A stretch of 64,000 bases of DNA from an uncultured Gammaproteobacteria bacterium (GTDB lineage Bacteria; Patescibacteriota; Microgenomatia; UBA8517). Where the stretch lies: positions 1,188 to 65,187 of the forward strand of contig CAZIPM010000004.1 of assembly GCA_964541395.1 (NCBI GenBank), written 5' to 3'. Below are positions 1 to 64,000 of this stretch, piece by piece; positions within the stretch are counted from its first letter, which is position 1; every line of letters begins with the position of its first letter. The notes below the pieces were generated by a model that saw only the letters and a program-made list of their open reading frames with translations, was not told the origin of the DNA and did not search any database. The position numbers and the translations under genes were made by a program.

Positions 1-218
1 CTACCAAATTGGGGGATAGAAACAGCAATACGCTTGCCGTTAATATCAGTTCTGGCAATTCCACTAAATAGACTACCAAGCCTTTTCCCTTTAATCTCGG
101 GAAAATTATTCTCAAATAGTTCGAAGGTAATTTCTTTGTCCTTGTTGGTCAAAAAGACAAGGATTCCCTGAAGAATTTCGTTTGACTTTTGTCTTAAAGT
201 GACTTTCAGTCGTTCCAT
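1..218 (-). CDS. hypothetical protein (partial, runs off window start)
   Basis: Minus-strand ORF with ATG at 216-218 (MERLKVTLRQKSNEILQG...); no recognisable motif. Confidence 0.3.
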   Translation of the reverse strand, partial: MERLKVTLRQKSNEILQGILVFLTNKDKEITFELFENNFPEIKGKRLGSLFSGIARTDINGKRIAVSIPQFG

Positions 219-515
219 AACAAGATGACTATATCACATCTTTTACGTGCTTGTCAAGTACCACTACTAGAGATAGTACGACTAGAACGAGTTCAAGTTA
301 TAGATACGGAATAATATTGAGGGTACTCAGGGGAGATTAATAGCTTCCAAGCTAAAAGTATATAAATCGGGTACCCTGTCATAATATAAAGAGGATTTAC
401 AATACAAATCCTTTATAACTTATAAAGGTATTACAATGTAGATAGTCGTGGCTAGAGTGTCGCCTTCAAGGGAGTAGAAGATACTAAAAGAGTACTCTAA
501 TTTCAGAATCTGAAG

Positions 516-779
516 TTATAAATCAGTAAGGTCACTTATTGAAACTTTAAGCGCCTTTGAAATCTTCCACATCACATACGCCGTCGGGTGGTATTTACCA
601 AGTTCTAGATGACCAACATAAGTAAGATGCAAACCTGCCTTTTCGGCAAGCTCCTGTTGCGTCATCTTTTTGCGCTTGCGGGCTTCTCGAAGCCTCTCGC
701 TCAATCTTTTCGTGTACTCCCTTCTTAACTTCCTATTTTCATTGGCCTCAAGGGGTGTTTTGAAAATCAACGATTTCAT
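516..779 (-). CDS. XRE-family helix-turn-helix transcriptional regulator
   Basis: MTQQELAEKAGLHLTYVGHLELGK is a Cro/C1-type HTH signature. Confidence 0.7.
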   Translation of the reverse strand: MKSLIFKTPLEANENRKLRREYTKRLSERLREARKRKKMTQQELAEKAGLHLTYVGHLELGKYHPTAYVMWKISKALKVSISDLTDL

Positions 780-837
780 ACCATTGATTTTCCAGCGTAC
801 TCATAGTATTTTATATAGCGTAGTCATCTAATCAATT

Positions 838-1041
838 ATGAAATTAAAATTTATTTTGGTTATCCTAATAGGCCTATTATCTACTAGTATCGGATACTAC
901 ATTTTCGTCTATCGGCCTCAGGAGATTAAGTTAAGATGTATGCAGTTAGCTAGGTTTGAATTTGACGGTGGGGTTGCTAAGGGACATCCAGCAGTTGATA
1001 GTACTGTGTACCAAAATTGTGTAAAGGAGTTTGGTCAATAA
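838..1041 (+). CDS. small membrane protein, hypothetical
   Basis: N-terminal hydrophobic helix; overlaps next ORF start. Confidence 0.3.
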   Translation: MKLKFILVILIGLLSTSIGYYIFVYRPQEIKLRCMQLARFEFDGGVAKGHPAVDSTVYQNCVKEFGQ

Positions 1042-1361
1042 TGGGTCGCATAACTAACAAATTATCCTTTTACTTACTTTGTGGCTGGGCAATTGCTGCA
1101 AGTATATTGGTAGCTCTTTTATGGAAGAATAATCAGAAACTGGAAAAGGTTAACTCTTTATTATTTGATACAGTGATTGAAAGCAATAATCTAGCAAATA
1201 ATGCTAGTGAAGCGTACAAGGTGTTTGGTGGATGCATGACAAATCAAACTATTTGTAATCTCAAAGAGACTGGCGAAAAACTTCGTGGGTTAAATGATGA
1301 GAAGGAAGCCATCAATCAGAGAATCTTAGAAATCCAATTAAAACTTCAAGAGTTGAAGTAA
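1017..1361 (+). CDS. hypothetical membrane-anchored coiled-coil protein
   Basis: TM segment then heptad-like C-terminus. Confidence 0.35.
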   Translation: MCKGVWSIMGRITNKLSFYLLCGWAIAASILVALLWKNNQKLEKVNSLLFDTVIESNNLANNASEAYKVFGGCMTNQTICNLKETGEKLRGLNDEKEAINQRILEIQLKLQELK

Positions 1362-1409
1362 ATTCTTCAAGAACAAGTTCGAATTTTAAGATATAATTAT
1401 GATGCTTTT

Positions 1410-2153
1410 ATGGAACTTTCGAATAAAATCGCACTAGTTACTGGCGCAAGTACAGGTATTGGTAGAGCAATAGCAATTGAACTGGCGAAAAAGGGCGCTT
1501 TTACAATATTGGTGGCAAGAACAAAAGGTAGATTAGAAGCTACTAGAGATTTAATTGTAAAAGCGGGCGGTAAATCAGAAATTATAGTTGCGGATTTAAG
1601 TAGTCTTGATTCTATCAATCAACTAATCTCAAACGTAAAGAGTAAGTTTAAGAACATTGATGTCTTGGTTAATGTAGCTGGCATTTGGCATGGAGAGAAC
1701 GAAGTATACGCAGGAAAAGATTTCGACAACTTCTCTCAAAGGGTAATTCTTGATACATACATGGTAGGTACAATAAGTCCCACCCTACTTACTCATGCTT
1801 TTGTACCTTTAATGCCAAGAGGGGCAAGGATAATTAACATTTCAGGGACATTTGAGAGTGGAGCTAAGGGATGGTTACCATATTATGTTTCAAAGAGAGC
1901 AATTGAAGATTTAACAATTGGTTTAGCAGAAGAACTAAAAGACAGGGGAATTTTAGTTAATGCAATCTCTCCCTCTGATACAGCAACCGAAGCATATAAG
2001 AAATATTTTCCTCGATATATTTCTGATGCAATCGAACCAGAAGAAATCGCCAAATTCGCTGTCCATATATGTTCAGGCAAGGCAAACGATATTTCAGGTA
2101 AAGTGTTCGTGTTAAAGAAAGGAAAAGAACCTTACGAGGGTTATCACACGTAA
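1410..2153 (+). CDS. short-chain dehydrogenase/reductase (SDR) family oxidoreductase
   Basis: TGASTGIGRAIA Rossmann motif and YxxxK (YYVSK) catalytic motif. Confidence 0.85.
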   Translation: MELSNKIALVTGASTGIGRAIAIELAKKGAFTILVARTKGRLEATRDLIVKAGGKSEIIVADLSSLDSINQLISNVKSKFKNIDVLVNVAGIWHGENEVYAGKDFDNFSQRVILDTYMVGTISPTLLTHAFVPLMPRGARIINISGTFESGAKGWLPYYVSKRAIEDLTIGLAEELKDRGILVNAISPSDTATEAYKKYFPRYISDAIEPEEIAKFAVHICSGKANDISGKVFVLKKGKEPYEGYHT

Positions 2154-2155
2154 AT

Positions 2156-2707
2156 ATGGTAATGCATTACCCACCACAATACAGATATTCTCTTTTTGAA
2201 CAATGGGATAAAGACGCTTTCGCCTTAATACAAGAAATTGCGAGAACAAAAGATTATCCGAAGATATTAGGCTCTAAAGAGGAAAAGAGTAAATTCTTAG
2301 TAACTCTTATTAGAACCCAGAAATCTCTACACGGCTGGAGGCAATTTTTAATTGATATCTTGGCACAAATAAAAGGTAATAACACCATTGATACAAAAAT
2401 ACTGTTAAGCAAATATCCCCCAGACAGTGTGGATAAGCAAAAGCCAGCATGGGTAACTTATGAAGAAGATGAAATTGTAAATAATTTCATTAACGAATTA
2501 GCAAGTCGAAAAGTCGAATTTATAGGAACGGATAAAGAGATTGCGGAATTTATACTAAGATTTATTCTTGGTCAACTTGGTCATGACTGGGAACAGACTA
2601 TTATGATGGTTTGGGAAGTGCTTGGTGACGAGAATCAGCTTTCAGTAAGTAACCTTAATAAAGAGATGAAAAATTTTGACTACCTGAGACTATTTGGGGG
2701 AATGTAA
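2156..2707 (+). CDS. hypothetical protein
   Basis: ORF tightly packed after the SDR gene; no motif recognised. Confidence 0.4.
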   Translation: MVMHYPPQYRYSLFEQWDKDAFALIQEIARTKDYPKILGSKEEKSKFLVTLIRTQKSLHGWRQFLIDILAQIKGNNTIDTKILLSKYPPDSVDKQKPAWVTYEEDEIVNNFINELASRKVEFIGTDKEIAEFILRFILGQLGHDWEQTIMMVWEVLGDENQLSVSNLNKEMKNFDYLRLFGGM

Positions 2708-2714
2708 TTAAACT

Positions 2715-3275
2715 ATGAAACGAGTATTTATTATTCATGGCTGGGGTGGTAATCCAAATAAAGATTGGATTCCCTGGGTTGAGTCACAACTCGAGACTAA
2801 AGGGTTCGAGGTTCTGGCTCCCACAATGCCTGACACAGATAATCCACAAATCAAACCTTGGGTTAATAAATTGAGTGAAGTTATTAAGGAACCACAGAAG
2901 CAGGATGTGTTAATAGGCCATAGTATCGGATGTCAAACCATTTTAAGATTTCTAGCAGCGTTGCCAGAGAACCAGAGTGTTAGTAAAGTCATTCTAGTTG
3001 CTCCATGGTTCAAATTGACAAATCTTGAGAATGACGAAGCGTGGAAAATCGCTGACCCTTGGATAAAATCCCCAATAATATTTTCGAAAGTAAAATCAAA
3101 GGCAGATTCTTTCATAGCAGTATTTTCAGATAATGACCAATGGGTACCATTGAAGGAAAATAAAGAGTTGTTCGAAAAGAACCTACGTCCAAGAATAATA
3201 GTGCTACATAACAAAGGCCATTTTACCGAAGAAGAAGGAGTAAAAGAATTGCCTGAAATTTTAAGACTATTATGA
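2715..3275 (+). CDS. alpha/beta hydrolase, YdeN/RBBP9-like serine hydrolase
   Basis: GHSIGC nucleophile elbow; ~186 aa size typical of YdeN family. Confidence 0.65.
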   Translation: MKRVFIIHGWGGNPNKDWIPWVESQLETKGFEVLAPTMPDTDNPQIKPWVNKLSEVIKEPQKQDVLIGHSIGCQTILRFLAALPENQSVSKVILVAPWFKLTNLENDEAWKIADPWIKSPIIFSKVKSKADSFIAVFSDNDQWVPLKENKELFEKNLRPRIIVLHNKGHFTEEEGVKELPEILRLL

Positions 3276-3721
3276 ACCAACTGCAACTAGCTGAAATTGC
3301 AAAGGGAATAATTAAGAGTAATGTTTACCTTACTCTCGGCACTGCCGATAAAGACCCTTGGGTTGCACCAGTATTTTATGCAGTTGATGACAACTATAAC
3401 TTTTACTACATCTCACAGATGGATTCGCTTCACACTCAACATATTTTGGAAAATCCAAATGTTGCTTTTGCGATTTTCGACTCACACCAAAAGGAGGGTA
3501 CAGGGAATGGCATTCAAGGAAAAGGTAAGGTGCATTTATTAAAAGATGATGAGCTTACAGAAGCCTTTAAGTGGTATCACACTACATTCGTTGAAATGAA
3601 ACCTGAATCTTTCACTGGCTCTGCTCCGTATAGATTCTTCAAAATTATTCCACAGAAGTTTTATGTACTTGACCCAGACGCAAAAGTTGATAAAAGAGTC
3701 GAGGTAAATGTTAATGTATGA
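3272..3721 (+). CDS. pyridoxamine 5'-phosphate oxidase-like FMN-binding protein
   Basis: Overall pattern (YLTLGTADKDPWVAPVFY...) resembles PNPOx/general-stress-26 split-barrel fold. Confidence 0.5.
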   Translation: MNQLQLAEIAKGIIKSNVYLTLGTADKDPWVAPVFYAVDDNYNFYYISQMDSLHTQHILENPNVAFAIFDSHQKEGTGNGIQGKGKVHLLKDDELTEAFKWYHTTFVEMKPESFTGSAPYRFFKIIPQKFYVLDPDAKVDKRVEVNVNV

Positions 3722-4371
3722 AAATTAACAAAGACGAATTAAAATTTGCAAATGCTTTTATTCAAGAACATTTTGAGAGAATAATTGATTGGGCTGTGGG
3801 TGATATTAAGAGGTGTTGCAGAATGAAAGAAGATGGCACTTGTGATGATAATGGCGCATTGGTAGGTGCATTTATCCTTTGGTGCTGTGCAATTGACTAT
3901 TTTGGAGGGTTATTTACGAGTTATACATCTCAGGGTGCTACCAAAGCCAGATTTAGGTCTTTTATTAAGGCATACATGACCAAATATGACCCCGATAAAG
4001 TTATTGAGCTCAGATGGTCACTTCTTCACTTTTACTCACCACACTATTTTCTTCTTTATCACGAAAGAAATCTTGAACAAAATAAAAGCCTTCACTTAAC
4101 TGCGTCTCAAAAGGGGACTTATCTCCATTTAGGTTGGGCTGTTAAAGATTTAGAAGATGCTGTTAAAAGATATTGGGACGATTTGAAGACAAATGACACT
4201 CTGAAAATTAAAGCATGGCGTTATTACAAAGAGCATTATCCAATAATGCCAATTCGTATAGAAGATTTTGTTGAACAAAAGACTTTTAACTCGCTTCCTA
4301 CAGGTGCGCAAATACAATCCATAAATGTATCGGGGACTATCAGTCAGGATTCATGGTTGAAACCCAAGTAA
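3718..4371 (+). CDS. hypothetical protein
   Basis: ATGA-coupled to the previous ORF; Cys/Trp-rich; no known motif. Confidence 0.4.
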   Translation: MKINKDELKFANAFIQEHFERIIDWAVGDIKRCCRMKEDGTCDDNGALVGAFILWCCAIDYFGGLFTSYTSQGATKARFRSFIKAYMTKYDPDKVIELRWSLLHFYSPHYFLLYHERNLEQNKSLHLTASQKGTYLHLGWAVKDLEDAVKRYWDDLKTNDTLKIKAWRYYKEHYPIMPIRIEDFVEQKTFNSLPTGAQIQSINVSGTISQDSWLKPK

Positions 4372-4533
4372 CACTTCCAGTACTTCAACTTCAATTCCTA
4401 ATTCTATATCGCAGATTTAAGACAGACTTAATTAGTATTTTGGATGGGTTGCAAGGGGTGTGGTGGTGGTCATTACAGGCAAAAGCTCAGCTTGCTGTGA
4501 GGTATAGTTGATTCATATGGTATGTTCGAACAC

Positions 4534-4563
4534 GCTCCATCAGGTGGAGCAATGTTTTTGTTT
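4534..4563 (+). terminator. candidate intrinsic terminator
   Basis: GCTCCA-TCAGG-TGGAGC hairpin followed by AATGTTTTTGTTTG. Confidence 0.35.
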
Positions 4564-4567
4564 GAAT

Positions 4568-5239
4568 CTAGGATAAAACACTATTTTCTCTCTCTTTAAT
4601 ATCTTTGATTGTTTGAGCTACTCTATATCGAAGTAATCGTATGGGAGTAGGATACTTTTCAACAAGCTTTTTGGATGCATCCTCAATAATATATTTTCTA
4701 AATTTTTCACCAATAATTTTATTTGGAAATAAACATGAATAATAAACCTGATTAAATATACTTTCTGCAATAACAGGCGAAATTGAAGGACTACCCAAAC
4801 TATCACTGTATTGGTATATTCCCCATTCTTTTAGTCGTTCAAAAAGTGGAGCGCTTCGCTTGTTGGCCAAAACCTTATGCAATATTGGTTTGCCACATAG
4901 CTCTGAAGCACGATTGATTATCGCAGCCATTGTAAAAGCTGTAGATACTCCTTGTAAAGGGTCTTTATTTACTGGTGATCCAGTAGACTCTATATAAGAA
5001 ACAATAGTAGCAAACTCACTTTTAAGATCATATTCATATCTTTCGTACCATAGTTTTACAACCCCGTTGTATTGGCGGTTTGGTAATATTAACAAAATTC
5101 CCATACGGTCCGTAATATCTCCAATCTTAGATGGTCTAAGAGCAGGGACTCTATCTAGCAACCTTTGCTGAGAATTAGCGTTTTTATCAAACTGAGCTGA
5201 TCCACCCTCTGACATTATAAAGATATTATCACAATACAC
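4568..5239 (-). CDS. hypothetical protein
   Basis: 223-aa ORF; no recognisable motif. Confidence 0.4.
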   Translation of the reverse strand: MYCDNIFIMSEGGSAQFDKNANSQQRLLDRVPALRPSKIGDITDRMGILLILPNRQYNGVVKLWYERYEYDLKSEFATIVSYIESTGSPVNKDPLQGVSTAFTMAAIINRASELCGKPILHKVLANKRSAPLFERLKEWGIYQYSDSLGSPSISPVIAESIFNQVYYSCLFPNKIIGEKFRKYIIEDASKKLVEKYPTPIRLLRYRVAQTIKDIKERENSVLS

Positions 5240-5360
5240 TGATTACTAGCCGTATTTAAAACTTTCAAATACTGTTTGAATATTTTGAAAAGTAAACTTA
5301 AATTCAATTTCTCTATTTAAGAATGCGTTTATTAGAGGGAGTAAGTTTTTTAAACTGATA

Positions 5361-5699
5361 TTATTTTAGAGCTTCTTCGAGCTTTAAAGATAGACTGTAA
5401 AGTTCTTTTACCCAATCAGATTTTGGTAGTTCTTGTACCGCCTTTTTTGCAAATGCCAATATTTCGGGAAGCGAAGCCTCACCATAAACTGGCCAACAGT
5501 CATTTACACTTGAAACTGTTTCTATATACCTTTTGCCACTTTGACTTGCTCCGTATGCTATTCTACGTATTGTCATGTATCTGTCATTGTTAACTGAAGT
5601 GTCGTCTGGAAGATCCATCCAAATTCCTGAGCCATTTTCCATTAAGTTAACATTTCCCATGACTTTTAGCATGTCATCGACTTCACATACAAATTCCAT
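5361..5699 (-). CDS. hypothetical protein
   Basis: 112-aa ORF downstream of the previous minus-strand gene. Confidence 0.35.
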   Translation of the reverse strand: MEFVCEVDDMLKVMGNVNLMENGSGIWMDLPDDTSVNNDRYMTIRRIAYGASQSGKRYIETVSSVNDCWPVYGEASLPEILAFAKKAVQELPKSDWVKELYSLSLKLEEALK

Positions 5700-5889
5700 G
5701 TTGGGGCATTATAACATTATAAGATAGTTTGTCAAAAATAACAGTCTCTAAAGTGTTATAGATTCTATGTGATTTATTTTCCAAATAAAAATGTAGTTAA
5801 AAACAATTTCTCAGTTCTTAAATGCGTTTACCAAGGGGAGCAATTACCCATAGTTTGAATTATTCGACTAAATATAGTAAAATTCATCT

Positions 5890-6135
5890 ATGACAGAGGA
5901 TAGATTTTCTATTAGAGACTTAAGTGAAGATGGTTCAAAACCTGTTCGGTCGGATCAAGATCTGAGGTCAATTTTGACTCGTGGTCAAGAAAGAATGATA
6001 AAATCTCTTTTAGCAACTGCAATTGAACGTCCTTTGGATCAAGATGAAATAGATCAACTAAAGATGTTGTATAGAGTTAAAGAACCAACCCAAGAATTTT
6101 CTAAAATTGTTCTATCTCAGGGTAGAGAAGAATAA
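5890..6135 (+). CDS. hypothetical protein
   Basis: 81-aa charged ORF flanked by AT-rich intergenic DNA. Confidence 0.3.
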   Translation: MTEDRFSIRDLSEDGSKPVRSDQDLRSILTRGQERMIKSLLATAIERPLDQDEIDQLKMLYRVKEPTQEFSKIVLSQGREE

Positions 6136-6258
6136 TAAGTTCTTACCTCATCTAATATGCGGAGCATATAACCTGTAATAGTTATCTAACGGTTTCTTAG
6201 AAAAATTAATAGATCCATGTTGTAAAAAACTTAATTTTAATAGATCATTACTATGTAA

Positions 6259-7605
6259 ATGTATAAATTAGAAACTGCACTTTTTTTGTTAACCATAGTG
6301 GCTTTATTGTTACCGACTTCCATAAGTGCAGCCACTTTAAGAGTATCTCAAACCCATTCGACAATTGCCGCAGCTTATGCAGCCGCAGTTAACGGTGATG
6401 AAATTATTGTTTCCCCTGGGACATATTCAATTTGTCTTACAAATTCAAATAAAAAGATTTCAATAAAAGCGGAATTTCCCGCAACAACCTCCGCACCCTC
6501 CCAGTATTCCATTCTAAACAGTGCCTGTAGTCACGTTGTTTTATTTACTACACCACTTGATAACGATGGTAATTTTCAGCCAGGTGATCATTTTGAATTT
6601 TCAGGTTTTGTTTTAAACGGTTCTGATGATGGGGTGAGCTACCAAGCGGGAAGTGGAATTGTGCAAAATAATCATATTACCGGTCAAACTGATGACCCAG
6701 TTGATGTTGATGCTGCATCTGAAGCGCGCGTTTTCGGAAATATTCTGGGACCCAGCAAAGGAGGGGGGGACGGTTTGGAAAACCGCCTTCATTCTTTTAG
6801 CAGTACGCGCGACTTAAATATGGTTATTAAGGATAATATCATCTACAGTAATCCCAAAGACGGCCTTCAATTTATAGGGATTGTTTCAACTTTAACCAGA
6901 AGAAAATATTTAATTGCCAATAATTTGATAATTAATAACGGGCAGGCCGGTATAGGTACAACTGCCAACGCAATTTCCGATCAAGCTCAATTTCCCAATG
7001 GTCATCCTTTGCCTGAGAAAATGTACATTTTGAACAATACAATTGTAGGTAACGGCATGGGTGGTATTTTGGGGGGCGCCAACATGCAGGTTCATAACAA
7101 CATATTTTACCAAAATAAAGGTCCGGCATTAAAAAACGTAGCAGGTCAATCAGTTGCTTCATATAATTTGTTTTTCGAAAATACAGGCGGTGATAATGTC
7201 GGAAGTAATAGCCAAAATCCCAACGTATTAGCCAACCCTAATTTTGTTAATACAGCTGTACCTCCAAATTTTTCAAGTTTTCAGCTGGGAGCCGGTAGTC
7301 CTGCGATAAATGCAGGTATGGATGTAACCTTGATGTACCAGGAATTCGGGGTTAATCCACCTGCCTATAGCGGTACACCCGATCTGGGTTGGAAGGAATC
7401 AGGTTCTGCACCTCCTCCAACACCTCCCCCAGGAGGAAAAGTGGGGGATATAAACGAGGACGGGAGAGTAGACATTGTAGATATAGGAATAGCAATTGAT
7501 AATTATGCATTATCACCAATTCCTAATCCCAAAGCTGACATAAATAATGACGGGAAGGTAGACATTGTGGACATAGGACTTCTTATAGATAACTACGGAA
7601 CATAA
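6259..7605 (+). CDS. secreted right-handed beta-helix (pectate-lyase-like) protein with C-terminal dockerin-type repeats
   Basis: Signal peptide; repeated NN(H/I)I..N..G beta-helix rungs; Pro-rich linker then two DxNxDGxVDIVDIG...DNY dockerin-like repeats. Confidence 0.7.
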   Translation: MYKLETALFLLTIVALLLPTSISAATLRVSQTHSTIAAAYAAAVNGDEIIVSPGTYSICLTNSNKKISIKAEFPATTSAPSQYSILNSACSHVVLFTTPLDNDGNFQPGDHFEFSGFVLNGSDDGVSYQAGSGIVQNNHITGQTDDPVDVDAASEARVFGNILGPSKGGGDGLENRLHSFSSTRDLNMVIKDNIIYSNPKDGLQFIGIVSTLTRRKYLIANNLIINNGQAGIGTTANAISDQAQFPNGHPLPEKMYILNNTIVGNGMGGILGGANMQVHNNIFYQNKGPALKNVAGQSVASYNLFFENTGGDNVGSNSQNPNVLANPNFVNTAVPPNFSSFQLGAGSPAINAGMDVTLMYQEFGVNPPAYSGTPDLGWKESGSAPPPTPPPGGKVGDINEDGRVDIVDIGIAIDNYALSPIPNPKADINNDGKVDIVDIGLLIDNYGT

Positions 7606-7607
7606 CC

Positions 7608-8114
7608 TTAATTATCACTTGCAGTAATTATTTTTTTTGTCACCCTTTTTACTTTAGGAGCTTTAGGTTTTATAGCCGATTTTGTCTTTTCAATCATAAC
7701 AGGAACTGCAACATCTTCAGCGACCGGTAAAGGTATATCACTTTCAATTTTTGGTGTTAATAAACTAATGATTTTATCCAATTTAGCGCTGATTGCTTCA
7801 AGTTGAGCGTTGTTAGATCCCACCTGTGAGGTATTAGGTCTTTCGAAGCGTGGTCTTTCTGTTCTTTCAAACCTGTCACTTCTTTCCAGTCTTTCGGAAT
7901 CTGCACTTCTTCCGCCTACTTTTTCAAAACAGTCACTGCAATAAACTGGTTTACCAGTTGTCGGTTTAAAAGGAACTTCACAATCTTTACCACAGTTGCT
8001 ACAGACTGCTTTAAACATAGTTCTTGGTCCACTGTCACTTCTATTAAAATCGCGCCTTGCAAAAGATCTACCGCCTCCTCGGTTGTCGTTATTGTCTCTT
8101 CTAAAATTTCCCAT
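7608..8114 (-). CDS. zinc-ribbon protein with low-complexity R/E-rich region
   Basis: CSNCGKDC...CSDCF zinc ribbon; ERxxR repeats (ERLERSDRFERTERPRFERP). Confidence 0.5.
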   Translation of the reverse strand: MGNFRRDNNDNRGGGRSFARRDFNRSDSGPRTMFKAVCSNCGKDCEVPFKPTTGKPVYCSDCFEKVGGRSADSERLERSDRFERTERPRFERPNTSQVGSNNAQLEAISAKLDKIISLLTPKIESDIPLPVAEDVAVPVMIEKTKSAIKPKAPKVKRVTKKIITASDN

Positions 8115-8162
8115 AGTTTGTATCGTATCACCTTTGTGATCTATTTGTAATGATCAAAATAT

Positions 8163-8324
8163 TCAATGATATTTATAGACAATTATAATTCCTAAAATAG
8201 AACCTACACTACTAAAAAACAGTGAAGATATTGATAAAAAATCAGCTCCCCAAAGAGTGGGAACATAACCGCCTACAATCGATCCTATAAAAATTGACAG
8301 ATAGTACATAACTTTTTTAGACAT
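8163..8324 (-). CDS. small predicted membrane protein (53 aa)
   Basis: Own translation MSKKVMYYLSIFIGSIVGGYVPTLWGADF...; below the ORF-track size cutoff. Confidence 0.3.
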   Translation of the reverse strand: MSKKVMYYLSIFIGSIVGGYVPTLWGADFLSISSLFFSSVGSILGIIIVYKYH

Positions 8325-8343
8325 GATAGATTATATTTTATTT

Positions 8344-9051
8344 TTAATATCTTTTTGTTGCAGTGCTTTTTCTATTAAGTTTACTTTGGTGGTTCGTATT
8401 AATTTTCAAATATGCCACTACAAACCAGATAACCAATATTGTAAACAACATCATCGGACTTTCCAGACCATTTCTAACAGTATTCGAGAATATCGACAAA
8501 ATAAAAGCAACTACTATTCCGTACGGAAACATAAATAAAGGGACATAAAAAATTTGCCTAAAGTTTTTTTTCCTTAAACCTGAATTAAAAAAATAAAAAG
8601 CCAAAAAATTAGGATGTAACATTGAAACAAACAATCCCTTGGATAATATTTTTTTCTCTTTTTCAACACCTTTTTTGTTTTGGTTTATTCTTGAAGAAAA
8701 ATATCTACCTAAGAAGTAATCAACAAATGCAGCCACAGTTAAAGTTATTGACACAATTAAGCTGATGATAACGAGAGAAACTAAAGATCTATCCGAGAAA
8801 AAAACTGTTAAAGCTATTATAAAAGCACCCGGGAAATAAAGACAAATATAAGCAGTTCCCTCCAAAAAAGTTGCCAAGATAAGACCAGCATATCCATATT
8901 GCTGATATAATTTCTCCAATATTTCAATAAATTCATTGGGGGGAGGTATTAAATTTGTATTCCATAAAAAAACCAATAGTAAATAGAATATCAATGCAGA
9001 GAGGGGAAGTAGCGGAATTTTCCTCATTTTAATCTTGGTAGCTGAATCCAT
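8344..9051 (-). CDS. DedA/VTT-family membrane protein
   Basis: FLEGT...YFPGAFII resembles the DedA FLEN..FLPGD motif; multi-TM. Confidence 0.55.
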   Translation of the reverse strand: MDSATKIKMRKIPLLPLSALIFYLLLVFLWNTNLIPPPNEFIEILEKLYQQYGYAGLILATFLEGTAYICLYFPGAFIIALTVFFSDRSLVSLVIISLIVSITLTVAAFVDYFLGRYFSSRINQNKKGVEKEKKILSKGLFVSMLHPNFLAFYFFNSGLRKKNFRQIFYVPLFMFPYGIVVAFILSIFSNTVRNGLESPMMLFTILVIWFVVAYLKINTNHQSKLNRKSTATKRY

Positions 9052-9064
9052 TATTTATTGACTG

Positions 9065-9538
9065 TTATATTTTGCTTTTAATACCTTTTTGTTGCAGAGC
9101 CTCTTCTATTAAGAACAGCTGGTTACTTCGCAAAAGTGGCATATTCTCAACTAAAAAAAAGCCACATTCTGATACTTCATGGCTTGGGGTAAATTCACCA
9201 CCAATAAATATTCCGATATAACACATATCTAATCTGGCCCCATCACGATCGGTGCGGGTTTTAAGCTGATCATCAACACTTACAACAAGACCTGATTCTT
9301 CTTCGATTTCCCTTTCCAGAGCTTCAGTAGGGTGCTCTCCGGCTTTTAAATAACCACCAGGTAAACTCCATGAATGCTGCCTGTATGTGTGTTTAAAAAG
9401 CAGTATTTCACCTTTTTTATTAAAGATTATTCCGGTAGCACCAACTAAAAATTGATTTTGGAAAAAGCGCATCAAGAATAACTGCATTCCTTTTGGCAGA
9501 CTTAATAATTTCCAGATTTTAGCGAGTATTGATTTCAC
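9065..9538 (-). CDS. NUDIX hydrolase
   Basis: Nudix box GGYLKAGEHPTEALEREIEEESGL. Confidence 0.8.
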   Translation of the reverse strand: MKSILAKIWKLLSLPKGMQLFLMRFFQNQFLVGATGIIFNKKGEILLFKHTYRQHSWSLPGGYLKAGEHPTEALEREIEEESGLVVSVDDQLKTRTDRDGARLDMCYIGIFIGGEFTPSHEVSECGFFLVENMPLLRSNQLFLIEEALQQKGIKSKI

Positions 9539-9882
9539 AATGCGTTTTTATCTTGGGGTTCATCACTATCCGAATTATTTTTAAGTTTCTCATTTTCCAG
9601 TTCCAACTGGTGAATACGTTTGGTCAGGTTGTTTATTTCATCCTTCGTCTGTTTGATTGTTTTATCTTTTCCGTGCATGACAAGTGCTGTAAAGACTGAA
9701 TTTACAAGATAAATTAAATATGCCATACACAGACCGGTTAAAAGAGATCCGATAATAATATAAAAAAGAGGAATATCAGCAATAAGATATGGTCCCAGGC
9801 GTAACGACACCAACATTAAGTTGTTTTGTGCAAGATATGCCATGATCCCACCAACTATCAATAATAAAATAAGCAAGACCAT
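9535..9882 (-). CDS. LapA-like (DUF1049) membrane protein with coiled-coil tail
   Basis: Two N-terminal TM helices then KRIHQLELENEKLK coiled coil. Confidence 0.45.
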   Translation of the reverse strand: MVLLILLLIVGGIMAYLAQNNLMLVSLRLGPYLIADIPLFYIIIGSLLTGLCMAYLIYLVNSVFTALVMHGKDKTIKQTKDEINNLTKRIHQLELENEKLKNNSDSDEPQDKNAL

Positions 9883-10202
9883 TAATGTAAGTATACACGT
9901 TAGTTAAAAATTTATCACAATCACACCTAAGAGATTTGACCGTTATTGTACAATGGGATGTGTCCGAATATAATCCTAGTAGTTTGCAATATGTACCTAT
10001 AGATCAGCAAATTATTGATGTCTTAAAAAAAACCGATAATACACAATTAGGTGAATCGGGTGTTTCGGCTACAATTCTATCTATGATTCGCCAAGGAATT
10101 GTACCTCAGTTGAGAGAAGACGTTCTTGACGATCTTTCTCTCGCTCTCGGTTTAGACCTATAAATCCAACAAGACTACTTTAAACATGTATTATGCTACT
10201 TG

Positions 10203-10232
10203 ACAACTATTACAACTAGTTGTAATAGTTGT
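10203..10232. promoter_or_regulatory. 30-bp perfect palindrome (candidate operator)
   Basis: ACAACTATTACAACT/AGTTGTAATAGTTGT; third half-site ACAACTAGTGG overlaps the downstream ATG. Confidence 0.5.
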
Positions 10233-10235
10233 AAT

Positions 10236-10406
10236 ATGACAACTAGTGGTAAACAAAGATCAACATTTTTTCTAAATTCCAGTTTATTAAAACAAGCTAG
10301 GGCTCAGGCTGTTGTTGAAGAGATAACATTAACTTCTTTAATCGAAAAGGCACTTAATAAGTATTTACCTAATCAAACGGTAATTAAAAAAGTTGAAATT
10401 TTATGA
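10236..10406 (+). CDS. ribbon-helix-helix (CopG/Arc-like) DNA-binding protein
   Basis: KQRSTFFLNSSLLKQARAQAV is a beta-strand-helix RHH pattern; start moved to internal ATG because the ORF-track start lies inside the palindrome. Confidence 0.45.
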   Translation: MTTSGKQRSTFFLNSSLLKQARAQAVVEEITLTSLIEKALNKYLPNQTVIKKVEIL

Positions 10407-10801
10407 CAATAATTACAAAAGAGACAATTACTGCAGAAAATGGAAACGTAAAAGCTGTTTCTGACTCTTCTTCTAATAAGCAGGCAACCGGCTCCCAAAC
10501 CTTTGAGTACCTAGTGTACTACTTTTTTGGAGCTTTAGATATAATCCTTGCTTTCCGCCTTGTTCTCAAATTGGCTGGAGCAAGTGCAGGCAGTTTTTTT
10601 GTCAAATCAGTTTATGCAATCAGCAGATTTTTTATTATCCCATTTGAAGGGATATTTAAAAGGGGATATACCCAGGGCACAGAAACCACTTCTGTTCTTG
10701 AGCCGTCAACCTTGGTTGCGATTATTGTCTATGCAGTACTGGCAGTTGGAATAGTTAAATTAATTAGAATATCATCGGGAGAGGAACAGCAAGTTGATTA
10801 A
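10403..10801 (+). CDS. YggT-like membrane protein
   Basis: YLVYYFFGALDIILAFRLVLKL resembles the YggT repeat; ATGA overlap with the RHH gene. Confidence 0.4.
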   Translation: MTIITKETITAENGNVKAVSDSSSNKQATGSQTFEYLVYYFFGALDIILAFRLVLKLAGASAGSFFVKSVYAISRFFIIPFEGIFKRGYTQGTETTSVLEPSTLVAIIVYAVLAVGIVKLIRISSGEEQQVD

Positions 10802-10822
10802 CAAACTGGAGGTGAATTATTT

Positions 10823-11071
10823 ATGGGTATAATACTTTGGATTATTTTTGGAGCAATCGCAGGTTGGGTGGCTTCGTTGGTTATGAAGACTGACTCTAGT
10901 CAGGGAACCTTAACAGATATTATTTTGGGAATTGTCGGAGCTGTTGTAGGAGGGTTTTTAATGGGCTTAGTCGGTCAATCCGGTGTAAACGGATTTAATT
11001 TATATAGTTTTATGGTTGCAGTTATCGGAGCCGTTGTAGTTATTTATATTGGTCGTATGATCAAAAGATAA
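10823..11071 (+). CDS. GlsB/YeaQ/YmgE-family stress membrane protein
   Basis: WIIFGAIAGWVASLVM...GIVGAVVGGFLMGL signature. Confidence 0.8.
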   Translation: MGIILWIIFGAIAGWVASLVMKTDSSQGTLTDIILGIVGAVVGGFLMGLVGQSGVNGFNLYSFMVAVIGAVVVIYIGRMIKR

Positions 11072-11287
11072 ATAGATCAATCATGAAAACTTTACAACAA
11101 CAAAAGGACGAAATTGACAAAGAAGCATTAAGAGCCAAAGCCAAGCTGACAAAACTGCATTTGACGAAAGGCAAGCTGCTGCAGAGCTTGAAATTAAAAA
11201 TATTAATTTTGAGGTAGCAGCTAAAATCAAACAGATTCGCTACGACGCACAGAGGTGAGAGAACGGAGTAGGGGGGGGTGATTAAGT

Positions 11288-11431
11288 ATGAATTTATCAA
11301 CAACAAATTTGAGTCCTTTAGCATCTTTATTATTTGGAATATTAATTCTTGTTTTCCCGAAATTTCTTAATTATTTAATAGCATTCTATCTAATTATTAT
11401 TGGAGTTATTGGCTTGGGTCTATTAAATTAA
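11288..11431 (+). CDS. small membrane protein (47 aa)
   Basis: Strong SD (GGGGGGGTGAT) 6 nt upstream; two hydrophobic helices; below ORF-track cutoff. Confidence 0.3.
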   Translation: MNLSTTNLSPLASLLFGILILVFPKFLNYLIAFYLIIIGVIGLGLLN

Positions 11432-11612
11432 AATAAAAAAAACCTAAAAACTGTCTGGTTTTTCTTACTTATTATCAAACCATAATGGTATAGTTACTTC
11501 GTGAACGGGATCGTTTTGTACGGTGCAGTATTTCCGGTTTGATAAAAATTGACCGCTAGTGTGTTTATTTTTTGTCAAACATTCGAAATGGAGAAATTGT
11601 ATTTTGAAATAA

Positions 11613-12467
11613 TTACTCAGGGAAAATTTTATTTTGGTAAATGAAATCTGCAATTGTTTTACTGATAAAATCCACTCCCTTTTGGGAAGGGTGAATAAAA
11701 TCTCCCGAAATTAATTCTTTTTTAACTTTTCCGTCTGAGTTTTTAGACAACGAATATACATCAATTACGGGAATATCTAGACTTTTAGCAAATCTTATAT
11801 GGTTTTCAATATAAGCTGTTCTTTCTTTTATCCAAGATTGTCTTACTTCAGCTGTTAAATCATAAGTACCTCTAGCAAAATTTTTGCTATCAAAAGCAGG
11901 TGGGGTTAAAAACGCCAATGCAGTATTAGGTTTTTTGTTTAATATCAAATTTACACTTTTTTCAAGAATCTCATTTTGTTTTTTAAGTCCCTCACTAAGC
12001 ATTAGGTGAGAAAGAGGATTATATGCAAAAGATTCTATGATGATTAATTCAAAACCTTGCTCAAGTATAGCCGGATGATCGGTTACTCTATCTGAAGTTG
12101 TTTGGGTAAGTCTGTCTGTCAAAGTTTCAATATTCGTTGCCGGGTAGCCATAGTTGTATGTCACAAATTCGGAGTCTGGATATAATTGGATTAATTCCTT
12201 TCTTAAAGTGTTTGCGTTGATTCCCAAAGAAGCAACTATTGAATCTCCCACAATTATTATTCTGTATGATCCGTTCTTTGGGATAACCGGATTATTATAA
12301 GGAAATTGATACGGAGTTGGAGTAGGTTGCCCTGTATTTTGTAAGATTTTTAGTCTAAATTTTTCTGAAGAATTTATTTTTTTGGCTATACTTACAGCAG
12401 TTACTAAAAAGATTGTTGAAATTGTTAAAATTAAAAAGATTAAGGTAAACCCTTTAGAATTATGCAT
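11613..12467 (-). CDS. SGNH/GDSL-family hydrolase
   Basis: IIIVGDSIVASLG GDS block after an N-terminal anchor. Confidence 0.75.
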   Translation of the reverse strand: MHNSKGFTLIFLILTISTIFLVTAVSIAKKINSSEKFRLKILQNTGQPTPTPYQFPYNNPVIPKNGSYRIIIVGDSIVASLGINANTLRKELIQLYPDSEFVTYNYGYPATNIETLTDRLTQTTSDRVTDHPAILEQGFELIIIESFAYNPLSHLMLSEGLKKQNEILEKSVNLILNKKPNTALAFLTPPAFDSKNFARGTYDLTAEVRQSWIKERTAYIENHIRFAKSLDIPVIDVYSLSKNSDGKVKKELISGDFIHPSQKGVDFISKTIADFIYQNKIFPE

Positions 12468-12572
12468 ATTTGATAATATACTAATTCTACTTAATTGTTT
12501 AAATTGCCTATTTCATTTAATGATACCTATTCGTAAAATGATCCTTTGTGCTAGGTTACCATAACAAATAAT

Positions 12573-13400
12573 ATGAAAAAATGTGACTGTCAATTATGTA
12601 AATTTGAAAACCCTAAAATTTCTACTGCAGCCATTATTATTAAAGACCAAAAACTTCTGGTGGCTGTCAGAGGAGAAGAACCGTTCAAAGGTCAATATGA
12701 TTTTTTCGGAGGATATGTAGGGAAAGGTGAAACACCGGAAGAATCACACAAGAGAGAAATAAAAGAAGAATTGGGTGTTGATTGTGAAACTAATCTATTG
12801 ACTGCCATTCCAGGAACTTCCACATATGGCGATTATGAATTTCAGGTTGTTAATTTTGTATATTTGACTGAATTAAAAGGTGAAATAAAATTAATAGAAA
12901 ATGAAATTGAAAAATTTGAATGGGTTCCTATTAAAGATCTTTCGAAAATTGCCTTTGAAACCAACCAAAAGGCTCTGGAGTTTGTTAAAGAGAAATTGAT
13001 TTTTGACCTATCTAAAATAAATGAATTGGTCAAGCAACTTGATGCATCCGCAAAAGTAAACGAATATAGCCTGTATCGAGCTTTATTGGACGGTTATGTT
13101 GCCAAAATTGAAGTGGACGGAAAACTACAAGGCATGGGTTGGATCTTTCCAAGACAGACAATGCTCAGACGACAAGCGGTGGTTGAAGATATGATTGTAG
13201 ACGAATCCCAAAGGGGAAAAGGATTGGGAGAAAAGATCTTAAGAAACTTGTTGGATTGGGCCAAAAAAGAGGGAGTAGAAACAGTAGAACTGACCACCAA
13301 TCCAAAAAGGGTAGCTGCAAATTCTCTTTACCAAAAAGTAGGTTTTAAAATTCATCCCACCAATCATTACCTTCTGGATCTTATAGAATACGGATTGTAA
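12573..13400 (+). CDS. NUDIX hydrolase - GNAT acetyltransferase fusion with N-terminal CxxC
   Basis: N-terminal CDCQLC; Nudix box GGYVGKGETPEESHKREIKEELGV; C-terminal GNAT (QRGKGLGEKIL...). Confidence 0.8.
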   Translation: MKKCDCQLCKFENPKISTAAIIIKDQKLLVAVRGEEPFKGQYDFFGGYVGKGETPEESHKREIKEELGVDCETNLLTAIPGTSTYGDYEFQVVNFVYLTELKGEIKLIENEIEKFEWVPIKDLSKIAFETNQKALEFVKEKLIFDLSKINELVKQLDASAKVNEYSLYRALLDGYVAKIEVDGKLQGMGWIFPRQTMLRRQAVVEDMIVDESQRGKGLGEKILRNLLDWAKKEGVETVELTTNPKRVAANSLYQKVGFKIHPTNHYLLDLIEYGL

Positions 13401-13429
13401 TAGATGATCTGTAGGACTACCATGAAGCA

Positions 13430-13660
13430 ATGCCTAGTAAAAGTAAGCTTGCAAAACAACTAGGAAAAACTTTAACATTTAGAATTATGGTTATAGTTGT
13501 CAATTCCATGGTTGTTTGGATCTATACCAAAGAAATCATGGCGACTATGTCCGTAATGACAATTACTACCATTACCAGTACTGTTTTATATTTTATTCAC
13601 GAGCGGTTTTGGGATAGGGTTCATTGGGGTGAAGAAAAAGCCCCATTGACTAACGGTTAA
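13430..13660 (+). CDS. DUF2061-like membrane protein
   Basis: HERFWDRVHWG motif after TM helices. Confidence 0.5.
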   Translation: MPSKSKLAKQLGKTLTFRIMVIVVNSMVVWIYTKEIMATMSVMTITTITSTVLYFIHERFWDRVHWGEEKAPLTNG

Positions 13661-13713
13661 AAATAATTAAGTATTAGTGTAATGGTGTTTGTGTTTAAGG
13701 GGGTGAGTAATTT

Positions 13714-13923
13714 ATGAAGTATCTTCATTACGCTGCATATACTCTTTTGTGGGTTGGAGGTCTTAACTGGGGTCTGGTGGGACTTTTTGATTTCAATTTA
13801 GTTGAAAGTCTAGGGTTGTCATCAGGACTGGTTAATTTGGTTTATGTCTTAGTAGGTGCATCAGCGGTTTATTCTGCTGCTACTCACATGGGGGATTGTA
13901 AGGTTTGTTCAGGAAAGAAATAA
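13714..13923 (+). CDS. DUF378-family small membrane protein
   Basis: GGLNWGLVGLFDFNLVE signature. Confidence 0.65.
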   Translation: MKYLHYAAYTLLWVGGLNWGLVGLFDFNLVESLGLSSGLVNLVYVLVGASAVYSAATHMGDCKVCSGKK

Positions 13924-13926
13924 TAA

Positions 13927-14874
13927 TTAACAAGTATAAATCGAAGACTGATTGCATCTGGGACAGGTTATGGTTCCACCGGCTATGGTTGCGGTAACTT
14001 TTTGTTGACAAAATGGACATGTACACTCTAAAAACCTAACTCCCTCGGGCGTGTTGAAACTTACAGAATTAGACTCAATCAGACTTGAATAAGTTCCACC
14101 ACCACCAACACAGGTCAGTGCGTTTTCTCCCATTACACCAAGTTTGGCCATCTCCTGAGCAATATAGTATGACGGAGCGCGATTTACTAATAATTGACCA
14201 AGATATAGTCTGGTTTCTGGAGTCATTGGCACATAATTTTTATTTTTAGGTACATATACGGAAATAGCTTCCAAGATATCAACAACAGAAACAGTTTCTC
14301 CAATATCTATCAGTGTGCATCTAAGTTCTTCAGGAGATTTCATGCCTGTTGTTTTTGATGGAAAGAGTTTTTGGGCAATTAATAGAACTTCTTCGCGAGA
14401 ACACTTAAAGATTATGAGAGTATTATGTAGAATTCTTTGACCTGCAGGAGATTTCTGTATTTCATGAATGACAAGTTTATTGTCCGGATATTCTTTCTCA
14501 TTATTAAGTTCGGTACTTATCCAAGCTGAAACCGTGCTCTGAGGTTTAGAACTCCACGCATCTAATTGAGAAATTATTGAAAATTCAACAAGTCCTAAAT
14601 ACGGGTTCCTGTGTGACTCGGGAGTTATGATATCGTGTATATATTTTCCCGTTGCGGGATCTACAATTCCCCATTTGTCTACCCAGAAAAAATATTTATC
14701 CGGTTGTCTGTTGGATTCTTTGTGAATGGAATCGATATGCAATACGGCTGTTTGGATATTGGGAGCCTCTACATATCTATACGCTGCTACTGTTCTGACA
14801 TTTCTTTCAAGTGACATATTCCTGCTCGGGTTTCTATGGGAATTGTTAGTTTTCCGACTATACGGTTGCGGCAC
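13927..14874 (-). CDS. hypothetical protein with C-terminal zinc ribbon
   Basis: CTCPFCQQ...CPRCNQ at C-terminus; no other motif. Confidence 0.45.
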   Translation of the reverse strand: MPQPYSRKTNNSHRNPSRNMSLERNVRTVAAYRYVEAPNIQTAVLHIDSIHKESNRQPDKYFFWVDKWGIVDPATGKYIHDIITPESHRNPYLGLVEFSIISQLDAWSSKPQSTVSAWISTELNNEKEYPDNKLVIHEIQKSPAGQRILHNTLIIFKCSREEVLLIAQKLFPSKTTGMKSPEELRCTLIDIGETVSVVDILEAISVYVPKNKNYVPMTPETRLYLGQLLVNRAPSYYIAQEMAKLGVMGENALTCVGGGGTYSSLIESNSVSFNTPEGVRFLECTCPFCQQKVTATIAGGTITCPRCNQSSIYTC

Positions 14875-14949
14875 AGCTGGGGAATTTCACCCCATTCCTT
14901 AAACACAATCCTTAAACGTAATTACAATTTATGTTAAACTTTTTGTAAA

Positions 14950-15474
14950 GTGGGTATTAATGTATCAATTCATGATCGGGCTTCTTTAGTACGTTCTGTC
15001 GTTGTGGCTGCCAATGACGGGATAACAACCACTTTTGCAGTTGTTGCGGGATCATTGGGTGCCTCTCTTTCGCCAAAAGTTGTTTTGATATTGGGTTTTG
15101 CCAACCTTTTTGCAGACGGTCTTTCTATGGCTACAGGAGCCTACTTGGGAGTCAAAAGTGAGATAGAGTTTGAAGAAAAGTCAGGACAAAACATAATTCT
15201 GGGTCATAAACCATTAAAAAATGCAGTTGATACTTTTATCTCCTTTGTTGTTGCCGGTTTTATTCCTTTAATTGCTTATCTTTTTAAGTTTAATAATGCC
15301 TTTGCTATATCAGCTGTATCAGTTTGTTTGGCACTAATGGTAGTTGGAGCCTTAAGGGGGAGATACACCAACAAAAGTATTATTAGGACCTCATTTGAAA
15401 ATCTTTTAATTGGTGGAGCAGCTGCAATGGTTGCATACTTTGTCGGAAGTTTAGTTGATAGGTATTTAATATAA
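14950..15474 (+). CDS. VIT1/CCC1-family iron/manganese transporter
   Basis: ANDGITTTFAVVAGSLGA...LFADGLSMATGAYLG pattern. Confidence 0.7.
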   Translation: MGINVSIHDRASLVRSVVVAANDGITTTFAVVAGSLGASLSPKVVLILGFANLFADGLSMATGAYLGVKSEIEFEEKSGQNIILGHKPLKNAVDTFISFVVAGFIPLIAYLFKFNNAFAISAVSVCLALMVVGALRGRYTNKSIIRTSFENLLIGGAAAMVAYFVGSLVDRYLI

Positions 15475-15491
15475 AGAAAGCGGGTGATGAT

Positions 15492-15674
15492 ATGGCGAAA
15501 AAAGATATAAAAAATTCATTTGGGATATCAAAAATGTTAATGATGGGATCGGGATTAGCGGTAGCACTCTCCGCTCTTGGTTATGTCGGTTATGACATTT
15601 GGCTGGCATCAACACAGTGGTTATTGGTGGCTGCAGTATTAGCATTATTTGGTGTATATTCTAAATTAAACTGA
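15492..15674 (+). CDS. small membrane protein
   Basis: 60 aa with two hydrophobic helices. Confidence 0.3.
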   Translation: MAKKDIKNSFGISKMLMMGSGLAVALSALGYVGYDIWLASTQWLLVAAVLALFGVYSKLN

Positions 15675-15679
15675 GGCTA

Positions 15680-15709
15680 GCGGAAATAAAGCGGAAATTA
15701 TGCGGAAAT
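15680..15709. repeat. three direct GCGGAAAT repeats at 11-bp spacing
   Basis: Copies at 15680, 15691, 15702, all in an intergenic region. Confidence 0.6.
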
Positions 15710-15756
15710 TGAAGATTAGTTAATATCTACTTTAAGTTGTAGTTATTAAAGAAAAC

Positions 15757-15785
15757 TTGACAACTATAAGACAAGGGTGTATTTT
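15757..15785 (+). promoter_or_regulatory. candidate sigma70-like promoter (TTGACA-17-TATTTT)
   Basis: -10 element ends 8 nt before the ATG at 15794, implying a leaderless or near-leaderless mRNA. Confidence 0.4.
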
Positions 15786-15793
15786 TTATTTCA

Positions 15794-16261
15794 ATGAGAT
15801 TCAATAGGCGCGATGTTTGGGTAGGCCTAGCCATAGTTTTAGTTGTAATTATTGTAGGACTTCTTATCAGACGCTCAAGGAACAGGGTAACCACTACAAC
15901 ACCGACACCCATTTCAAATACTTCACTAACGCAGGAAATACAAGATAAATTTAAATATCAAATTCCGAAAGATGTAAATTCCATAGAACTAAAGGATGCC
16001 ACAGGTGGTGATAGTAGGGGTATAGCCACCGAAAAAGAAATATTAGTAGATGCACCCACTCCTGAAACAGGTTATTTTTACCAAGGATGGTTGGAGAATA
16101 ACGGCAATTTAGTTTCGTTGGGTAAATTGCAAATAGCCAAAGGGGGATGGCTGATTAATTTTGATGGAACAAAATACCCTGATCATAAAAAGGTAATAGT
16201 CAGTCAGGAAAAAGTTTTAGACAATACTCTGGAGAAAAAAATTCTGGAAGGATCTTTCTAA
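15794..16261 (+). CDS. hypothetical membrane-anchored protein
   Basis: N-terminal TM, Thr/Pro linker, globular C-domain. Confidence 0.45.
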   Translation: MRFNRRDVWVGLAIVLVVIIVGLLIRRSRNRVTTTTPTPISNTSLTQEIQDKFKYQIPKDVNSIELKDATGGDSRGIATEKEILVDAPTPETGYFYQGWLENNGNLVSLGKLQIAKGGWLINFDGTKYPDHKKVIVSQEKVLDNTLEKKILEGSF

Positions 16262-16306
16262 AGTAGACAACTTAAGTTACTATTAAGATAATCAATTAAT
16301 CGTCTG

Positions 16307-16834
16307 ATGAAAAAATTTATATTAATTTTTGTTCTTGCAGTCTTACTCATTAGTTTTGCAGCAGCTTTTTATCTGTTTGCAGGTAAGTTGAAAACAGGAC
16401 AACCTTCTCCTGTACAACCACTGGCAACAGAATTTGGGGAAAACACTGTTCCTGAGGCTAATACCGACAGAGGAATATCTGTTTATGAAGATTATAGTGC
16501 TGAAATATATGAAAAAGCACTGACAGAAGACAGAGTAGTTGTTTTATATTTCACAGCCAACTGGTGTGAGATATGTAGAACTCAGGAAGAAATAAATACA
16601 AAAGTATTCTCCGGACTTACCACAGATGGAGTAGTTGCTTTAAGAATCCATATTTTGGATTCAGAAGCGACTATTGATACAGAAAACTTGGCAAAGAAAT
16701 TCAGCATTGCAAAAGAAAACACTTCGGTTATCCTTAATTCTGATACGGGAGCAATCGTTTATAAATTTACGGGTCTTTTAGAGGATGGAGCATTAATAGA
16801 AAAAATAATTGAAGCCAGACAGAAAGATGAATAA
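16307..16834 (+). CDS. membrane-anchored thioredoxin-like protein
   Basis: WCEIC CxxC motif in a thioredoxin-sized domain after a signal anchor. Confidence 0.6.
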   Translation: MKKFILIFVLAVLLISFAAAFYLFAGKLKTGQPSPVQPLATEFGENTVPEANTDRGISVYEDYSAEIYEKALTEDRVVVLYFTANWCEICRTQEEINTKVFSGLTTDGVVALRIHILDSEATIDTENLAKKFSIAKENTSVILNSDTGAIVYKFTGLLEDGALIEKIIEARQKDE

Positions 16835-16843
16835 TAAAAAAGT

Positions 16844-17089
16844 ATGCAAATAAAAATTTATTCAACAACAACTTGTCCTTATTGCAAGATGCTGAAGGAC
16901 TACTTAATAGAAAAAAAAGTGACTTTTGTTGAAAAAGTGGTTGATACTGATGATGCAGCCAGAGAGGAAATGTCAAAAGAGTCAGGTGGATTTTTGGGAG
17001 TACCGTTCACTGTAGTTATAAAGGATGATGGCACCAAAATTGACATTGTCGGATTTGATAAAGGCAAATTTGAACAACTTTTTGCATGA
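16844..17089 (+). CDS. glutaredoxin-like protein (NrdH/YruB type)
   Basis: YSTTTCPYCKMLKDYL CPYC active site; 81 aa. Confidence 0.8.
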   Translation: MQIKIYSTTTCPYCKMLKDYLIEKKVTFVEKVVDTDDAAREEMSKESGGFLGVPFTVVIKDDGTKIDIVGFDKGKFEQLFA

Positions 17090-17745
17090 TATTTCTCAAT
17101 TTTAAAACCTATGAAGCAGGAACCGGAGAATCAGCCAAGTCACTAATTGCTATCTGCGAAATAGTTTCTTCAGCTACGGGTGTGAAAATAATTCCGGTAG
17201 TCCAGGCTACCGATTTAAAAGAGATTACCAGTACTTCAACACTGGAGATTTGGGCACAAAAAGTAGATCCTGTTGAGTTTGGGGCTAACACGGGTTCTAT
17301 TTTACCTGAAGCCGTGGTTGAAGACGGCGCGATGGGAACTTTTTTGAATCATTCTGAAAACAGACTGGCTGATTTTGAAACTTTAGCCAAAGCCCACGAC
17401 AGAGCAAAGGAAGTAAACCTTAAAACTTTGATTTTTGCAGTGGATGTGGATGAACTAAGGCAGGTAAGTTCTCTTTCTCCCGATTTTATCTCATATGAAC
17501 CACCGGAACTTATTGGTAGTGCCACAATGTCTGTAGCCTCTGCTAAACCTGATGTGATTGCTGAAGCGGTCAGGGTGGCAGGGCATGCTGGTATACCGTT
17601 AATTGTAGGGGCAGGAGTACATTCAATGAAAGATGTCAAAAAAAGTTTGGAAATGGGGGCAACTGGAATTGCCGTAGCTTCAGATGTAATGAAAGCAGCG
17701 GATCCTCAGAAGGAACTAATGGATTTGGCAGAAGGGTTTAAATGA
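17086..17745 (+). CDS. tpiA: triosephosphate isomerase, short archaeal-type
   Basis: 219 aa; IFLNFKTYEAG N-terminus and PPELIGS...VGAGV pattern of archaeal-type TIM. Confidence 0.7.
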   Translation: MIFLNFKTYEAGTGESAKSLIAICEIVSSATGVKIIPVVQATDLKEITSTSTLEIWAQKVDPVEFGANTGSILPEAVVEDGAMGTFLNHSENRLADFETLAKAHDRAKEVNLKTLIFAVDVDELRQVSSLSPDFISYEPPELIGSATMSVASAKPDVIAEAVRVAGHAGIPLIVGAGVHSMKDVKKSLEMGATGIAVASDVMKAADPQKELMDLAEGFK

Positions 17746-18194
17746 TAAAAATATTTATAGGTGCTGATCACAGAGGTTATAAGTTAAAAGAAAAAGTAGC
17801 TTCCTGGCTTTTTGATTGGGGGTACGAATTTCTGGATTTGGGTGCACAAAGTCTTGACACGACTGATGACTATACAAAGTATGCCACTGAAGTTGCCTCA
17901 CTTGTGGTTGATCACAAAAATTCATTCGGAATACTTCTGTGTGGTAGTGGGGTGGGAGTTGATGTTATAGCCAACAAGTTCGATGGAGTGAGAGCATCGA
18001 TAGGAAAAAACAAAGAACAAGTAAAGGCAGGCAGGACTGATGATGATATGAATATTTTAGTTATCGCCTCTGACTATACCAAAGAAAACGAAGCCAAAGA
18101 AATGGTTAAAGTGTTCCTGGATACTGATTATGACAAGAAAGTCAGGCATGAAAGAAGGCTGGATGATATCTCCAAAATTGAAGCAAATAACTAA
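17742..18194 (+). CDS. rpiB: ribose-5-phosphate isomerase B
   Basis: MIKIFIGADHRGYKLKEK and LLCGSGVGV motifs. Confidence 0.85.
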   Translation: MIKIFIGADHRGYKLKEKVASWLFDWGYEFLDLGAQSLDTTDDYTKYATEVASLVVDHKNSFGILLCGSGVGVDVIANKFDGVRASIGKNKEQVKAGRTDDDMNILVIASDYTKENEAKEMVKVFLDTDYDKKVRHERRLDDISKIEANN

Positions 18195-18232
18195 TTATTG
18201 ACAATGTTATGAAATAGTTTCATACTGTTGGT

Positions 18233-18466
18233 ATGAATTACCAAAGAGTGACTGTTAGTTTACCTAAGAATGTATACCAAGATTTAATTACCTTAATTGG
18301 AAAGGGTAAGGTTAGTAGTTTTGTTGCTAACGCTACAAAAAAGATGGTTTTGGATGAAAAATTAACTCCAGGTAGCCCCGTGGATGCCTTTTTATCCCAT
18401 AGAGATAAATTGCCTAAATTAAGTGACAAGCAGATTATGGCTGCAATTAGAAAAGGAAGAATGTAA
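18233..18466 (+). CDS. VapB-like antitoxin
   Basis: 77-aa ORF whose TAA stop abuts the PIN gene start. Confidence 0.5.
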   Translation: MNYQRVTVSLPKNVYQDLITLIGKGKVSSFVANATKKMVLDEKLTPGSPVDAFLSHRDKLPKLSDKQIMAAIRKGRM

Positions 18467-18467
18467 A

Positions 18468-18881
18468 GTGAAAAAGTTTGTAGTGGATGCTTCATTTACT
18501 CTTAAATCTCTCCTCAATGAAAAAAAGTCAGTATCCATAAGATTTAGGAAATTATTCAAAGAAGCTGAATCGGGAAAAGTTAAAGTACTCGCCCCAAGGT
18601 TTATATTTAGTGAGGTAGCTAACGCGATAAGATATTCAACAAAAGATAGTGAGGAGGCTTTAGGAACCTTTAATGATTTTTTAGTTTTACCAATAGAATT
18701 TATAGACTTGGACGAAGTTGATTATAGAAAAACAATTGAGATTTCTTACTCTCAAAATACGACTGTCTATGATACTTCATACCATGTATTGGCTAAGGCT
18801 CACAATGCAACCTTTTTAACTTGTGATTACGAATACTATAAAAAAGCAAAAGTATTGGGTGATATTGAATTAGTAAAATAA
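18468..18881 (+). CDS. PIN-domain toxin (VapC-like)
   Basis: KKFVVDASF... N-terminal Asp and C-terminal DTSYHVLAKAHNATFLTCD; GTG start assumed, in-frame ATG at 18423 also possible. Confidence 0.7.
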   Translation: MKKFVVDASFTLKSLLNEKKSVSIRFRKLFKEAESGKVKVLAPRFIFSEVANAIRYSTKDSEEALGTFNDFLVLPIEFIDLDEVDYRKTIEISYSQNTTVYDTSYHVLAKAHNATFLTCDYEYYKKAKVLGDIELVK

Positions 18882-19154
18882 ATCGAGGCGAATAATTAAG
18901 TCTCAGATTCCTTTGAGACTCTTAAAATCGCCGCCTTTATTTTCCCCAGATCTTCTGTTAGGCGATTATCAATGCCATAAGTACCTACCTCTGCCTGATC
19001 AGTCGCATTGAAAAGTACTGTTAGAGTTCTGTCTGTGATTTCAATTTTCTCTTCGATATTATCCTTTTGAATTATTATCGTAACTGGTGGCATTTGAGAG
19101 GATTATGGGCGCAGTGTCTATAATTGTCAACGTTTTTGGTGTTAATATAAATAT

Positions 19155-20120
19155 ATGCTTAATTTGCCAAGAATGACCGATATAGATGTAAGTCAGAAAA
19201 AAGTTTTACTAAGACTTGATCTGGATATAAAGGAATTTGATGAAAACGATTTAAGGCTTAAGGCTTCCGTTGAAACTTTAGATTTTTTAAAAGGAAAAGC
19301 TTCAGAGATAATTATACTGGCACATCGGGGCAGACCAGAGGGAAAAGTTGATCAAAGTATGAGTCTAAAAATATTCCAGCCCTATTTTGATAAATGGGAG
19401 GCCAAAGTAGAGGAGAATTTAAGGTTTAATACGGGCGAAGAAGAAAATGATTCTGAGTTTGCCAATAAATTAGCAAGTCTGGGAGATGTTTATGTTAATG
19501 AAGCGTTTGCCAGTTCCCACAGAAACCATGCATCAATTGTGAGTCTTCCAAAACTAATGCCTTCTGCATTTGGGATACATTTTATAAAAGAAGTGGAAAA
19601 TCTTTCAAAAATATTGGAGCCTGTTAGACCATTGGTTGTACTGATAAGCGGAGTCAAGGAAGACAAAGTTAAAATGATTGAACCTTTGTCATTACTTGCG
19701 GATAAAATTCTGGTAGGAGGAAGACTACCAGACTTTTTGGGGGACAAAGCCCTAGAGAGTGTCAGATTACAAGGGGAAGACAAAAAAGTAATTGTAGGAA
19801 ATTTAATAATGGACAAAGAAGATATAACTTTAAATACAGTTGGTAGATTTAATTCCGAAATTCTCAAAGCAAAAACAATCCTTCTGGCGGGGGTATTGGG
19901 TAAGTATGAAGATGTAGGCCATTCTCAGGGAACGGAAAAAGTATTCAAGGCTGTAGCCAACTCAACTGCTTTTAAAATTGCGGGAGGAGGAGATACCATA
20001 AATGCCATAATACGTTATGGTATTCAGGATAAATTTGACTGGATTTCAGTGGGTGGAGGGGCAGCATTGGAATTTTTAACTAGAAAAACCTTACCAGGAA
20101 TTAATGCAATTGTCGATTAA
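19155..20120 (+). CDS. pgk: phosphoglycerate kinase (compact, 321 aa)
   Basis: LRLDLDI, IILAHRGRPEGK, FASSHRNHAS, AGGGDT and SVGGGAALEFL blocks in PGK order. Confidence 0.8.
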   Translation: MLNLPRMTDIDVSQKKVLLRLDLDIKEFDENDLRLKASVETLDFLKGKASEIIILAHRGRPEGKVDQSMSLKIFQPYFDKWEAKVEENLRFNTGEEENDSEFANKLASLGDVYVNEAFASSHRNHASIVSLPKLMPSAFGIHFIKEVENLSKILEPVRPLVVLISGVKEDKVKMIEPLSLLADKILVGGRLPDFLGDKALESVRLQGEDKKVIVGNLIMDKEDITLNTVGRFNSEILKAKTILLAGVLGKYEDVGHSQGTEKVFKAVANSTAFKIAGGGDTINAIIRYGIQDKFDWISVGGGAALEFLTRKTLPGINAIVD

Positions 20121-20797
20121 TTTCTGTTTAGCCAAAAAGTTTTCAATAATCTGGCTGAATACTCACCAAAAAAAGATTGCGGGTTGCTGACAATTCTTCT
20201 TGCTGATGACTCAACGACAAGGGATCTGTCATAACCAATTATTCCACCTGCTTTTATTATGTTTAATGACAAATCAATGTCTTCGTGTACACTTGAATCG
20301 TCTAAAGACACATTCAACTTTACTTTCTCCCAAATATTCTTAGTGATGATCATATTGGGTCCTATCAAAAACACTTTCCCTTTTGTAAATAACTTTAAAG
20401 ATTTCAGATAAATCTGGGATGGCATAGACGTTTTTAATATTAAGGGAGAATCAATGTATGATATTGGGCCTGACAGTGCATCAATTTTGTTTTTACTAAA
20501 ATTAAGTTTAATTTTTTTAATCCAATCTGGGGTAACAATTACGTCAGCATCACATCTGGCGACAATTTCATTTACCGCATAATTGAACCCTGAGTTTCTG
20601 GCGAAAATCATCCCTTGAACTTTTTCAAAAATTACGGTTACCCCTAAACTTTTAGCGATTTTCGAAGTCTGGTCGGTGCTATTATTGTCGATAACAATAA
20701 TTTCGTCAGCTTTAACTTCTTGATTGATTATCGACAAGAGACACCTTTTTATATATTTTTCTTCATTGAAGGCTGGGATAACTACAGAAACTTTCAT
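20117..20797 (-). CDS. family 2 glycosyltransferase
   Basis: VVIPAFNEEKYI...DADV GT-A/DxD pattern. Confidence 0.8.
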   Translation of the reverse strand: MKVSVVIPAFNEEKYIKRCLLSIINQEVKADEIIVIDNNSTDQTSKIAKSLGVTVIFEKVQGMIFARNSGFNYAVNEIVARCDADVIVTPDWIKKIKLNFSKNKIDALSGPISYIDSPLILKTSMPSQIYLKSLKLFTKGKVFLIGPNMIITKNIWEKVKLNVSLDDSSVHEDIDLSLNIIKAGGIIGYDRSLVVESSARRIVSNPQSFFGEYSARLLKTFWLNRN

Positions 20798-20806
20798 TAG
20801 GTAGTA

Positions 20807-21448
20807 TTATATCCCAAGTTCAGATTTTAGTATTTTTTCAAACCATTTCTGATGATTCTGAATATCACCATGACTCTGGGCCTTTGTTATTACTTTTGGC
20901 CAATTTATTTCAATTAAATCAGGATTGCCAACAAATCTGTCTTTTTTAGCAAAGATACTTAATACTTTATCTTTTGGAGGGTTTATTTTTCTGATTCTAC
21001 CCAATAAAGGACTACCGGGAACAACTTCTTTTGCAGTTTTACCTGCTACTTTATAAAGTTGATGAATTCCATTAAACGGTGTTCCTATTGTTATAATCTT
21101 GTTTATTTTTTTCCATAAATTATTTTTATTTACATAATCCAAGGCAAGAAATCCTCCTGCGCTGAAGCCTAATATTAACGGATTTTTATACTTGGAAAAA
21201 GCTATGTCTAATTGTTTAAAATACTGTTTGATACCATACATCAGACTTCCTAAATATAGAAGCTGACCTTTGACTTTGTGTTTCTTCATAAAAGCCCGTA
21301 ATCCATCTTCAGGCCAACCATATAGTACACCGTGAATTCCTATTATTGGACCATTGATTCCTTCGTAGATATATTCCTGGCAGGCATCGTCAAACATAGC
21401 CTCCTCAAAAAAATAATAATCTTCTAAGAATTCATCTGTGATTTTCAT
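20807..21448 (-). CDS. alpha/beta hydrolase (lipase/esterase-like)
   Basis: GFSAGG GxSxG nucleophile elbow. Confidence 0.6.
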   Translation of the reverse strand: MKITDEFLEDYYFFEEAMFDDACQEYIYEGINGPIIGIHGVLYGWPEDGLRAFMKKHKVKGQLLYLGSLMYGIKQYFKQLDIAFSKYKNPLILGFSAGGFLALDYVNKNNLWKKINKIITIGTPFNGIHQLYKVAGKTAKEVVPGSPLLGRIRKINPPKDKVLSIFAKKDRFVGNPDLIEINWPKVITKAQSHGDIQNHQKWFEKILKSELGI

Positions 21449-22038
21449 ATCTTTTCTTCGTCTTTTAAGTAACTAATTACCCAAATATAGATGCAAAAGT
21501 GTGTCAGAAAAGTAATTATTAACCCATTACTTATATTGTTTATAAGATAACTAAAAACAATTCCTCCGATCAATGCATAAATAACATACTGGTATCTCAA
21601 TTTGGCCCAAGGCACAAATAAGACAGGTAAATGGGCCATGAAAAACCAAATCCCAAAATAATAATCTTTGTATTCTTGCCCAAAAATATTTTTTAAAATT
21701 GAGATAGCGATAACTACCATTGTCTGTTGGAAGAGAATGTTAAATGTCTGAAACAATAGAAAAAATCTGTCCTTAGCAAACTTTTTATAATAGTTTTTAA
21801 AAAAGGCGAAAAATATACCTAATATATTAGCAAGTAATGTGCCAACCAACAGTTGGGGTAAATATTTGGTCACATGAGTGTCAAAATAGAAACTAGTGAT
21901 AATAAATGCAAATAGAAAAAAAAGACCTCTACCTGTATATTTCCTGCTATGAAATTTTTCCAGTATCCAGCGAACCTTGATATTAAATAATCCCCAGACA
22001 GAAAACCAAATGATAAACCAAAGATAAACTTCTTTCAT
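21445..22038 (-). CDS. polytopic membrane protein, hypothetical
   Basis: Multiple TM helices; ATGA overlap with downstream hydrolase gene. Confidence 0.4.
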   Translation of the reverse strand: MKEVYLWFIIWFSVWGLFNIKVRWILEKFHSRKYTGRGLFFLFAFIITSFYFDTHVTKYLPQLLVGTLLANILGIFFAFFKNYYKKFAKDRFFLLFQTFNILFQQTMVVIAISILKNIFGQEYKDYYFGIWFFMAHLPVLFVPWAKLRYQYVIYALIGGIVFSYLINNISNGLIITFLTHFCIYIWVISYLKDEEKI

Positions 22039-22087
22039 ACTTTGATTTTAATAGTATCAGATATAGAATGTATAGTAATACTGCCAT

Positions 22088-23194
22088 ATGATTAAAGTTG
22101 GAATAAACGGTTTTGGGAGAATAGGAAGACTTGCTTACAGAATAGGCTTATTAAAGCATTCCCAAGAAGTAAACTTTACTGCGGTCAATACTTCTGGAAG
22201 TATGGATACTGCAGGTTGGGCCCATCTTCTCAATTACGATTCCACTTACAGAAAATTTGAATATGAAGTTAAAGCAAAAGAATTAAAACCTGCCAAAGAA
22301 GCTACGGACGAAGATTCACAAATAGGGGAGATCAGTGTTTCTGAACGAGGAGTGGTTACTGCAGTCTTGGCACAACGAGATCCTGCTAAAATTTCTTGGT
22401 CAAAATTTGGTGTGGACGTTGTTATCGAATCAACTGGTCATTTTACAGATGCTGAAGGTGCCAAAAAACACGCCCTTGGTGGAGCCAAAAGGGTGGTAAT
22501 CTCTGCCCCAGCCAAAGGGGAAAATGTAGGAACATATATCTTGGGTGTTAATGAAACAGATAAAACTGCTCTGGTAATATCAAACGCCAGCTGTACCACT
22601 AACTGTGTCGCTCCTGTTGCTGCAGTTATGCAATCTGCCTTTGGAATTGAAAAAGCAATGATGACTACGGTTCATAGTTACACCGATGACCAAAATCTTC
22701 AGGACGGTTCACATACAGATCTAAGACGAGCCAGAGGGGCTGCAGTAAATATAGTTCCAACTACAACCGGAGCTGCAGTTGCAGCAACTGAAACAATTCC
22801 TTCTTTAAAAGGAATCTTTGACGGGATGGCTTTAAGAGTTCCAACAGCAACAGGTTCTTTAACTGACTTTACTTTTCTATTATCTAAAAACGTGACAAAA
22901 GACGAAGTAAATAAAGCCTTTTCTGATGCAGTAAATAATCCCATCTATAAGGGAATATTGGCAGTATCTGAAGGGTATTTAGTATCAAGTGATATTATTG
23001 GAAGAAGTGAGTCGGCCATTGTCGATTTACCATTAACGCAAGTGGTTGCGGGAAATATGGTCAAGGTTTTTGCCTGGTACGACAATGAATGGGGTTATGC
23101 CAACAGATTAGTTGAACAGGTTATCAGAGTAGGTAATGCATTATCAGGAAATTCAGTTCCCACTGATCCCTTAACTCTGACACATAATGGATGA
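22088..23194 (+). CDS. gap: glyceraldehyde-3-phosphate dehydrogenase
   Basis: VGINGFGRIGR, SNASCTTNC active site, WYDNEWGY. Confidence 0.95.
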   Translation: MIKVGINGFGRIGRLAYRIGLLKHSQEVNFTAVNTSGSMDTAGWAHLLNYDSTYRKFEYEVKAKELKPAKEATDEDSQIGEISVSERGVVTAVLAQRDPAKISWSKFGVDVVIESTGHFTDAEGAKKHALGGAKRVVISAPAKGENVGTYILGVNETDKTALVISNASCTTNCVAPVAAVMQSAFGIEKAMMTTVHSYTDDQNLQDGSHTDLRRARGAAVNIVPTTTGAAVAATETIPSLKGIFDGMALRVPTATGSLTDFTFLLSKNVTKDEVNKAFSDAVNNPIYKGILAVSEGYLVSSDIIGRSESAIVDLPLTQVVAGNMVKVFAWYDNEWGYANRLVEQVIRVGNALSGNSVPTDPLTLTHNG

Positions 23195-23203
23195 ACAAAC
23201 CAT

Positions 23204-23824
23204 ATGATGGATAAAAACTCAAAGAAAAAAATCAGGCAAATCAGTTATTTCGGTTTCGCCGATGCCAGTGTTAACGATCCTTTATATAAAGAAGCTTTTG
23301 AAGTATCTAAATATGTCACCTCACATGGTTTTGTTGCCATTAACGGCGGCGGCCCGGGTACGATGAGAGCCGTCTCGGAAGGTGCCAAGGCAGCCAAAGG
23401 TACTGCTGTCGGAGTTACTTTTTACCCTAAGGATATAACCAACTTTGAAGGACGGGACCAGGATAATCCCATGGATATCGAAATAAAATGCAAAAACTAT
23501 CTTGAAAGGACCTTAAAACTTTTGGAACTTGGCGATGCCTATGTGATTTTTAGGGGAGGAACCGGTACCATCTCTGAATTTGGTATGGCCTGGGGTTTGG
23601 CCAGGCTTTATTTTGGTCATCATAAACCGTTAATTTTGTATGGAGATTATTGGAACAACATCATTAAAGCCTTTGTAGACAATATGAGAATCAGACCTGA
23701 AGACCTGAAGGTTTACAGGGTGGCCAAAAACCCCAAAGAGGTAGTTGAAGCAATTAATGATTTTGAATATGTATTAACTCAAAATGACCATATTCATGAG
23801 GAAGAGAAACCCTTCCAAATATAA
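23204..23824 (+). CDS. LOG-family (TIGR00730) Rossmann-fold nucleotide-binding protein
   Basis: AINGGGPGTMRAVSEGA and GGTGT motifs. Confidence 0.7.
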   Translation: MMDKNSKKKIRQISYFGFADASVNDPLYKEAFEVSKYVTSHGFVAINGGGPGTMRAVSEGAKAAKGTAVGVTFYPKDITNFEGRDQDNPMDIEIKCKNYLERTLKLLELGDAYVIFRGGTGTISEFGMAWGLARLYFGHHKPLILYGDYWNNIIKAFVDNMRIRPEDLKVYRVAKNPKEVVEAINDFEYVLTQNDHIHEEEKPFQI

Positions 23825-23832
23825 CTTTTAAA

Positions 23833-24681
23833 ATGAAACACAAATTGGAAGATTTAGAAAAAATTGCCACTGAAGTTAGGCGTGATGTTATCAAGATGAT
23901 ACTTCACGCAGGGGCTGGACACCCAGCAGGGTCATTGGGAATGGTTGATGTTTTTGTTGCCCTCTATTATGAAATATTAAATCATGATTCCAAGAAACCT
24001 GATTGGGAGACACGAGACAGGTTAATACTTTCCTGTGGTCATATTTGCCCCGCCAGATATGCTGTAATGAGCCACGCAGGTTATTTTGACCATAAACATC
24101 TTTTTAAACTGGGGGAATTTAAAAGTATTCTACAGGGACACCCGGACAAAAGATTTTTACCAAGTGTTGAAACAACCTCAGGCCCTTTAGGTTGTGGGTT
24201 AGCCCAGGCTTCAGGAATTGCCTTGGCTGCAAGAATGGACGGAAAAAGATTTAGAACTATAGTCATTACATCTGATGGGGAACACGACGAAGGTAACCAT
24301 TGGGAAGCAGTAGCCTTTGCTGCGAAAAATAATCTTAGCAATCTGACTATGATAGTAGACAGAAATAATATACAAATAGACGGTTATACCGAAGAAGTCA
24401 TGCCGCTTGAACCTTTAGCTGATAAATATAAAGCTTACAATTGGTCTGTTATAGAAATTGACGGGCATAATTTTGAAGAAATTGTCAGTGCAGTCAATAA
24501 GGCCAGGGCAATCTATGAAAATCCGACCGTAATAATAGCCAGAACCATACCGGGTAAAGGTGTGGATTTTATGGAAAATGTTCCATCTTGGCATGCAAAA
24601 GCTCCATCTGACGATCAGGCGAAGCTAGCATTGAAGGAATTAAGAACTTTGCAGGGAAAGATTAAAGAGTATGGTGAGTAA
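23833..24681 (+). CDS. transketolase, N-terminal (TPP-binding) subunit
   Basis: HPAGSLGMVDVFVALY and GDGE...NHWEA motifs; 282 aa split form. Confidence 0.9.
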   Translation: MKHKLEDLEKIATEVRRDVIKMILHAGAGHPAGSLGMVDVFVALYYEILNHDSKKPDWETRDRLILSCGHICPARYAVMSHAGYFDHKHLFKLGEFKSILQGHPDKRFLPSVETTSGPLGCGLAQASGIALAARMDGKRFRTIVITSDGEHDEGNHWEAVAFAAKNNLSNLTMIVDRNNIQIDGYTEEVMPLEPLADKYKAYNWSVIEIDGHNFEEIVSAVNKARAIYENPTVIIARTIPGKGVDFMENVPSWHAKAPSDDQAKLALKELRTLQGKIKEYGE

Positions 24682-24712
24682 GATATAAAATTATTAAATT
24701 AAAATTAACTGT

Positions 24713-25708
24713 ATGTTAAAAACAAATTTGTATTTATCAGATAATATTTTTAAAAAAGACATTGAGGTCAAATTTATGCGTGACGGATTTGGCCAAGGAC
24801 TTCTTTTAGCAGGGGAGAAAGACGACAGAATCGTTGTTTTATCTGCCGACCTTAAAGAAAGTACCAAGGCAAATTATTTTGCGGATAAGTTTCCAAATAG
24901 ATTTATTGAAGTGGGTGTTGCCGAACAAGCTTTAGTGACAATTGCCTCAGGTTTTGCCAATTACGGTAAAATTCCTTTTGTTACTTCATATGCAATATTT
25001 TCACCGGGGCGCAATTGGGAGCAAATAAGAACAACAATCGGAATAGATGCTTATCCAGTAAAAATAATAGGAGCTCAAAGTGGACTTAACATAGGACATT
25101 ATGGAGTAACTCACCAAGGCTTGGAAGATATTGCCACGATGAGAGTAATTCCCGGTATGAATGTTGTAGCTCCGTCTGATTATGAAGAAGCAAAAAAAGC
25201 AACACTGGAAATGGCAAAGATAGATGAACCTTTTTACATGAGGTTACCAAGAATAGATTCACCTGTTTATACAACAGAAAAAACTCCTTTTAAGATTGGT
25301 AAAGCGAACATCCTGACGGAAAGTAAAAAGCCTGAAGCAACAATAATCGCTTGTGGTTTAATGGTTTACCGGGCTTTGCAAGCAGCCAAAGAACTTGAGA
25401 AAAATGGCATAGAATCAATTGTGGTTAACATGCATACGATAAAACCCTTGGATGATGAGATTGTAATTAGGCAGGCAAAACTTACGGGGGCAGTAGTAAC
25501 AATTGAGGAGCATCAGTTAATGGGAGGAATGGGCTCAGCAGTAAGCGAGGTGTTATCTAAAAACTATCCTGTTCCAATGGAGATGTTGGGGGTGCAGAAT
25601 AAATTTGGTCAATCAGGAAAACCTAAAGAGTTGTTTGAAGAGTATGGGTTAACCAAAGAAGATATTGTAAAAGCTGTTAAAAAAGTAATTACCAGAAAAA
25701 ACAATTAG
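24713..25708 (+). CDS. transketolase, C-terminal (pyrimidine-binding) subunit
   Basis: MRDGFGQGLL...FIEVGVAEQA pattern; true start may be the internal ATG at 24771. Confidence 0.9.
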   Translation: MLKTNLYLSDNIFKKDIEVKFMRDGFGQGLLLAGEKDDRIVVLSADLKESTKANYFADKFPNRFIEVGVAEQALVTIASGFANYGKIPFVTSYAIFSPGRNWEQIRTTIGIDAYPVKIIGAQSGLNIGHYGVTHQGLEDIATMRVIPGMNVVAPSDYEEAKKATLEMAKIDEPFYMRLPRIDSPVYTTEKTPFKIGKANILTESKKPEATIIACGLMVYRALQAAKELEKNGIESIVVNMHTIKPLDDEIVIRQAKLTGAVVTIEEHQLMGGMGSAVSEVLSKNYPVPMEMLGVQNKFGQSGKPKELFEEYGLTKEDIVKAVKKVITRKNN

Positions 25709-25713
25709 ATTAA

Positions 25714-26313
25714 TTAGGGACACGGAGTAAATTCACATTTAGGTCCACTTCTTCCTACAAATGAACCATCAGGACATTCCATAGCCTCCATAGTGCAGGA
25801 AACACTGGAATTGTCAGGTATGGGGGAAGTCTCTAAAAATTTAAATGTGGAAATAATTTCTTCAACCTGTGGGTCATTGTTGATGTTAAATAAAGTATAA
25901 GTGCCTGTACCGAATGATTGAATTTTTATGCTGTTTATATATTTTCCAGAATTGTATTTAGATTTGTATTGAGTTTCATTTTCCCAAGATTCAATCACCA
26001 GATCATATACCTGGTTTCCCTTAGACAATATCAGTACAGAATTGGGCCAACCTGTCTGATCTTCCACAATACTGAAATTGTTTGGATATTTAATCTCAAA
26101 ATTTTCTTCATCACTCGTAAATGTGTTCCAGTTTGAATATGGTGTCGAATCTTGCACTATCGGTAAAGGAGGCTTACTAATCAAGTTATTTCTTTTAATC
26201 AAAAAATATTCACCAATGCCGATTGAAAAAAGACAGGTTACCGAAAGAAGTAAGAGTAAAAAATTATCTTTTACTGCACGAGCAGAAAATTTATAGCTAA
26301 TCTTTTTTGCCAT
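25714..26313 (-). CDS. hypothetical secreted/membrane-anchored protein
   Basis: N-terminal anchor; C-terminal Cys pairs. Confidence 0.4.
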   Translation of the reverse strand: MAKKISYKFSARAVKDNFLLLLLSVTCLFSIGIGEYFLIKRNNLISKPPLPIVQDSTPYSNWNTFTSDEENFEIKYPNNFSIVEDQTGWPNSVLILSKGNQVYDLVIESWENETQYKSKYNSGKYINSIKIQSFGTGTYTLFNINNDPQVEEIISTFKFLETSPIPDNSSVSCTMEAMECPDGSFVGRSGPKCEFTPCP

Positions 26314-26341
26314 TAATTGATTATATTCCTTTTTTTAAATG

Positions 26342-26779
26342 TTATTTAAAATTTACCTGAATTTCAAATGTTTTAGAAAGTTCAGGATCACCGCTGGGAT
26401 TATCATTTTCAAAAACGATAAAACCACTATCTGTTGTGGTTGTAAAGTTTAATGTAGCTATAAATTCAACCTGATTACCCGACTGCCAACTACCGGGATT
26501 TTTTTCTTTTGCCAATCCTTGAACAATCAAATTTCTGTTTTCGTCCAACATTTTTATTGGAAAGATTCCCTCAAACATCCAACCGGGTTCGACCAGTCCG
26601 GTTATTGAAACCGGGGATTTTATCCTTTCGTTTGATTGGGGAGAGGTGATGAATACTGAAGTTTGGGAAATGGATGACGGTTGCGGAAAAGTCAGAGGAG
26701 AGGGAGATTTTTTAAAATAAATTAACCCATAAAGAAGGATTATAATCAAAATAACCCAAAATAATACTTTGGATTTCAC
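26342..26779 (-). CDS. hypothetical secreted protein
   Basis: Signal anchor plus beta-rich domain. Confidence 0.4.
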   Translation of the reverse strand: MKSKVLFWVILIIILLYGLIYFKKSPSPLTFPQPSSISQTSVFITSPQSNERIKSPVSITGLVEPGWMFEGIFPIKMLDENRNLIVQGLAKEKNPGSWQSGNQVEFIATLNFTTTTDSGFIVFENDNPSGDPELSKTFEIQVNFK

Positions 26780-26859
26780 CCCTTTATTTTATCACGAGTG
26801 TACTAAATGGCAAATTTCATTTCTAACATTTTACTGGTACACTGGTATTTAACTACTCT

Positions 26860-27846
26860 ATGGAAGAAACTATTCAAAAACTATTAACTCCCGGGAAAGG
26901 AATTCTGGCAGCAGATGCTTCGACGAAAACGTTATCCAAGAGGTTTACTGCTCTAGGATTGACTCTATCTCCGGAACTTAATAAAAAATATAAGGAAGTA
27001 CTTTTTACTACCCCCAATTTTTCAGATGTTATAAGTGGAGTAATTTTATATGACGAAACTATCCGACAGACGTTCCGGGGTAGCTTTGCTACTCAATTTT
27101 TAAATAATTTGGGGGTAGTCCCTGGTATTAAAGTAGACCAGGGATTGGAGAATTATAACAGTACAGAAGAGCAGACTACTTTGGGTTTGGACGGGTTGGG
27201 ACAAAGACTAGAAGAATATTCCAAACTGGGAGCAAAATTTACAAAATGGAGAGCTGTTATAAAAATATCGGATATTTTTCCGACCGATGGTTTTTTGGAT
27301 GAAAATCTAGCCAGGTTAGCGGAGTATGCAATAATTTCACAACAACATGGTTTGGTTCCGATAGTTGAACCCGAAGTTTTGTTGAATGGTAACCATACAA
27401 ATTCCAAATGCGAAGAAATTACAACCAAAACCTTAAAAAAACTGTTTGAATTATTAGAAGTTAAAAAAGTTAATCTGAAAACATTACTTCTTAAAGTTAA
27501 CATGGTTTTACCCGGGCAAGACAGCGGAGTGGTCGCAGAACCTCTTGAGGTAGGAAATGCTACACTTCGGACTTTACAAAACTCGGTACCCAATGAAGTT
27601 CCCGGAATTGTCTTTTTATCAGGAGGACAGTCTCCGGATCAGGCTACAGAAAATCTAAATGAAATAGTAAAACTTAATAAAGTTAAAACATTTGGTAATT
27701 GGGATTTGTCCTTTTCATATGACCGGGCTCTACAACAGGAAGCTTTATCAACCTGGCAGGGTTTAGATGAAAATATCACAAATGCACAAGAGGTCTTCAA
27801 TAAAAGACTCTTAATGGTCCAAAAAGCAAGGAAGGGGGAGTTGTAG
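26860..27846 (+). CDS. fba: fructose-bisphosphate aldolase, class I
   Basis: GKGILAADASTKTLSKRF class I aldolase signature. Confidence 0.85.
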   Translation: MEETIQKLLTPGKGILAADASTKTLSKRFTALGLTLSPELNKKYKEVLFTTPNFSDVISGVILYDETIRQTFRGSFATQFLNNLGVVPGIKVDQGLENYNSTEEQTTLGLDGLGQRLEEYSKLGAKFTKWRAVIKISDIFPTDGFLDENLARLAEYAIISQQHGLVPIVEPEVLLNGNHTNSKCEEITTKTLKKLFELLEVKKVNLKTLLLKVNMVLPGQDSGVVAEPLEVGNATLRTLQNSVPNEVPGIVFLSGGQSPDQATENLNEIVKLNKVKTFGNWDLSFSYDRALQQEALSTWQGLDENITNAQEVFNKRLLMVQKARKGEL

Positions 27847-27848
27847 TT

Positions 27849-28844
27849 ATGGCTGGCACTTTTGATTTACTTTCTATAGGGGATGCCAATTTAGATTGTT
27901 TTATAGCCCCGTCTGAGTCGGAGTCACTTTGCAATTTAAACACCAAACAGTGCATGATCGCATTTTCCTACGGGGATAAAATCCCAGTTAAAAATTTGGA
28001 ATTCTCGGTTGGAGGCAATGCAGCTAATAATGCAGTTGGAGTTAAGAGATTGGGAGTTAACGTGGGGGTTGTATTGACATTGGGTGATGACAGTATAGGT
28101 AGACAAATTATAGAAAGATTACAAAACGAAAAAGTAGATCTGACATATGTAGTTCAGCAACCAGCAACCAGTTCAAACTTTAATGTTGCAGTAACCTATA
28201 CAGGAGAACGAACTATTTTTACCTACCATGCTCCCAGATCTTATGAATTTCCTGTTCAGCTTCCCAAAGCCCCCTGGGTTTATTTGACATCAATGGGAGA
28301 ATCGTACAGACCATTCTACAATCATGTAACAGAATGGTTGGTTAAAAATCCTGAAATTAAGCTTGCATTTAATCCTGGTTCGTGGCAGCTGCGTTCCGGT
28401 ATTGAACAGCTGTCTAATATTTTTAAATTAAGTCAGATTGTCTTTGTCAACAAACAGGAGGCAGAAAAATTGACCGGATTTGGAAAAAAGACGGAAGTAA
28501 CTAAAGAACTATTGTCTGCGCTTTCCAACCTTGGACCGAAAGTTGCAGTAATTACGGATGGAGGAAACGGAAGCTACGCATTTGACGGTCAAAAGTATTA
28601 TCACTGTGATGTTCTACCTGTTGATGCCTATGAAAGAACGGGGGCAGGAGATGCATTTGGTTCGGGATTTTTGGCAGGACTCATAAACGGCAGATCAATT
28701 TCTGATTCTTTGGTCTGGGGAACTGTTAATTCAGGTTCCGTAATTGGCTATGTAGGTTCACAAAAAGGGCTTTTGGCAAAAGAAGATATCGATGTCTGGG
28801 TTGAAAGATTTACGTCTTCAGCGGTTAAAGTGGGAGAATTTTAA
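27849..28844 (+). CDS. PfkB-family carbohydrate kinase (ribokinase-like)
   Basis: C-terminal TGAGDAFGSGFLAGL PfkB signature; adjacent to fba. Confidence 0.8.
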   Translation: MAGTFDLLSIGDANLDCFIAPSESESLCNLNTKQCMIAFSYGDKIPVKNLEFSVGGNAANNAVGVKRLGVNVGVVLTLGDDSIGRQIIERLQNEKVDLTYVVQQPATSSNFNVAVTYTGERTIFTYHAPRSYEFPVQLPKAPWVYLTSMGESYRPFYNHVTEWLVKNPEIKLAFNPGSWQLRSGIEQLSNIFKLSQIVFVNKQEAEKLTGFGKKTEVTKELLSALSNLGPKVAVITDGGNGSYAFDGQKYYHCDVLPVDAYERTGAGDAFGSGFLAGLINGRSISDSLVWGTVNSGSVIGYVGSQKGLLAKEDIDVWVERFTSSAVKVGEF

Positions 28845-29567
28845 TTATTCACTGAATTCAAAAGTAGAGAGTATTTCTTCGAAATAAGTCCGAGCCTCGG
28901 TTGAGAAAGTATTATATCTGACTTCAATTAAAAAATAATCATTGTCTTGTGTGAGTCCATAAGTTGAGTATTTTGTGTTATCCACGTCCCAAGTTATTCT
29001 TTCCCAGTCTATTCCGCCAATATTTACTTTTTCACTGGTTGTCGGAGATTCCGTACCTCTTCCTCCTGCTTCGGGATCAATGCTTAATTTAAAACTATCT
29101 TTAGTACATTCGATCATTACCCCTGTAACACATTCTTCAGGAAGAGATAAATTAAATATCCTGGTTTTTTGATAGCCGTAATATCCGATCGGTGTCGGGA
29201 ATGGGGTAGATGTATCTACAGGCTCCGGAGTTGTGGTTCCTTTAACTTGTTTAGCAATATTTTGAGTTTGCCAGGCAAAAAAACCTGCAGCAAAAACTGC
29301 AATAAGAAGAAGTAAAGAGAGTAAAGTTATCAAAAAATTACCAGATTTGACAGGTGGAGTTTCAGAAACAGGTGAATTTGTTACAGAGTGAACTGGCTCT
29401 GTATATGTTTCAACAGTTGGTGTTGGGACAGGTGGAGTATTTTGGGTAGTCGTGTCTTCCATCTTTATCACTTTATCTAAAATGAAATTGTTTGTAAAGT
29501 GACGAAAACTATTGACTTGTACAAAAACATGTACTAACATTGTAAGTACATATGCAAATTCAGACAA
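28845..29567 (-). CDS. hypothetical membrane-anchored protein
   Basis: Thr/Pro-rich N-terminus, one TM, globular C-domain. Confidence 0.4.
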   Translation of the reverse strand: MSEFAYVLTMLVHVFVQVNSFRHFTNNFILDKVIKMEDTTTQNTPPVPTPTVETYTEPVHSVTNSPVSETPPVKSGNFLITLLSLLLLIAVFAAGFFAWQTQNIAKQVKGTTTPEPVDTSTPFPTPIGYYGYQKTRIFNLSLPEECVTGVMIECTKDSFKLSIDPEAGGRGTESPTTSEKVNIGGIDWERITWDVDNTKYSTYGLTQDNDYFLIEVRYNTFSTEARTYFEEILSTFEFSE

Positions 29568-29800
29568 TTTTTAAAGCAGGAAACAGCCCATTTGTGGTTT
29601 CAATTCCACCTCAGGTTGCCAGAGATGTCAGCTTTACTCATGGGATTAGGGTTACTGTGAGTAAAGTGGGTGAAGATGCAGTAATTATTAAAAAAGTCAA
29701 AAAACAAACAACTTCTGTATCTCCAGTAAACAAAGAGTTCAACAATTGGATGAAAGGGGTTTTGAAAGAAGATGCCGAAATTCTCGAAGAACTTGCTTAA
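29552..29800 (+). CDS. AbrB/MazE/Phd-type antitoxin
   Basis: FKAGNSPFVVSIPPQVARDV swapped-hairpin pattern; overlaps doc. Confidence 0.55.
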   Translation: MQIQTIFKAGNSPFVVSIPPQVARDVSFTHGIRVTVSKVGEDAVIIKKVKKQTTSVSPVNKEFNNWMKGVLKEDAEILEELA

Positions 29801-30176
29801 GTTAGGCATAGATGAAGTTTATGTTATTCATGAAGCTATAATTAAACAAGCAGGTACGAAAGCTTTTGTCCGTGATTTTTCATTGCTTCACTCAGCAGTA
29901 GAAAGACCTTATGCAACATACGAAGGACAGGACCTTTATCCGACTATATTTTTGAAAGCGGGCGCAATTTTACAATCTATCTGTCTAAACCATCCGTTTA
30001 CAGATGGAAATAAAAGGACAGCATGGCTTTCTGCAAAAAGATTTTTGTGGATTAATGGATATCACTTGTCAAGTCACACAAAGGATACAGTAGATTTTAT
30101 GTTAAATGTAGATAATAAACATCCAAAGTTGGTTGAAATTTCGTTATGGCTTAAAAAACATTCAAAGGCACTTTAA
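29772..30176 (+). CDS. doc: Doc (death-on-curing) Fic-family toxin
   Basis: HPFTDGNKRTAWL matches the Fic/Doc HxFx(D/N)GNKR motif. Confidence 0.85.
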   Translation: MPKFSKNLLKLGIDEVYVIHEAIIKQAGTKAFVRDFSLLHSAVERPYATYEGQDLYPTIFLKAGAILQSICLNHPFTDGNKRTAWLSAKRFLWINGYHLSSHTKDTVDFMLNVDNKHPKLVEISLWLKKHSKAL

Positions 30177-30206
30177 ATAGTTAAATATAGATGTTACATT
30201 TAAACT

Positions 30207-31193
30207 ATGCGAGTTTTTGCCACAAGACAAATACCAGGAGATCACCTAGAAAAACTAAAAGGTTTGGGTTTTGAGGTTGAGATATCGGAATTTGACAGAC
30301 CTCTTACACCCGAGGAGCTTCTGGAGAAAACAAAAGGATATGAAGGAATAATTTCTCTTCTGACGGATAAAATTGACGGAGAAGTAATAGATGCCATTGG
30401 ACCCCAACTTAAAATTATCAGTAATTATGCTGTTGGTTTTGACAATATCAATGTTGATGAAGCAACAAAAAGAGGAGTGGTGATAACCAATACTCCTAGT
30501 GATGAAGTCAATGAAGCAGTTGCAGAACATACTTGGGCCTTGATTTTAGCTTTAACCAGAAGAGTAGTAGAAGCAGATGAAGCAACAAGAAGAGGAGCAT
30601 ACAAAGGTTGGAAACCTGATATTTTCCTGGGTAAATCACTAAAAGGAAAAACATTAGGAATAGTGGGTATGGGAAGGATTGGAAGTATGGTTGTAAATAG
30701 AGCACAGGGATTTGGTATGCAGGTTTTATATAATAAACACACAAGAGATACCGATGCTGAAGAAAAACTAGGTATTAAATTTGCAGAATTGGACACACTT
30801 TTGGCAGAAAGCGATGTTGTTACCCTTCATGTTCCGTTAAATGATGAAACCAGGCATCTTATAAATAAAGAAACTCTTATGAAAATGAAAAAGGGGTCAT
30901 ATCTTATTAATACCGCTCGCGGCCCCGTAGTTTTGGAACACGCATTGGTTGAAAGTTTAAGAGATGGGCACTTGGGGGGAGCTGCCTTGGATGTTTTTGA
31001 AACAGAACCAAATATAGATCCTGAACTTTTTGGAATGCCCAATGTTATAACAACACCTCACATAGCTTCAGCTACTTATGAAGCTAGAGAAGAAATGGGT
31101 AAAATGGCAATTGAGGCAATTGAGGAATTTTCAAAAGGTCAGATGCCTGCCAATATAGTCAACAAAGACGTTTGGGAAAACAGGAGAAAATAA
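30207..31193 (+). CDS. D-isomer-specific 2-hydroxyacid dehydrogenase
   Basis: GKTLGIVGMGRIGSMV NAD-binding motif and R...E...H catalytic layout. Confidence 0.85.
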   Translation: MRVFATRQIPGDHLEKLKGLGFEVEISEFDRPLTPEELLEKTKGYEGIISLLTDKIDGEVIDAIGPQLKIISNYAVGFDNINVDEATKRGVVITNTPSDEVNEAVAEHTWALILALTRRVVEADEATRRGAYKGWKPDIFLGKSLKGKTLGIVGMGRIGSMVVNRAQGFGMQVLYNKHTRDTDAEEKLGIKFAELDTLLAESDVVTLHVPLNDETRHLINKETLMKMKKGSYLINTARGPVVLEHALVESLRDGHLGGAALDVFETEPNIDPELFGMPNVITTPHIASATYEAREEMGKMAIEAIEEFSKGQMPANIVNKDVWENRRK

Positions 31194-31328
31194 CTTCGGA
31201 TTTTAGTACAACTGAAAACACAAAATAATCTTATGTACTCAGTCGTACCAGCCTGCAAACAAATTTTCTTTTTAATTTTTTTAAAAAAGTTTTATCTGAA
31301 TGCAGACTGGCGTATTGGTTGGAGTTAA

Positions 31329-32516
31329 TTAGCGGGTGCAGATTAAAATCCAGTCATCCTTTTGGATGAAAAGTGATTTTAACCAACACCTGGCTGCGTC
31401 GTATGGCATGTAAATCTTATCTTGAATTATGATAACCCCCTGCTTTTCTAATTCTTTCAACCTCTTACTGTAGAGGCGGTAAGCGAGGTAATCGTAACTA
31501 CCCATGCTGCCCAAATCTGCGGGGGACGAATAATACCTTCCTCCTTCGCTGAAAATTCCACTTCGGCTCATGAAGCTGTTATGGAAGTCCATAATGAGAT
31601 AATCTTTTGAATTGCATAATGCCCATAACCCCCACTTTTTGCAGTCAAAGTTCACCTCATCTTCCTCTAGACGAATTACTGTCCAGGGGGAATAAATAGA
31701 CTCATTGGCTTCTTCGTCATACCGGACAAACCCCTTAACAACTGCAAATAGCTGCCACTTGTTCCTGAAACCCCACTCAAAAGTGTATTCTGCTTCAGGA
31801 TTCGGATCTATAGCCGTGCTCTGGATATATTGCAAGCTAATGAGCAAAGCTATAAGGATCGTTCCAGCTATTATGGCAATTGCTATCTGCTTCTTCCTTT
31901 CTGAAAGGAGGAACAAAGCTAAGAAGACAGTCCAGGTGCCAAGTGCTCCCTTAAGTGCTTGGGTGGTTGCCCGATTGAAGTTGTACAATTGCCAGGGCTC
32001 TTCAATGAAGAAAAGCTTGACAAAGTCGCGGATGATCATCCCAATCGCGATAGCGATCAGAACATTGGCGATCGCCCTAAAAACCTTATGTTTTGTTTCA
32101 GGCGTCTTCTCCTGCCAAAACCCAAATATTTTTGGAAGGAGGTAGGGCAAGATAAGCGTTGATGTCGGGAATGTAAGAACATCAGCCCAATCAACATCTG
32201 CATCCGCTAGCACTACGGGAAGAAAAACAATCACTTCCCAGATCAGAACCACAACTGCCCAGATTTTGTAACCTTTAGCAATTACTTTAATGGCGTTAAC
32301 CATTTTTGCATCAAGGATCCGGACTTTTAGATATCTGTCATATGCCTCCAAGCATAGATATCCAGTAAAGAATACGAGCGGTAAAAACCATACTTCTACA
32401 AAAAGTGATGGCCAGACCCTATCGTTGCCGTATCGGATCCAGAAGGTTGCCATACTTGTGGCAATGAACAGCGCGCTAATGATAGCGCTCAACAAGAAAC
32501 CAATCTTTGCTTTCAT
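31329..32516 (-). CDS. polytopic membrane protein with C-terminal soluble domain
   Basis: Start set at MKAKIGF (ATG at 32514-32516) behind a strong SD AAAGGAG; ORF-track start is further upstream. Confidence 0.45.
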   Translation of the reverse strand: MKAKIGFLLSAIISALFIATSMATFWIRYGNDRVWPSLFVEVWFLPLVFFTGYLCLEAYDRYLKVRILDAKMVNAIKVIAKGYKIWAVVVLIWEVIVFLPVVLADADVDWADVLTFPTSTLILPYLLPKIFGFWQEKTPETKHKVFRAIANVLIAIAIGMIIRDFVKLFFIEEPWQLYNFNRATTQALKGALGTWTVFLALFLLSERKKQIAIAIIAGTILIALLISLQYIQSTAIDPNPEAEYTFEWGFRNKWQLFAVVKGFVRYDEEANESIYSPWTVIRLEEDEVNFDCKKWGLWALCNSKDYLIMDFHNSFMSRSGIFSEGGRYYSSPADLGSMGSYDYLAYRLYSKRLKELEKQGVIIIQDKIYMPYDAARCWLKSLFIQKDDWILICTR

Positions 32517-32771
32517 TTTATTTCTCCTTTTGAGTAGTTGATATAAAGTCCACCACGTGGGCTTAATCTTTCTACCCAAAAAGAAAATTTATCCAACCAA
32601 CATGTAAATGTGCTTACCTTCAAACTATTTACTAAATGCGCTAGTTGCATTAAAAATGCTTGAAAGTACAGTTGATTACACAAACTTTTTATGCAATCAA
32701 TTGTTTCGCTGGCTAAATCTTGTTCTCAAATAAATGAGGATTAAGCCAGCGGCATAGTGTGTATTAAGTTG

Positions 32772-33326
32772 TTAGGGCATATTGCCGAAGCTGATGCTCG
32801 TCGCGTCACTGGGGATACTGACTGAAACAATTTTGCCAGGAGTAATGATAGTTTTCACTATCTCTCCAGACTTATCTGTCCAGACAACATGCCAGTAACC
32901 AAGTCGAACGAAAACTTCGACCTTCTCTCCCGCACAAAAGCGAATCGAATTGTCAAATTTCAAACAACCGTTTCCGCCTCTGGCAAAAACCGTCCTGGCA
33001 GCTGTTTGGGCATACCAACCTTTCCCTTGCGGTTCAGGAAAGACGATTTCAGTAGGGATAGGTGTGTTTGTTGGTGGCAATGTTGCTGTTGTCTGCTCGG
33101 TCACCGTGACCTTAAGTAAAGCTTCCAATGCCACTTCTGGATCCGGCTGCTTAAAAGCGGCCATCAATACCAGAATAGTAGCTACAACCCAAAGGATGGT
33201 GATAACCAAAACGGCCACACCTTTTTTTCCTCGGGCTGTTTTGCTTCCACAGTTGGGGCAACGAATTGCCTTTTTTGGTAAATCCGCACCACAATCAACA
33301 TTTTTGCAAAACTGTAACTCGTCCAT
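32772..33326 (-). CDS. zinc-ribbon membrane protein with C-terminal beta-rich domain
   Basis: CKNVDCGADL...CPNCGSK zinc ribbon, one TM, Thr/Pro linker. Confidence 0.45.
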   Translation of the reverse strand: MDELQFCKNVDCGADLPKKAIRCPNCGSKTARGKKGVAVLVITILWVVATILVLMAAFKQPDPEVALEALLKVTVTEQTTATLPPTNTPIPTEIVFPEPQGKGWYAQTAARTVFARGGNGCLKFDNSIRFCAGEKVEVFVRLGYWHVVWTDKSGEIVKTIITPGKIVSVSIPSDATSISFGNMP

Positions 33327-33595
33327 TTTATTTCTCCTTTTGACTATTTTGAATACGACGCAAAAACTTCAAATAGAAATAACTTAAAATCTATGTGCCG
33401 TATTCAACAGCCTTTGGGAGAAACTTTAACTACACACTATATTTTAAAGAGCTAATTTTATTTAAAGTTACCCTAGAGCAAACTCTATTAAACCTTAAAT
33501 AACTAAAAATATTATCCTATAGCTATGTTTTAAAGTCAGGACAAACGGGAGACAAAACGAGGTTAAATCAATGTTTAAGCGTAATACCTTAAAAT

Positions 33596-34591
33596 TTGTG
33601 TTATATTTTAGTCATGGATTTTTTCAAACACCCTTACTACAAAGAATTTAAAATTTTCTGTAATGTGGCTTATAAGCAGAATATGAATGTAATTCTTTTA
33701 AGTATACCCAGTATGAGTGTGACTTTTTTTATCAACAAATTATTAGAAGAAGATGCTGAGGGTATTTATAGTGTTGTCAATGAAAGTGGCCAAAAAAACG
33801 GTAGATTTACATTTCTAGATTTGGACTATTCAAGACAATCTAAAAAAGCACTAGATTTGACAGATTCCTATTTAAGCTCTGCATCCAGTCAGGATAAATT
33901 CATGGTAGTTATCGACAATCCTCATATATTAGACACAGACAGTTTTAAGAAGAGTTATCTGGCTAACCATTTTTATAAAATCTTTTACTTTAAGCCATTA
34001 GATTTTGATTTGATAAAGATGTTTGCCTTGAATATGAAAATTAAAGTATCTAATGATGAAATCGAGCAAATTTTAAACCTTAGTGGAGGAATCAGTTCAA
34101 TCGTAAAATACCTTCTGGCTAATCAGGAGCTAATTGGAAACCCTGTTCAAGGATTGGTTAATAATCAGGAGTTTATTAAATCAATCCATTTAACTATTGA
34201 AATGATAAGAAAATCCAGAATTTCGTATTTGGAAAAGTTGGGTATATTAGAAAACAGAGAATTTAAAAGTAAAATGATACAAAAGTATTTTGAAAATCAA
34301 AATATTAATCTTGTTGATGTATTAATAGGTAAGGATTTAAGCTTTGAAGAAAATGGTTTGCTAAATTCGGAAAGACTTCTTAAATTAGAAAAAGAAATTA
34401 TTGAATTTACTATCGAAAACAATGGAATAATTTCAAAAGAAGATATAGCTGATATAAAATGGGAAAAAGATAGCTATGATTCTTATTCTGATGACGCAAT
34501 CGTTAAAACCATGCTCAGGTTGAATAAAAAGCTACAGAGGTATAAATTCATATCTGTTCCAACGCTTGGATATCAACTAATAAATAAATGA
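33596..34591 (+). CDS. hypothetical regulator-like protein: degenerate ATPase/REC-like N-region plus C-terminal OmpR/PhoB-type winged helix
   Basis: C-terminal ...ISKEDIADIKWEKDSYDSYSDDAIVKTMLRLNKKL fits the trans_reg_C pattern; N-region has hhhhD and LSGGIS elements but no intact Walker A. Confidence 0.4.
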   Translation: MCYILVMDFFKHPYYKEFKIFCNVAYKQNMNVILLSIPSMSVTFFINKLLEEDAEGIYSVVNESGQKNGRFTFLDLDYSRQSKKALDLTDSYLSSASSQDKFMVVIDNPHILDTDSFKKSYLANHFYKIFYFKPLDFDLIKMFALNMKIKVSNDEIEQILNLSGGISSIVKYLLANQELIGNPVQGLVNNQEFIKSIHLTIEMIRKSRISYLEKLGILENREFKSKMIQKYFENQNINLVDVLIGKDLSFEENGLLNSERLLKLEKEIIEFTIENNGIISKEDIADIKWEKDSYDSYSDDAIVKTMLRLNKKLQRYKFISVPTLGYQLINK

Positions 34592-35658
34592 CCGATTTAC
34601 TAGAAATAACTGAAACAGAAATTTCAACCGCTCCAGATCGACACTTTAAATACCTTAGACCAGAGATTCCACTTATTAAAGAGGGATTTACCATTGATCG
34701 AATTTTGATCGAGGTAGATAGGATAACCGGTTTTGCTGTTGAAATAATAAAATTTCCTGATGTAGATGAGTTAAATGGAAGGGATGGAGTACACGTGTGT
34801 ATTATTTCAAACAGTAATTATCCGTACTCAAGCCCCATGAGCCGTTTTGGAGAAAAGCTTAAAGGTTCAAATTCAAAAATTGAAGTTTCCCAAATGAGTG
34901 AAGCACAAAAGCAGAGGTGGAATCATTGTAGAAATATATTAAAACTTCCCTATGAAGTGTCTGCTCAACTAACATTTAATGATTCGGAAAGAAATCTGTC
35001 AGGATGGATTGTCCCTGATGAGGATGTTGTACCTACAAGGCTGATTTCTTTGAATGGATTGGTTAAATCTGGTAAATCTTTAATAGCAGCCTTTTTATCT
35101 ATTAAAGAAGACCTTCCAGTTTTTAGCCTGGACAAATTTTCGGTTTACACAGTTGATGCTTATTTGGAGGAACTTAAAGCCAATGGAATATCTAAAGATT
35201 CAAACGCTGCAGAGTTTATTAAAGTAATAAGCGAATTCATAAACAGGAATCCTAAAAGGAAAATGGATAATCGAAGTGCAAAATCGCTTAGGGAAACTCT
35301 TAATGAATTAACTAATTTTTTTGAGAAAGGGTACAGACCAAAAGTAATGCTCATAGACGGGGTGGGAGACAAACCTGAAGGAGTAATTCCTCTAAATGCA
35401 TATCATTTGGCAAGTTTATATGGATCAGAGGCGTCTATATTAATAGAAATTCCAGAGTTAGCAAATAATTTAGACCTTTTTGAATATGGAAGGCTAGATG
35501 TTAGACAAGAAGTACCCCCATATTTTGTCTTCTACAGGATTAGACACCCAGGGGTAGGAAGATATACTGGTGATATAGATACCAGAATTCTTCCTGATTC
35601 ACTTGATGTACTTTTAACTGAATTCAGAAATAAAATAAAAGAGAAAAGTGATTTTTAG
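34588..35658 (+). CDS. P-loop NTPase (dNK-like kinase fold) with uncharacterised ~150-aa N-domain
   Basis: Walker A NGLVKSGKS; DKFSVYTVD resembles dNK ERS(V)YSD; R/K-rich lid-like segment; hhhhDG Walker B (KVMLIDGVG); ATGA-coupled to upstream gene. Confidence 0.5.
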   Translation: MTDLLEITETEISTAPDRHFKYLRPEIPLIKEGFTIDRILIEVDRITGFAVEIIKFPDVDELNGRDGVHVCIISNSNYPYSSPMSRFGEKLKGSNSKIEVSQMSEAQKQRWNHCRNILKLPYEVSAQLTFNDSERNLSGWIVPDEDVVPTRLISLNGLVKSGKSLIAAFLSIKEDLPVFSLDKFSVYTVDAYLEELKANGISKDSNAAEFIKVISEFINRNPKRKMDNRSAKSLRETLNELTNFFEKGYRPKVMLIDGVGDKPEGVIPLNAYHLASLYGSEASILIEIPELANNLDLFEYGRLDVRQEVPPYFVFYRIRHPGVGRYTGDIDTRILPDSLDVLLTEFRNKIKEKSDF

Positions 35659-35884
35659 AGATGGTACCCATTCTATAAATGTTTGGTAAAAAGTGGTCAT
35701 TATGGTTTATTCCAAACGATGGTTTTTGTAGTAAATCTTCCTTTTACTAGTAAACCCCCTATATTTTTCTAAAAGTGGACTAATAATTATTTGTCTATTC
35801 CTGATATCAAATATATCTAGCAAATAAATTAAAAAAGGGAATTTTTAATTGTTTTTATAAAATAATTAATTACCAGGTTAGCCA

Positions 35885-36595
35885 TTATTTTCCTAGAGTT
35901 GCCGAAATTAAATCTGGTCGGAAGTCTGTTTGTGGTTTGCGTAACGGAGTTTCAAATGTTTTTTTAAAACCATCCCTCGCCGAACTATCTGGAATAATTG
36001 GAATAGAGTACATGTCTATATTTTTATAGTTAGCAGTAACCCCTTTTTGTACGTTCGGATCTTTATACCTTACAAGGTCATAACCCCAAATTACAGACAG
36101 CTCGACAGGTACTTTAAAGACACCTTGGGCAAAGTTTTCAGCCTCTTGTACAAATAAAATCTCGTTTAAAGGTATATCTGCAGCGCTTTTGATATTTGGA
36201 TTAGTGATCAAGGCGATATCTTGATCACTAAACCTCCCAGGTGTTTTATTAGGATTAACTCTACTCCCATATAAAACTAGGCCAGCGAAGGTATTAGGAA
36301 ATTGGTATTTTAGATATAATGATGTTATAAAAGCATCAATTTTTAATTTAAACCTACTTGGATTTTTACTTTTATCACCTAAACCTAAAATAGATTCGAT
36401 TTTAGCTCTAATCGCAGCTTCTGGGATTTCTTCTTGAGTATACATATTTTCAAACTGGTCAAATCGTTGTGCCAGCTCATCAATTTGATTAAATGTCGCA
36501 TTCCCTATTTCTTTAGGAGATACCAAATTATGATTGACCAACTTATCAATATTATGTGCCTCAGTAATTAAGCCATCGCTAGGTACTATGTCCAT
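35885..36595 (-). CDS. Pol-beta-superfamily nucleotidyltransferase-like protein
   Basis: LYGSRVNPNKTPGRFSDQDIALI matches hG[GS]-x(9-13)-Dh[DE]h. Confidence 0.4.
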   Translation of the reverse strand: MDIVPSDGLITEAHNIDKLVNHNLVSPKEIGNATFNQIDELAQRFDQFENMYTQEEIPEAAIRAKIESILGLGDKSKNPSRFKLKIDAFITSLYLKYQFPNTFAGLVLYGSRVNPNKTPGRFSDQDIALITNPNIKSAADIPLNEILFVQEAENFAQGVFKVPVELSVIWGYDLVRYKDPNVQKGVTANYKNIDMYSIPIIPDSSARDGFKKTFETPLRKPQTDFRPDLISATLGK

Positions 36596-36655
36596 AACTA
36601 CATTGATATTAACATATTAGTTTGTTTAATAAAGTAAAGCTGATAAAATTTAAAT

Positions 36656-37660
36656 ATGGTATTGTTTGGCAAGAAAAAAGAAGAGGACTATGAAGATGAA
36701 GACGAGTTGGAAACTAAAGAATTAAAACGCCCCAAAAGAATACGTGATTTAAATCCTGAGAACAGAAAAAAAAGAAAAGAACCTCCAAAACCTTGGGGAA
36801 AGAGGGAAAGACTTGCCGTCCTTCTGACTTTTCTCGCAACAGTTATAACAGCAGGAATGATGTCTGCTTCTGCCAGGGCTTGGAAACTTCCTAATTTACC
36901 CCGTATTAAAGCTCCTGATTTTTCTAACTTCTTTCTTTTTAGGGAAGAAACAATAGTTGTTGGTAATACTTCACTTTCAACCAACCAGGAAAAGATAGCT
37001 AAAATCAAAGAAGCATTCAGAAAAGAAACTGACGGTTTTTCTGGGATTTATGCATTTTATCTATACGATCTTAAGGGTGATTATTTCTACGGTGAAAACT
37101 ATCAGGAAATTATGCAATCTGCATCATTAATCAAACTTCCCATTATGGCATTAACATACAGCAAAGCGGAAAAAGGAGGACTTAAAATTGATGACTACAG
37201 AGAATATCTAAAAAATATGGGTAAAAGATCAGATAATCAGGCTTTTTTGAAAATGGTTGATGTTTTAGGTCGGATTGAAATACAAAAATATATAAATTCA
37301 TTGGGAATGAGTGAAACTTCCCTGGAAAAAAACTTGACAACGCCTGCCGATATCGGTCTTTTTTTCAAGAAACTTTACAACAATGAAATTATAAACAAGG
37401 AAGATAAAGATGAGCTTTTGGGATTTCTGACGGACACCATTTTTGAAGATTGGCTGGCAGGGGGTATTCCTGAAGAAATTAAAGTCTCACATAAATACGG
37501 CCGGGAAATTCACAGCGTCAGTGACGGAGGGATAGTTTTTGATACAGATCCTTTTATTTTGGTTATCATGACGGACGGAGTAATTGAAACTGAAGCGGAT
37601 GAACTATTCCCAAAATTATCCAAATTGTTGTATGATATGCATACAAAAGATGATATATAG
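36656..37660 (+). CDS. serine beta-lactamase-like / PBP-like hydrolase
   Basis: SASLIK (SxxK), RSDNQ (SDN) and HKYG (KTG-like) in class A order; charged N-terminus plus TM. Confidence 0.55.
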   Translation: MVLFGKKKEEDYEDEDELETKELKRPKRIRDLNPENRKKRKEPPKPWGKRERLAVLLTFLATVITAGMMSASARAWKLPNLPRIKAPDFSNFFLFREETIVVGNTSLSTNQEKIAKIKEAFRKETDGFSGIYAFYLYDLKGDYFYGENYQEIMQSASLIKLPIMALTYSKAEKGGLKIDDYREYLKNMGKRSDNQAFLKMVDVLGRIEIQKYINSLGMSETSLEKNLTTPADIGLFFKKLYNNEIINKEDKDELLGFLTDTIFEDWLAGGIPEEIKVSHKYGREIHSVSDGGIVFDTDPFILVIMTDGVIETEADELFPKLSKLLYDMHTKDDI

Positions 37661-37683
37661 ATATCAAACGATAATTAAATAAA

Positions 37684-38361
37684 ATGAAAACACCAATTGA
37701 ATATATAAAAGAAGCCTGGAAAATCTATACAGATAAGAAGAACTTTAGGTTTTTTGCCAGAGTAATGGCAATTGTGACAGTACTTTCTGGGATTTTGAGT
37801 TATGTAATGGGTTATTTCTACCCGTTCAAATATCCAGCACAAAGTATTGACTATTCCAATCCTAGGGAATTAGGACTATTTATAATCTTGGTCGTTGCTA
37901 TAAGTATTATTGGTTTATGGGGTAAATCTGTTGGATATATGGCTGTCATAAAAATGGGGAAAGATGAAAAAGAAATATTGAAACTCGGTTATCTTAAAAT
38001 GTGGAAGTTTTTCTTGATTATGCTGGTATCCGGATTAATTATTGTTTTGGGATTAGTAGCTCTTATTATCCCTGGCATAATTTTTTCGGTAAAATATTCC
38101 ATGTCTCCATTTTTGGTAATGGAAAAGAACTTGGGAGTAAAAGCAGCTTTGTCTGAAAGTTCAAAAATGGTTAAAGGGATATTCTGGAAAGTTTTTGGAC
38201 GATTCATTGTATTTGGTTTATTTACGATGTTAATTTCAATACTGGTAGATTTAGTTCCTTACGGTGGAGGATATTTGCTGACCACTTTTGCCGCTCCTTT
38301 TTTTCTTTTGCCTTTCTATCTCCTGTATAAAGACGTGGGGTTGAGGAACTCCGGTAGTTGA
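37684..38361 (+). CDS. polytopic membrane protein, hypothetical
   Basis: Several TM helices; 3' end overlaps convergent PBP gene by ~110 nt. Confidence 0.4.
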   Translation: MKTPIEYIKEAWKIYTDKKNFRFFARVMAIVTVLSGILSYVMGYFYPFKYPAQSIDYSNPRELGLFIILVVAISIIGLWGKSVGYMAVIKMGKDEKEILKLGYLKMWKFFLIMLVSGLIIVLGLVALIIPGIIFSVKYSMSPFLVMEKNLGVKAALSESSKMVKGIFWKVFGRFIVFGLFTMLISILVDLVPYGGGYLLTTFAAPFFLLPFYLLYKDVGLRNSGS

Positions 38362-40632
38362 GGGAGCAGGTTCAACAATTTTAGGACAAACCTGAATCTT
38401 TTCTTCCAAATACCATTCATTCTTGCTGAAACATTCACTTTTTACCATCCTTTCAGGTATTTGCCATTCAACAGATGCGGTATTTGAAAGAAGCCCTCTC
38501 ATAATTTTGTTCCAGATTGGAGCTGCTCCGGTAACACCCGAAGCAATTCTGGCCATGGGGGAGTTATCATTGTTTCCAACCCAAACGGCCACCAGATAGT
38601 TTTGGTTAAAGCCGACTGTCAGATTGTCTCTGAGATCGTTACTGGTACCTGTTTTAACAGCTATCTCAGAATGGTTTGGTATAACCAACATGGAACTGCT
38701 GCCAAATGCCGGGGAACGGGCATGGTTGTCTTTCAAGACATCAATTAAAAGGTAAGCTACTCGGGAATCCAATACTTGTATTTTACTTATCTCAAACCTG
38801 TTTAAAGAATAGAGAATTTTAGATTTGTAATTTCTGACTTCAGTGATGGATCTTATTTGTGGTTTTACACCGTAATTGGCTATTGTTGCATAGACACGAG
38901 CCAGATCGAGAAGTTTAACTTCACCGCCTCCTAAAGTCAGTGACAATCCAAACCTACTTCTGTCACTCCAAGTTGTGATACCCATATTTTCTCCCAAATC
39001 AATCATTTTACCAACACCGTAAGAAGCCAAAATCTTGACAGCAGGAATATTTCTTGATTCCGCCAATGCAGATCTTAAAGTAATAGTACCTCTGTATTTA
39101 TTATCATAATTTTTTGGTGTGTAAGGTGGCGAACCCGGAGTATTAAATGTAATCGGTGTATCTTCAACAGTTGACGAAAGAGTTAATCCATTAGAAAGTG
39201 CATATGCATAATTTATTATTTTAATAGAACTTCCCGGTTGCCTGGGTCTTGTTGTTACATTGACATTACCGTCTTTTTCAAAATCAAAGTAATCATGACT
39301 TCCTGCCATAGCCAGAATTTCACCAGTTTTGGGGTTCATTACTACAACTGCTGCATTACCTACGTTTAACGATTTGAGTTTTACAATTTCATCGTCAATA
39401 GATTTCTCAACAAGCTGTTGTATTTGGTAATCGAGAGTGGTTTTGACACTTAGTCCGCCTTTTTGGACAACTTCCTCACCGTATGCTTCGACCAGCTGAT
39501 CTTTTGCATACATTACAAAATGGGGAGCAAGAATTTCAGTTTTATTAGGTGCAAAGGTAATTTTTTGGGAAATTGCTTCTTCTTCCTCTTCAGGGGTAAT
39601 GAATTTATTAACTCGCATGAGGTGAAGTATTTCTCTTTGTTTGGAGAATGCAAGTTCAGGGTGAGACCCAAACGGAGAATATTTGGACGGGCTTTGGGGA
39701 AGACCTGCCAAAAGGGCAGCTTCGGCAAGACTTATATCTTCAATATTTTTGCCAAAATAAACCAAAGATGCTTGGCCGACTCCGTAATTAGTACCTCCGA
39801 AGCTAACTTCATTCAAATACATTTCCAGAATTTCATCTTTTGAAAAATAATTTTCAACCTGAAAAGACAAAACAATTTCTCTGGCTTTTCTGATGAAAGT
39901 TTTTTCAGAAGAAAGAAGTGCGTTTTTAACCAGCTGTTGAGTAATAGTAGATCCACCTTGCAGTTTGCCCTCACTGATGTTTTTGGATAATGCTCTTGTC
40001 ATGCCACGGAAAGAAATTCCTGGGTGGTTATAAAACTCCGCATCTTCAGCTGCTAATGTTGCCAGTCTGACATAGCTTGGCACTTGGGAAAGTTCCACCG
40101 GGGTTCTATTTTTATCTTTGTAAATTGTATAAAGTAATATTCCGTTTCTGTCATAAATTTTAGTGGAGACTTCCTGCTGACGGGTAATAAGATTCTGTGG
40201 GGAGGGGAGATCTTTTAAAATATAAACCCAGGTAAAAAGGGAAGCAAAAAACAAAAACAGAACAGGAAATAAAAATCTTTTCCTAACTCTAATTCTTGGA
40301 AGTCTGATGTTCACCTTTGGTAAATTGATGTTGGGAAGTTGCAATTGAGGTAGGGTTATTACGGGAAATTTAAATGAAGGAAGTTTAAACCCTTTAATTT
40401 TTGGAATTATTACTCCATCAAGGAATTTCAATATTTCAAAAACAGTATGTCCTACAAGATAAAGAAGAAAGAGAAGAGTGATTAATATTTTTGAAAGAAG
40501 AAAATAAACAGGACGACCGATAAACGCAAGGATATAACCTAAAATTAGGAATAATGAGACTTTATATTTTGGGGCAGTTTTTTCATAATGTTTATATATC
40601 CGCTTGGTGGCGGATATTTTTCTCCGAGCCAC
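38251..40632 (-). CDS. class A penicillin-binding protein (PBP1A)
   Basis: GT51 RLATLAAEDAEFYNHPG...GGSTITQQLVKN; transpeptidase SSIKII and KTGTS. Confidence 0.95.
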   Translation of the reverse strand: MARRKISATKRIYKHYEKTAPKYKVSLFLILGYILAFIGRPVYFLLSKILITLLFLLYLVGHTVFEILKFLDGVIIPKIKGFKLPSFKFPVITLPQLQLPNINLPKVNIRLPRIRVRKRFLFPVLFLFFASLFTWVYILKDLPSPQNLITRQQEVSTKIYDRNGILLYTIYKDKNRTPVELSQVPSYVRLATLAAEDAEFYNHPGISFRGMTRALSKNISEGKLQGGSTITQQLVKNALLSSEKTFIRKAREIVLSFQVENYFSKDEILEMYLNEVSFGGTNYGVGQASLVYFGKNIEDISLAEAALLAGLPQSPSKYSPFGSHPELAFSKQREILHLMRVNKFITPEEEEEAISQKITFAPNKTEILAPHFVMYAKDQLVEAYGEEVVQKGGLSVKTTLDYQIQQLVEKSIDDEIVKLKSLNVGNAAVVVMNPKTGEILAMAGSHDYFDFEKDGNVNVTTRPRQPGSSIKIINYAYALSNGLTLSSTVEDTPITFNTPGSPPYTPKNYDNKYRGTITLRSALAESRNIPAVKILASYGVGKMIDLGENMGITTWSDRSRFGLSLTLGGGEVKLLDLARVYATIANYGVKPQIRSITEVRNYKSKILYSLNRFEISKIQVLDSRVAYLLIDVLKDNHARSPAFGSSSMLVIPNHSEIAVKTGTSNDLRDNLTVGFNQNYLVAVWVGNNDNSPMARIASGVTGAAPIWNKIMRGLLSNTASVEWQIPERMVKSECFSKNEWYLEEKIQVCPKIVEPAPSTTGVPQPHVFIQEIERQKKKRSGKSGQQISSTVRN

Positions 40633-40674
40633 GACATAATTCTAACATTATAGTGTGAGAGTGAAAAGAAGATA

Positions 40675-40908
40675 TTAACCTATCGGACGGGGAGAAAATT
40701 CTCTGGGTTTAAGACACTTGTCGAAATCTTTTACAGTTTCTCCTCCTTCACTGCAAGACCGGACAACTTTAAATGTCCATGAATCTTCGAGAGATTGACC
40801 GGAATCAACCATAAATCCGTTTTCTGTAGTTAAGGTCGCCATTTCCCTCTGGTTGTGTTGAGTTACATCAGTACCCAATAAACAAATACTACATCTTTTG
40901 TTTGTCAT
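40675..40908 (-). CDS. small Cys-containing hypothetical protein
   Basis: 77-aa ORF between the two PBP genes; may be spurious. Confidence 0.25.
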   Translation of the reverse strand: MTNKRCSICLLGTDVTQHNQREMATLTTENGFMVDSGQSLEDSWTFKVVRSCSEGGETVKDFDKCLKPREFSPRPIG

Positions 40909-40945
40909 GCCGCGTATTATACAAAATTATACTTGTAGATTCAAC

Positions 40946-43204
40946 TTAATTTACTCTCAAAGGATACTTTAATGTTGCAGAACTGGAGGATACAGGACAG
41001 GTTAAACAATATGTTGCTCCTGTTGGGTCCGTATAAAATGTCTTGTTTTGCGCCTCTACCTGTTCTGGTAAAGCTTCTTCGTTTGCTACTTGGCCAGTAT
41101 CTTTGAATATAAACACATCTTTATTACTAACATTGTTTGTTTTTGGAACAGTTCCAGACATAAAGTATTCAAATCTGGTGGGACAACCAGGATTTCCCGG
41201 ATCTGATGATAGAACAGCACCGCCTGTGTCCGAACAAATTGTGGCACCAATTACATCTTCAGGTTGTAATGGCCAAGCATGACCATCATCATCAGGGTCG
41301 TACGTCCCTTTTTCTGCTTTATCCAAAACTTCTTTTATTATTTTATTCCAGATTGGGGAAGCCCCGGAAACTCCTGACACTGCACCACTCATAGGGGAGT
41401 TGTCATTATTTCCTACCCAAACTACGGCAACCGCGTATTTGGTATAACCGATTGTCCAGTTATCACGTCTGTCATTGGTAGTTCCTGTTTTTACGGATGC
41501 TTCGGGATGTCCTTTGACATTTAAAAATGAAGAAGACCCAAAAGCCTGTGATCTGGCATTGTTGTCATGAAGGATATGAGAAATCAAAAAGCTAACATTT
41601 GTATCTAGAACTCTTTCTCCGGAAAGTTTTAATTCTTTAATATCTACTTCTTCCAAAACTTTACCTTTCCAGTTTTCAACTTTGGTAACGGCAATTAGCG
41701 GTTGTTTTATTCCTTCATTGGCAAAGACACCAAACGCCTGAGCCATGTCATAAGGTTTGACTTCGCCGCCCCCTAAAGTTAAAGAAAGACCATAACGATC
41801 AGGATCCTTGAAAGTAGTCAGTCCCATATCTTTTGCAAAATCGACAAAATTAGTAATGCTATTAACAGCTAATACTTTTACCGCTGGGATATTGTATGAA
41901 TTTCCCAGTGCAAATCTGGTTTGGACCAGCCCGTGATAACCGCCGTCATAATTGACCGGGCAATAGGGTTTTTGACCGATAACGGAAAAACAGGTCGGAA
42001 CATCAATAAAAGTAGTTGCTGCAGTAATCTTTTTATCTTTTAGAGCTAATGCATAATTAAGCGGTTTAATAGATGAACCCGGTTGTCTCTCTCTGAAAAT
42101 AATATTTACTTTACCGTCTTCATCATTGGCAAAATAATCTTTACTTCCGACCATGGCCAGGATTTCTCCGGTTGAAGGATGTGTTATTACGGCTGCGCCG
42201 TTGCCAACATTCTGTTTTACCAGTTTGCCAACTTCGGTAGCTACTGCTTCCTGTGCAAAATTTTGTAGATCCAGATCCAGTGTGGTTGTAACCCTTAGGC
42301 CTCCTTGTTCAACAATTTTTTCTCCGTATTTTTCAACCAGTTGATCTTTGATCCATAATGCAAAATGGGGAGCAGCAGGTGCTTTAATCTCGGCATAGAT
42401 TAACTCTTCTTCTAATGCTTTGTTTTTTTCTTCTTCATTTATATATCCTGCTTTGATCATTTGTGAAAGTACTTCTTTTTGTCTTTCTTTTGCCAGTTCA
42501 GGATGCGCTCCGAATGGAGAATATCGGGTTGGACTTTGGGGTAGACCTGCAATAAGAGCAGCCTGTGCCAGAGTTAAATCTTTAGCCGGTTTACCGAAAT
42601 AAAGTTCAGATGCACTTTCAATTCCGTAAGCTGTTGAACCGTAAGGAATTTGATTTAAGTAAAGCTCTAGTATTTGGTGTTTACTGTAAATACCTTCAAC
42701 AACTACGGTCAAAAAAAATTCTCTAACCTTTCTTCTAATTGTTCTTTCGGGAGTTAACAGGGAATTTTTAACTAATTGTTGTGTTAGGGTAGAACCACCT
42801 TCCAATTTCCCGCGGGTGACTATTTTCCAAGCTGCCCGGGCAATACCTGTAAATGAAAAACCATAGTGTTTGTAAAATTCCTTATCCTCTATTGCTATAG
42901 TTGCATTTTTAACATAGTCAGGCAGGTCATCAAGTTTAACAGGAGAACTTCTTTTATCTGCATAAATTTCGTAAATCAATTTACCGTTTCTGTCTAAAAG
43001 CTTTGTCGAGACAGGTATATCAGTAGAATATAGTTTGGTAGGAAGGGGGATTCCCCAAAAAAGCCAAAATGAAAATGAGATTAAGACCGTAAAAAAAATA
43101 ACTTTTTTTCTGTTTTTTTCCACTGCAAAGAAATTTTTAACTTTTGTAAGATATCCTTCCTTGGTAATATTAGGGCTGATTTTGTTGATTCTTATCATTA
43201 TCAA
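40946..43204 (-). CDS. class A penicillin-binding protein (PBP1A paralogue)
   Basis: GT51 IAIEDKEFYKHYG...GGSTLTQQLVKN; SSIKPL and KTGTT. Confidence 0.95.
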   Translation of the reverse strand: MIMIRINKISPNITKEGYLTKVKNFFAVEKNRKKVIFFTVLISFSFWLFWGIPLPTKLYSTDIPVSTKLLDRNGKLIYEIYADKRSSPVKLDDLPDYVKNATIAIEDKEFYKHYGFSFTGIARAAWKIVTRGKLEGGSTLTQQLVKNSLLTPERTIRRKVREFFLTVVVEGIYSKHQILELYLNQIPYGSTAYGIESASELYFGKPAKDLTLAQAALIAGLPQSPTRYSPFGAHPELAKERQKEVLSQMIKAGYINEEEKNKALEEELIYAEIKAPAAPHFALWIKDQLVEKYGEKIVEQGGLRVTTTLDLDLQNFAQEAVATEVGKLVKQNVGNGAAVITHPSTGEILAMVGSKDYFANDEDGKVNIIFRERQPGSSIKPLNYALALKDKKITAATTFIDVPTCFSVIGQKPYCPVNYDGGYHGLVQTRFALGNSYNIPAVKVLAVNSITNFVDFAKDMGLTTFKDPDRYGLSLTLGGGEVKPYDMAQAFGVFANEGIKQPLIAVTKVENWKGKVLEEVDIKELKLSGERVLDTNVSFLISHILHDNNARSQAFGSSSFLNVKGHPEASVKTGTTNDRRDNWTIGYTKYAVAVVWVGNNDNSPMSGAVSGVSGASPIWNKIIKEVLDKAEKGTYDPDDDGHAWPLQPEDVIGATICSDTGGAVLSSDPGNPGCPTRFEYFMSGTVPKTNNVSNKDVFIFKDTGQVANEEALPEQVEAQNKTFYTDPTGATYCLTCPVSSSSATLKYPLRVN

Positions 43205-43231
43205 GTAAAAAATGATTATTAAGTCTCTATA

Positions 43232-43501
43232 TTGTATACTACAGGCATGAAACTTGGAAATTTTAAAAGTGCTGAAGAAGCAGCTGAAGCACTAATGGGT
43301 GTAACTAATGGACATCAACACGCTTTAGGTTCAATACTGGAACTCGCTTCTTTAGAAGAAATGGACCTTAAAAAAGCAATTGATTTTGTCAAAGAACGTG
43401 GAGTACCTTCTGATAAAACAGAAATAATTGGTTGGTGGCGTGAAAATATGAACAAAATCCGAGGCCAGGTGATAATGAAGGGTGGAGAGTTTGGAGAGTA
43501 A
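43232..43501 (+). CDS. hypothetical protein
   Basis: 89-aa ORF overlapping next gene start. Confidence 0.35.
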   Translation: MYTTGMKLGNFKSAEEAAEALMGVTNGHQHALGSILELASLEEMDLKKAIDFVKERGVPSDKTEIIGWWRENMNKIRGQVIMKGGEFGE

Positions 43502-44033
43502 AGTGTATTATGTGTTTCAGATCATGGAATTTAATCTAGAAAAAAGAAATTGGTGGGGATATGTAGAAGAAGATCTGCAAAAACTTCTTGAATCTTCAGT
43601 TTTTCTACTCAATGTATCCAGAAGTTGGGGAGCAGACTTACCTAATGGTAGAAAGGCTTTTCATGATTATTCATTCTGTGTTTTTCCAGCAGCCAAAGCC
43701 TATGAAGGATTTTTGAAAAAGATGTTTTTTGATATGAAATTCATAACAGAAGCAGAATATTACGGTAAACATTTCAGAATCGGTAAAGCATTAAATCCGT
43801 TTCTGGAGAAAAAATACAGAAGAGAGAGTGTCTATGACAGAGTGGTAAATTATTGTGGTGGAAAAGAGCTCGCAGATATTTTATGGGAAGCATGGAAGAA
43901 TGGCAGGAATTTAGTTTTCCATTGGTTTCCGGAAGAAAAAAAAGTAATATCTTTTGAAGAAGCTGGAAAGTTAATAGAACAGATCCTGTCTGCAATGGAC
44001 AAAATGTCTACTGAGTGTAAAATAAAATTGTAG
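43482..44033 (+). CDS. hypothetical protein
   Basis: 183-aa ORF; no motif. Confidence 0.4.
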   Translation: MESLESKVYYVFQIMEFNLEKRNWWGYVEEDLQKLLESSVFLLNVSRSWGADLPNGRKAFHDYSFCVFPAAKAYEGFLKKMFFDMKFITEAEYYGKHFRIGKALNPFLEKKYRRESVYDRVVNYCGGKELADILWEAWKNGRNLVFHWFPEEKKVISFEEAGKLIEQILSAMDKMSTECKIKL

Positions 44034-44059
44034 CCGATAAAACCGTAACCAATAGTAAT

Positions 44060-44725
44060 ATGACTAAACCAGACGAAACTTCAAAAATTAAATCGCTTAA
44101 ATATGCGGTAAGTTTGGCTGCATATCTATTAATAGTTTGGGGATTCTATAGATTTCTGTTTCAACTACCCGAAAATGTCGAAGAAATTGTAATAAAACCC
44201 ATTATCTGGCTTATTCCTGTATTGTACCTGTTAAGAAAGGAAAGAGCCGGGCTGGAAAGTATTGGAGTAACTTTAAAAAATATTTTTCCTGCAGTTTATT
44301 TTGCGTTAGGGCTTGGAGTGTTTTTTGTCATAGAAGCGTTATTTATCAACTATATCAAATACGGTGGCAGTTTTAATTTTGGAGCGAATATAGGCAGTCT
44401 TCCTATCCTTACATCTTTTGGTCTGTCCTTTGCTACAGCATTTTCTGAAGAACTGACGTTCAGGGGATATATTCTAAGCCGTTTCTGGAATGCATTGAAA
44501 AATCCCTGGCATGCAATTATCGTAACCAGTTTATTGTGGGCTTTGGTACATGTACCAATCACTTTCTTTGTCTGGAAACTGGACCTGACATCAGCAATTA
44601 CATATCTGTTTTTAACTTTTATTTTTGGATTGGGATCTTCATTTGTTTATACCAAGACCAAGAATGTATTTTCTTCAATTTTACTTCACGTACTTTGGCA
44701 GTGGCCGATAATTTTATTTAGGTAA
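44060..44725 (+). CDS. CPBP-family intramembrane metalloprotease (CAAX protease-like)
   Basis: SEELTFRGY (EExxxR), LWALVH and LLHVLWQ motifs in TM helices. Confidence 0.75.
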   Translation: MTKPDETSKIKSLKYAVSLAAYLLIVWGFYRFLFQLPENVEEIVIKPIIWLIPVLYLLRKERAGLESIGVTLKNIFPAVYFALGLGVFFVIEALFINYIKYGGSFNFGANIGSLPILTSFGLSFATAFSEELTFRGYILSRFWNALKNPWHAIIVTSLLWALVHVPITFFVWKLDLTSAITYLFLTFIFGLGSSFVYTKTKNVFSSILLHVLWQWPIILFR

Positions 44726-44896
44726 TACTTTGTTGATACAAATATATTTTTACTGCACTTAGACTTGAAGATAAACATTTATTGTTTTAAACCACAGTAT
44801 TTTAAGAAGGCGAAATAATAGTTATGTCCAATGATAAAGAATTTGACAAGCTAGGCCTTAGTATACCAACTTCGAACAATCTGGCACAAAATTGCC

Positions 44897-45589
44897 TCAG
44901 AAAACAACAACTTCCTGCAGTTTTGCTCCATACATCTTTCCGTCTAGGGGGTCGATTCTTCCTAATTGAGGCTCTATCGAAACAATTCCTTCCAGCTTTC
45001 TATCTTTAAACACTTCGTTTAGTAGCAACCTGTCTTCCATAGGAGTTTTATCTACCGTTTGGTGCTCAGGAACTTGAAAAATTGAGTGACCGACATCTTT
45101 ATAGGGGTCAAGCATCTCCAGATTATTTTTATCTATTAAGTTTATTGCAAAGCTATATAAGTCGCCTACACTTTTTGCTTTGGTTTTAGCAAATACGGCA
45201 GTTTCCTTCACAATATCTCTAACGCCTTCTATAAGACTTTCATAGAATTCGTTATCTCCAATAACCACAGTGTCACACCAGTTGCTCCAAACAGTTCCTT
45301 TCATTGGGGTAGAGTCCACGAAAATAATATCATTTTCTCCGACCTTTACTTTGTCTGAGGGTAAATGAACCCTCCTGGTAATGGGTTTTGAAGTTGTTTC
45401 TCCTGAATAGATTAGGATTGGATACCAATGTTCAGAAAAACCAAAATCTGATAGTAAGGAGTAATATTTATCAGCGATTTCTTTTTCGGTTAGCCCTGGT
45501 GAAATCCATTTAGTGAGCGTGTTTGTAGCCTCGACTGTAAGTTTTTGCAACTCGTCGAATTGTTTTAGGTATTCCTCACGAGACAACAT
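44897..45589 (-). CDS. M24 (pita-bread) metallopeptidase-like protein, possibly degenerate
   Basis: DIIFVDSTPMKGTVWSNWCDTVVIG echoes the M24 D..D..G..SD..T block; only 230 aa. Confidence 0.35.
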   Translation of the reverse strand: MLSREEYLKQFDELQKLTVEATNTLTKWISPGLTEKEIADKYYSLLSDFGFSEHWYPILIYSGETTSKPITRRVHLPSDKVKVGENDIIFVDSTPMKGTVWSNWCDTVVIGDNEFYESLIEGVRDIVKETAVFAKTKAKSVGDLYSFAINLIDKNNLEMLDPYKDVGHSIFQVPEHQTVDKTPMEDRLLLNEVFKDRKLEGIVSIEPQLGRIDPLDGKMYGAKLQEVVVF

Positions 45590-45680
45590 TAAATGATGTT
45601 AGCACTTGGAGGCAATAAATGCAGGCATAAAAAGAAAAGAACCGGTTGACGTAGTTTAATCATTTAGAGCAATTTGACTT

Positions 45681-45995
45681 TTGCAGAAAGAGAGAGTAAT
45701 ACTGACTTTAATGATTGATGTTCCAAAAAATATTGATTTCGAAATAGCAGAAGATGAAAATGGATTTATTTATGAACATAAGTTTCCCGATTCTTTTGCA
45801 ACTTATGAGTTTCTAGATACCACTTCAGAAAATCAAGATGGTGTAGTTCATTCAATTCATAATGCTAGAAAAACATCTAGGCTTTCTGGACAATCCGGAA
45901 AAATACAATTTCGATCCGAAAGTGATCCAATTGGAAGTGATAAATTCACAGGTAAAGCAGTTTCATATGGCGAATCTTCAACCCAAAAACTTTAA
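45681..45995 (+). CDS. hypothetical protein
   Basis: 104-aa ORF. Confidence 0.3.
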   Translation: MQKERVILTLMIDVPKNIDFEIAEDENGFIYEHKFPDSFATYEFLDTTSENQDGVVHSIHNARKTSRLSGQSGKIQFRSESDPIGSDKFTGKAVSYGESSTQKL

Positions 45996-46106
45996 AGGAA
46001 TTTAGAGGAATATACAGAGTTAGTCTTATTTTGAAAATATCCCTATTTAATTTCCCCTAAAATCCTATAAATTTTTTGCATCATTTGACAGACCAGCGTA
46101 CAATAG

Positions 46107-46742
46107 ATGATACCCATGCGGAAGCGATTTGCGGGTATTTTAACTTCATTACTAATGGCAATTGCCATATTTACGGTATCAATTATTAGAGGGGTTATGC
46201 CAAATTATGCATTTTCTCCACAGGTTCTATCGGACACAGTTGATACTCCAAGTACGATTAATATTGCCTATGATTTAATTTACCCGGGAAAGATATTGCC
46301 TGACCATCCTCTTTGGTATGTAAAAGCAATTCGGGATAAGATTGTACACTCATTAACTTTTAATCACATGTCTCGGGCAAAATTGGCACTTAAGTGTGCA
46401 GATAAAAGATTGCAAATGGCTCAGGAAATGTTTAAAAAAGGGAAACCGGATTTGGGAGTGGCAACATTGGAGAGAGCGGAACAGTATTTAGCAGAATCGG
46501 TAGATCATGCCAAGGAGGCAGAAAGTAGTGAAGAAAGTAAAGAATTTTTACGTACAGCCTCTCTGGCTGCTTTAAAGCATAGGGAAATTATTGAAGAAAA
46601 TATTCTCCCCCTTTCTCCTGAAGACCTCAAACCAATGATAGTAAAAACGGAAGATCTCTCCAAAATAAGCTACACAAAAACCCGAGACACCCTTCATTCT
46701 TACGGGATAACATCTCCAACTAATCCCTTCGAGTTGGATTAA
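46107..46742 (+). CDS. hypothetical membrane-anchored protein
   Basis: N-terminal TM then helical domain. Confidence 0.4.
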   Translation: MIPMRKRFAGILTSLLMAIAIFTVSIIRGVMPNYAFSPQVLSDTVDTPSTINIAYDLIYPGKILPDHPLWYVKAIRDKIVHSLTFNHMSRAKLALKCADKRLQMAQEMFKKGKPDLGVATLERAEQYLAESVDHAKEAESSEESKEFLRTASLAALKHREIIEENILPLSPEDLKPMIVKTEDLSKISYTKTRDTLHSYGITSPTNPFELD

Positions 46743-46884
46743 TTTAGGAGTTTAGTTATCTTTTTTTAGACAGGGGAATATCCAGCTTTTAATAAAATTT
46801 CCTCACAATTTCCTCAAGTAGTTTTTTCCAAGCTTGATTTACGCTTAACATGATATGATTCGTATCAAAAGTTGATAGTTGACG

Positions 46885-46931
46885 CACCACTTCTAGTGTT
46901 AGATTATCTGTTACGTCACTAGTTGTAGTGT
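46885..46931. promoter_or_regulatory. two candidate NrdR boxes upstream of nrdR
   Basis: TCACTAGTTGTAGTGT matches acaCwAtATaTwGtgt at 13/16; weaker GCACCACTTCTAGTGT ~31 bp upstream. Confidence 0.35.
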
Positions 46932-46976
46932 TTTTATGTTTCACAAGTGAAAAGATTTTTTGATTGAAATATTAAT

Positions 46977-47423
46977 ATGAATTGTCCTTTTTGTAACACA
47001 GCAGAAACTCAGGTTTTGGAGTCCAGAATTATTAATGAAGGGCAAGGAATAAGAAGAAGAAGAGAGTGTGGTAAATGTGGTAAACGCTTTACAACACATG
47101 AAGAAGTTAAAAAGTCGGTACTTTGGATAATCAAAAAAGATGGGAGGCGGGAACCCTTTGATAGAGAAAAGATTAAAAGGGGACTTTTAAGATCAATAGA
47201 AAAGAGACCTGTATCTTTAGATCTGGTAGAAGAAACGGTAAATGAAGTAGAGAGAGAACTATTAAAAGCACTTAAAGAGGAAGTACCAAGTAGAGTTGTA
47301 GGGAATGCAGTTTTAAAGAGACTGAAAAAGATTGACAAAGTAGCCTGGTTAAGATTTGCCAGCGTCTATTTGCAGTTTGAGGATTTGGAAGATTTTGAGA
47401 AATTAATAAACAGAAACTTATAA
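46977..47423 (+). CDS. nrdR: transcriptional repressor NrdR
   Basis: MNCPFCN...CGKCGKRF zinc ribbon plus ATP-cone. Confidence 0.95.
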   Translation: MNCPFCNTAETQVLESRIINEGQGIRRRRECGKCGKRFTTHEEVKKSVLWIIKKDGRREPFDREKIKRGLLRSIEKRPVSLDLVEETVNEVERELLKALKEEVPSRVVGNAVLKRLKKIDKVAWLRFASVYLQFEDLEDFEKLINRNL

Positions 47424-47481
47424 ACAGAAACGTATGAATATTAATAAATATTTAATGAAAATTATGTTATAACCAACAAAT

Positions 47482-50400
47482 ATGTCAAAAAATACCACAT
47501 CATTAAAATCTAAAAAATCAGTAAAAAAGAGTAGTAAATTGGAATTTAAAGATTTCACCGCTCCCTCATATGGTGAGATAAAGAATCTGTTAGATAAAAA
47601 ACTGGGAGTTCGACCAAAAAGACCGATAAACCTTCCTGAAGGAGATTGGACAGAACAGGCTTTAAAGGTCTTAAAAGAAAGATATTTGGTTAAAGACAAT
47701 AATTTAAGCCCTATTGAAACTCCCGAAGATATGATTTGGAGAGTTGCTTGGGAAGTGGCTTCTGCTGAAGTTAGATGGGGTGCGGGTAAACGTGAGGTAG
47801 AGAATTACGCCCGTGAGTTTTACAGTTTAATGAATTCACGAAAATTTTTGCCTAACTCACCAACCTTAATGAATGCAGGAACCGGTAACGGTCTTCAGTA
47901 CTCTGCATGCTTTGTTCTACCCGTTGAAGATTCAATGGAAGGAATATTTGATGCTATTAAATACCAGGCAATAATACATAAAACTGGTGGAGGAACAGGT
48001 TTTGCGTATTCAAGACTTCGTGAGAGTGGGTCTATTGTCAAAACTTCATCTGGCACTGCATCTGGTCCAGTTTCTTTTATGAAGATATTCGATGCTGCTA
48101 CAAACGAAGTTAAACAGGGAGGAAAAAGAAGGGGGGCAAATATGGGAATACTTAGAGTAGATCATCCTGATATTCTGGAATTTATCCATTGTAAAGAAGA
48201 AGGAGGAATTACAAACTTCAATATTTCAGTAGCTTTGACGGATTCTTTCATGAAAGCCTATCAGGAAGATAGAGATTATGATCTTATTAGTCCTAAATCA
48301 AGAAAAGTGGTAGGACAACTTAATGCCAAAAAAGTTTTTGATGAGATTGCGGATGGGGCTTGGAGGACAGGAGACCCAGGTTTAATTTTTATAGACAAGA
48401 TCAACAAAAGTACAGCAAATCCGGTTCCAATATTGGGTGATATTGAGGCTACCAACCCATGTGTGACAGGAGATACTCTAGTTTCCACAGATGAAGGTCT
48501 GGTGAGAATGAAGGATGTAGTTGAAAGTCATTTTGAAGGAGGTAAAAGACATGGAGGAAACATGGGGCTAATTATTGATAAAAGAACTCTTAAAATTGAT
48601 GATCTGGGAGTAACTGAAGGGAGAGCATTTAAATTTTTTGATAATGGAATAAAGGATACTTTGAGACTAACTACAAAAATGGGGTTTGAGTTAACAGGAA
48701 CTCTTGATCATAAAGTTCTGACACCAACTGGCTGGGTGGAGTTGAGTGATTTGAAAGAGGGTGGAAAAATTCTTATTCAAAGTGGGAAGGGTAAATTTTC
48801 TAAAAATCTGGAACTTCCATTTAAACCAGCACGCCCATTTTTTCCGAAAAAATGGAGTAAAGAATTGGGGGAGGCATTAGGATGGCTAGTTGGAGACGGT
48901 TGGTTAAGAAATGGAGATAAGAATTGCCGTGTTGGCTGGACTTTTGGTAAAAATGACATTGATAACCTGAAATATTTAAAGAACATTTTGAATAAATGGT
49001 ACGGAAGGAAAATAAATGAAGTCAGACGAGTGAGAAATACTTATCATTTGTCTTACCATGGTAAAGAATTTATCCAATTTTTTGAAAATCTCGGGATAGA
49101 ACCTGTGAAAGCTATTGATAAAAAAGTACCAGAGTTGATTTATTCTGCAACTGAAGATGCAGTTAAAGGCTTTTTAAGAGGACTTTTTACAGCAGATGGG
49201 ACTGTCAATTTCAGAATGGGCTTTAGTTCTTATGTAAGGCTTACAAGTAAATCAAGATTGCTTCTAAAAGGTGTCCAACAACTCTTACTAAATCTAGGTA
49301 TGATTTCACGAATTTATGACAGAAGTCGAAAACCACGAATAGGAGTTTTTGAATATATTAACAAACGGGGGAATAAAAGAAGTTACTCAACTGATGGAGT
49401 CTTGTATGAACTCCAGCTTTCGAAGGAGTCTGTAATGGTATTTCTGTCAGAAATAGGTTTTTTAAATGGGAGTCATAGTAAAGTTATCAAAAAGTTTGGC
49501 ACCAAGGGATATTATAAAGACAGATATGAAGATTATGTTGTAAATGTGGTTCCATCAGGTAAACAAAGAGTATATGATCTTACTGAGGAAAAAAGTTATA
49601 CGTTTATAACAAATGGGGTCGTAAGCTTCGACTGTGGGGAACAACCATTATACCCATTTGATGCTTGTAACTTGGGAAGTATATTTTTAACCTATTTTAT
49701 TAAAGATGGCCTGATTCAATGGGATGAACTTAAAGAAGTTACTAGGCAGTCAGTCAGGTTTTTGGATAATGTAATTGAGGTAAACCCATATCCGCTACAA
49801 CAAATAAGAAACACAGTTTTTGCCATAAGAAGAATTGGACTTGGAATAGGTGGTTGGGCCGACTTGCTACTCGAACTGGGAATCCAATACGATTCCAATG
49901 AAGCATTGGAATTAGGGGATAAATTAATGAAAACCATTCAAGATGAGGCTGTAGCCGAAACTCAAAAATTGGCAAAAATTAGAGGAGCCTTCCCACTTTT
50001 CCAAGGATCTATTTATAAAGACGAAAAACCAAGAAGAAACTCAACAGTTACCACCATTGCCCCCACAGGAACTATTTCAATAATTGCAGGATCTAGTTCG
50101 GGTATTGAACCTTTGTTTGCTGTTGCATTCCAGCACATAGTCAAAGATAAACATTTGGACAGAAGATTAACTTTTGTCAATCCAAAATTTGAACAGATTG
50201 CAAAAGAACAAGGTTTCTGGAGTCAGGAATTAATGAATAAGGTCGGGGAAAAAGGGGTGGTTAGACACATTGAAGAAGTACCTGAAAAAGTCAGAGCCAT
50301 GTTTGGTACTGCTCACGAAATAGATCCCGATTGGCATATTAAAACCCAAGCGGTCTTTCAAAAATATACGGAAAATGCAGTCAGTAAAACTATAAACCTG

Positions 50401-51171
50401 AGGCATGATGTTACAGTAGAAGATGTTAAATCTACTTATCTTCTGGCCTGGAATAGTGGTTGTAAAGGTATAACAATTTTCAGAGATGGTTGCAAAGATG
50501 TCCAGGTATTAAATTTAGGAGTTAATAACGGTGAAGCAAAGAAAGAAACCGTTCCTCAAGAACAGGTGTTTATTCAACCTGAACCCCTAAGACAAAGACC
50601 TTATGTAGTCAAGGGTTCAACTTACAGAATGAATACTCCTATGGGAACGGCATTTATTACCATTAATGAGGATTTTGAAGGTCAACCATTGGAGATATTC
50701 ATAAACGTCGGTAAAGCTGGATCTGATGTCGCTGCTATGGCTGAGGCTTTGGGAAGAACCATCTCAACAACATTGAAATTCAGGGGTAACATATCGGCTA
50801 AAGAAAAAGCCAGAGAAATAGCAGAACAACTTTCAGGTATAGGCGGAAGAAGATCAATCGGTTTTGGGCCTACCAAAATCAGATCATTACCTGATGCGAT
50901 AGCTGGAGCTATTTCCGTTCACTACAACATGGGCATTAACGGTTATCACAACAGCCCTAATATCTTTGGTGAATTAAACACAAAAGATCCCAAAAGTGAA
51001 GTGGTGGCTACAATACCAAGACTTAATGAACAAAAACAGGAAACCTTATTCATGGCAGCTACTATCCCAGTAGAAAGAGCAGGGGACATCTGTCCTTCCT
51101 GTGGTGCTTCTGCCTTAGTTTTTGAAGAAGGTTGTTCCAAATGTCATGCATGCGGGCATAGTGAGTGTTAA
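47482..51171 (+). CDS. nrdJ: ribonucleotide reductase, class II (adenosylcobalamin-dependent, NrdJ-like), intein-containing
   Basis: Conserved NP|CGEQPL thiyl-radical region split by an intein; C-terminal CPSCG...CSKCHACG tail; 838-aa extein. Confidence 0.85.
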   Translation: MSKNTTSLKSKKSVKKSSKLEFKDFTAPSYGEIKNLLDKKLGVRPKRPINLPEGDWTEQALKVLKERYLVKDNNLSPIETPEDMIWRVAWEVASAEVRWGAGKREVENYAREFYSLMNSRKFLPNSPTLMNAGTGNGLQYSACFVLPVEDSMEGIFDAIKYQAIIHKTGGGTGFAYSRLRESGSIVKTSSGTASGPVSFMKIFDAATNEVKQGGKRRGANMGILRVDHPDILEFIHCKEEGGITNFNISVALTDSFMKAYQEDRDYDLISPKSRKVVGQLNAKKVFDEIADGAWRTGDPGLIFIDKINKSTANPVPILGDIEATNPCVTGDTLVSTDEGLVRMKDVVESHFEGGKRHGGNMGLIIDKRTLKIDDLGVTEGRAFKFFDNGIKDTLRLTTKMGFELTGTLDHKVLTPTGWVELSDLKEGGKILIQSGKGKFSKNLELPFKPARPFFPKKWSKELGEALGWLVGDGWLRNGDKNCRVGWTFGKNDIDNLKYLKNILNKWYGRKINEVRRVRNTYHLSYHGKEFIQFFENLGIEPVKAIDKKVPELIYSATEDAVKGFLRGLFTADGTVNFRMGFSSYVRLTSKSRLLLKGVQQLLLNLGMISRIYDRSRKPRIGVFEYINKRGNKRSYSTDGVLYELQLSKESVMVFLSEIGFLNGSHSKVIKKFGTKGYYKDRYEDYVVNVVPSGKQRVYDLTEEKSYTFITNGVVSFDCGEQPLYPFDACNLGSIFLTYFIKDGLIQWDELKEVTRQSVRFLDNVIEVNPYPLQQIRNTVFAIRRIGLGIGGWADLLLELGIQYDSNEALELGDKLMKTIQDEAVAETQKLAKIRGAFPLFQGSIYKDEKPRRNSTVTTIAPTGTISIIAGSSSGIEPLFAVAFQHIVKDKHLDRRLTFVNPKFEQIAKEQGFWSQELMNKVGEKGVVRHIEEVPEKVRAMFGTAHEIDPDWHIKTQAVFQKYTENAVSKTINLRHDVTVEDVKSTYLLAWNSGCKGITIFRDGCKDVQVLNLGVNNGEAKKETVPQEQVFIQPEPLRQRPYVVKGSTYRMNTPMGTAFITINEDFEGQPLEIFINVGKAGSDVAAMAEALGRTISTTLKFRGNISAKEKAREIAEQLSGIGGRRSIGFGPTKIRSLPDAIAGAISVHYNMGINGYHNSPNIFGELNTKDPKSEVVATIPRLNEQKQETLFMAATIPVERAGDICPSCGASALVFEEGCSKCHACGHSEC
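48460..49632 (+). mobile_element. intein (391 aa) with LAGLIDADG-type homing-endonuclease blocks
   Basis: Starts Cys (ATNP|CVTGDTLV); LGWLVGDGW and LRGLFTADGTV dodecapeptide blocks; ends ...VVSFD|CGEQPL. Confidence 0.85.
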
Positions 51172-51257
51172 AAGAAAATGAGTTTAATTATAAACGGAGT
51201 TATATTATCTTCGTGGGATAATACTACAGTATTTAATTGTATATCTTGAAGGAGAAG

Positions 51258-51776
51258 TTATATTTGCCCAACTTTCATAGGACGAAAACTAAGATAAGGT
51301 GGCTGATCTTTGATAGCTTTTTTCGGATAAAACATAACTTTACCCCGTGGTCCGGTTGCTACCCAAAAGCCGTTCGGATATTCATCTAAATGGATTGTTT
51401 GTCCCGAACCGGCAGACAATTGCTGGCTGCGTTTACCCGATCCCCAAATCATAACACTTTTGTCCAGGTTGGTAAGAAATACGTCGTTGGTTATATCCTG
51501 GTCTCTAACACCAAACGACAATGCAAATTCGTTAGGTTGTACTCCCGGGTCTCTCATGTCCGTGCCGTCACTTTCAGTAATTTTAATTAGGAGTGTTACG
51601 GGTGAAAGGAAAGGATGACCTTCATTCTCATCAGGATTGCCTCCATAAATGACCGTTACTCTTCCTCCATATTTTTGAGAGTCTAATGGATATGCCCGTT
51701 TACTGTCCGGCGACAGAACCGGAGTTCTGTATCCTTTAACCTCTAGACGTTTTTCCGTAATATCAACTCTATCCAT
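51258..51776 (-). CDS. hypothetical protein
   Basis: 172-aa beta-rich ORF. Confidence 0.4.
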   Translation of the reverse strand: MDRVDITEKRLEVKGYRTPVLSPDSKRAYPLDSQKYGGRVTVIYGGNPDENEGHPFLSPVTLLIKITESDGTDMRDPGVQPNEFALSFGVRDQDITNDVFLTNLDKSVMIWGSGKRSQQLSAGSGQTIHLDEYPNGFWVATGPRGKVMFYPKKAIKDQPPYLSFRPMKVGQI

Positions 51777-51844
51777 TGCTTTTTATTATATACTTTCTAT
51801 GAAAAATAAAAACGTCAGCATATTATTATCATTTAATACAAGAT

Positions 51845-52336
51845 ATGGCAGTCTATACAAAAACAGGGGATAAAGGAAAAACAGGAACATTTGGTGGCAA
51901 AAGAATTTCCAAAGCTTCACGGCTCATAGCCGCAATTGGAGCTATTGATGAACTTAATTCATACTTGGGGATAATCGGGGGATTGGTAGAAATACAAAGA
52001 AATCTTTTTACTATTAACTCAATGTTGTCTGGTGCAAAACTTGTTTTTCCAAAAGATGCAGTTAAAAAGTTGGAAAAAGAAATTGATGAAATGGAAAGTA
52101 AATTACCTGTTCTTCAAAATTTCATTATTTATGGTGGTGATAAGAAAGCAACTCAGATTTATTATGCCAGGGCACTCACAAGAAGAGCAGAAAGGAGCTT
52201 GGTAGCAATATCCGGAGGAACTCATCCCAACAGAGAAAAGCTGATGTATTTAAACAGACTGTCAGATTACTTATTTATGTTAGCCCGGTATACAAACTTC
52301 AAAAAGAAGGCAAACGAGGTGACATGGAAGAGCTAG
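51845..52336 (+). CDS. PduO-type ATP:cob(I)alamin adenosyltransferase
   Basis: MAVYTKTGDKGKTGTFGGKRISK N-terminal signature. Confidence 0.8.
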   Translation: MAVYTKTGDKGKTGTFGGKRISKASRLIAAIGAIDELNSYLGIIGGLVEIQRNLFTINSMLSGAKLVFPKDAVKKLEKEIDEMESKLPVLQNFIIYGGDKKATQIYYARALTRRAERSLVAISGGTHPNREKLMYLNRLSDYLFMLARYTNFKKKANEVTWKS

Positions 52337-52424
52337 ACTGCTTTTCTATATTTTGAACCAGCATTTGTGTGACGTTTAAACTCAATGCCACATATTCTTT
52401 ACTCACAGCTTTGAATGCTTGTTG

Positions 52425-53030
52425 CTAGGTTTTACCATCCTCTATCTCCTTACCTTTAAACATTGGTAAAATCTCCCTACCTACTATTTGCCCCACATTT
52501 CTTTTTAACTCACTTAACATTTCCTTACTTTTTTCTAACTCGTGAGCCATTACTACCTGATGGTATAAAGCGACATAATGTTGGGGACCATTATAAGGAT
52601 CAAAAATCACGATTTGCGGGTCAATACCAATTTGAGTAGCTACGTCAAGCGAGTCTAGGGCAAGGTACTGCGTTGATACCTCAACTGCTTCGTGTCGTAA
52701 GAATATTTTCCGTACGTCAGCATCTCTTACCAACTCAGTATTTAAAATTATCTTTGCGCCCCTCATGGTGCGTACACCCCAAGCAGGTGTTTGGCAGGCG
52801 CGTTCGATTATCTCATCCTTAAATGTTTCAAAGAATTCAAGGTCTGTTTCTTTTATATAGTCAACAATCTGGTTTTGAGCACCAACCAACGCCTCAGATT
52901 CATACTTCTTAATCCTTTCCAAGTCTACAGGTTTTAAATTAATTACATCTACATGAGCTGGAATTTCCCCAACAGATTGGATTGAGTCTACTTTATCCAT
53001 ATACGTATCAACACATTGTATCAATAACAA
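52425..53030 (-). CDS. hypothetical protein
   Basis: 201-aa ORF; no motif. Confidence 0.4.
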   Translation of the reverse strand: MLLIQCVDTYMDKVDSIQSVGEIPAHVDVINLKPVDLERIKKYESEALVGAQNQIVDYIKETDLEFFETFKDEIIERACQTPAWGVRTMRGAKIILNTELVRDADVRKIFLRHEAVEVSTQYLALDSLDVATQIGIDPQIVIFDPYNGPQHYVALYHQVVMAHELEKSKEMLSELKRNVGQIVGREILPMFKGKEIEDGKT

Positions 53031-53088
53031 CCTAACAAATAAATTGAGATATCAGATAAAAACATAAGTTTGACAAATGTGATGTAAC

Positions 53089-53355
53089 ATGTTACATTTA
53101 GTACATATGTTACTTAATCGAAGAACAAACGTTTTATTTGATGAGATTGATTACACTACCCTTGTTAGAATTTCTAAAAAAGAGGGAAAAACAATAGGGG
53201 AACTTGTACGTCAAGCTGTAAGAAAGACTTATAAAACGAGAAAAAAACTCACAGATAATGAAAAGGCATTTCGTATAATTAAAAAGGTAACACGAGGACT
53301 TGATTTTTCAGGAATTAATTACAAGGAATTGATTAATAATGGGAGAAAAAATTGA
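53089..53355 (+). CDS. ribbon-helix-helix antitoxin-like protein
   Basis: RTNVLFDEIDYTTLVRISKKEGKTIGELVRQAV strand-helix-helix pattern. Confidence 0.45.
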   Translation: MLHLVHMLLNRRTNVLFDEIDYTTLVRISKKEGKTIGELVRQAVRKTYKTRKKLTDNEKAFRIIKKVTRGLDFSGINYKELINNGRKN

Positions 53356-53743
53356 AATCAAGACAATTTTAGTTGACTCTTCGTTTATATTATCAACTTT
53401 ACTGCCAGATGAGACCATACTCGCTCAATTTAAAGAACATATAGATAGCTTTAGGAGGAATGAAGTATTTTTTAAATCTTGTGAGCTTTTAAAATATGAA
53501 ATTTGCAATAGTTTAAAATCTGCTATCCTACAGAAAAGAATCAGTGCTGAAAAGGCAATGATTTTGTATTCAGCCTTTGTATTGATGAAGATTGAATATT
53601 TAGACATAGATTTCAAAAAAACTCTAAATCTTTCAATAAAGCATGATATATCTTTTTACGATGCTACTTATTTATATCTGGCAAAAACATATAAAAGTAA
53701 ATTATTAACTTTAGATAAAAAACTGGCTAAAATTTCTCAATAA
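53339..53743 (+). CDS. PIN-domain toxin (VapC-like)
   Basis: IKTILVDSSF N-terminal Asp and C-terminal FYDATYLYLAKT...LLTLD. Confidence 0.65.
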   Translation: MGEKIEIKTILVDSSFILSTLLPDETILAQFKEHIDSFRRNEVFFKSCELLKYEICNSLKSAILQKRISAEKAMILYSAFVLMKIEYLDIDFKKTLNLSIKHDISFYDATYLYLAKTYKSKLLTLDKKLAKISQ

Positions 53744-53773
53744 TTCATAATAGTAAAAATGCTACAATGAAGT

Positions 53774-54112
53774 ATGGGTATATTTCCTGAAAAAGAACCA
53801 AAACTTAATGTTGTTGAGGAACATGATCAAGAAGCATCAGCTTTAAGTATCGAACATAAAGAAGTACTTACTCCAATACCTACTAATTTTAAAGCACAGG
53901 TTTATGATGACAATGGTAAACCTTTAATTTCAACACCTCAGAGCCAAACAGTAGTTATTACTATTCCTGCTGTAAACGAAGAAGAACTTAAAGCCGATGC
54001 AAAAGGAAATATCGAAGAAACCTGGACTTGGTCGGCAGTCTACTGGATCAGAAGAATTTTAAAGGCCTTACATTTTAGTAAAAAATATGTTTTTAAAGGA
54101 GAAGAAAAATGA
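53774..54112 (+). CDS. hypothetical protein, first gene of ATPase module
   Basis: 112 aa; ATGA-coupled to the large ATPase gene. Confidence 0.4.
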   Translation: MGIFPEKEPKLNVVEEHDQEASALSIEHKEVLTPIPTNFKAQVYDDNGKPLISTPQSQTVVITIPAVNEEELKADAKGNIEETWTWSAVYWIRRILKALHFSKKYVFKGEEK

Positions 54113-56445
54113 TAAATCCAATTTTTCTAGATATAAACACATTAGCCTATCTTTTTATAGGTCTAATTTTCTTTATCTTTTTTTTGGCAATATTAGGTTA
54201 TGCAGGTTTTATCTTATTCAGGTATAGAGGCAGAGAGCTTAGTTCAATTGATTCGGTACTTTTGCAGATTTCAGTTCCCCGTTTAAATGAAATAAAAATT
54301 GATGCCATGGAACAATTGATCTCTTCTTTATACTCCATTAAAAAGGGAGGTTGGAAGCAAAAATTTTCAATTCAGCCCACTATTTCCTTTGAAATTGTAG
54401 CCCGGGCAGAGGATATCAAGTTTTATGTTTGGACACCTGTGGAGTTTAAAGATTTATTGGAAAAGCAAATACATGGTGCTTATTCTGATGCAGAAGTGAT
54501 GGAAGCAGAAGAAGTTAACATCTTTGAATCCGAAGGTAAAGTTGCCTATAAATCATTACAATTGGGAAAAGCCAACTTTTATCCTTTAAAAACTTTTAAA
54601 GATTTGACTACCGATATTTTAGCTTCAGTGACATCCTCAATGGCCAAAATGGGCGCCAATGAATCATCTTTAGTTCAGATTTTAATTTCTCCTGCAGAGT
54701 CTGACTGGCAAAAACAGGGAGGTAAGTTTATCTCCGATACTAAAAAGCAGGAAAGCAGTTCTGAAAGCGCCAAATATTCGGTGTCAGGTAAAACCTTGGA
54801 AGCTGTTGAAAACAAAATCAGTAAACCAGGTTTTGAGACTTCAATCAGATTAGTTGTGGTTGCCCCAACATCTGAGATTGCCAAAATGCATCTAACCAAC
54901 ATAGCTTCATCAATCGGTCAAACATCTGGGGAGCTGAACAATCTTGGTAGCCGAAAAATCTATAACAAATCAAATTTTGTTCATGATGTTTTATACAGAT
55001 ATCATCCGATGTTTAATATCATGAAAAATCACGTTTCAATTTTAAATTCGGAAGAACTGGCAACTATTTTTCATTTTCCAAACAGACAAATAACTACTCC
55101 ACATATTCACTGGTTGCATAGCAAAACAGCACCAGCACCTGCTGAAATACCTGAAGATGGACTCTATATAGGTCATAGCCTTTATAGGGGTGTCAAAAGA
55201 AAAATATGTATGGGGGACGACGACAGAAGAAGACACCTATATATTGTAGGAGCAACAGGAACAGGAAAAACTGAACTACTTAAAAGTATGATCATGCAGG
55301 ATATAAATGCAGGTAAAGGAATTTGTTTTATGGATCCTCATGGTGACGCTGTTGAGGATCTTCTTAAAAGAATCCCTCCCGAAAGAGCAGAAGACGTTAT
55401 TTACTTCAGACCATCAGATACACTCCGTCCGATGGGACTTAACCTCTTGGAGGCGAACACAGAAGACCAGAAACACTTTGTGGCAACCTCAGTCATTAAT
55501 ATGATGTACAAACTGTTTGATCCTTATAAAACAGGTATAGTTGGACCCCGTTTTGAACATGCAGTCCGAAATGCCATGTTGACCGTCATGTGTGAACCGG
55601 GTGCAACGTTTATAGAGGTTATGAGAGCCTTAACTGATGCCAGATATGTTCAGGAACTTCTACCTAAAGTGGATGATCCGATAATAAGACGATACTGGAC
55701 AGACCAAATTGCCCAAACTTCTGATTTTCACAAATCTGAAGTTTTGGATTATATCGTATCTAAATTCGGAAGGTTTGTTACTAATAAAATGATCAGAAAT
55801 ATCATTGGTCAGTCAACCTCATCTTTTTCTTTCAGGGAGGTTATGGATCAAGGCAAAATACTTCTTATCAACCTTGCCAAAGGTGAACTGTCAGAAGAGA
55901 ACTCCAACTTTTTGGGACTCATCTTGGTTCCCCGAATCTTAATGGCAGCTATGAGCCGAACTGATACTCCAGAAGACCAAAGACGTGATTTCTATCTCTA
56001 TGTTGATGAATTTCAAAACTTTGCCACCCCTGACTTTGCAGTTATATTATCAGAGGCCAGAAAGTATAAATTAAATCTGACTGTTGCCAACCAGTTTATA
56101 GGTCAGGTAGAGGAAGAAGTAAAAAATGCAGTTTTTGGTAATGTAGGTACAAAAATATCCTTCAGAGTAGGAGTAACTGATGCAAATTATCTGCAGCACG
56201 AGTTTAGTCCTGTTTTCGGAGAGGATGATCTTTTGAATGTAGAAAGATTTCATGCCTTTGTTAAAACTATAGTTAAAAATCAACCTATGACTCCTTTTTC
56301 CATAGATACTACTTTGGATATAGATAAAATCAAGGCAACCGAGGACTCAAGAGTAGCAGAGATAATTAAAGAAATGAGCCGGCTTAAGCATGGTAGGGAT
56401 GTGAGGCTGGTTGATGCAGAAATAACCAGGCGGGCAAAATTATAA
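54109..56445 (+). CDS. TraD/VirD4-like coupling-protein ATPase (HerA/FtsK-like P-loop) with N-terminal TM hairpin
   Basis: Two N-terminal TM helices; Walker A GATGTGKT; Walker B DFYLYVDEFQNF. Confidence 0.7.
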   Translation: MINPIFLDINTLAYLFIGLIFFIFFLAILGYAGFILFRYRGRELSSIDSVLLQISVPRLNEIKIDAMEQLISSLYSIKKGGWKQKFSIQPTISFEIVARAEDIKFYVWTPVEFKDLLEKQIHGAYSDAEVMEAEEVNIFESEGKVAYKSLQLGKANFYPLKTFKDLTTDILASVTSSMAKMGANESSLVQILISPAESDWQKQGGKFISDTKKQESSSESAKYSVSGKTLEAVENKISKPGFETSIRLVVVAPTSEIAKMHLTNIASSIGQTSGELNNLGSRKIYNKSNFVHDVLYRYHPMFNIMKNHVSILNSEELATIFHFPNRQITTPHIHWLHSKTAPAPAEIPEDGLYIGHSLYRGVKRKICMGDDDRRRHLYIVGATGTGKTELLKSMIMQDINAGKGICFMDPHGDAVEDLLKRIPPERAEDVIYFRPSDTLRPMGLNLLEANTEDQKHFVATSVINMMYKLFDPYKTGIVGPRFEHAVRNAMLTVMCEPGATFIEVMRALTDARYVQELLPKVDDPIIRRYWTDQIAQTSDFHKSEVLDYIVSKFGRFVTNKMIRNIIGQSTSSFSFREVMDQGKILLINLAKGELSEENSNFLGLILVPRILMAAMSRTDTPEDQRRDFYLYVDEFQNFATPDFAVILSEARKYKLNLTVANQFIGQVEEEVKNAVFGNVGTKISFRVGVTDANYLQHEFSPVFGEDDLLNVERFHAFVKTIVKNQPMTPFSIDTTLDIDKIKATEDSRVAEIIKEMSRLKHGRDVRLVDAEITRRAKL

Positions 56446-56470
56446 CTTAGTGATATACTACAGCTAAATT

Positions 56471-56929
56471 ATGGAGTTTTTTAAAGGACGAAGAAATGAT
56501 GAGTGGATAACATTATCATTTCAAGAACAAAAGGATTATGCTCAGGAAGGTTATTTATATACACCATTACTTAGGGAAAAATTTATTAGGATTAGAGATA
56601 GCGGAAAAATAGAAAATGTCACTGTTCGAAGCAGAAATTTCAGCAACGAATTTCATGAATTTAAAGTTGCATCTACGCCGCAAGGCATAAGGATCGGAAT
56701 GGAAGCACGTAGGTATATTAATGGAGTTATCTTGAAAAGTATTGAATATAATGAACCAATCCCACAAAATAAAGGGCAAATATATCTTTACGATCCTTCG
56801 GACGACTGCGCAATTATAATAGACCCTGAAGAATCAAAAGCTTATACGGTTGATAGCTCAGGCCATTTCATAAATTTAGATCTGGAAACAGGATTAGAAT
56901 GGGTCGGTCAAATCTTAAATGAAACGTAA
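56471..56929 (+). CDS. hypothetical protein
   Basis: 152-aa ORF just downstream of the ATPase. Confidence 0.4.
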   Translation: MEFFKGRRNDEWITLSFQEQKDYAQEGYLYTPLLREKFIRIRDSGKIENVTVRSRNFSNEFHEFKVASTPQGIRIGMEARRYINGVILKSIEYNEPIPQNKGQIYLYDPSDDCAIIIDPEESKAYTVDSSGHFINLDLETGLEWVGQILNET

Positions 56930-56986
56930 ATAACGTGCATGTTGTTTTCTTCTCTAATTTAACTTAATATCAGATCACTTACTACC

Positions 56987-57850
56987 ATGAATAATATAGG
57001 AATAATCGGCTGGGGATTTGTAGGGGAAGCAACTGGGACAGGCTTTTCAAAATCCAAACAAAATAAAATCTTCTGGTTTGATAAATACAAAGACAGTCCA
57101 AATTCGTTCGATGAAGTTGTTAAGAATTCAGAATTCATCTTCATCTGTCTGCCTACACCAATGTATCGTGATTATACTGGACAGGATATTAGTATTGTTA
57201 AAGAAGTGTTAGGCCAACTGGTACCTGTTGTATCAGGAACAAAGAAGATTGTAGTTGTTAAATCCACAGTACTTCCCGGGACAACTTCCAGTTTTGCCAA
57301 AAAATACCCCAAAGTTAATTTTGTCATGAACCCTGAATTTTTAACCCAGAAAAAGGCTAATGATGACTTTATGAATCCCGCAAGAACGGTAATCGGGACA
57401 AACAAAAAAATAGTAGGTGAAAGATTAGTGGCACTTTATAAAACAATTCTCCCTAAAAATCAGAAATATTTTCAGACGGATTTAACCTCGGCCGAGGTTA
57501 TAAAATACATGAGCAATCTGATGTTGGCAAGTAAAGTTCTTTTGGCAAATGAGTTCTATCTCCTTTCTGAAAAGGTAGGTGCCAATTATAAAGATGTCTA
57601 TAAAGCAGTAGAAGCTGATCCCAGAATAGGAAGCCACTTAGCAGTCCCCGGTTCTGACGGGGAGTTGGGTTTTGGCGGTTCCTGTTTTCCTAAAGACACA
57701 CTAGGACTATTATCTTTTGCTAAATCTAAAAAAATAGATATGAGTGCGTTGGAAGCAATCTGGAAAAAGAATTTAAAAATTAGGAAAAACCGTGATTGGG
57801 AGCACATGAACAATGCCTTTGGTAGGGGAGCATCAAATAATAATAAGTAG
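56987..57850 (+). CDS. nucleotide-sugar dehydrogenase (UDP-glucose 6-dehydrogenase family), C-terminally truncated
   Basis: GIIGWGFVGEATG Rossmann N-terminus and catalytic GFGGSCFPKD; 287 aa lacks the C-terminal domain. Confidence 0.6.
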   Translation: MNNIGIIGWGFVGEATGTGFSKSKQNKIFWFDKYKDSPNSFDEVVKNSEFIFICLPTPMYRDYTGQDISIVKEVLGQLVPVVSGTKKIVVVKSTVLPGTTSSFAKKYPKVNFVMNPEFLTQKKANDDFMNPARTVIGTNKKIVGERLVALYKTILPKNQKYFQTDLTSAEVIKYMSNLMLASKVLLANEFYLLSEKVGANYKDVYKAVEADPRIGSHLAVPGSDGELGFGGSCFPKDTLGLLSFAKSKKIDMSALEAIWKKNLKIRKNRDWEHMNNAFGRGASNNNK

Positions 57851-57856
57851 TAAATG

Positions 57857-58150
57857 TTAGATTTGACCTGCAGCTTTTCTTTGAAGTTCTTGGTATCTTA
57901 CTAGTTCCATTGGATTGTAGTTCCCCCCACTAATTTTCTGGCTAAATCGAACCATAGTTAATGCCTCATCCTTAGTAAGATTAGGATAAAATGCCGACCT
58001 TCCATCTTTTCCAGGATCTGCTTGTAACAATCCAATCTCTTCAGCAACTGTTAGTCTTCGTTCTACGATTCTTTCTCCCCCAAAACCTGCTTGATTAGGT
58101 ACATCATTCATATTACAGGGTATTTTACTTCTTCTTCTTCTTCTTGTCAA
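57857..58150 (-). CDS. hypothetical basic protein
   Basis: MTRRRRRSK N-terminus encoded by a (CTT)6 repeat. Confidence 0.3.
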   Translation of the reverse strand: MTRRRRRSKIPCNMNDVPNQAGFGGERIVERRLTVAEEIGLLQADPGKDGRSAFYPNLTKDEALTMVRFSQKISGGNYNPMELVRYQELQRKAAGQI

Positions 58151-58188
58151 CTTCCGAAAAACAATTCAATTGGTTATAATGCTTCTAT

Positions 58189-58632
58189 ATGAAGAAACTG
58201 CCCAACAACATAGCTTCACTGGTGATTATTCTGATAAGTATTTTAACTATGTTTTTATTTTCCAGAACGTTAGCATATTTAGTTTTGGTTGAAGAATCCT
58301 TGCCCAAATTTCTGTTTTTAGACTTAAATGGTTTTAGACTTCATCATTTTGTCTATGGCAATATCCTAATAACAATTACCAGTTTTTTGGCAATTGGCTT
58401 GGGGATTCAAAAGCACAAAAAACTTTTTGCATTGTTTTATGGAATTGGGTTAGGGATGGTTTTGGATGAGTTTCTGCTTTGGGTAGGGGACATTAATCAG
58501 CTGCAAAATGATGTTTTGTGGATTCCTTATTCTATAACCGCAGTAGCCATTGTGACATTTTTAATAGCTTCAATTATTATGTTTAGATTATACAAACTTC
58601 ATAAAATAAAAGTGTTCGGTAGGAAGAGATAA
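58189..58632 (+). CDS. membrane protein, hypothetical
   Basis: Four predicted TM helices. Confidence 0.4.
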   Translation: MKKLPNNIASLVIILISILTMFLFSRTLAYLVLVEESLPKFLFLDLNGFRLHHFVYGNILITITSFLAIGLGIQKHKKLFALFYGIGLGMVLDEFLLWVGDINQLQNDVLWIPYSITAVAIVTFLIASIIMFRLYKLHKIKVFGRKR

Positions 58633-58664
58633 AAAATCTTAAATTTGATATAATCCAGAAACTG

Positions 58665-58737
58665 GGCCCGGTAACTCAGTGGTCAGAGTGCCGTCCTTAT
58701 AAGACGGAAGTCGATGGTTCGAGCCCATCCCGGGCCA
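58665..58737 (+). tRNA. tRNA-Ile (anticodon UAU)
   Basis: Cloverleaf folded by hand: GGCCCGG acceptor, perfect anticodon stem CCGTC/GACGG with loop CTTATAA (TAT), T-loop TTCGAGC. Confidence 0.8.
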
Positions 58738-58741
58738 CATT

Positions 58742-59473
58742 ATGCTATTAAAAATTACATCAAAGACTTCTCTTCAAGAAATAGTCACCTATATACAAAA
58801 CATTCGTGAAGAAAAAGGGAAGGAAAAAGAAGTACTTAAAACAATAAATGAGTCACTAAGATTTGGTCACGATTTTATAATCAACCTTTTCTGGGAAGAA
58901 GCACTGACATACCAGCATATTTATATGTCTGACTCATCAAACACTTCTGCTTTATCTCAAATGGAGAACACAGTAATAAAAGCCAAGTTTTATATAGAAA
59001 AATATAAATTAATAAAGTGGAACAGCAGGCTTTATAGATTTTTAGGTAGGATTTGTGACTACAAAAAACAATTTAACAAGGCAGTTTTTTATTATAAAAA
59101 GGCAGTAAGACTTGTTAAGTCAGACTATGAGCCTTGGAGAATACTCGAGCTGGAAGGATTTTTGTCACACAGTCTAATTATGTCAGGAAAACACACTCAA
59201 GGGATGAAAATTTTTAAATCGGTCCATAATAAATTTTTAGATTCAAAAATAGGAAAATTTTTATATAAAGTAGACCACAACACATGGGCAATTTGGTTAA
59301 GTGGCATAGTTATAAGAACAATAAATGCAGTAATAGACAAAAAACTCAAGCTTAATTCAGAAGAAACTAAAGCCTGGATAAGTTTGGTTGAAGAAGAAAT
59401 TAGCCAAAAGAATAAATTTGAATATAGAAGAGAAGAGCTGGAAAGACTTAAATCTAGATTAATGCTGAATTAA
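58742..59473 (+). CDS. hypothetical protein
   Basis: 243 aa; starts 5 nt after the tRNA. Confidence 0.4.
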   Translation: MLLKITSKTSLQEIVTYIQNIREEKGKEKEVLKTINESLRFGHDFIINLFWEEALTYQHIYMSDSSNTSALSQMENTVIKAKFYIEKYKLIKWNSRLYRFLGRICDYKKQFNKAVFYYKKAVRLVKSDYEPWRILELEGFLSHSLIMSGKHTQGMKIFKSVHNKFLDSKIGKFLYKVDHNTWAIWLSGIVIRTINAVIDKKLKLNSEETKAWISLVEEEISQKNKFEYRREELERLKSRLMLN

Positions 59474-59474
59474 A

Positions 59475-59702
59475 ATGGATAATCAAAATTGGATACAGCT
59501 GAGTAAATCAGAAAAACTAAAGGAGCTAAAAGTAAAAAGAGATGAATATAGAATCAGGATAAATGAATTGTATAAAAACTTCAGAGGAGTAAAGCATGAG
59601 AATTCATTATCTGAACTTCGTTACTCTGAGATAAAAGTAAAAGAAGATATGCTGGGATCAGTTCTCAGAGAAATTAAAACTTTGGAAGAAAGTACCGAAT
59701 AA
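59475..59702 (+). CDS. hypothetical coiled-coil protein
   Basis: 75 aa, charged. Confidence 0.3.
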   Translation: MDNQNWIQLSKSEKLKELKVKRDEYRIRINELYKNFRGVKHENSLSELRYSEIKVKEDMLGSVLREIKTLEESTE

Positions 59703-59706
59703 CTCT

Positions 59707-60570
59707 TTATAATTCAGTCAGCAATTGTTTTTTACCAGGTTCTTTTACTCCTGCAAGTTCCAAATATCTTTCTGTAGTAGAAAGTCTTTTGTGGCCTGAA
59801 ACCTGAGAAATAAGTACCAAATCTACCTCATTTTTAATATTTTCAACAATAAAAGTAGTTCGAAGATCATTGACCGAGTATTTTGGAAGTTCAGCTTTTT
59901 GAATAAATCTGTCAACAGCTGCCCTTATATTTCTGACTGCAAGCGGTTTTCCGGTTTTACTAACAAAAACATAGGGCGAATCTACTTTTGGCCTCTGCGG
60001 AATATACGTTTCGAGTGCAGCCTTGGCAAACTTATTAAGGGGAATTGATCTTGCCGGTTGTGTGGCATAGCTGTCAATTTTTAATACGTCTCCATCCATA
60101 TCCGAAATTTTAAGAGAAGCCACCTCGGATATACGAAGACCTGTTTGTAATATCAACTCGATAATTGCCGAGATTCTATTATCTCCTCTAACTGCATCTC
60201 TTAGAGCTCTGTATTCCAAAGGTGTCAAAAATTTTGGTTGGCTTGATTCTATTTTGGGGTGGGTGACTGCCTTAGAAGGGTCAGAAGTGGAATTGCCACT
60301 TTGGACTAAATATCTAAAGAAAGTCTTGACTGCATTCAGCTTTCTGGATACAGACTTTGGGGTATATTTTTGAGACAACAGAGCATCCCTGAATGTGTCA
60401 AGATGGGTCGAAGTTATCTGATCAGCCGTAGCTATATTATTTTTGGTTAGAAACTCCACTAACTGGTCTAAATCTGATTTATATGCCAAAATTGTGGCTG
60501 GAGAGCGATGTTTTTCTTCTAAACTGGAGATAAACTTCGGTACCAGGCTTTTAATTGTGTCTTGTGTCAT
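59707..60570 (-). CDS. tyrosine recombinase (XerC/XerD-like)
   Basis: N-terminal core-binding domain; C-terminal R...GHKRLSTTERY catalytic pattern. Confidence 0.85.
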   Translation of the reverse strand: MTQDTIKSLVPKFISSLEEKHRSPATILAYKSDLDQLVEFLTKNNIATADQITSTHLDTFRDALLSQKYTPKSVSRKLNAVKTFFRYLVQSGNSTSDPSKAVTHPKIESSQPKFLTPLEYRALRDAVRGDNRISAIIELILQTGLRISEVASLKISDMDGDVLKIDSYATQPARSIPLNKFAKAALETYIPQRPKVDSPYVFVSKTGKPLAVRNIRAAVDRFIQKAELPKYSVNDLRTTFIVENIKNEVDLVLISQVSGHKRLSTTERYLELAGVKEPGKKQLLTEL

Positions 60571-60673
60571 AATATATTCTTATATTGCAGCAGGTTGTAA
60601 GTATTATACAGTGAATAGAAAAATAGTCAACATTATAGGTTCGAAGCAAAATAGGGTTAGATTAAGTTCAAAA

Positions 60674-61093
60674 ATGTCTGTAAATAATATCAAAAATTAT
60701 GCTTTTTCCAAAAGAGAAGGTGAGACTAAACCAAGTTTCTCAGCCTCTCTCCAAAAAGCTGCAGCAGTTATTTTCTTGCTAATCCTTCTTGGATCATTAC
60801 TTAAAAGTATGCAACGTGCAAAAAACGCTGAAAGTTTAATAGAAAAGTCACAGGCAAAGCTTGATAAAACAAAACAGGAAGAAAAAGAACTTCAATCAAA
60901 GTTGGAAATGACTCAAAGTGAGGCTTTTATTGAAGAACAACTTAGGGATAAATTGGGATTGGCCAAAGAAGGAGAAATTATACTTGTTTTACCTGATGAT
61001 GAAACATTAAGAAAATTAGCTCCAATTATGCCTAAAGAAGAAAAAGTTAAACCTAAGCCAAATTACATAAAATGGCTAGAGTTGTTTATATAG
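60674..61093 (+). CDS. FtsB/DivIC-like septum-formation initiator
   Basis: TM, coiled coil, EEQLRDKLGLAKEGEIIL C-terminal motif; trimmed to internal ATG at 60674. Confidence 0.55.
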   Translation: MSVNNIKNYAFSKREGETKPSFSASLQKAAAVIFLLILLGSLLKSMQRAKNAESLIEKSQAKLDKTKQEEKELQSKLEMTQSEAFIEEQLRDKLGLAKEGEIILVLPDDETLRKLAPIMPKEEKVKPKPNYIKWLELFI

Positions 61094-61131
61094 CAAGAAA
61101 GACTTAGATTCATTTATATACATCATGCTTG

Positions 61132-61205
61132 TGCCAGCGAGAGGGATTGAACCTCTGACCTCAGCGTTATGATTGCCGCGCTCTAACCAACTGAGCTACG
61201 CTGGC
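61132..61205 (-). tRNA. tRNA-Met (anticodon CAU), elongator-type
   Basis: Acceptor GCCAGCG/CGCTGGC, D-arm GCTC-AGTTGGTTA-GAGC, loop ATCATAA, T-arm AGAGG-TTCAATC-CCTCT; G1:C72 paired. Confidence 0.8.
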
Positions 61206-61674
61206 CTATTTCAGATAATGCGTTTATCTGAGCCATGATTTTATAACAAAGTTCACCAGGTTTCAAAACTTTAATTCTAAGAGTGCCATAATGTTCATTG
61301 AAATTTTCGTATACTTTATGTAATTTCACCTTTTTAAAACTAGTTTTTCTAAACTGTGAGAGTGGAATATTTATTAAGTTTGACCAATACAATTTAACTA
61401 TATCCTCTCTTTTTTTATGTATTTCATTAATTCCTAATGTCGCTGATAAGCGATTTTTATTAATTCCATAGCAATTATTTAACCAATGAATTAAAAAATT
61501 AATTAACTTAGGATCAGAATTACAAATACTAACTTCTCTTCTTGTCTTTGATCCTTCTCCCCAATATAGACAAAGCCCTGATAGCAATAACTCCCTGTTT
61601 TTTAAGGATTTTAGGTCTGATAAGGCGAGTCGCTTATATGTTTCTTCAAGTCTAATTCTTCGTTGCTTTTGCAT
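61183..61674 (-). CDS. LAGLIDADG-type homing-endonuclease-like protein (single-motif, I-CreI-sized)
   Basis: KNRELLLSGLCLYWGEGS aligns to I-CreI NKEFLLYLAGFVDGDGS; last 7 codons run into the tRNA-Met gene. Confidence 0.5.
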   Translation of the reverse strand: MQKQRRIRLEETYKRLALSDLKSLKNRELLLSGLCLYWGEGSKTRREVSICNSDPKLINFLIHWLNNCYGINKNRLSATLGINEIHKKREDIVKLYWSNLINIPLSQFRKTSFKKVKLHKVYENFNEHYGTLRIKVLKPGELCYKIMAQINALSEIGQRSSVG

Positions 61675-61879
61675 TAAAGCGCCTTTTTAGTCTGCCCAAT
61701 TCTGTTCCAACTATCCAATTTCTTCGAATCTTTTCTAATTGTTCAACTGTTAATATAATGTCTCTTACCCATAAACTTACAGTGCTTTTTGCCACACCAA
61801 GCTCTGTAGCTATGGTTTTTACACTAACTCCCTTTCTTCTTAACTCTCTAGCCTTAATTTTTTGTTGAGTTTTAGCCAT
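61652..61879 (-). CDS. helix-turn-helix DNA-binding protein, possibly the frameshifted N-terminus of the endonuclease
   Basis: KARELRRKGVSVKTIATELGVAKSTVSLWVRD HTH; overlaps the next ORF by 23 nt in another frame. Confidence 0.45.
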   Translation of the reverse strand: MAKTQQKIKARELRRKGVSVKTIATELGVAKSTVSLWVRDIILTVEQLEKIRRNWIVGTELGRLKRRFNAKATKN

Positions 61880-61927
61880 ACCAGCGGTATGTATATAATC
61901 CTTTAATTATCCAGTGGTTCGAACTTG

Positions 61928-61956
61928 TTGTCAAATAGGTATTACTAAGATATAAT
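61928..61956 (+). promoter_or_regulatory. candidate promoter TTGTCA-17-TATAAT for the intron-containing tRNA
   Basis: Consensus -10 TATAAT at 61951-61956, ~25 nt before tRNA position 1. Confidence 0.45.
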
Positions 61957-61980
61957 CACACTTGTTCTTTACATATTACA

Positions 61981-62264
61981 TGCGGGGTAGTGTACGGCTG
62001 CACGCAAGGCTTAACAAAATGGGCCACTCTGATTTTCATTAATCAGGTGAAACTTAGCTGTATCGGGGAACTCCTTATTAAAAAGGACAATCCCGAGGCA
62101 ATCCTTTAGAGTTATTATGAATAACTTGCAGGGCGAGTCCGTAGAGACTAAACGCTAAGGCATGGTTTTATTAAACCTAGCAAGATATAGTCCGGCACTC
62201 CTAGTAATTGGAGATTACAGAAATGCATAATCTTGCAGGCTGGGTTCAACTCCCAGCCCCGCAA
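61981..62264 (+). tRNA. tRNA (anticodon CAU after splicing) interrupted by a group I intron
   Basis: Exons 61981-62011 and 62226-62264 fold as a tRNA; U1:A72. Confidence 0.75.
62012..62225 (+). ncRNA. group I self-splicing intron (214 nt, ORF-less)
   Basis: P1 GGCU|...GGCC with U.G at splice site; P10 AUG:CAU; P2 CUGAUU/AAUCAG; R AGUCCGUAGAGACUAAACG (62136-62154); S AAGAUAUAGUCC (62182-62193); terminal omega-G at 62225. Confidence 0.8.
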
Positions 62265-62272
62265 CACAAAGT

Positions 62273-62300
62273 AAAATCCGCCAGAAATGGCGGATTTTTA
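62273..62300 (+). terminator. intrinsic terminator after the tRNA 3' exon
   Basis: AAAATCCGCC-AGAAAT-GGCGGATTTTTAT. Confidence 0.7.
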
Positions 62301-62327
62301 TGTTTTAAGTTAAACTATTAAATAATC

Positions 62328-63311
62328 ATGAAAAAAAGAGTTTTATCAGGAATAAGGGCAACAGGAAGGCTTCATTTAGGAAACTATTTGGGAGCAGTGA
62401 AAGGTATGCTTGAATTGTCCAACAACCCTGAATACGAAACATTGTATATGGTTGCGGATTTGCACACTTTAACTACTCCTTACAATCCTAAGCAATTAAA
62501 GGAAAACACAAGGAATATAGTTTTAGATTATTTATCGGCAGGCCTGGATCCTGAAAAATCCACAATTTTTATTCAGTCTCAGGTTTCAGAACATACCGAA
62601 CTTTTTTATTTACTTTCAACAGTAGTTAGTTTGGCAAGAATGATGCACCTACCTACATATAAAGATAAATTAAGACAATATCCCCAGGACTCGACAATAG
62701 CACTTCTTAATTATCCGGTTCTCATGGCTTCGGACATTTTGATTTATAAAGCTAGCCTTGTTCCTGTAGGAATTGATCAGGAACCGCACTTGGAAGTTGC
62801 TAGGGAGATTGCCAGGAAAATGAATGAAATATACGGTACCAAATTCCCTGAACCTATTCGTTTTGCTACCAGAGGGGAATATGTACCTTCTCTAACAGGC
62901 GAGGGTAAAATGAGTAAGTCTGTTGAAGGAAGTTTTATCCCCCTAACGGATTCATTGGAAGAGATAAAGAAAAAATTAGCAAGTGCACCAACCGATTCAG
63001 GTAAAGGCGATACAGTCCCAAAAACAGGAGGAGTAGCCAATTTATTTAAATTTGTAGAACTTTTTCAGGGTACTGAAAAGCGTAAAGAATTGGAGAAAGT
63101 TTATGTTAATGAAGGAGTAAGATACTCAGATATAAAATTGGAGTTGGCAAAGTCAATATTTAAAGAATTACAACCAATCCAAGAAAAAAGGAAAGAATTG
63201 GAACACAAAACTAGTTATGTGGATGAAGTAATTTCCCAAGGAGCGGAAAAGGCAAGAAAAATTGCAAAAGATACAGTAGCTGAAGTCAAAGAAAAAATGG
63301 GGTTAATTTAA
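62328..63311 (+). CDS. trpS: tryptophanyl-tRNA synthetase
   Basis: TGRLHLGNY HIGH-type motif and KMSKS. Confidence 0.95.
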   Translation: MKKRVLSGIRATGRLHLGNYLGAVKGMLELSNNPEYETLYMVADLHTLTTPYNPKQLKENTRNIVLDYLSAGLDPEKSTIFIQSQVSEHTELFYLLSTVVSLARMMHLPTYKDKLRQYPQDSTIALLNYPVLMASDILIYKASLVPVGIDQEPHLEVAREIARKMNEIYGTKFPEPIRFATRGEYVPSLTGEGKMSKSVEGSFIPLTDSLEEIKKKLASAPTDSGKGDTVPKTGGVANLFKFVELFQGTEKRKELEKVYVNEGVRYSDIKLELAKSIFKELQPIQEKRKELEHKTSYVDEVISQGAEKARKIAKDTVAEVKEKMGLI

Positions 63312-63322
63312 AAATTATAAAT

Positions 63323-63673
63323 ATGGATCAAATTTCAATTGATGATTTTCAGAAAGTAGATATTAGAATCGGAACTGTTTTAGAAGCTACTGTTCCTGAG
63401 TGGAGCCATTGGGTCATTAAGATTAAAGCTGATCTGGGAGAAGAGTTTGGAACCAAAACCGCTTTCTCAGGAATAATGAAATTCTTCAAACCCGAAGATC
63501 TTATCGGTAAACAATTCCCCTTTGTAGTAAACCTCACTCCTAAAACAATAGGACCAGACAAAGAATTATCAGAAGTAATGATGATTATGGCCATTCCTAA
63601 AGATGATGAAGAAACAGCTCCTATTCTTTTCAATCTCCCTGAAAAAGTTGCAAATGGAACTAAAGTTCGATAA
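63323..63673 (+). CDS. tRNA-binding domain protein (CsaA/Trbp111-like)
   Basis: VDIRIGTVLEA...WVIKIKADLGEE OB-fold tRNA-binding pattern; next to trpS. Confidence 0.75.
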   Translation: MDQISIDDFQKVDIRIGTVLEATVPEWSHWVIKIKADLGEEFGTKTAFSGIMKFFKPEDLIGKQFPFVVNLTPKTIGPDKELSEVMMIMAIPKDDEETAPILFNLPEKVANGTKVR

Positions 63674-63778
63674 TTCTATGCTTAAAATTTATGTTATACT
63701 CTTCTTCGTATGAAGCCATTTGCTAATAACAATTCCTCAAAAGATAAAGGTCTTAAAAAGAAACAAGTAACTGTAAAG

Positions 63779-64000
63779 ATGAAAGTTAATGTTTGGAGTG
63801 TTGTCTTTGCCATACTCGCTTTAGTATTTTTACTCCCGGGTATTATTGCCTTTTTTGGCATTTCCTCAACAGGGAACAAGCTTGATCTTTCAACTGCAAT
63901 TAATGATATAAAAGAAGATAAAGTTGATAAAGTAAATGTCGAAACCGACAAAATAGTCTTAAACTATAAAAATGGGGAGATAAAGTACACCTTCAAGGAA
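63779..64000 (+). CDS. membrane protein, N-terminal fragment (runs off window end)
   Basis: MKVNVWSVVFAILALVFLLPGIIAFFG TM start; preferred over the overlapping minus-strand ORF. Confidence 0.3.
   Translation, partial: MKVNVWSVVFAILALVFLLPGIIAFFGISSTGNKLDLSTAINDIKEDKVDKVNVETDKIVLNYKNGEIKYTFKE

Follow-up and report, generated by a model that had tools for sequence, protein, structure and literature searches.

Regulators of the OmpR/PhoB family, among them PhoB, PhoP, KdpE and PmrA, carry a C-terminal winged helix-turn-helix (wHTH) of the Trans_reg_C type. Their PHO-box-type operators are built of 11-nt direct-repeat units with seven conserved and four variable positions (PMC4415409, PMC4832192); operators of this type coincide with the -35 position or closely precede it, and placement for autoregulation is a further trait of these regulators. 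A C-terminal winged helix is also found in the AAA+ proteins RuvB, archaeal Cdc6/Orc1, the clamp-loader subunits and DnaA, which have a three-domain layout in common. Some AAA+ winged-helix proteins, the clamp-loader subunits delta and delta', are naturally inactive. Kinases of the CoaE/NMP-kinase/dNK fold combine a Walker A motif, an aspartate on beta2 (the DxD of TT1252/CoaE), a Walker B acid that ends beta3 and, between beta2 and beta3, a helical substrate subdomain. In PezAT and omega-epsilon-zeta systems, finally, overlapping genes behind a presumed autoregulatory operator encode a DNA-binding protein first and a P-loop kinase second. Here we describe a gene pair that shares these traits, some of them by prediction, and departs from each of these systems.

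Bacteria of the candidate phyla radiation (CPR; Patescibacteria) account for much of bacterial diversity, and the majority of their proteins have not been assigned to a family; to our knowledge, almost nothing is known of how they regulate their genes. In a stretch of 64,000 nucleotides from one such bacterium (the window), the original prediction had singled out two overlapping genes as a possible regulatory or defence module. Both open reading frames are present as described, down to the ATGA overlap: gene 1 (G1), first called at 33596..34591 on the plus strand with 331 aa from a TTG, and gene 2 (G2), at 34588..35658 on the same strand with 356 aa. The motifs quoted from them all occur in the two sequences, and the AT-rich spacers said to flank the pair measure 287 bp upstream and 226 bp downstream, with ~29% GC across the 300 nt preceding the G1 ATG. 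Neither window protein had a significant match in Pfam, NCBIfam, PADLOC or PHROGs, and full-text searching of the literature turned up no description matching the pair, so that the claim of novelty, a pair belonging to no family in these four collections, stands. On comparative sequence evidence, G1 and G2 are a previously undescribed two-gene operon of CPR bacteria behind a predicted PHO-box-like operator. It has the look of a novel type of signalling module rather than of a defence system. The features of the locus are as follows:

32772..33326, minus strand: divergently transcribed gene for a 184-aa protein with a zinc ribbon and a single transmembrane segment; candidate regulated target of G1
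33511..33521, no strand assigned: conserved box ATTATCCTATA, whose minus-strand reading is an invariant GATAAT -10 hexamer, the putative promoter of the divergent gene
33539..33571, plus strand: tandem direct repeats GGACAAACGGG and AGACAAAACGA and a degenerate third, GGTTAAATCAA, in 11-nt phase; predicted operator of the G1 wHTH
33599..33607, plus strand: TGTTATATT, an extended -10 promoter element separated from the G1 ATG by 6 nt; Shine-Dalgarno sequence absent
33614..34591, plus strand: G1, 325 aa, a pseudo-ATPase of AAA+ fold that ends in a winged helix of OmpR/PhoB/ToxR type
34588..35658, plus strand: G2, 356 aa, N-terminal domain followed by an intact P-loop kinase-type NTPase domain

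The two genes travel together. In 20/20 loci reached by way of G1 the next gene downstream is G2, and in all four distant G2 representatives (4/4) G1 is immediately upstream, with an overlap or a gap of at most ~6 nt in the loci examined. The co-occurrence check suggested with the original prediction therefore came out positive in both directions, G1 and G2 being adjacent in every locus examined except in one lineage that has swapped the partner. There, G1 keeps its upstream cis-module and an AAA_14/DUF4143 ATPase stands in place of G2, which suggests that G1 needs an NTPase partner and that G2 is not mere cargo. Among 18 loci discovered through the cis-module, G2 was detected in 14; in three of the other four the contig ends first, and in the fourth (L033) it runs on for ~100 nt past the G1 stop codon. 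BLASTP at 1e-5 found no third conserved gene beside the pair. The refuting test named with the original prediction thus did not overturn it. The idea that G1 and G2 are paralogues was rejected (hhalign probability 0.5%).

The extent first given for G1 requires a correction: the open reading frame is there, and its start is the ATG at 33614 (325 aa), not the TTG at 33596 (331 aa), because the TTG falls within the conserved extended -10 element (33599-33607). The absence of a Shine-Dalgarno sequence also backs this reassignment. From this start, G1 comprises an alpha/beta base (~residues 1-130), a helical lid (~131-228) and a winged helix (~236-325). Foldseek matched its AlphaFold2 (AF2) model (pLDDT 84, pTM 0.71) to RuvB (E 4.5e-6), RFC, Cdc6/Orc1, DnaA and NorQ/CbbQ at probabilities of 0.97-1.0, which gives the base and lid an AAA+-type fold, with sequence identities to these structures of just 7-15%. 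The response regulators RegX3 and RitR were also among the matches; RuvB, RFC and Orc ranked above them. None of the AAA-type Pfam families matches more than one of 14 G1 homologues, the single match being a weak one to an MCM P-loop (E 1.8e-3). The catalytic residues are gone throughout the family: 14/14 homologues have neither the Walker A lysine nor a conserved acid at Walker B nor the arginine of the sensor. The Walker A position reads [ST]hPGhGx[ST][HYF] (SIPSMSVTF in the window copy, the lysine missing in 14/14), the Walker B position D, N, H, T or S, then N, T, D or E, then P, and the lid motif is SGG without an arginine. The description of G1 as a degenerate ATPase is thus borne out by the model and by Foldseek, with motifs lost family-wide; the accompanying remark that its N-terminal region recalls STAND/AAA or receiver domains holds for the AAA+ fold and fails for the receiver, as Response_reg matches 0/14 homologues and the region folds as an AAA+ base and lid.

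The winged helix is the best-conserved part of G1. The window protein itself has no Pfam match at E up to 1, Trans_reg_C (PF00486) included; this family does match 5/14 homologues (best E 1.5e-8), is the only Pfam family to match more than one of the 14, and passes its gathering score in homologue P0008 (26.6 bits versus 26.2). PDB matches of the G1 family profile are exclusively OmpR-type: ToxR, CssR, SaeR and response-regulator DNA-binding domains. In the AF2 model (pLDDT ~90 here), strands at 236-238 and 244-246 precede helices at 257-268, 275-283 and 292-306 and strands at 310-315 and 319-324, a topology of N-terminal beta-sheet, three helices and C-terminal beta-hairpin wing that fits the OmpR/PhoB type. 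The C-terminal OmpR/PhoB-type winged helix first read from the window's letters was therefore correctly recognised. The view that two apparently split copies of G1 are pseudogenes was rejected, the break being a scaffold gap of Ns at one locus (L002) and a one-base shift in a T7 homopolymer at another (L003). One homologue (P0033) has a 477-aa N-terminal extension with no Pfam or PDB match.

Upstream of G1, the cis-module opens with an ATTATCYTATA box; after 26 nt come direct repeats of the form GGACAAA+4, two to four of them and phased at 11 nt, and then an extended -10 element and the ATG. In 13/14 loci discovered through the protein, the box precedes the G1 ATG by 72-111 nt, and the distance from its TATC to the first repeat is always 26 nt; one locus (L015) has no recognisable module. 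Phased repeat units number two to four in each of 13 loci; 31 units fall in phase, the other offsets having 0-3 each, and the unit consensus is G23 G29 A29 C28 A30 A23 A20 of 30, followed by four variable positions. The phased pair is also specific in its location: 14 of its 18 occurrences in 255 kb fall within 130 nt upstream of G1, and the 64-kb window holds one exact copy of the phased site, the one before G1. Between loci whose proteins are 48-63% identical the module DNA stays conserved, more so than the proteins. When the DNA module alone was searched for in 241 million metagenome records, it returned 18 direct G1-locus matches and ~10 further canonical three-repeat modules, at least four of which (L035-37 and L046) are on contigs that also carry G1. 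Of 21 distinct loci, 18 have a TGnTAnnnT element at 5-13 nt from the ATG on its upstream side, 15 of them at 5-7 nt, and 20 have no SD-like sequence. Because the extended -10 ends 5-7 nt before the ATG, the G1-G2 mRNA is probably leaderless.

The repeats have the same geometry as the PHO box, and we infer from this and from their co-occurrence with G1 that those at 33539-33571 are the operator of its wHTH. The regulatory option of the original prediction gains strong support from this conserved predicted operator. Alternatively, the box could be a plus-strand -10 element, so that the repeats would lie in the 5' UTR and serve as a repressor roadblock or an RNA element; an Rfam search of the spacer gave just sub-threshold noise and no known RNA. 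ACYTTAAA words, of which the spacer has 4 versus 0.09 expected, were considered as an operator and rejected, being unconserved in orthologous regions.

In its minus-strand reading the box would serve the divergent gene, whose ATG follows it after 6 nt in one locus (L016) and about 0 nt in another (L014); in the window, 185 nt separate it from the divergent start codon. From one locus to another, the divergent genes lack homology. A TM-like segment is encoded in 10/11 of them versus 74/187 background genes (Fisher p ~0.001). A homologue of the 184-aa zinc-ribbon protein occupies the same position at L001 (26% identity, E 8e-9), and Zn-ribbon proteins also adjoin the module at L036; the zinc-ribbon gene is not a universally conserved component of the module. 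On the other side of the pair, the nucleotidyltransferase noted on the opposite strand (35885-36595) has a motif-level likeness to that family (E 0.02-0.1) and no significant family or PDB match, and it was rejected as part of the module, not being conserved with the pair. The window also has cell-wall genes (PBPs, beta-lactamase-like) and TA-type genes (Fic/Doc) near G1 and G2.

In G2, a P-loop domain (~residues 150-352, with GxxxxGKS at 157-164, D182, R250 and D257) follows an N-terminal domain (~residues 30-131, about 130 aa) with the conserved motifs FPDxDG and LKLPxxLA. An exhaustive HMM search found 55 representatives of the family among 1.84 billion. Across 46 members, both Walker A residues (K163 and S/T164) and the Walker B acid (D/E257) are present in 46/46; D/E182 is kept in 42/46, R250 in 36/46, and D58 and P121 in 42/46 each. 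Foldseek on the AF2 model (pLDDT 82, pTM 0.85) placed dephospho-CoA kinase first (E 4.3e-4), followed by adenylate, shikimate, TMP and deoxynucleoside kinases, all of them remote matches (E no better than 4e-4, TM 0.2-0.45), and the PDB profile matches were AK9 and TT1252/CoaE. In the latter alignment D182 pairs with the second Asp of the LDLD motif, which we take to be the catalytic base. Pfam gave scattered sub-threshold matches in a minority of the 46 members (AAA_22, AAA_16, AAA_18, AAA_33, SKI, dNK, CoaE), with CoaE, dNK and SKI each weakly matched by just 1-2/46 (E 0.008-0.012) and no member reaching a curated kinase-family threshold. By profile, fold and conserved Walker motifs, then, G2 is predicted to be an intact P-loop NTPase nearest to small kinases such as dephospho-CoA kinase, in keeping with the P-loop kinase-like protein first proposed, and the N-terminal domain then called uncharacterised indeed matches nothing, its profile giving no significant hit in the PDB. 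Two details fared less well. The 'R/K-rich lid' is not a family trait: no Arg reaches 70% conservation in the LID region (~residues 288-311, low pLDDT), and, the N-domain apart, R250 ahead of beta3 is the sole conserved Arg. The 'ERS-like' DKFSVYTVD segment contains no ERS triad; of its residues only the acidic one, D/E182, is conserved. Since the LID arginine is not conserved and the structural matches are all remote, G2 may be an NTPase switch instead of a kinase. G2 alignments were too diverse to offer a stretch conserved enough for back-translation scans.

We give an even chance to the reading in which the pair is a self-contained transcriptional signalling module, with G1 an autoregulator that also controls a divergent envelope-protein gene and G2 its dedicated NTPase or kinase input. 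G1 would bind the repeats head-to-tail, as PhoB and PhoP do on PHO boxes, while its pseudo-AAA+ body would supply oligomerisation and sensing. From the repeats, G1 would autoregulate the leaderless G1-G2 transcript, and it would also activate the divergent gene, usually one for a membrane or secreted protein, because the repeats are placed, with constant spacing, immediately upstream of where the minus-strand GATAAT promoter has its -35 position. G2, as the input component, would spend ATP to set the activity of G1: it could phosphorylate a small hydroxyl-bearing ligand whose product docks in the preserved glycine-rich 'PGxGxS' loop of G1, or it could act on, or form a complex with, G1 directly through its private N-domain. 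P-loop kinase and pseudo-ATPase would then take the place that histidine kinase and receiver have in two-component systems. A bolder version, which we consider rather unlikely, sees here an unrecognised class of signal transduction: G2 would sense through its N-domain and replace the histidine kinase, the dead AAA+ loop would accept a phosphoryl group, nucleotide or phospho-ligand and replace the receiver, and the OmpR-type wHTH on PHO-box-like repeats would control envelope-protein genes in ultra-small CPR bacteria.

In a rival account, G1 is a repressor of the usual autoregulating kind and G2, the enzyme under its control, a metabolic or salvage kinase for a nucleoside, nucleotide, cofactor or sugar imported by auxotrophic CPR cells, with no physical or signalling link back to G1. 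The folds nearest to G2 are those of metabolic small-molecule kinases (dephospho-CoA, NMP, deoxynucleoside, shikimate) acting on nucleotides and cofactors, remote as all these matches are; the pair is located among housekeeping genes, and the predicted operator accounts for co-expression with interaction unnecessary. Metabolic enzymes, however, rarely stay tied to one private regulator at 20-28% identity while overlapping it, or following it by no more than 6 nt, in every lineage, and G2 has an additional conserved N-domain with its own invariant motifs. A non-kinase ATPase replaces G2 beside G1 in one lineage, and the large conserved pseudo-ATPase body of G1 would be superfluous for a simple repressor. 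We regard this account as improbable.

A toxin-antitoxin system of the PezAT or epsilon/zeta type, with G2 a toxic kinase acting on an essential metabolite (for example a peptidoglycan precursor) and G1 a DNA-binding antitoxin that represses the operon, would match the gene order, DNA-binding gene first and overlapping kinase gene second, and the autoregulatory operator, typical of type II systems. Both genes are rare, their named hosts being mainly Microgenomates-type Patescibacteria, and their distribution is patchy, with two pairs on one contig, as would suit such a system; the nearby cell-wall genes and Fic/Doc point the same way. This reading is nonetheless quite unlikely. Zeta toxin is a P-loop-level PDB match only (E 0.02), Pfam Zeta_toxin falls outside the 25 most-matched families across the 46 G2 members, and PADLOC has no match. 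With its 325 aa and structured AAA+ body, G1 does not resemble the small and labile antitoxins. Related genomes keep the synteny, and mobile elements were not found. The fixed geometry between operator and divergent promoter suggests that a third gene is activated, something foreign to TA systems.

Anti-phage defence, the other option originally raised, fares worse still, and we hold it to be very improbable. G1 would be a STAND/AAA+-like sensor and G2 a nucleotide-modifying effector, and the argument for this draws on the STAND-like layout of nucleotide-binding domain, helical domain and winged helix, on a weak Foldseek match to Avs4 (E 9e-3), on the ability, in principle, of a kinase-like effector to deplete or modify nucleotides, and on the rarity and lineage restriction of the family. 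Yet neither protein matched any of the families in PADLOC-DB v2 (0 at E up to 1) or PHROGs, tblastn searches with G2 in phages and with G1 in plasmids came back empty, and the surroundings of the pair are core chromosomal, with housekeeping neighbours and no defence islands, defence genes or mobile genes found around it. G1 lacks ATP-hydrolysis motifs, whereas defence STANDs generally need hydrolysis, and its wHTH and conserved promoter operator fit a transcription factor better. Neither the defence nor the toxin-antitoxin reading is supported. Least probable of all, and barely credible, is a replication or partition element, with G1 a Cdc6/Orc/DnaA-like initiator on iteron-like repeats beside AT-rich DNA and G2 an accessory NTPase: Cdc6/Orc1 and DnaA are among the best structural neighbours of G1 and tandem direct repeats do adjoin a ~29% GC spacer, but every initiator ATPase motif is missing from G1, the repeats are just two to four short units of PHO-box geometry wedged between two promoters, cumulative GC skew climbs smoothly through the locus with no switch, plasmid and phage relatives were not found, and the position of the locus varies along chromosomes.

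In the signalling reading that we prefer, the locus would be a complete and testable CPR regulatory circuit derived from comparative sequence alone. Its parts would be a transcription factor with an enzymatic partner of its own, an operator predicted down to the single base pair, a candidate target gene and, facing either way, promoters predicted to be leaderless. If G2 controls G1, an OmpR-type output domain can be driven without a receiver domain and histidine kinase, and a dead AAA+ module has gained a function as a signal receiver. Even a conservative reading provides two new protein families and a new cis-element for the annotation of CPR genomes and the reading of metatranscriptomes.

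Each of the closest known systems is left behind at a definite point. Unlike OmpR/PhoB regulators, G1 has no receiver domain or phospho-acceptor Asp pocket, its N-terminal 230 residues being an AAA+ base and lid, and its partner is a P-loop kinase-like protein, not a histidine kinase. Unlike RuvB, Cdc6/Orc1, clamp-loader subunits and DnaA, it lacks the Walker A Lys, a conserved acid at Walker B and the sensor Arg in all 14 homologues, and its winged helix is of the OmpR subtype with an N-terminal beta-sheet. G2 differs from the CoaE/NMP-kinase/dNK fold in its extra N-domain of ~130 aa (FPDxDG, LKLP) and in having no conserved LID arginines, and its homology to Zeta and PezT is not detectable beyond the P-loop. 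In contrast to PezAT and omega-epsilon-zeta, the product of the first gene is a pseudo-ATPase, large and structured, the chromosomal surroundings are stable, and a divergent third promoter, as predicted from the box, is built into the control region.

The ORF listing bears out the two overlapping same-strand genes of the original prediction, at 33596..34591 (G1) and 34588..35658 (G2), with their ATGA overlap and their AT-rich flanking spacers (287 bp and 226 bp). For neither window protein was a match recognised in any curated library searched. In a confident AF2 model of G1 from five input sequences (pLDDT 84, pTM 0.71), an alpha/beta domain with five strands and a helical domain of ~100 residues are accompanied by a winged helix at the C-terminus. 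Foldseek against the PDB matched it, with probability ~1.0 and across all three domains, to RuvB (E 4.5e-6), RFC subunits, archaeal Cdc6/Orc1, DnaA and MoxR-type ATPases; response regulators ranked below these AAA+ proteins and were matched through the winged helix only. Across 14 aligned non-redundant homologues, the Walker A position takes the form [ST]hPGhGx[ST][HYF], always without the lysine; N, H, T or S stands in place of the Walker B acid in most, and the lid motif is 'SGG', lacking arginine. These losses mark G1 as a pseudo-ATPase throughout its family, the glycine-rich loop being preserved nonetheless; the fold of the previously claimed degenerate ATPase is that of an AAA+ protein. 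The C-terminus is the best-conserved region. Trans_reg_C, the sole Pfam family matched more than once, is found in five of the 14 homologues (best E 1.5e-8); homologue P0008 barely exceeds the gathering score, and the window copy falls below every Pfam score. The PDB matches of the family profile are exclusively OmpR-type DNA-binding domains (ToxR, CssR, SaeR), in agreement with the OmpR/PhoB-type winged helix predicted there.

G2 had been described as a P-loop kinase-like protein with an unmatched N-domain, and both halves of that description hold. In an AF2 model built on a 46-sequence family alignment (pLDDT 82, pTM 0.85), the chain runs from residue 151 through beta1, the P-loop, alpha1, beta2, a three-helix insert, beta3, an alpha helix and beta4 to a low-confidence lid, beta5 and a final helix, a modelled topology that corresponds to the small P-loop kinase layout. 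The top Foldseek match is dephospho-CoA kinase (E 4.3e-4), followed by adenylate, shikimate, thymidylate and deoxynucleoside kinases, and the viral library returned the same classes. Over the P-loop region the family profile matches AK9, TT1252/CoaE, Fap7-type AK and DPCK, aligning D182 with the second Asp of the TT1252 'LDLD'; all kinase matches, by structure or profile, are remote. Conservation across the 46 sequences is as follows:

K163: 46/46
S/T164: 46/46
D/E257: 46/46
D/E182: 42/46
Y192: 40/46
R250: 36/46

This pattern is what would be expected of an active enzyme, and the same alignment has no conserved lid arginine. The N-domain (~residues 30-131) carries the near-invariant motifs FPDxDG (D58, 42/46) and LKLPxxLA (P121, 42/46) and, as a separate profile, has no PDB match. 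One relative, P0033 (L022:188-2545), is 785 aa long, with an extra 477-aa N-terminal extension that has no Pfam or PDB match, and overlaps the preceding G1 gene by 4 nt. We compared the two families and rejected the idea that G1 and G2 are paralogues.

Both proteins are rare. Word-indexed searches of 5.8 billion proteins gave four relatives of G1 and two of G2; a G1 profile added two more, and 55 G2 relatives at E ≤ 1e-3, almost all of them 300-365 aa long, came out of an exhaustive profile search over 1.84 billion representatives. Scanning a single genome for each species yielded 13 loci: eight are labelled Shapirobacteria, Woesebacteria or Microgenomates group, one Patescibacteria group and one 'bacterium' only, and two (L009, L018) are MAGs labelled 'uncultured Gammaproteobacteria' with an otherwise CPR-associated locus. 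These last labels are probably wrong; in both HMM scans L009 scores identically to the groundwater loci L004-L007. A contig near-identical to the window's was also found in a groundwater metagenome.

Conserved pairing, which the original prediction had set as a check, was assessed by HMM scans of all fetched loci. In 20/20 loci whose contig continues past G1, G1 is followed directly by a same-strand G2 member, with a gap or overlap of at most ~6 nt and down to ~28% G1 identity; conversely, each of four distant G2 representatives, looked up independently, has a G1 C-terminus directly upstream. Clustering the neighbours of the fetched loci revealed no third conserved gene, and flanking synteny is common to the closest genomes only. 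One Shapirobacteria contig (DDWP01000001.1, UBA2283) bears two separate pairs ~10 kb apart (L020, L021), indicating that the module can undergo paralogous duplication within one genome. In L003, G1 is interrupted at a T7 homopolymer (L003:283-316) by a frameshift of one base, which may be either a sequencing error or the mark of a genuine pseudogene; an apparent split in L002 was rejected as a scaffold gap of Ns.

The window itself (GC ~36% over 64 kb) encodes an aldolase, a PfkB kinase, a 2-hydroxyacid dehydrogenase and two class A PBPs, genes typical of a small chromosome. The opposite-strand nucleotidyltransferase of the original prediction exists as a 236-aa ORF (35885-36595, minus strand), whose Pol-beta/MNT-type resemblance is at motif level only (E 0.02-0.1). 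It is not conserved beside the pair and may be an insertion, since a beta-lactamase-like gene directly occupies its position in L011. A Fic/Doc-family protein (29772-30176, plus strand, E 6e-17) lies ~3.4 kb upstream of the pair and a weak RnlA/RNase LS-like HEPN match (43482-44033, plus strand, E 6e-5) ~8 kb downstream, toxin-type genes dispersed through what is otherwise a housekeeping region. The window also holds a tRNA-Ile with anticodon TAT (58665-58738, plus strand), uncommon in bacteria, where AUA is mostly decoded by a lysidine-modified CAT tRNA.

Upstream of G1 in the window, L003 and L001, the non-coding DNA is more conserved than the genes themselves (proteins 63% and 48% identical). 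Extended to all loci, the alignment gave one shared architecture, placed in the window as follows:

33511-33521: box, ATTATC[CT]TATA
33539-33571, plus strand: phased repeats, two to four tandem 11-nt units across loci (seven GGACAAA-like bases plus four variable), the first exactly 26 nt from the box TATC
33599-33607, plus strand: extended -10, TGnTAnnnT

In 18/21 distinct loci the extended -10 stops 5-13 nt short of the ATG (5-7 nt in 15), and 20/21 lack a Shine-Dalgarno-like sequence; the G1-G2 mRNA is probably leaderless. We rejected the mechanically called TTG at 33596 as the G1 start, as it falls inside this promoter, which points to the ATG at 33614 as the predicted start. Among the 13 loci that protein homology alone had brought up, half-site units number 31 in the defined phase versus 0-3 at each of ten other offsets. 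Over 255 kb on both strands, 14 of 18 phased pairs fall within 130 nt upstream of G1; the exact repeat pair occurs once in the 64-kb window, where two-mismatch matches are at chance level. No Rfam family matches the module. The 287-bp spacer also contains four copies of ACYTTAAA, two per strand (33461, 33492, 33529, 33586), against 0.09 expected from the word's frequency in the window; these are not conserved in orthologous loci.

Scanned alone against a metagenome collection, the DNA module retrieved 34 loci, 18 of them with a G1 start 30-70 nt beyond the module. Fourteen of these 18 continue into G2; three contigs end before it, and L033 has ~100 nt past the G1 stop. Canonical three-repeat modules also occur in L035-37 and L046, with G1 elsewhere on the same contig; in L031 and L045, which like L030 run off the contig end; and in L053 and L056, short contigs without G1 and with a different gene downstream. 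The L053/L056 module, whose sequence L030 matches, is almost identical to that of the G1-bearing L041 and may be a second copy like that in L016, where two nearly identical copies of the entire ~70-bp module, box and repeats (L016:6874-6945 and 7875-7950), flank a 312-aa gene on the minus strand; the one upstream faces a lipoprotein-like gene. The L016 copies and the L053, L056 and L030 modules may be extra regulon sites. L054 has a complete module including extended -10 and ATG, no detectable G1, and ~185 nt on an ORF that by eye resembles an IS200/IS605-type transposase; it may represent an insertion into G1. About five distinct sequences look like chance.

M. tuberculosis PhoP is described in PMC4832192 as recognising 7-bp direct repeats with a 4-bp spacer, the same 7+4 geometry as the GGACAAA+4 units and as PHO boxes (PMC4415409). 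Given this geometry and the OmpR/PhoB-type winged helix encoded immediately downstream, we infer that G1 would bind the repeats. Read on the minus strand, the box is an invariant GATAAT hexamer, which in L016 and L014 stands 6 nt and ~0 nt away from the divergent gene's ATG; with the 26-nt offset fixed, the first repeat falls immediately upstream of the -35 position of this promoter. Between the last repeat and the -10 of G1, by contrast, the spacing ranges from 0 to ~35 nt. Activators require a fixed operator geometry, from which we infer that G1 would activate the divergent gene, while also autoregulating G1-G2. Divergent genes are not homologous across lineages; 10/11 encode a TM-like segment, versus 74/187 in the background (p ~0.001), and those of the window, L001 and L036 encode zinc-ribbon proteins (two such genes adjoin the L036 module).

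The best-supported reading is a signalling module in which G1 would be the DNA-binding output, its dead AAA+ body a receiver or oligomerisation domain, and G2 an ATP-using input. The main weakness lies in how G2 would affect G1, whether by producing a phospho-ligand, acting on G1 directly or forming a complex with it. The strongest rival makes G1 a simple regulator and G2 its cargo. In L035-37 (L036:1632-3733), a G1 homologue 2.4 kb from the canonical module (Trans_reg_C-like C-terminus, E 1e-4) has no following G2 and is instead preceded by an overlapping AAA_14 + DUF4143 ATPase; this replacement suggests a dedicated NTPase as the working partner of G1, rather than a G2 that is regulated cargo by chance. 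A PezAT-like toxin-antitoxin pair ranks second and anti-phage defence, one of the roles first proposed, third; Pfam matches of 65 neighbouring proteins include MreB, FtsH, PBP, PRPP synthetase, RNase J, ribosomal proteins and ABC transporters, with no integrase, transposase or defence family among the 25 listed. A replication initiator, with the repeats as iterons, ranks last, and we found no phage or plasmid relatives of the pair.

For the signalling module, the novelty originally claimed holds at the level of the pair: neither protein has a family in the curated libraries searched, and no matching description was found in the literature searched. We consider it unlikely that G1-G2 constitutes a new class of signalling system. 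Its output logic, an OmpR-type domain on PHO-box-like repeats, is shared with known OmpR-type systems, whereas its input half, a pseudo-AAA+ domain with a P-loop kinase-like partner, differs from theirs; what is new here is that input half, the two protein families and the cis-element.

Follow-up and report, generated by a model that had tools for sequence, protein, structure and literature searches.

The Chy RIR1 intein of the Carboxydothermus hydrogenoformans class II ribonucleotide reductase (RNR) reportedly ends in Asp (Asp345), and its splicing is said to have been demonstrated. The D345N exchange reportedly abolished splicing; a D345A variant was reportedly still cleaved at the C-terminus. 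According to an InBase-derived table (PMC3359363), this intein comprises residues 271-615 (345 aa) of the precursor (protein record gi 78044854), is followed by C616, and is located at the site TNPCGEQ. The tabulated length agrees with the reported terminal Asp345. The same table holds 27 "NPCGE" entries, including Aave RIR and Aeh RIR1, and lists the CIV RIR1 intein of Chilo iridescent virus with the site SNL/CSEI (the slash marks the insertion point here and below). For CIV RIR1, substitution by Asn is tolerated according to a review. Reviews describe Asp and Gln termini and the loss of the penultimate His as documented polymorphisms of class 1 inteins and consider such termini able to cyclize, citing Amitai, Dassa & Pietrokovski 2004, J Biol Chem 279:3121.

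The stretch of DNA analyzed here, 64 kb in length and referred to as the window, harbors an nrdJ gene with an Asp-ending intein at a corresponding site. With a probability of roughly 85%, we regard this element as a functional class 1, Chy RIR1-type, endonuclease-bearing intein residing in nrdJ.

The nrdJ gene and its intein

The nrdJ precursor is encoded by a single unbroken frame of 1229 aa (47482..51171; all features described here are on the + strand), which corresponds to a class II, AdoCbl-dependent RNR with one intein. The precursor exceeded the cut-offs of two curated equivalog models, NF006417 (NCBIfam; 994.8 bits, cut-off 961) and TIGR02504 (656.6 bits, cut-off 399.95), and the Pfam domains Ribonuc_red_lgN, Ribonuc_red_lgC, TSCPD, and LAGLIDADG_3 were detected in it. 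The exteins were delimited by alignment with Thermotoga maritima NrdJ (1xje) and, for the C-extein, also by the ORF and the Pfam domains. The N-extein (aa 1-326, 47482..48459) ends with ...GDIEATNP. The Asn of its terminal NP is part of the conserved NPCGE finger-loop motif, which reads NP-CGEQPL once the intein is removed. The C-extein (49633..51171) extends from CGEQPL... through the stop codon; it contains the TSCPD domain, and its C-terminal tail resembles a zinc ribbon (CxxC...CxxC).

Located 58 nt upstream of nrdJ is nrdR (46977..47423), encoding the Zn-ribbon and ATP-cone repressor of RNR genes, and the two genes probably share one operon. A gene for a PduO-type cob(I)alamin adenosyltransferase (Cob_adeno_trans) is present downstream (51845..52336); its product could plausibly provide NrdJ with its AdoCbl cofactor. 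No second RNR gene was found among the large ORFs of the 64-kb window. If the genome encoded another RNR outside the window, the need for splicing would be relaxed.

The intein (391 aa, precursor aa 327-717, 48460..49632) consists of a HINT splicing domain into which a LAGLIDADG endonuclease domain is inserted. It starts with CVTGDTLV, finishes with VYDLTEEKSYTFITNGVVSFD (...NGVVSFD), and is inserted at ATNP/CGEQPL. The NCBIfam model intein_Nterm (TIGR01445) begins exactly at precursor residue 327 (41.8-44.1 bits, cut-off 24.5). T. maritima NrdJ aligns up to query residue 327 (..STNPC322) and restarts at query 717/718 (P321-C322-GE). Since it aligns on both sides with zero residues left over, the host protein is continuous across the insert. 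At the C-terminal end, residues 104-139 of the Npu DnaB mini-intein (4o1r, 142 aa) align with intein residues 353-388, which places Phe390-Asp391 opposite the final two residues of the mini-intein. Judged by this alignment, the Phe-Asp terminus is in register with the canonical His-Asn. The C-terminal intein models gave weak scores, as expected in the absence of His-Asn: Pfam Intein_splicing reached 35.0 bits, just under its cut-off of 35.8, and NCBIfam intein_Cterm (TIGR01443, cut-off 15.6) was marginal, with 12.7 bits for the intein alone and 16.5 bits with flanks. The GC content is 0.353 in the intein, 0.377 and 0.392 in the exteins, and 0.361 in the whole window; with values this close, composition carries no signal of recent acquisition.

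Residue conservation was assessed in 85 aligned relatives, 70 of them Asp-ending and 15 Asn/Gln-ending. The N-terminal nucleophile Cys1 (block A, 48460..48462), Thr81 and His84 of the block B sequence T81-L-D-H84 (Thr B:7 and His B:10, 48700..48711), and Asp373 (F:4) of block F are invariant (85/85). The remainder of blocks F and G (49570..49632) departs from the canonical pattern: Tyr380 is found in place of the block F His, Ser389 at position -3, Phe390 in place of the penultimate His, and Asp391 (codon GAC, 49630-49632) in place of the terminal Asn. The second splicing nucleophile, Cys+1 (precursor C718, 49633..49635), aligns with the thiyl-radical Cys of both Lactobacillus leichmannii RTPR (C408, 1l1l) and T. 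maritima NrdJ (C322). By these alignments, Cys+1 is the residue that would carry the thiyl radical in the finger loop of the RNR after splicing. The two LAGLIDADG motifs are LGWLVGDGW (intein residues 140-148, 48877..48903), with the catalytic Asp146, and LRGLFTADGTV (residues 239-249, 49174..49206), with the catalytic Asp246. Of the 70 Asp-ending relatives, 65 retain the first and 62 the second of these Asp residues.

An AlphaFold2 model of the intein was obtained with a pLDDT of 94.5 and a pTM of 0.94. In a Foldseek search against the PDB, its top matches were the TliVMA and PhoVMA inteins, PI-PfuI, PI-PkoII, and PI-SceI (E values 4e-23 to 1e-13), and the endonuclease half matched I-DmoI structures with a TM score of approximately 0.7 normalized to the target. 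The Pfam LAGLIDADG_3 match (4.4e-20), the two motifs with Asp146 and Asp246, and the predicted I-DmoI-like pseudo-dimeric fold identify a LAGLIDADG endonuclease. The in-frame insertion, Cys1, the TxxH of block B, the F:4 Asp, Cys+1, and the predicted HINT fold are those of a class 1 intein, and only the block G ending deviates, with Phe390-Asp391 instead of His-Asn. Because Asp and Gln termini are documented in class 1, the lack of His-Asn does not exclude membership. Class 2 (Ala1, no N-terminal nucleophile) was ruled out by the presence of Cys1, and class 3 (Trp B:12, Cys F:4, and Thr G:5; WCT) by Asp373 at F:4 and a Ser at G:5.

These results bear out the initial annotation. It had described a class II RNR, as the two NCBIfam models confirm, interrupted between NP and CGEQPL, in agreement with 1xje, and in the thiyl-radical loop, to which C718 was assigned by both reference structures. 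It had also called a 391-aa intein that starts with Cys, carries both LAGLIDADG motifs and an endonuclease domain, and ends with Phe-Asp where block G has His-Asn; the endonuclease domain was recovered by Pfam, by the predicted fold, and by the Foldseek matches to endonuclease-containing inteins, and the terminus by the register with 4o1r and with canonical relatives.

Asp-ending inteins at the NP/CGEQ site

Genomes, one per GTDB species, were scanned at the DNA level with the degenerate pattern NG-x4-D-CGEQP. Inteins at the NP/CGEQ site ending with x-x-D/CGEQP accounted for 84 of the 91 matches and were distributed over many bacterial and archaeal phyla. Some of these genomes are complete, and some belong to cultured isolates (Thermosediminibacter, Fervidicola, and Thermovorax). 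No match to this pattern was found in viral contigs. C. hydrogenoformans was absent from the matching GTDB loci, perhaps because its block G or its extein departs from the pattern. The statement of the initial annotation that such termini are rare holds for inteins overall; at the NP/CGEQ site, the Asp-ending inteins form a known family, which is widespread (84 species-level genomes). A literature search for inteins in RNRs of the candidate phyla radiation retrieved no paper.

Among the 82 Asp-ending inteins that could be scored, the terminal Asp is encoded by GAT in 63 and by GAC in 19. The block F and penultimate positions are devoid of His throughout (0/82), and 74 have a Ser at -3. The block F His is replaced by Leu, Tyr, or Phe, position -3 by Ser, and the penultimate His by Leu or Phe. 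Most of these inteins terminate with Ser-Leu-Asp, the window intein with Ser-Phe-Asp. Seen across these genomes, ending in Asp characterizes the family and is not an error. Canonical His-Asn is also found at this site, namely in 14 of 41 sampled relatives with a readable C-terminal junction. The relatives retrieved by a protein-database search were fragments of at most 685 aa, many of which begin at an internal Met.

The closest relatives, L049 (..VSFD), L042 (..VSYD), and L090 (..VSLD), show 62-66% intein identity and form a sub-branch with the window intein in a neighbor-joining tree. Identity to the group of 345-aa and 372-aa inteins (L086 and L072) is approximately 34%. In this tree, which is distance-based and without support values, the Asn-ending inteins P0016 (HN), P0007 (SN), and P0002 (SN) are nested among Asp-ending ones, suggesting that switches of the terminus probably occurred more than once. 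The intein of L049 is 66% identical to that of the window, and its exteins are only 41-42% identical, a mismatch that lends indirect support to intein mobility.

Proposed splicing mechanism and alternative explanations

In the reaction proposed by homology, Cys1, aided by Thr81/His84 and Asp373 (F:4), would turn the Pro326-Cys1 bond into a thioester, and trans-thioesterification would move the N-extein onto Cys+1. The branch would be resolved at Asp391 and not at an Asn. Most likely, the Asp391 side-chain carboxyl would attack its own backbone carbonyl to give a cyclic anhydride, which would then be hydrolyzed, in a pocket that has lost both helper His residues (Tyr380 and Phe390) and gained Ser389. 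An S-to-N shift would finally rebuild the NP-CGEQPL finger loop. Since Cys+1 is the future radical Cys and is parted by the intein from the Asn of NPCGE, the unspliced precursor would be inactive as a reductase. The LAGLIDADG domain, in which both catalytic Asp residues are present, would cut intein-free nrdJ at the conserved NPCGEQ coding sequence. Such cleavage of intein-free alleles would account for the spread of the family over phyla.

We consider it unlikely that Asp-ending inteins without the two His residues resolve the branch without Asp cyclization, for example by Ser389-assisted hydrolysis, in a reaction that may depend on pH, temperature, or redox state. The strict correlation of the Asp terminus with His loss (0/82) and with Ser at -3 (74/82) would suit such a chemistry. 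So would the reported behavior of Chy RIR1, with no splicing of D345N and C-terminal cleavage of D345A; as the latter variant is said to be still cleaved, simple Asp cyclization may be an incomplete mechanism. In addition, a redox trap could arise between Cys1 and Cys+1, and a review allows for other mechanisms. On the other hand, reviews class Asp termini as a variation of step 3 of the class 1 pathway. Should branch resolution be gated, activation of the B12-dependent RNR of the cell would be conditional on the environment. If the chemistry is one without simple cyclization, the 84-genome family would offer a natural comparative data set for working it out.

Quite improbable is a degenerate, nonsplicing intein in a dead or decaying nrdJ, with dNTPs provided by another RNR or by salvage. 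The absence of both helper His residues and of the terminal Asn, together with the marginal C-terminal model scores, is compatible with decay, and the window shows only 64 kb of the genome. However, the 3.7-kb frame is unbroken with all other catalytic residues kept, and the residue pattern is common to 84 genomes over 34-66% sequence divergence. Moreover, the exteins exceed the NrdJ equivalog cut-offs, and nrdJ is flanked by nrdR and the cobalamin adenosyltransferase gene. The Chy member of the family is also reported to splice.

There is next to no chance that the junction is misplaced, with the intein ending at Asn385 (...FITN) and GVVSFD being six inserted extein residues that precede the catalytic Cys: this Asn is indeed present six residues upstream of the proposed end, but T. 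maritima NrdJ aligns across NPC/GE without six extra residues, the +1 residue would be Gly, a non-nucleophile, Asn385-Gly386 is the "NG" of block G (conserved in 85/85 and equally spaced in canonical relatives, NG-I-V-V-H-N/C), and the end of 4o1r aligns with Phe390-Asp391. The terminal Asn (...ITN), which the initial annotation had itself named as the case against a Phe-Asp junction, is therefore rejected by the alignments. A sequencing or assembly artefact, either AAC (Asn) misread as GAC (Asp) or a chimeric junction, is similarly negligible. The two codons differ by a single transition, and a separate public scaffold (L092), 99.7% identical over window positions 41570-53678, is interrupted by a gap at another place in the intein. 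In the gene, however, this gap of 10 N (49331-49348) is the sole difference between L092 and the window, and the sequence is the same at both junctions. Furthermore, the closest relative, L049, ends with VSFD too, and Asp is found at this position in 84 other genomes, where both codons are used and three further positions have changed in correlation with it.

The window intein thus genuinely belongs to a widespread family that has been studied before and is not a new oddity. Because an Asp-ending intein at the NP/CGEQ site was reportedly characterized in 2004, the window sequence alone adds little to intein biochemistry. The comparative by-product, a large multi-phylum family of Asp-ending inteins with its co-substitutions, may be more useful than the single sequence. 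N-, Q-, and D-terminated variants occur together at NP/CGEQ, which makes this site a good natural system for the evolution of the branch-resolution step. Annotators should treat the gene as one nrdJ with an intein inside; it is split into two ORFs in L092, and standard C-terminal intein models scarcely detect the Asp-ending junction.

Comparison with known inteins

The best structural matches, PI-PfuI, TliVMA, and PhoVMA (1dq3, 7qss, 7qsu, and 7qst), consist, like the window intein, of a HINT domain with an inserted LAGLIDADG endonuclease. However, their insertion sites differ from that of the window intein, the identity is only 16-21%, and the VMA inteins reside in another host protein than NrdJ.

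The canonical His-Asn inteins at the NP/CGE site of NrdJ, such as Aave RIR and Aeh RIR1, share with the window intein the site, Cys1, the TxxH of block B, the Asp of block F, Cys+1, and the LAGLIDADG endonuclease. With full-length identities of 28-37%, they are clearly homologous to it. They have the block F His (T-H-S-F) and His-Asn, whereas Tyr, Ser, Phe, and Asp are found at the corresponding positions of the window intein.

The CIV RIR1 intein, which splices according to a review, is likewise located directly before the thiyl-radical Cys and has a terminus other than Asn. In contrast to the window intein, it resides in a class I RNR and ends with Gln, the cyclization of which would yield a glutarimide.

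Chy RIR1 shares with the window intein both the host enzyme, a class II RNR, and the TNP/CGEQ site. The two inteins differ in length (345 versus 391 aa), sub-branch, and host, a thermophilic Firmicute in the case of Chy RIR1 and an uncultured low-GC bacterium in the case of the window. Related Firmicutes are among the genomes in which Asp-ending inteins of 345 aa were detected at the NP/CGEQ site (L013, L036, L038, and L086). The common site, the 345-aa length class, and the related thermophilic Firmicutes hosts suggest that the window intein is homologous to Chy RIR1.

The intein in nrdJ and its C-terminal junction

The nrdJ precursor (1229 aa) is encoded by one continuous reading frame (47482..51171, + strand). 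Pfam matches in this frame included Ribonuc_red_lgN, Ribonuc_red_lgC (1e-122), and TSCPD, and in its middle LAGLIDADG_3 and, near threshold, Intein_splicing. The exteins scored above the cut-offs of two NCBIfam NrdJ equivalogs (994.8 versus 961 for NF006417; 656.6 versus 399.95 for TIGR02504). The NCBIfam intein N-terminal model began to match exactly at residue 327 of the frame. The alignment with Thermotoga maritima NrdJ (1xje) reached query residue 327 (STNPC322) and resumed at 717/718 (P321-C322-G-E), showing that 390-391 residues are inserted and that no host residue is missing. With the Lactobacillus leichmannii enzyme (1l1l), residue 408 was matched to query residue 718, and the alignment continued from there. 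C408 (L. leichmannii) and C322 (T. maritima) are the finger-loop thiyl-radical cysteines of these two enzymes. Thus, the host alignments and the start of the intein model place the intein at aa 327-717 (nt 48460..49632, + strand), from Cys1 to Asp391, and the residue directly after it is Cys+1, the catalytic cysteine of the reductase. This agrees with the initial annotation of an intein-interrupted class II RNR at NP|CGEQPL. Since the intein lies in front of the radical cysteine and parts it from the NPCGE Asn, the precursor would not be active before splicing, as had been proposed.

The intein ends in VYDLTEEKSYTFITNGVVSFD|CGEQPL, and the register of this junction was set by three independent alignments. 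Residues 104-139 of the Npu DnaB mini-intein (4o1r, 142 aa) were matched to intein residues 353-388, whereby Ser-Phe-Asp faces the last three residues of 4o1r. In homologous inteins sharing this site, the junction sequence is ...YDLTEPxTHSFIANGIVVHN|CGEQPL, and the spacing is identical. An alignment of 85 sequences shows the conserved block G motif NG at Asn385-Gly386; the relatives without a terminal Asp have Asn or Gln at position 391. The Phe-Asp terminus annotated before the extein Cys was thereby confirmed. We also considered a re-alignment that would give a terminal Asn. An end at Asn385 was rejected, because Gly would then be the +1 residue and six residues would be added to the finger loop, where intein-free enzymes have none. 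The Asp391 junction was therefore upheld.

An independent public scaffold (ENA ERZ28564304, scaffold_4744; our locus L092) is 99.7% identical to the window over 12.1 kb (41570-53678) and has identical junctions. Within the gene, the scaffold differs only by a gap of 10 Ns (window 49331-49348), because of which nrdJ is called there as two ORFs (648 and 578 aa). This scaffold comes from the same population as the window and has a further N-gap at window 45310; the window sequence closes both gaps.

The residues Cys1, Thr81 and His84 (block B), Asp373 (block F:4), and Cys+1 are all present and are invariant in 85/85 aligned relatives. The catalytic Asp is kept in both LAGLIDADG motifs (Asp146 and Asp246), in line with the N-terminal Cys and the two LAGLIDADG-type blocks noted earlier; the domain probably has homing nuclease activity. 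Class 2 was ruled out by Cys1, and class 3 by an Asp rather than a Cys at F:4. A confident AlphaFold2 model based on 66 aligned sequences (pLDDT 94.5, pTM 0.94) had its best PDB matches among endonuclease-containing inteins (TliVMA, PhoVMA, PI-PfuI, PI-PkoII, and PI-SceI). Its splicing half was matched by mini-inteins and its endonuclease half by I-DmoI.

The terminal Asp among relatives at the same site

C-terminal endings were counted by eye in those relatives from the protein database whose C-junction at the NP|CGEQ site could be read. They were His-Asn (14 relatives), Ser-Asn (8), Ala-Asn (1), His-Gln (10), Gly-Gln (2), and x-Asp (6); the terminal residue at this site is Asn, Gln, or Asp, depending on the relative. 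The Ser-Asn enders retain the block F His, and the Asp-enders never do. One genome per GTDB species was then scanned with a degenerate DNA pattern for N-G-x4-D-C-G-E-Q-P. The scan yielded 91 loci, with a rough chance expectation of about 9 (16 fixed and 5 two-fold positions, about 1.2e12 positions). Inteins at the NP|CGEQ site of class II RNRs accounted for 84 loci, and the other 7 were unrelated. Bacterial hosts include Omnitrophota, Planctomycetia, Patescibacteria, Caldisericota, Acidobacteriota, Chloroflexota, and the cultured Firmicutes Fervidicola ferrireducens, Thermosediminibacter litoriperuensis, and Thermovorax subterraneus. Archaeal hosts include Woese-, Pace-, Nano-, and Aenigmarchaeota; further hosts include Methanoperedens, Heimdallarchaeum, and Bathyarchaeota.

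The pattern dictated NG and Asp and left the penultimate, -3, and block F positions free, which we tallied at 82 scoreable loci of the 84. The penultimate residue was Leu at 68 loci, Phe at 7, Met at 3, Tyr at 2, and Arg at 2, and never His. Position -3 was Ser (74), Val (7), or Thr (1). The position of the block F His was occupied by Leu (50), Tyr (16), Phe (10), Lys (4), Ile (1), or Val (1), again with no His. In contrast, this His was kept in 12/15 Asn/Gln-ending relatives. The Asp codon was GAT at 63 loci and GAC at 19. As judged from sequence, ending in Asp is characteristic of this family and typical of a large subfamily at the NP|CGEQ site.

The window intein groups with those of three public genome loci, L049 (Patescibacteria, ..VSFD), L042 (..VSYD), and L090 (..VSLD), which are 391-393 aa long and 62-66% identical to it. 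For L049, the intein is 66% identical and the exteins only 41-42%, a contrast suggesting that the intein moved horizontally between nrdJ genes that are themselves divergent. In a distance tree, three Asn-enders (database relatives P0002, P0007, and P0016) nest within the Asp-enders, suggesting that the terminal residue was switched repeatedly at this site. Around the scan match, the loci L033, L035, L005, L009, L084, and L043 have nrdJ frames of 1665-2194 aa, far exceeding one intein plus an RNR, and in some of them the Asp-ending junction lies >1100 aa into the frame. These genes therefore probably contain further inteins elsewhere in the protein.

By homology, splicing would follow the class 1 pathway with Cys1 and Cys+1 as nucleophiles, and the branch would be resolved at Asp391, most likely via a cyclic anhydride. 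The predicted resolution pocket has hydrophobic or aromatic residues in place of both histidines, and a conserved Ser389. That the subfamily without both histidines has a distinct, possibly gated, cleavage chemistry seems improbable to us.

The nrdJ neighborhood and other features of the window

The nrdJ gene is preceded by nrdR, with 58 nt between the two, and followed closely by a gene for a PduO-type cobalamin adenosyltransferase; no second RNR was found among the large ORFs of the 64-kb window. Upstream of nrdR (46888-46933, + strand), two imperfect palindromes, CACCACTTCTAGTGTT and TCACTAGTTGTAGTGTT, about 30 bp apart, resemble tandem NrdR boxes by eye. Should these boxes be real, they would place the nrdR-nrdJ operon under autoregulation. 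The first ~55 residues of the NrdJ ORF (47482-47650, + strand) form a Lys/Ser-rich extension (MSKNTTSLKSKKSVKKSSK...) without a counterpart in the aligned RNR structures, and translation may actually begin at a codon downstream of 47482.

An AdoCbl-II (cobalamin) riboswitch aptamer (14840-14911, - strand; 44.4 bits, gathering score 36.5) sits at the 5' end of ORF 13927-14874 (- strand). No Pfam family matched this ORF, which could encode a B12-related transporter or uptake function for a genome dependent on a B12 RNR. A group I intron (Rfam RF00028, 62002-62214, + strand) appears to be inserted in a tRNA gene (61982-62263) that is absent from the ARAGORN output. By eye, the exons span 61982-62011 (5') and 62226-62263 (3'), and the intron, whose last base is G, spans about 62012-62225 (+ strand). 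After splicing, CT-CAT-AA would form the anticodon loop of a tRNA(CAU) for elongator Met or Ile2. A tRNA-Ile with anticodon TAT is present at 58665-58738 (+ strand); such tRNAs are uncommon in bacteria, where AUA is usually read by a lysidine-modified CAU tRNA. The regions 38251-43204 (-), 54109-56445 (+), and 53089-53743 (+) comprise two adjacent class A penicillin-binding proteins (transglycosylase and transpeptidase), a VirD4/TraG-like coupling protein, and an overlapping small gene pair that, by eye only, is a putative toxin-antitoxin module.

Comparison with known inteins

The Asp-ending intein studied by Amitai et al. in 2004 was reportedly the class II RNR intein of Carboxydothermus hydrogenoformans, Chy RIR1, which ends in Asp345 and is said to splice. 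Splicing was reportedly abolished by D345N/Q/E/A, with the C-terminus still cleaved in D345A. The insertion site of Chy RIR1 (345 aa) is identical to that of the window intein, and 345-aa Asp-ending inteins were also found in the GTDB scan (loci L013, L036, L038, and L086). An InBase-derived supplementary table lists Chy RIR1 under gi 78044854 (intein 271-615, C616, TNPCGEQ) and holds 27 NPCGE entries in all (PMC3359363), making NPCGE a classic RNR intein hot spot. In a class I RNR, the equivalent site, SNL|CSEI, is occupied by CIV RIR1, the Gln-ending intein of Chilo iridescent virus (PMC3359363). The initial annotation and its interpretation were correct, and the window intein belongs to an already known, experimentally characterized kind.

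Follow-up and report, generated by a model that had tools for sequence, protein, structure and literature searches.

A group I intron between positions 33 and 34 of a probable initiator tRNA(CAU) gene, with a linked and broken mobile HTH gene upstream

The tRNA(CAU) gene at 61981-62264 of the window (the whole stretch of 64,000 nucleotides that was analysed, to which all positions refer) is interrupted by a 214-nt group I intron, inserted between U33 and C34. We hold with high confidence the reading as a whole, namely that a group I intron occupies site 33/34 of a tRNA(CAU) which is probably an initiator, and that a linked, broken mobile gene carrying an HTH domain lies upstream of it. The identity, boundaries, structure and family of the intron are established directly in what follows, as are the insertion of the gene, its frameshift and its linkage; the chemistry of splicing is inferred. 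The intron is one more member of a recently catalogued class, of which both the position and the host have already been published. The features of the locus are collected in Table 1.

The sequence was searched with the Rfam covariance model Intron_gpI (RF00028), which matched positions 62002-62214 of the plus strand with 59.6 bits (gathering score 50, E = 1.4e-12) and was covered end to end (model positions 1-253). This is the search that the first-pass annotation, made from the letters of the DNA, had asked for, and its outcome bears out the group I assignment made there. In default mode ARAGORN did not detect the split tRNA gene at 61981-62264; run with the intron option (-i), it returned tRNA-Met(cat) i(32,214), that is, a tRNA(CAT) with a 214-nt intron. 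Owing to the short D loop, position 32 of the gene corresponds to canonical position 33. Joining the two exons yields a clean 70-nt cloverleaf with the 7-nt loop CU-CAU-AA, and together with the ARAGORN intron-mode call this agrees with the earlier statement that the exons form a canonical tRNA(CAU). The final 4 nt of the 5′ exon provide the exon side of P1, and the gene does not encode CCA.

The insertion point is further defined by an empty-site allele. L125, a close relative (TrpRS 78% and XerC 75% identical) with an uninterrupted tRNA gene, aligns with the window as far as 62011, and the alignment continues from 62226, which fixes both intron boundaries at the level of the DNA. A 5′ junction shifted by one nucleotide, after U62012, was considered and rejected; with it the anticodon loop would have 8 nt, and the L125 allele contradicts it. 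Insertion at U33|C34, as first proposed, thus stands on the ARAGORN split call, the alignment across 62011|62226 and the 8-nt loop produced by the shifted junction. The lengths given earlier for the exons and the intron (31, 214 and 39 nt), together with the lack of an ORF within the intron, proved exact.

Table 1. Features of the split tRNA(CAU) locus and its surroundings, in window coordinates.
Feature	Position	Strand	Remarks
Second tRNA(CAU)	61131..61205	-	G1-C72, standard D arm; probably elongator Met
Frameshifted mobile gene	61183..61879	-	N-terminal HTH_23, long helix, unclassified C-terminal domain of ~150 aa
Promoter-like site	61928..61956	+	TTGTCA-17 nt-TATAAT, 11/12; -10 ends 24 nt upstream of tRNA 5′ end
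tRNA(CAU) 5′ exon	61981..62011 (31 nt)	+	Acceptor 5′ strand UGCGGGG, short D arm, anticodon stem 5′ half, C32-U33
Group I intron, without ORF	62012..62225 (214 nt)	+	Rfam score, helix assignment, covariation, MFE fold, empty-site allele
P1	GGCU 62008-62011 / IGS GGCC 62022-62025	+	U62011.G62022 wobble at 5′ splice site
P10	Guide AUG 62019-62021 / 3′-exon CAU 62226-62228	+	
P2	62026-62034/62041-62048	+	
P3	62053-62058/62154-62159	+	
P4	62063-62068/62091-62096	+	
P5	62072-62076/62083-62087	+	
P6	62097-62098/62139-62140	+	
P6a	62102-62105/62130-62133	+	
P6b	62110-62114/62122-62126	+	
P7	62144, 62146-62150/62188-62193	+	GACUA/UAGUC
P8	62161-62168/62173-62180	+	
P9	62198-62203/62208-62213	+	GUAA loop
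omega-G	G62225	+	Terminal base of the intron
tRNA(CAU) 3′ exon	62226..62264 (39 nt)	+	Anticodon CAU, A37-A38, 3′ anticodon stem, 4-nt variable region, T arm, CCCCGCA, discriminator A
Intrinsic terminator	62273..62306	+	11-bp stem AAAATCCGCCA/TGGCGGATTTT, 4-nt loop, T-rich tail (stem-loop 62273-62298)

The architecture of the intron was examined by covariation. Helices P1 to P10 were assigned in the window sequence, after which 45 distinct related introns were aligned using MAFFT. Over all helices, 83% of the cells were paired, compared with 31-47% when the partner strands were slid by 1-3 columns, and the observed covariation was reached by none of 500 shuffles. P1 was 99.4% paired, with the U.G at the splice site present in all 45 introns, and P10 was 94% paired. 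P3 (99.3% paired) was changed on both sides in five of its six pairs and P9 (99.6%) contained compensatory pairs at four of six, while P4, P6 and P7 were paired throughout (100%), P7 being invariant and P4 showing one compensatory pair out of six. The pairing of 39-76% seen for P2, distal P5, P6a and P8 carries no information, because these elements vary in length and are poorly aligned by MAFFT. No column that is constant in the alignment of the 45 introns, omega-G among them, is altered in the window copy. Moreover, an MFE fold of the window sequence on its own recovers P1, P2, P3, P4, P5, P6a/b, P8 and P9 (z = -3.39). P1, P10, the R and S elements, P7, the other helices, omega-G and the small size all match the description given in the first-pass annotation.

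In all 45 introns the 5′ strand of P7 is separated from P3′ by 2 nt, and there is therefore no P7.1 or P7.2. P2.1, P5abc and P9.1 are also absent, with P5 and P9 forming single hairpins. The layout is thus minimal, as in small tRNA introns such as that of Azoarcus, and fits the architecture of subgroup IC3; we describe it as IC3-like. In a recent survey (Nakagawa et al., 2026; PMC13011429), no Patescibacteria tRNA intron was scored best as IC, and guanosine-dependent self-splicing is demonstrated there for 35/36 introns only.

The window copy has some oddities. Its L2 loop is UUCAUU, whereas around 40 of the 45 relatives carry a GNRA tetraloop at this point; P8 departs from the family consensus and P6 is extended. 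P6b is unusually long, and its loop AUGAA (62117-62121) is complementary to UUCAU of L2 (62035-62039), a match expected by chance with a probability of ~0.006 for that pair of loops and of ~0.06 over all pairs of loops. The complementarity may represent a kissing contact which replaces the L2 tetraloop-receptor contact, or it may be a coincidence.

The changes in L2 and P8 would fit a decayed, non-splicing relic, with the split tRNA a pseudogene and the tRNA supplied by another gene elsewhere; the frameshift already present in the neighbouring mobile gene, and a visible genome that amounts to 64 kb only, could be read in the same way. We consider this very improbable, however, as the copy keeps all invariant core columns (U.G, guide, P7 with its bulged A, J8/7 and omega-G) and every helix pairs in its own sequence. 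Furthermore, the exon cloverleaf is flawless and differs from those of relatives by compensatory changes only, a promoter and a terminator are present, and the same sequence occurs in several independent assemblies.

The split gene is bracketed by expression signals. The promoter, previously called perfect, matches at 11 of 12 positions, and such sites are no commoner in the region than in shuffles; its -10 box and the CAC that follows are conserved at equal distance in relatives. The intrinsic terminator, in turn, was recovered as described, with a strong stem-loop followed by a T-run. The region 61906-61956 contains a divergent pair of promoter-like sites, each 11/12, whose -35 hexamers overlap: TTGTCA (61928-61933) on the plus strand faces the split tRNA, and TTGACA (61934-61929) on the minus strand faces the HTH gene and the second tRNA-Met. 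Transcription of the split gene would proceed from its own promoter to the intrinsic terminator. Exogenous G would then attack after U62011, held in P1 as a U.G pair with the guide GGCC, whereupon the guide AUG would align the CAU of the 3′ exon through P10 and omega-G62225 would enter the G-site in P7. Ligation of the exons would give the 70-nt tRNA with the loop CUCAUAA.

Several characters of the host tRNA point to an initiator. In its acceptor stem, GCGGGG/CCCCGC, and in A73 it agrees with canonical initiators. C1 opposite A72, the hallmark of bacterial initiators, is found in 53 of 112 family members, and U1-A72, as in the window, in 59; at a Paceibacterota locus (L005), A1 stands opposite A72. 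An ordinary tRNA(CAU) with G1-C72 adjoins the split gene in nearly every locus and a tRNA-Ile(UAU) is close by, so that elongator Met and AUA decoding are each served by another gene; since tRNA-Ile(UAU) covers AUA, only two CAU tRNAs are needed. To judge by these features, the host is probably the initiator of this lineage, which would place the intron in the classical 'tRNA-fMet 33/34' setting. The Met 33/34 introns of Patescibacteria would then be united with the classical tRNA-fMet intron and with the copies in Omnitrophota and Planctomycetota.

It is unlikely that the host is instead an elongator tRNA-Met, which would set its Met 33/34 intron apart from the classical fMet one. This assignment would agree with U1-A72 and the elongator-like U11:A24 of the window tRNA, with an anticodon stem AGG/UCU rather than GGG/CCC in all 112 members, and with the label 'Met' given to the orthologous host on the basis of its best intron-less homologue (Nakagawa et al., 2026; PMC13011429). 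It sits poorly, however, with the mismatches opposite A72 in the 53 members and in L005, with the initiator-like acceptor stem and with the ordinary G1-C72 tRNA(CAU) next door. Moreover, the same intron lineage, guide and junction occur in textbook initiators of Omnitrophota and Planctomycetota.

The tRNA-Ile with anticodon UAU lies at 58665-58738 of the window (plus strand, 70.1 bits), and dozens of related loci have it as a conserved neighbour. Such a tRNA is uncommon in bacteria, and its presence suggests that AUA may be read in this lineage without a lysidine-modified tRNA-Ile2.

The site itself is well documented. Williams (2020; bioRxiv 10.1101/2020.01.27.920355) listed four classical bacterial settings, Leu.3Ug, Arg.5Ug, fMet.2Ug and Ile2.5Ug, where '2' denotes insertion after the second loop nucleotide, that is 33/34, and found 5292 split tRNAs. 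Nakagawa et al. (2026; mSystems, PMC13011429) described 33/34 in tRNA-fMet as a common intron site, reported Met(CAU) introns at 33/34 from GCA_001029755.1 and GCA_013426185.1, both of them genomes of Microgenomatia (their Table 1), and printed the sequences in Table S3. The insertion point, which had been presented as unusual, is thus the classical fMet.2Ug, already published in Microgenomatia. Nor are such introns rare outside cyanobacteria, plastids and a few proteobacteria, as had been suggested, given the 5292 split tRNAs, the group I introns in ~40% of Patescibacteria genomes (Nakagawa et al., 2026; PMC13011429), and our own scans, in which the same setting was found in Omnitrophota, Planctomycetota and Patescibacteria.

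A core-plus-junction pattern scan of species-representative genomes, which demanded exact core strings and recovered no cyanobacterial copy, gave 34 loci, 21 of which were resolved as tRNA(CAU) split at 33/34. Textbook initiators (CGCGGGG...CCCCGCAACCA) from Omnitrophota, Planctomycetota and others accounted for 16 of the 21. The tRNA type of the window was found in the other five, from Levybacteria, Woesebacteria, Paceibacterota and two MAGs labelled Gammaproteobacteria. The introns in textbook initiators and that of the window have the guide and the junction GGCU|CAUAA in common.

Metagenomes were scanned using the 3′ exon, and at least 120 loci with the window-type tRNA were obtained. Among the 120 listed, 72 are uninterrupted and 48 (~40%) bear an intron at the same site; mapping gave lengths of 180-248 nt for 42 of these introns, another two were resolved afterwards and four are truncated. 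Junctions were mapped by splicing every candidate site and re-scanning, because the intron mode of ARAGORN miscalls several relatives as Leu(caa). The split initiators of L002, L003, L009, L012, L031 and L160 were called tRNA-Leu(caa) in this way, with an intron after 37 or 38, and the same annotation artefact is tabulated by Nakagawa et al. (2026; PMC13011429). The miscall will conceal the 33/34 class in automated surveys. The intron belongs to a large family polymorphic for presence and absence, and this polymorphism (~40% carriers), together with clean empty sites in close relatives, argues for ongoing gain and loss.

Two contigs deposited as 'uncultured Gammaproteobacteria' MAGs, L024 (CAZWNZ010000001.1) and L032 (CAZTGB010000005.1), carry the Patescibacteria-type tRNA and intron, L024 with the HTH gene in addition; these MAGs are likely mis-binned or mislabelled. 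The window itself is assigned to Patescibacteria of the Microgenomatia type, on the identity of its tRNA and intron with those of GCA_001029755.1 and of the Woesebacteria and Levybacteria loci, and on the names given for the sources of homologues. Elsewhere in the window, an AdoCbl-II (cobalamin) riboswitch aptamer was detected at 14840-14911 on the minus strand (44.4 bits, gathering score 36.5); the Patescibacteria genome that carries it appears to be reduced.

Upstream of the split tRNA, the mobile gene of the window appears as two overlapping minus-strand ORFs of 75 aa (HTH_23) and 163 aa (no Pfam match), the homologues of which are single intact proteins of 225-250 aa. A single additional A in the run at 61684-61688 shifts the frame between codons 64 and 65, and an independent assembly has this frameshift too. 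The gene sits within an insertion of ~742 nt (61209-61950) that is absent from L125. Its family comprises 426 clusters at 90% identity in a word-indexed search, and 3089 at 50% identity with E <= 1e-10; all members with a named source are from Patescibacteria, and their annotation is limited to HTH.

The first-pass annotation had reported a LAGLIDADG-like ORF 100 bp upstream of the tRNA. Its position holds, the ORF starting 101 nt from the tRNA, but it is part of a single frameshifted gene for which LAGLIDADG is unsupported. No LAGLIDADG profile was among the 25 commonest of the 69 Pfam families matched by 57 members, nor was one found in 10 distant members; searches of the family in PHROGs and NCBIfam likewise gave no LAGLIDADG match, and hhalign against I-CreI returned a probability of 0.05. 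The family does share a motif, G-L-x-L-Y-W-G-E-G-S-K (invariant G101, L104, Y105, W106, E108 and G109), which aligned with the GLYVAEGDK motif of I-DmoI at a weak E of 0.18. The LAGLIDADG label, having only this motif resemblance behind it, is not supported.

The stop codon of the HTH ORF falls 23 nt inside the co-oriented second tRNA(CAU) (61183-61205, minus strand). The overlap recurs in L162 (3168-3190, 23 nt), L164 (3170-3190, 21 nt) and L160 (3151-3160, 10 nt). The stop codon of the mRNA would therefore be lost when RNase P processes the tRNA, which might act as a brake on expression of the HTH gene.

The HTH gene is strongly linked to the intron. It lies upstream and divergent, 48-122 nt from the 5′ end of the split tRNA, in 18 of 35 intron-bearing loci compared with 2 of 50 intron-less loci (Fisher p = 4e-7), the count being limited to loci whose upstream sequence is 800 nt or longer. 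The association is found within the two main tRNA-sequence types (9/17 against 1/20, and 7/15 against 0/19; CMH p = 4e-6), and the pattern is present in both XerC-identity groups. When sampling started from the protein, five of six loci had an adjacent Intron_gpI match of 59-90 bits. In relatives without the HTH gene, a second tRNA(CAU) lies head-to-head with the split tRNA at a distance of ~50 nt; where the gene is present, it fills this tRNA-tRNA spacer or, in another arrangement, the spacer to DivIC. Its position relative to the split tRNA is fixed irrespective of what flanks the other side, and the gene is thus a mobile insertion at a fixed spot. A series of decay can be followed from intact copies through frameshifted ones (the window, L049 and L088) to a 31-aa remnant (L079). 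This linkage to a large mobile gene family is apparently unreported. Free-standing genes are nowhere mentioned by Nakagawa et al. (2026; PMC13011429), who inferred limited mobility because the introns lack ORFs.

Collaborative, or trans, homing is the convergence of an ORF-less intron and a free-standing endonuclease on a single site (reviewed in PMC3984707), and by analogy this offers a plausible explanation for the linkage of gene and intron. The HTH gene would be a candidate free-standing homing gene whose target would be the uninterrupted anticodon arm, and in the window the homing cycle would have reached its decay phase. As a natural inverted repeat, the anticodon arm would suit a dimeric DNA enzyme; double-length fused members exist in the family. 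Tentatively, then, the HTH family may represent a novel type of free-standing homing endonuclease, whose cleavage site would be the pseudo-palindromic DNA of the anticodon arm in an uninterrupted initiator tRNA gene. The ORF-less 33/34 intron would protect this site and would spread with it through co-conversion.

The chances are about even that the HTH gene is rather a selfish or regulatory DNA-binding gene which inserts beside tRNA genes, its link to the intron reflecting shared history or co-transfer of the segment. The searches made assigned no nuclease family, fold or motif to the gene, and paralogues occur beside the intron-less tRNA-Ile(UAU). Furthermore, the gene is cleanly absent from 17 of the 35 intron-bearing loci, and among intron-less loci three have intact copies (L126, L129 and L159) while a fourth, truncated locus (L087) keeps at least part of it. 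Three of these four gene-bearing intron-less loci have non-majority anticodon stems, four loci being too few for a conclusion on immunity of the target site.

Were the collaborative homing proposal to be true, it would place such homing in cellular chromosomes and on an essential tRNA gene, and would account for the common yet patchy occurrence of ORF-less tRNA introns in tiny genomes, against the published inference of limited mobility. Should the HTH protein prove to be a nuclease, the mobility of ORF-less tRNA introns in bacteria would have a concrete, testable mechanism, and the family might become a fresh source of DNA enzymes with sequence specificity.

Two further arrangements were noted in the family. 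The paralogues at tRNA-Ile(UAU) lie ~1.5-1.8 kb downstream of the split tRNA in L053 and ~6.1-6.4 kb downstream in L066, and some family members are of double or triple length, two or three copies of the unit being fused (proteins P0205, P0211, P0226, P0230, P0245). L161 (1224-2357) is arranged differently: its tRNA(cat), with a 281-nt group I intron, points the same way as the HTH gene, and ~0.5 kb farther upstream there is a small GIY-YIG ORF. This one tRNA locus may hold two kinds of candidate homing gene.

Among known systems, collaborative homing is exemplified by F-CphI with the psbA intron of cyanophage and by T4 mobE with I-TevIII (PMC3984707). These cases concern protein-coding genes of phages, with cleavage shown at the insertion site, whereas the host in the window is a cellular tRNA gene and the putative nuclease belongs to an unclassified family.

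The intron of Azoarcus tRNA-Ile(CAU), of subgroup IC3 and setting Ile2.5Ug, is likewise without an ORF, similar in size and built from the same set of helices. It measures ~205 nt and has tetraloop contacts. The two introns are alike in their R and S sequences, in the GNRA loop L9 and in the direct joining of P7 to P3′. They differ in that the Azoarcus intron follows position 36 and that of the window position 33, with a different guide as a consequence, and the contact between a GNRA L2 and P8 seen in Azoarcus is probably missing from the window copy.

With the classical tRNA-fMet intron of cyanobacteria, fMet.2Ug (Williams, 2020), the window intron shares the U33|C34 site in a CAU tRNA, U-1, omega-G and a small IC3-like architecture. 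The window host, in contrast, is a divergent tRNA of initiator type, with a short D arm, U1-A72 and one of the three G-C pairs. Some of the classical introns encode a PD-(D/E)XK endonuclease, PF11645 (Nakagawa et al., 2026; PMC13011429); the window intron has no ORF, and the candidate for its mobility is a gene outside the intron, from another family that is unclassified.

Among the closest known systems are, further, the Met(CAU) 33/34 introns of Patescibacteria, in which the junction GGCU|CAUAA is shared and P1-P4 and P7′-P9 are nearly identical to those of the window. In the study describing them the host was called 'Met', no adjacent free-standing gene was reported and mobility was concluded to be limited (Nakagawa et al., 2026; PMC13011429). 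The intron of GCA_001029755.1 (190 nt) is 68% identical to that of the window (214 nt) and the intron of GCA_013426185.1 (216 nt) 61% identical; compared with these two Microgenomatia introns, the window copy differs in P8, its P6 (P6a/P6b) is longer and its L2 is not of the GNRA type. The host tRNA of GCA_001029755.1, finally, is 96% identical to that of the window, from which it differs by one compensatory pair and one further base.
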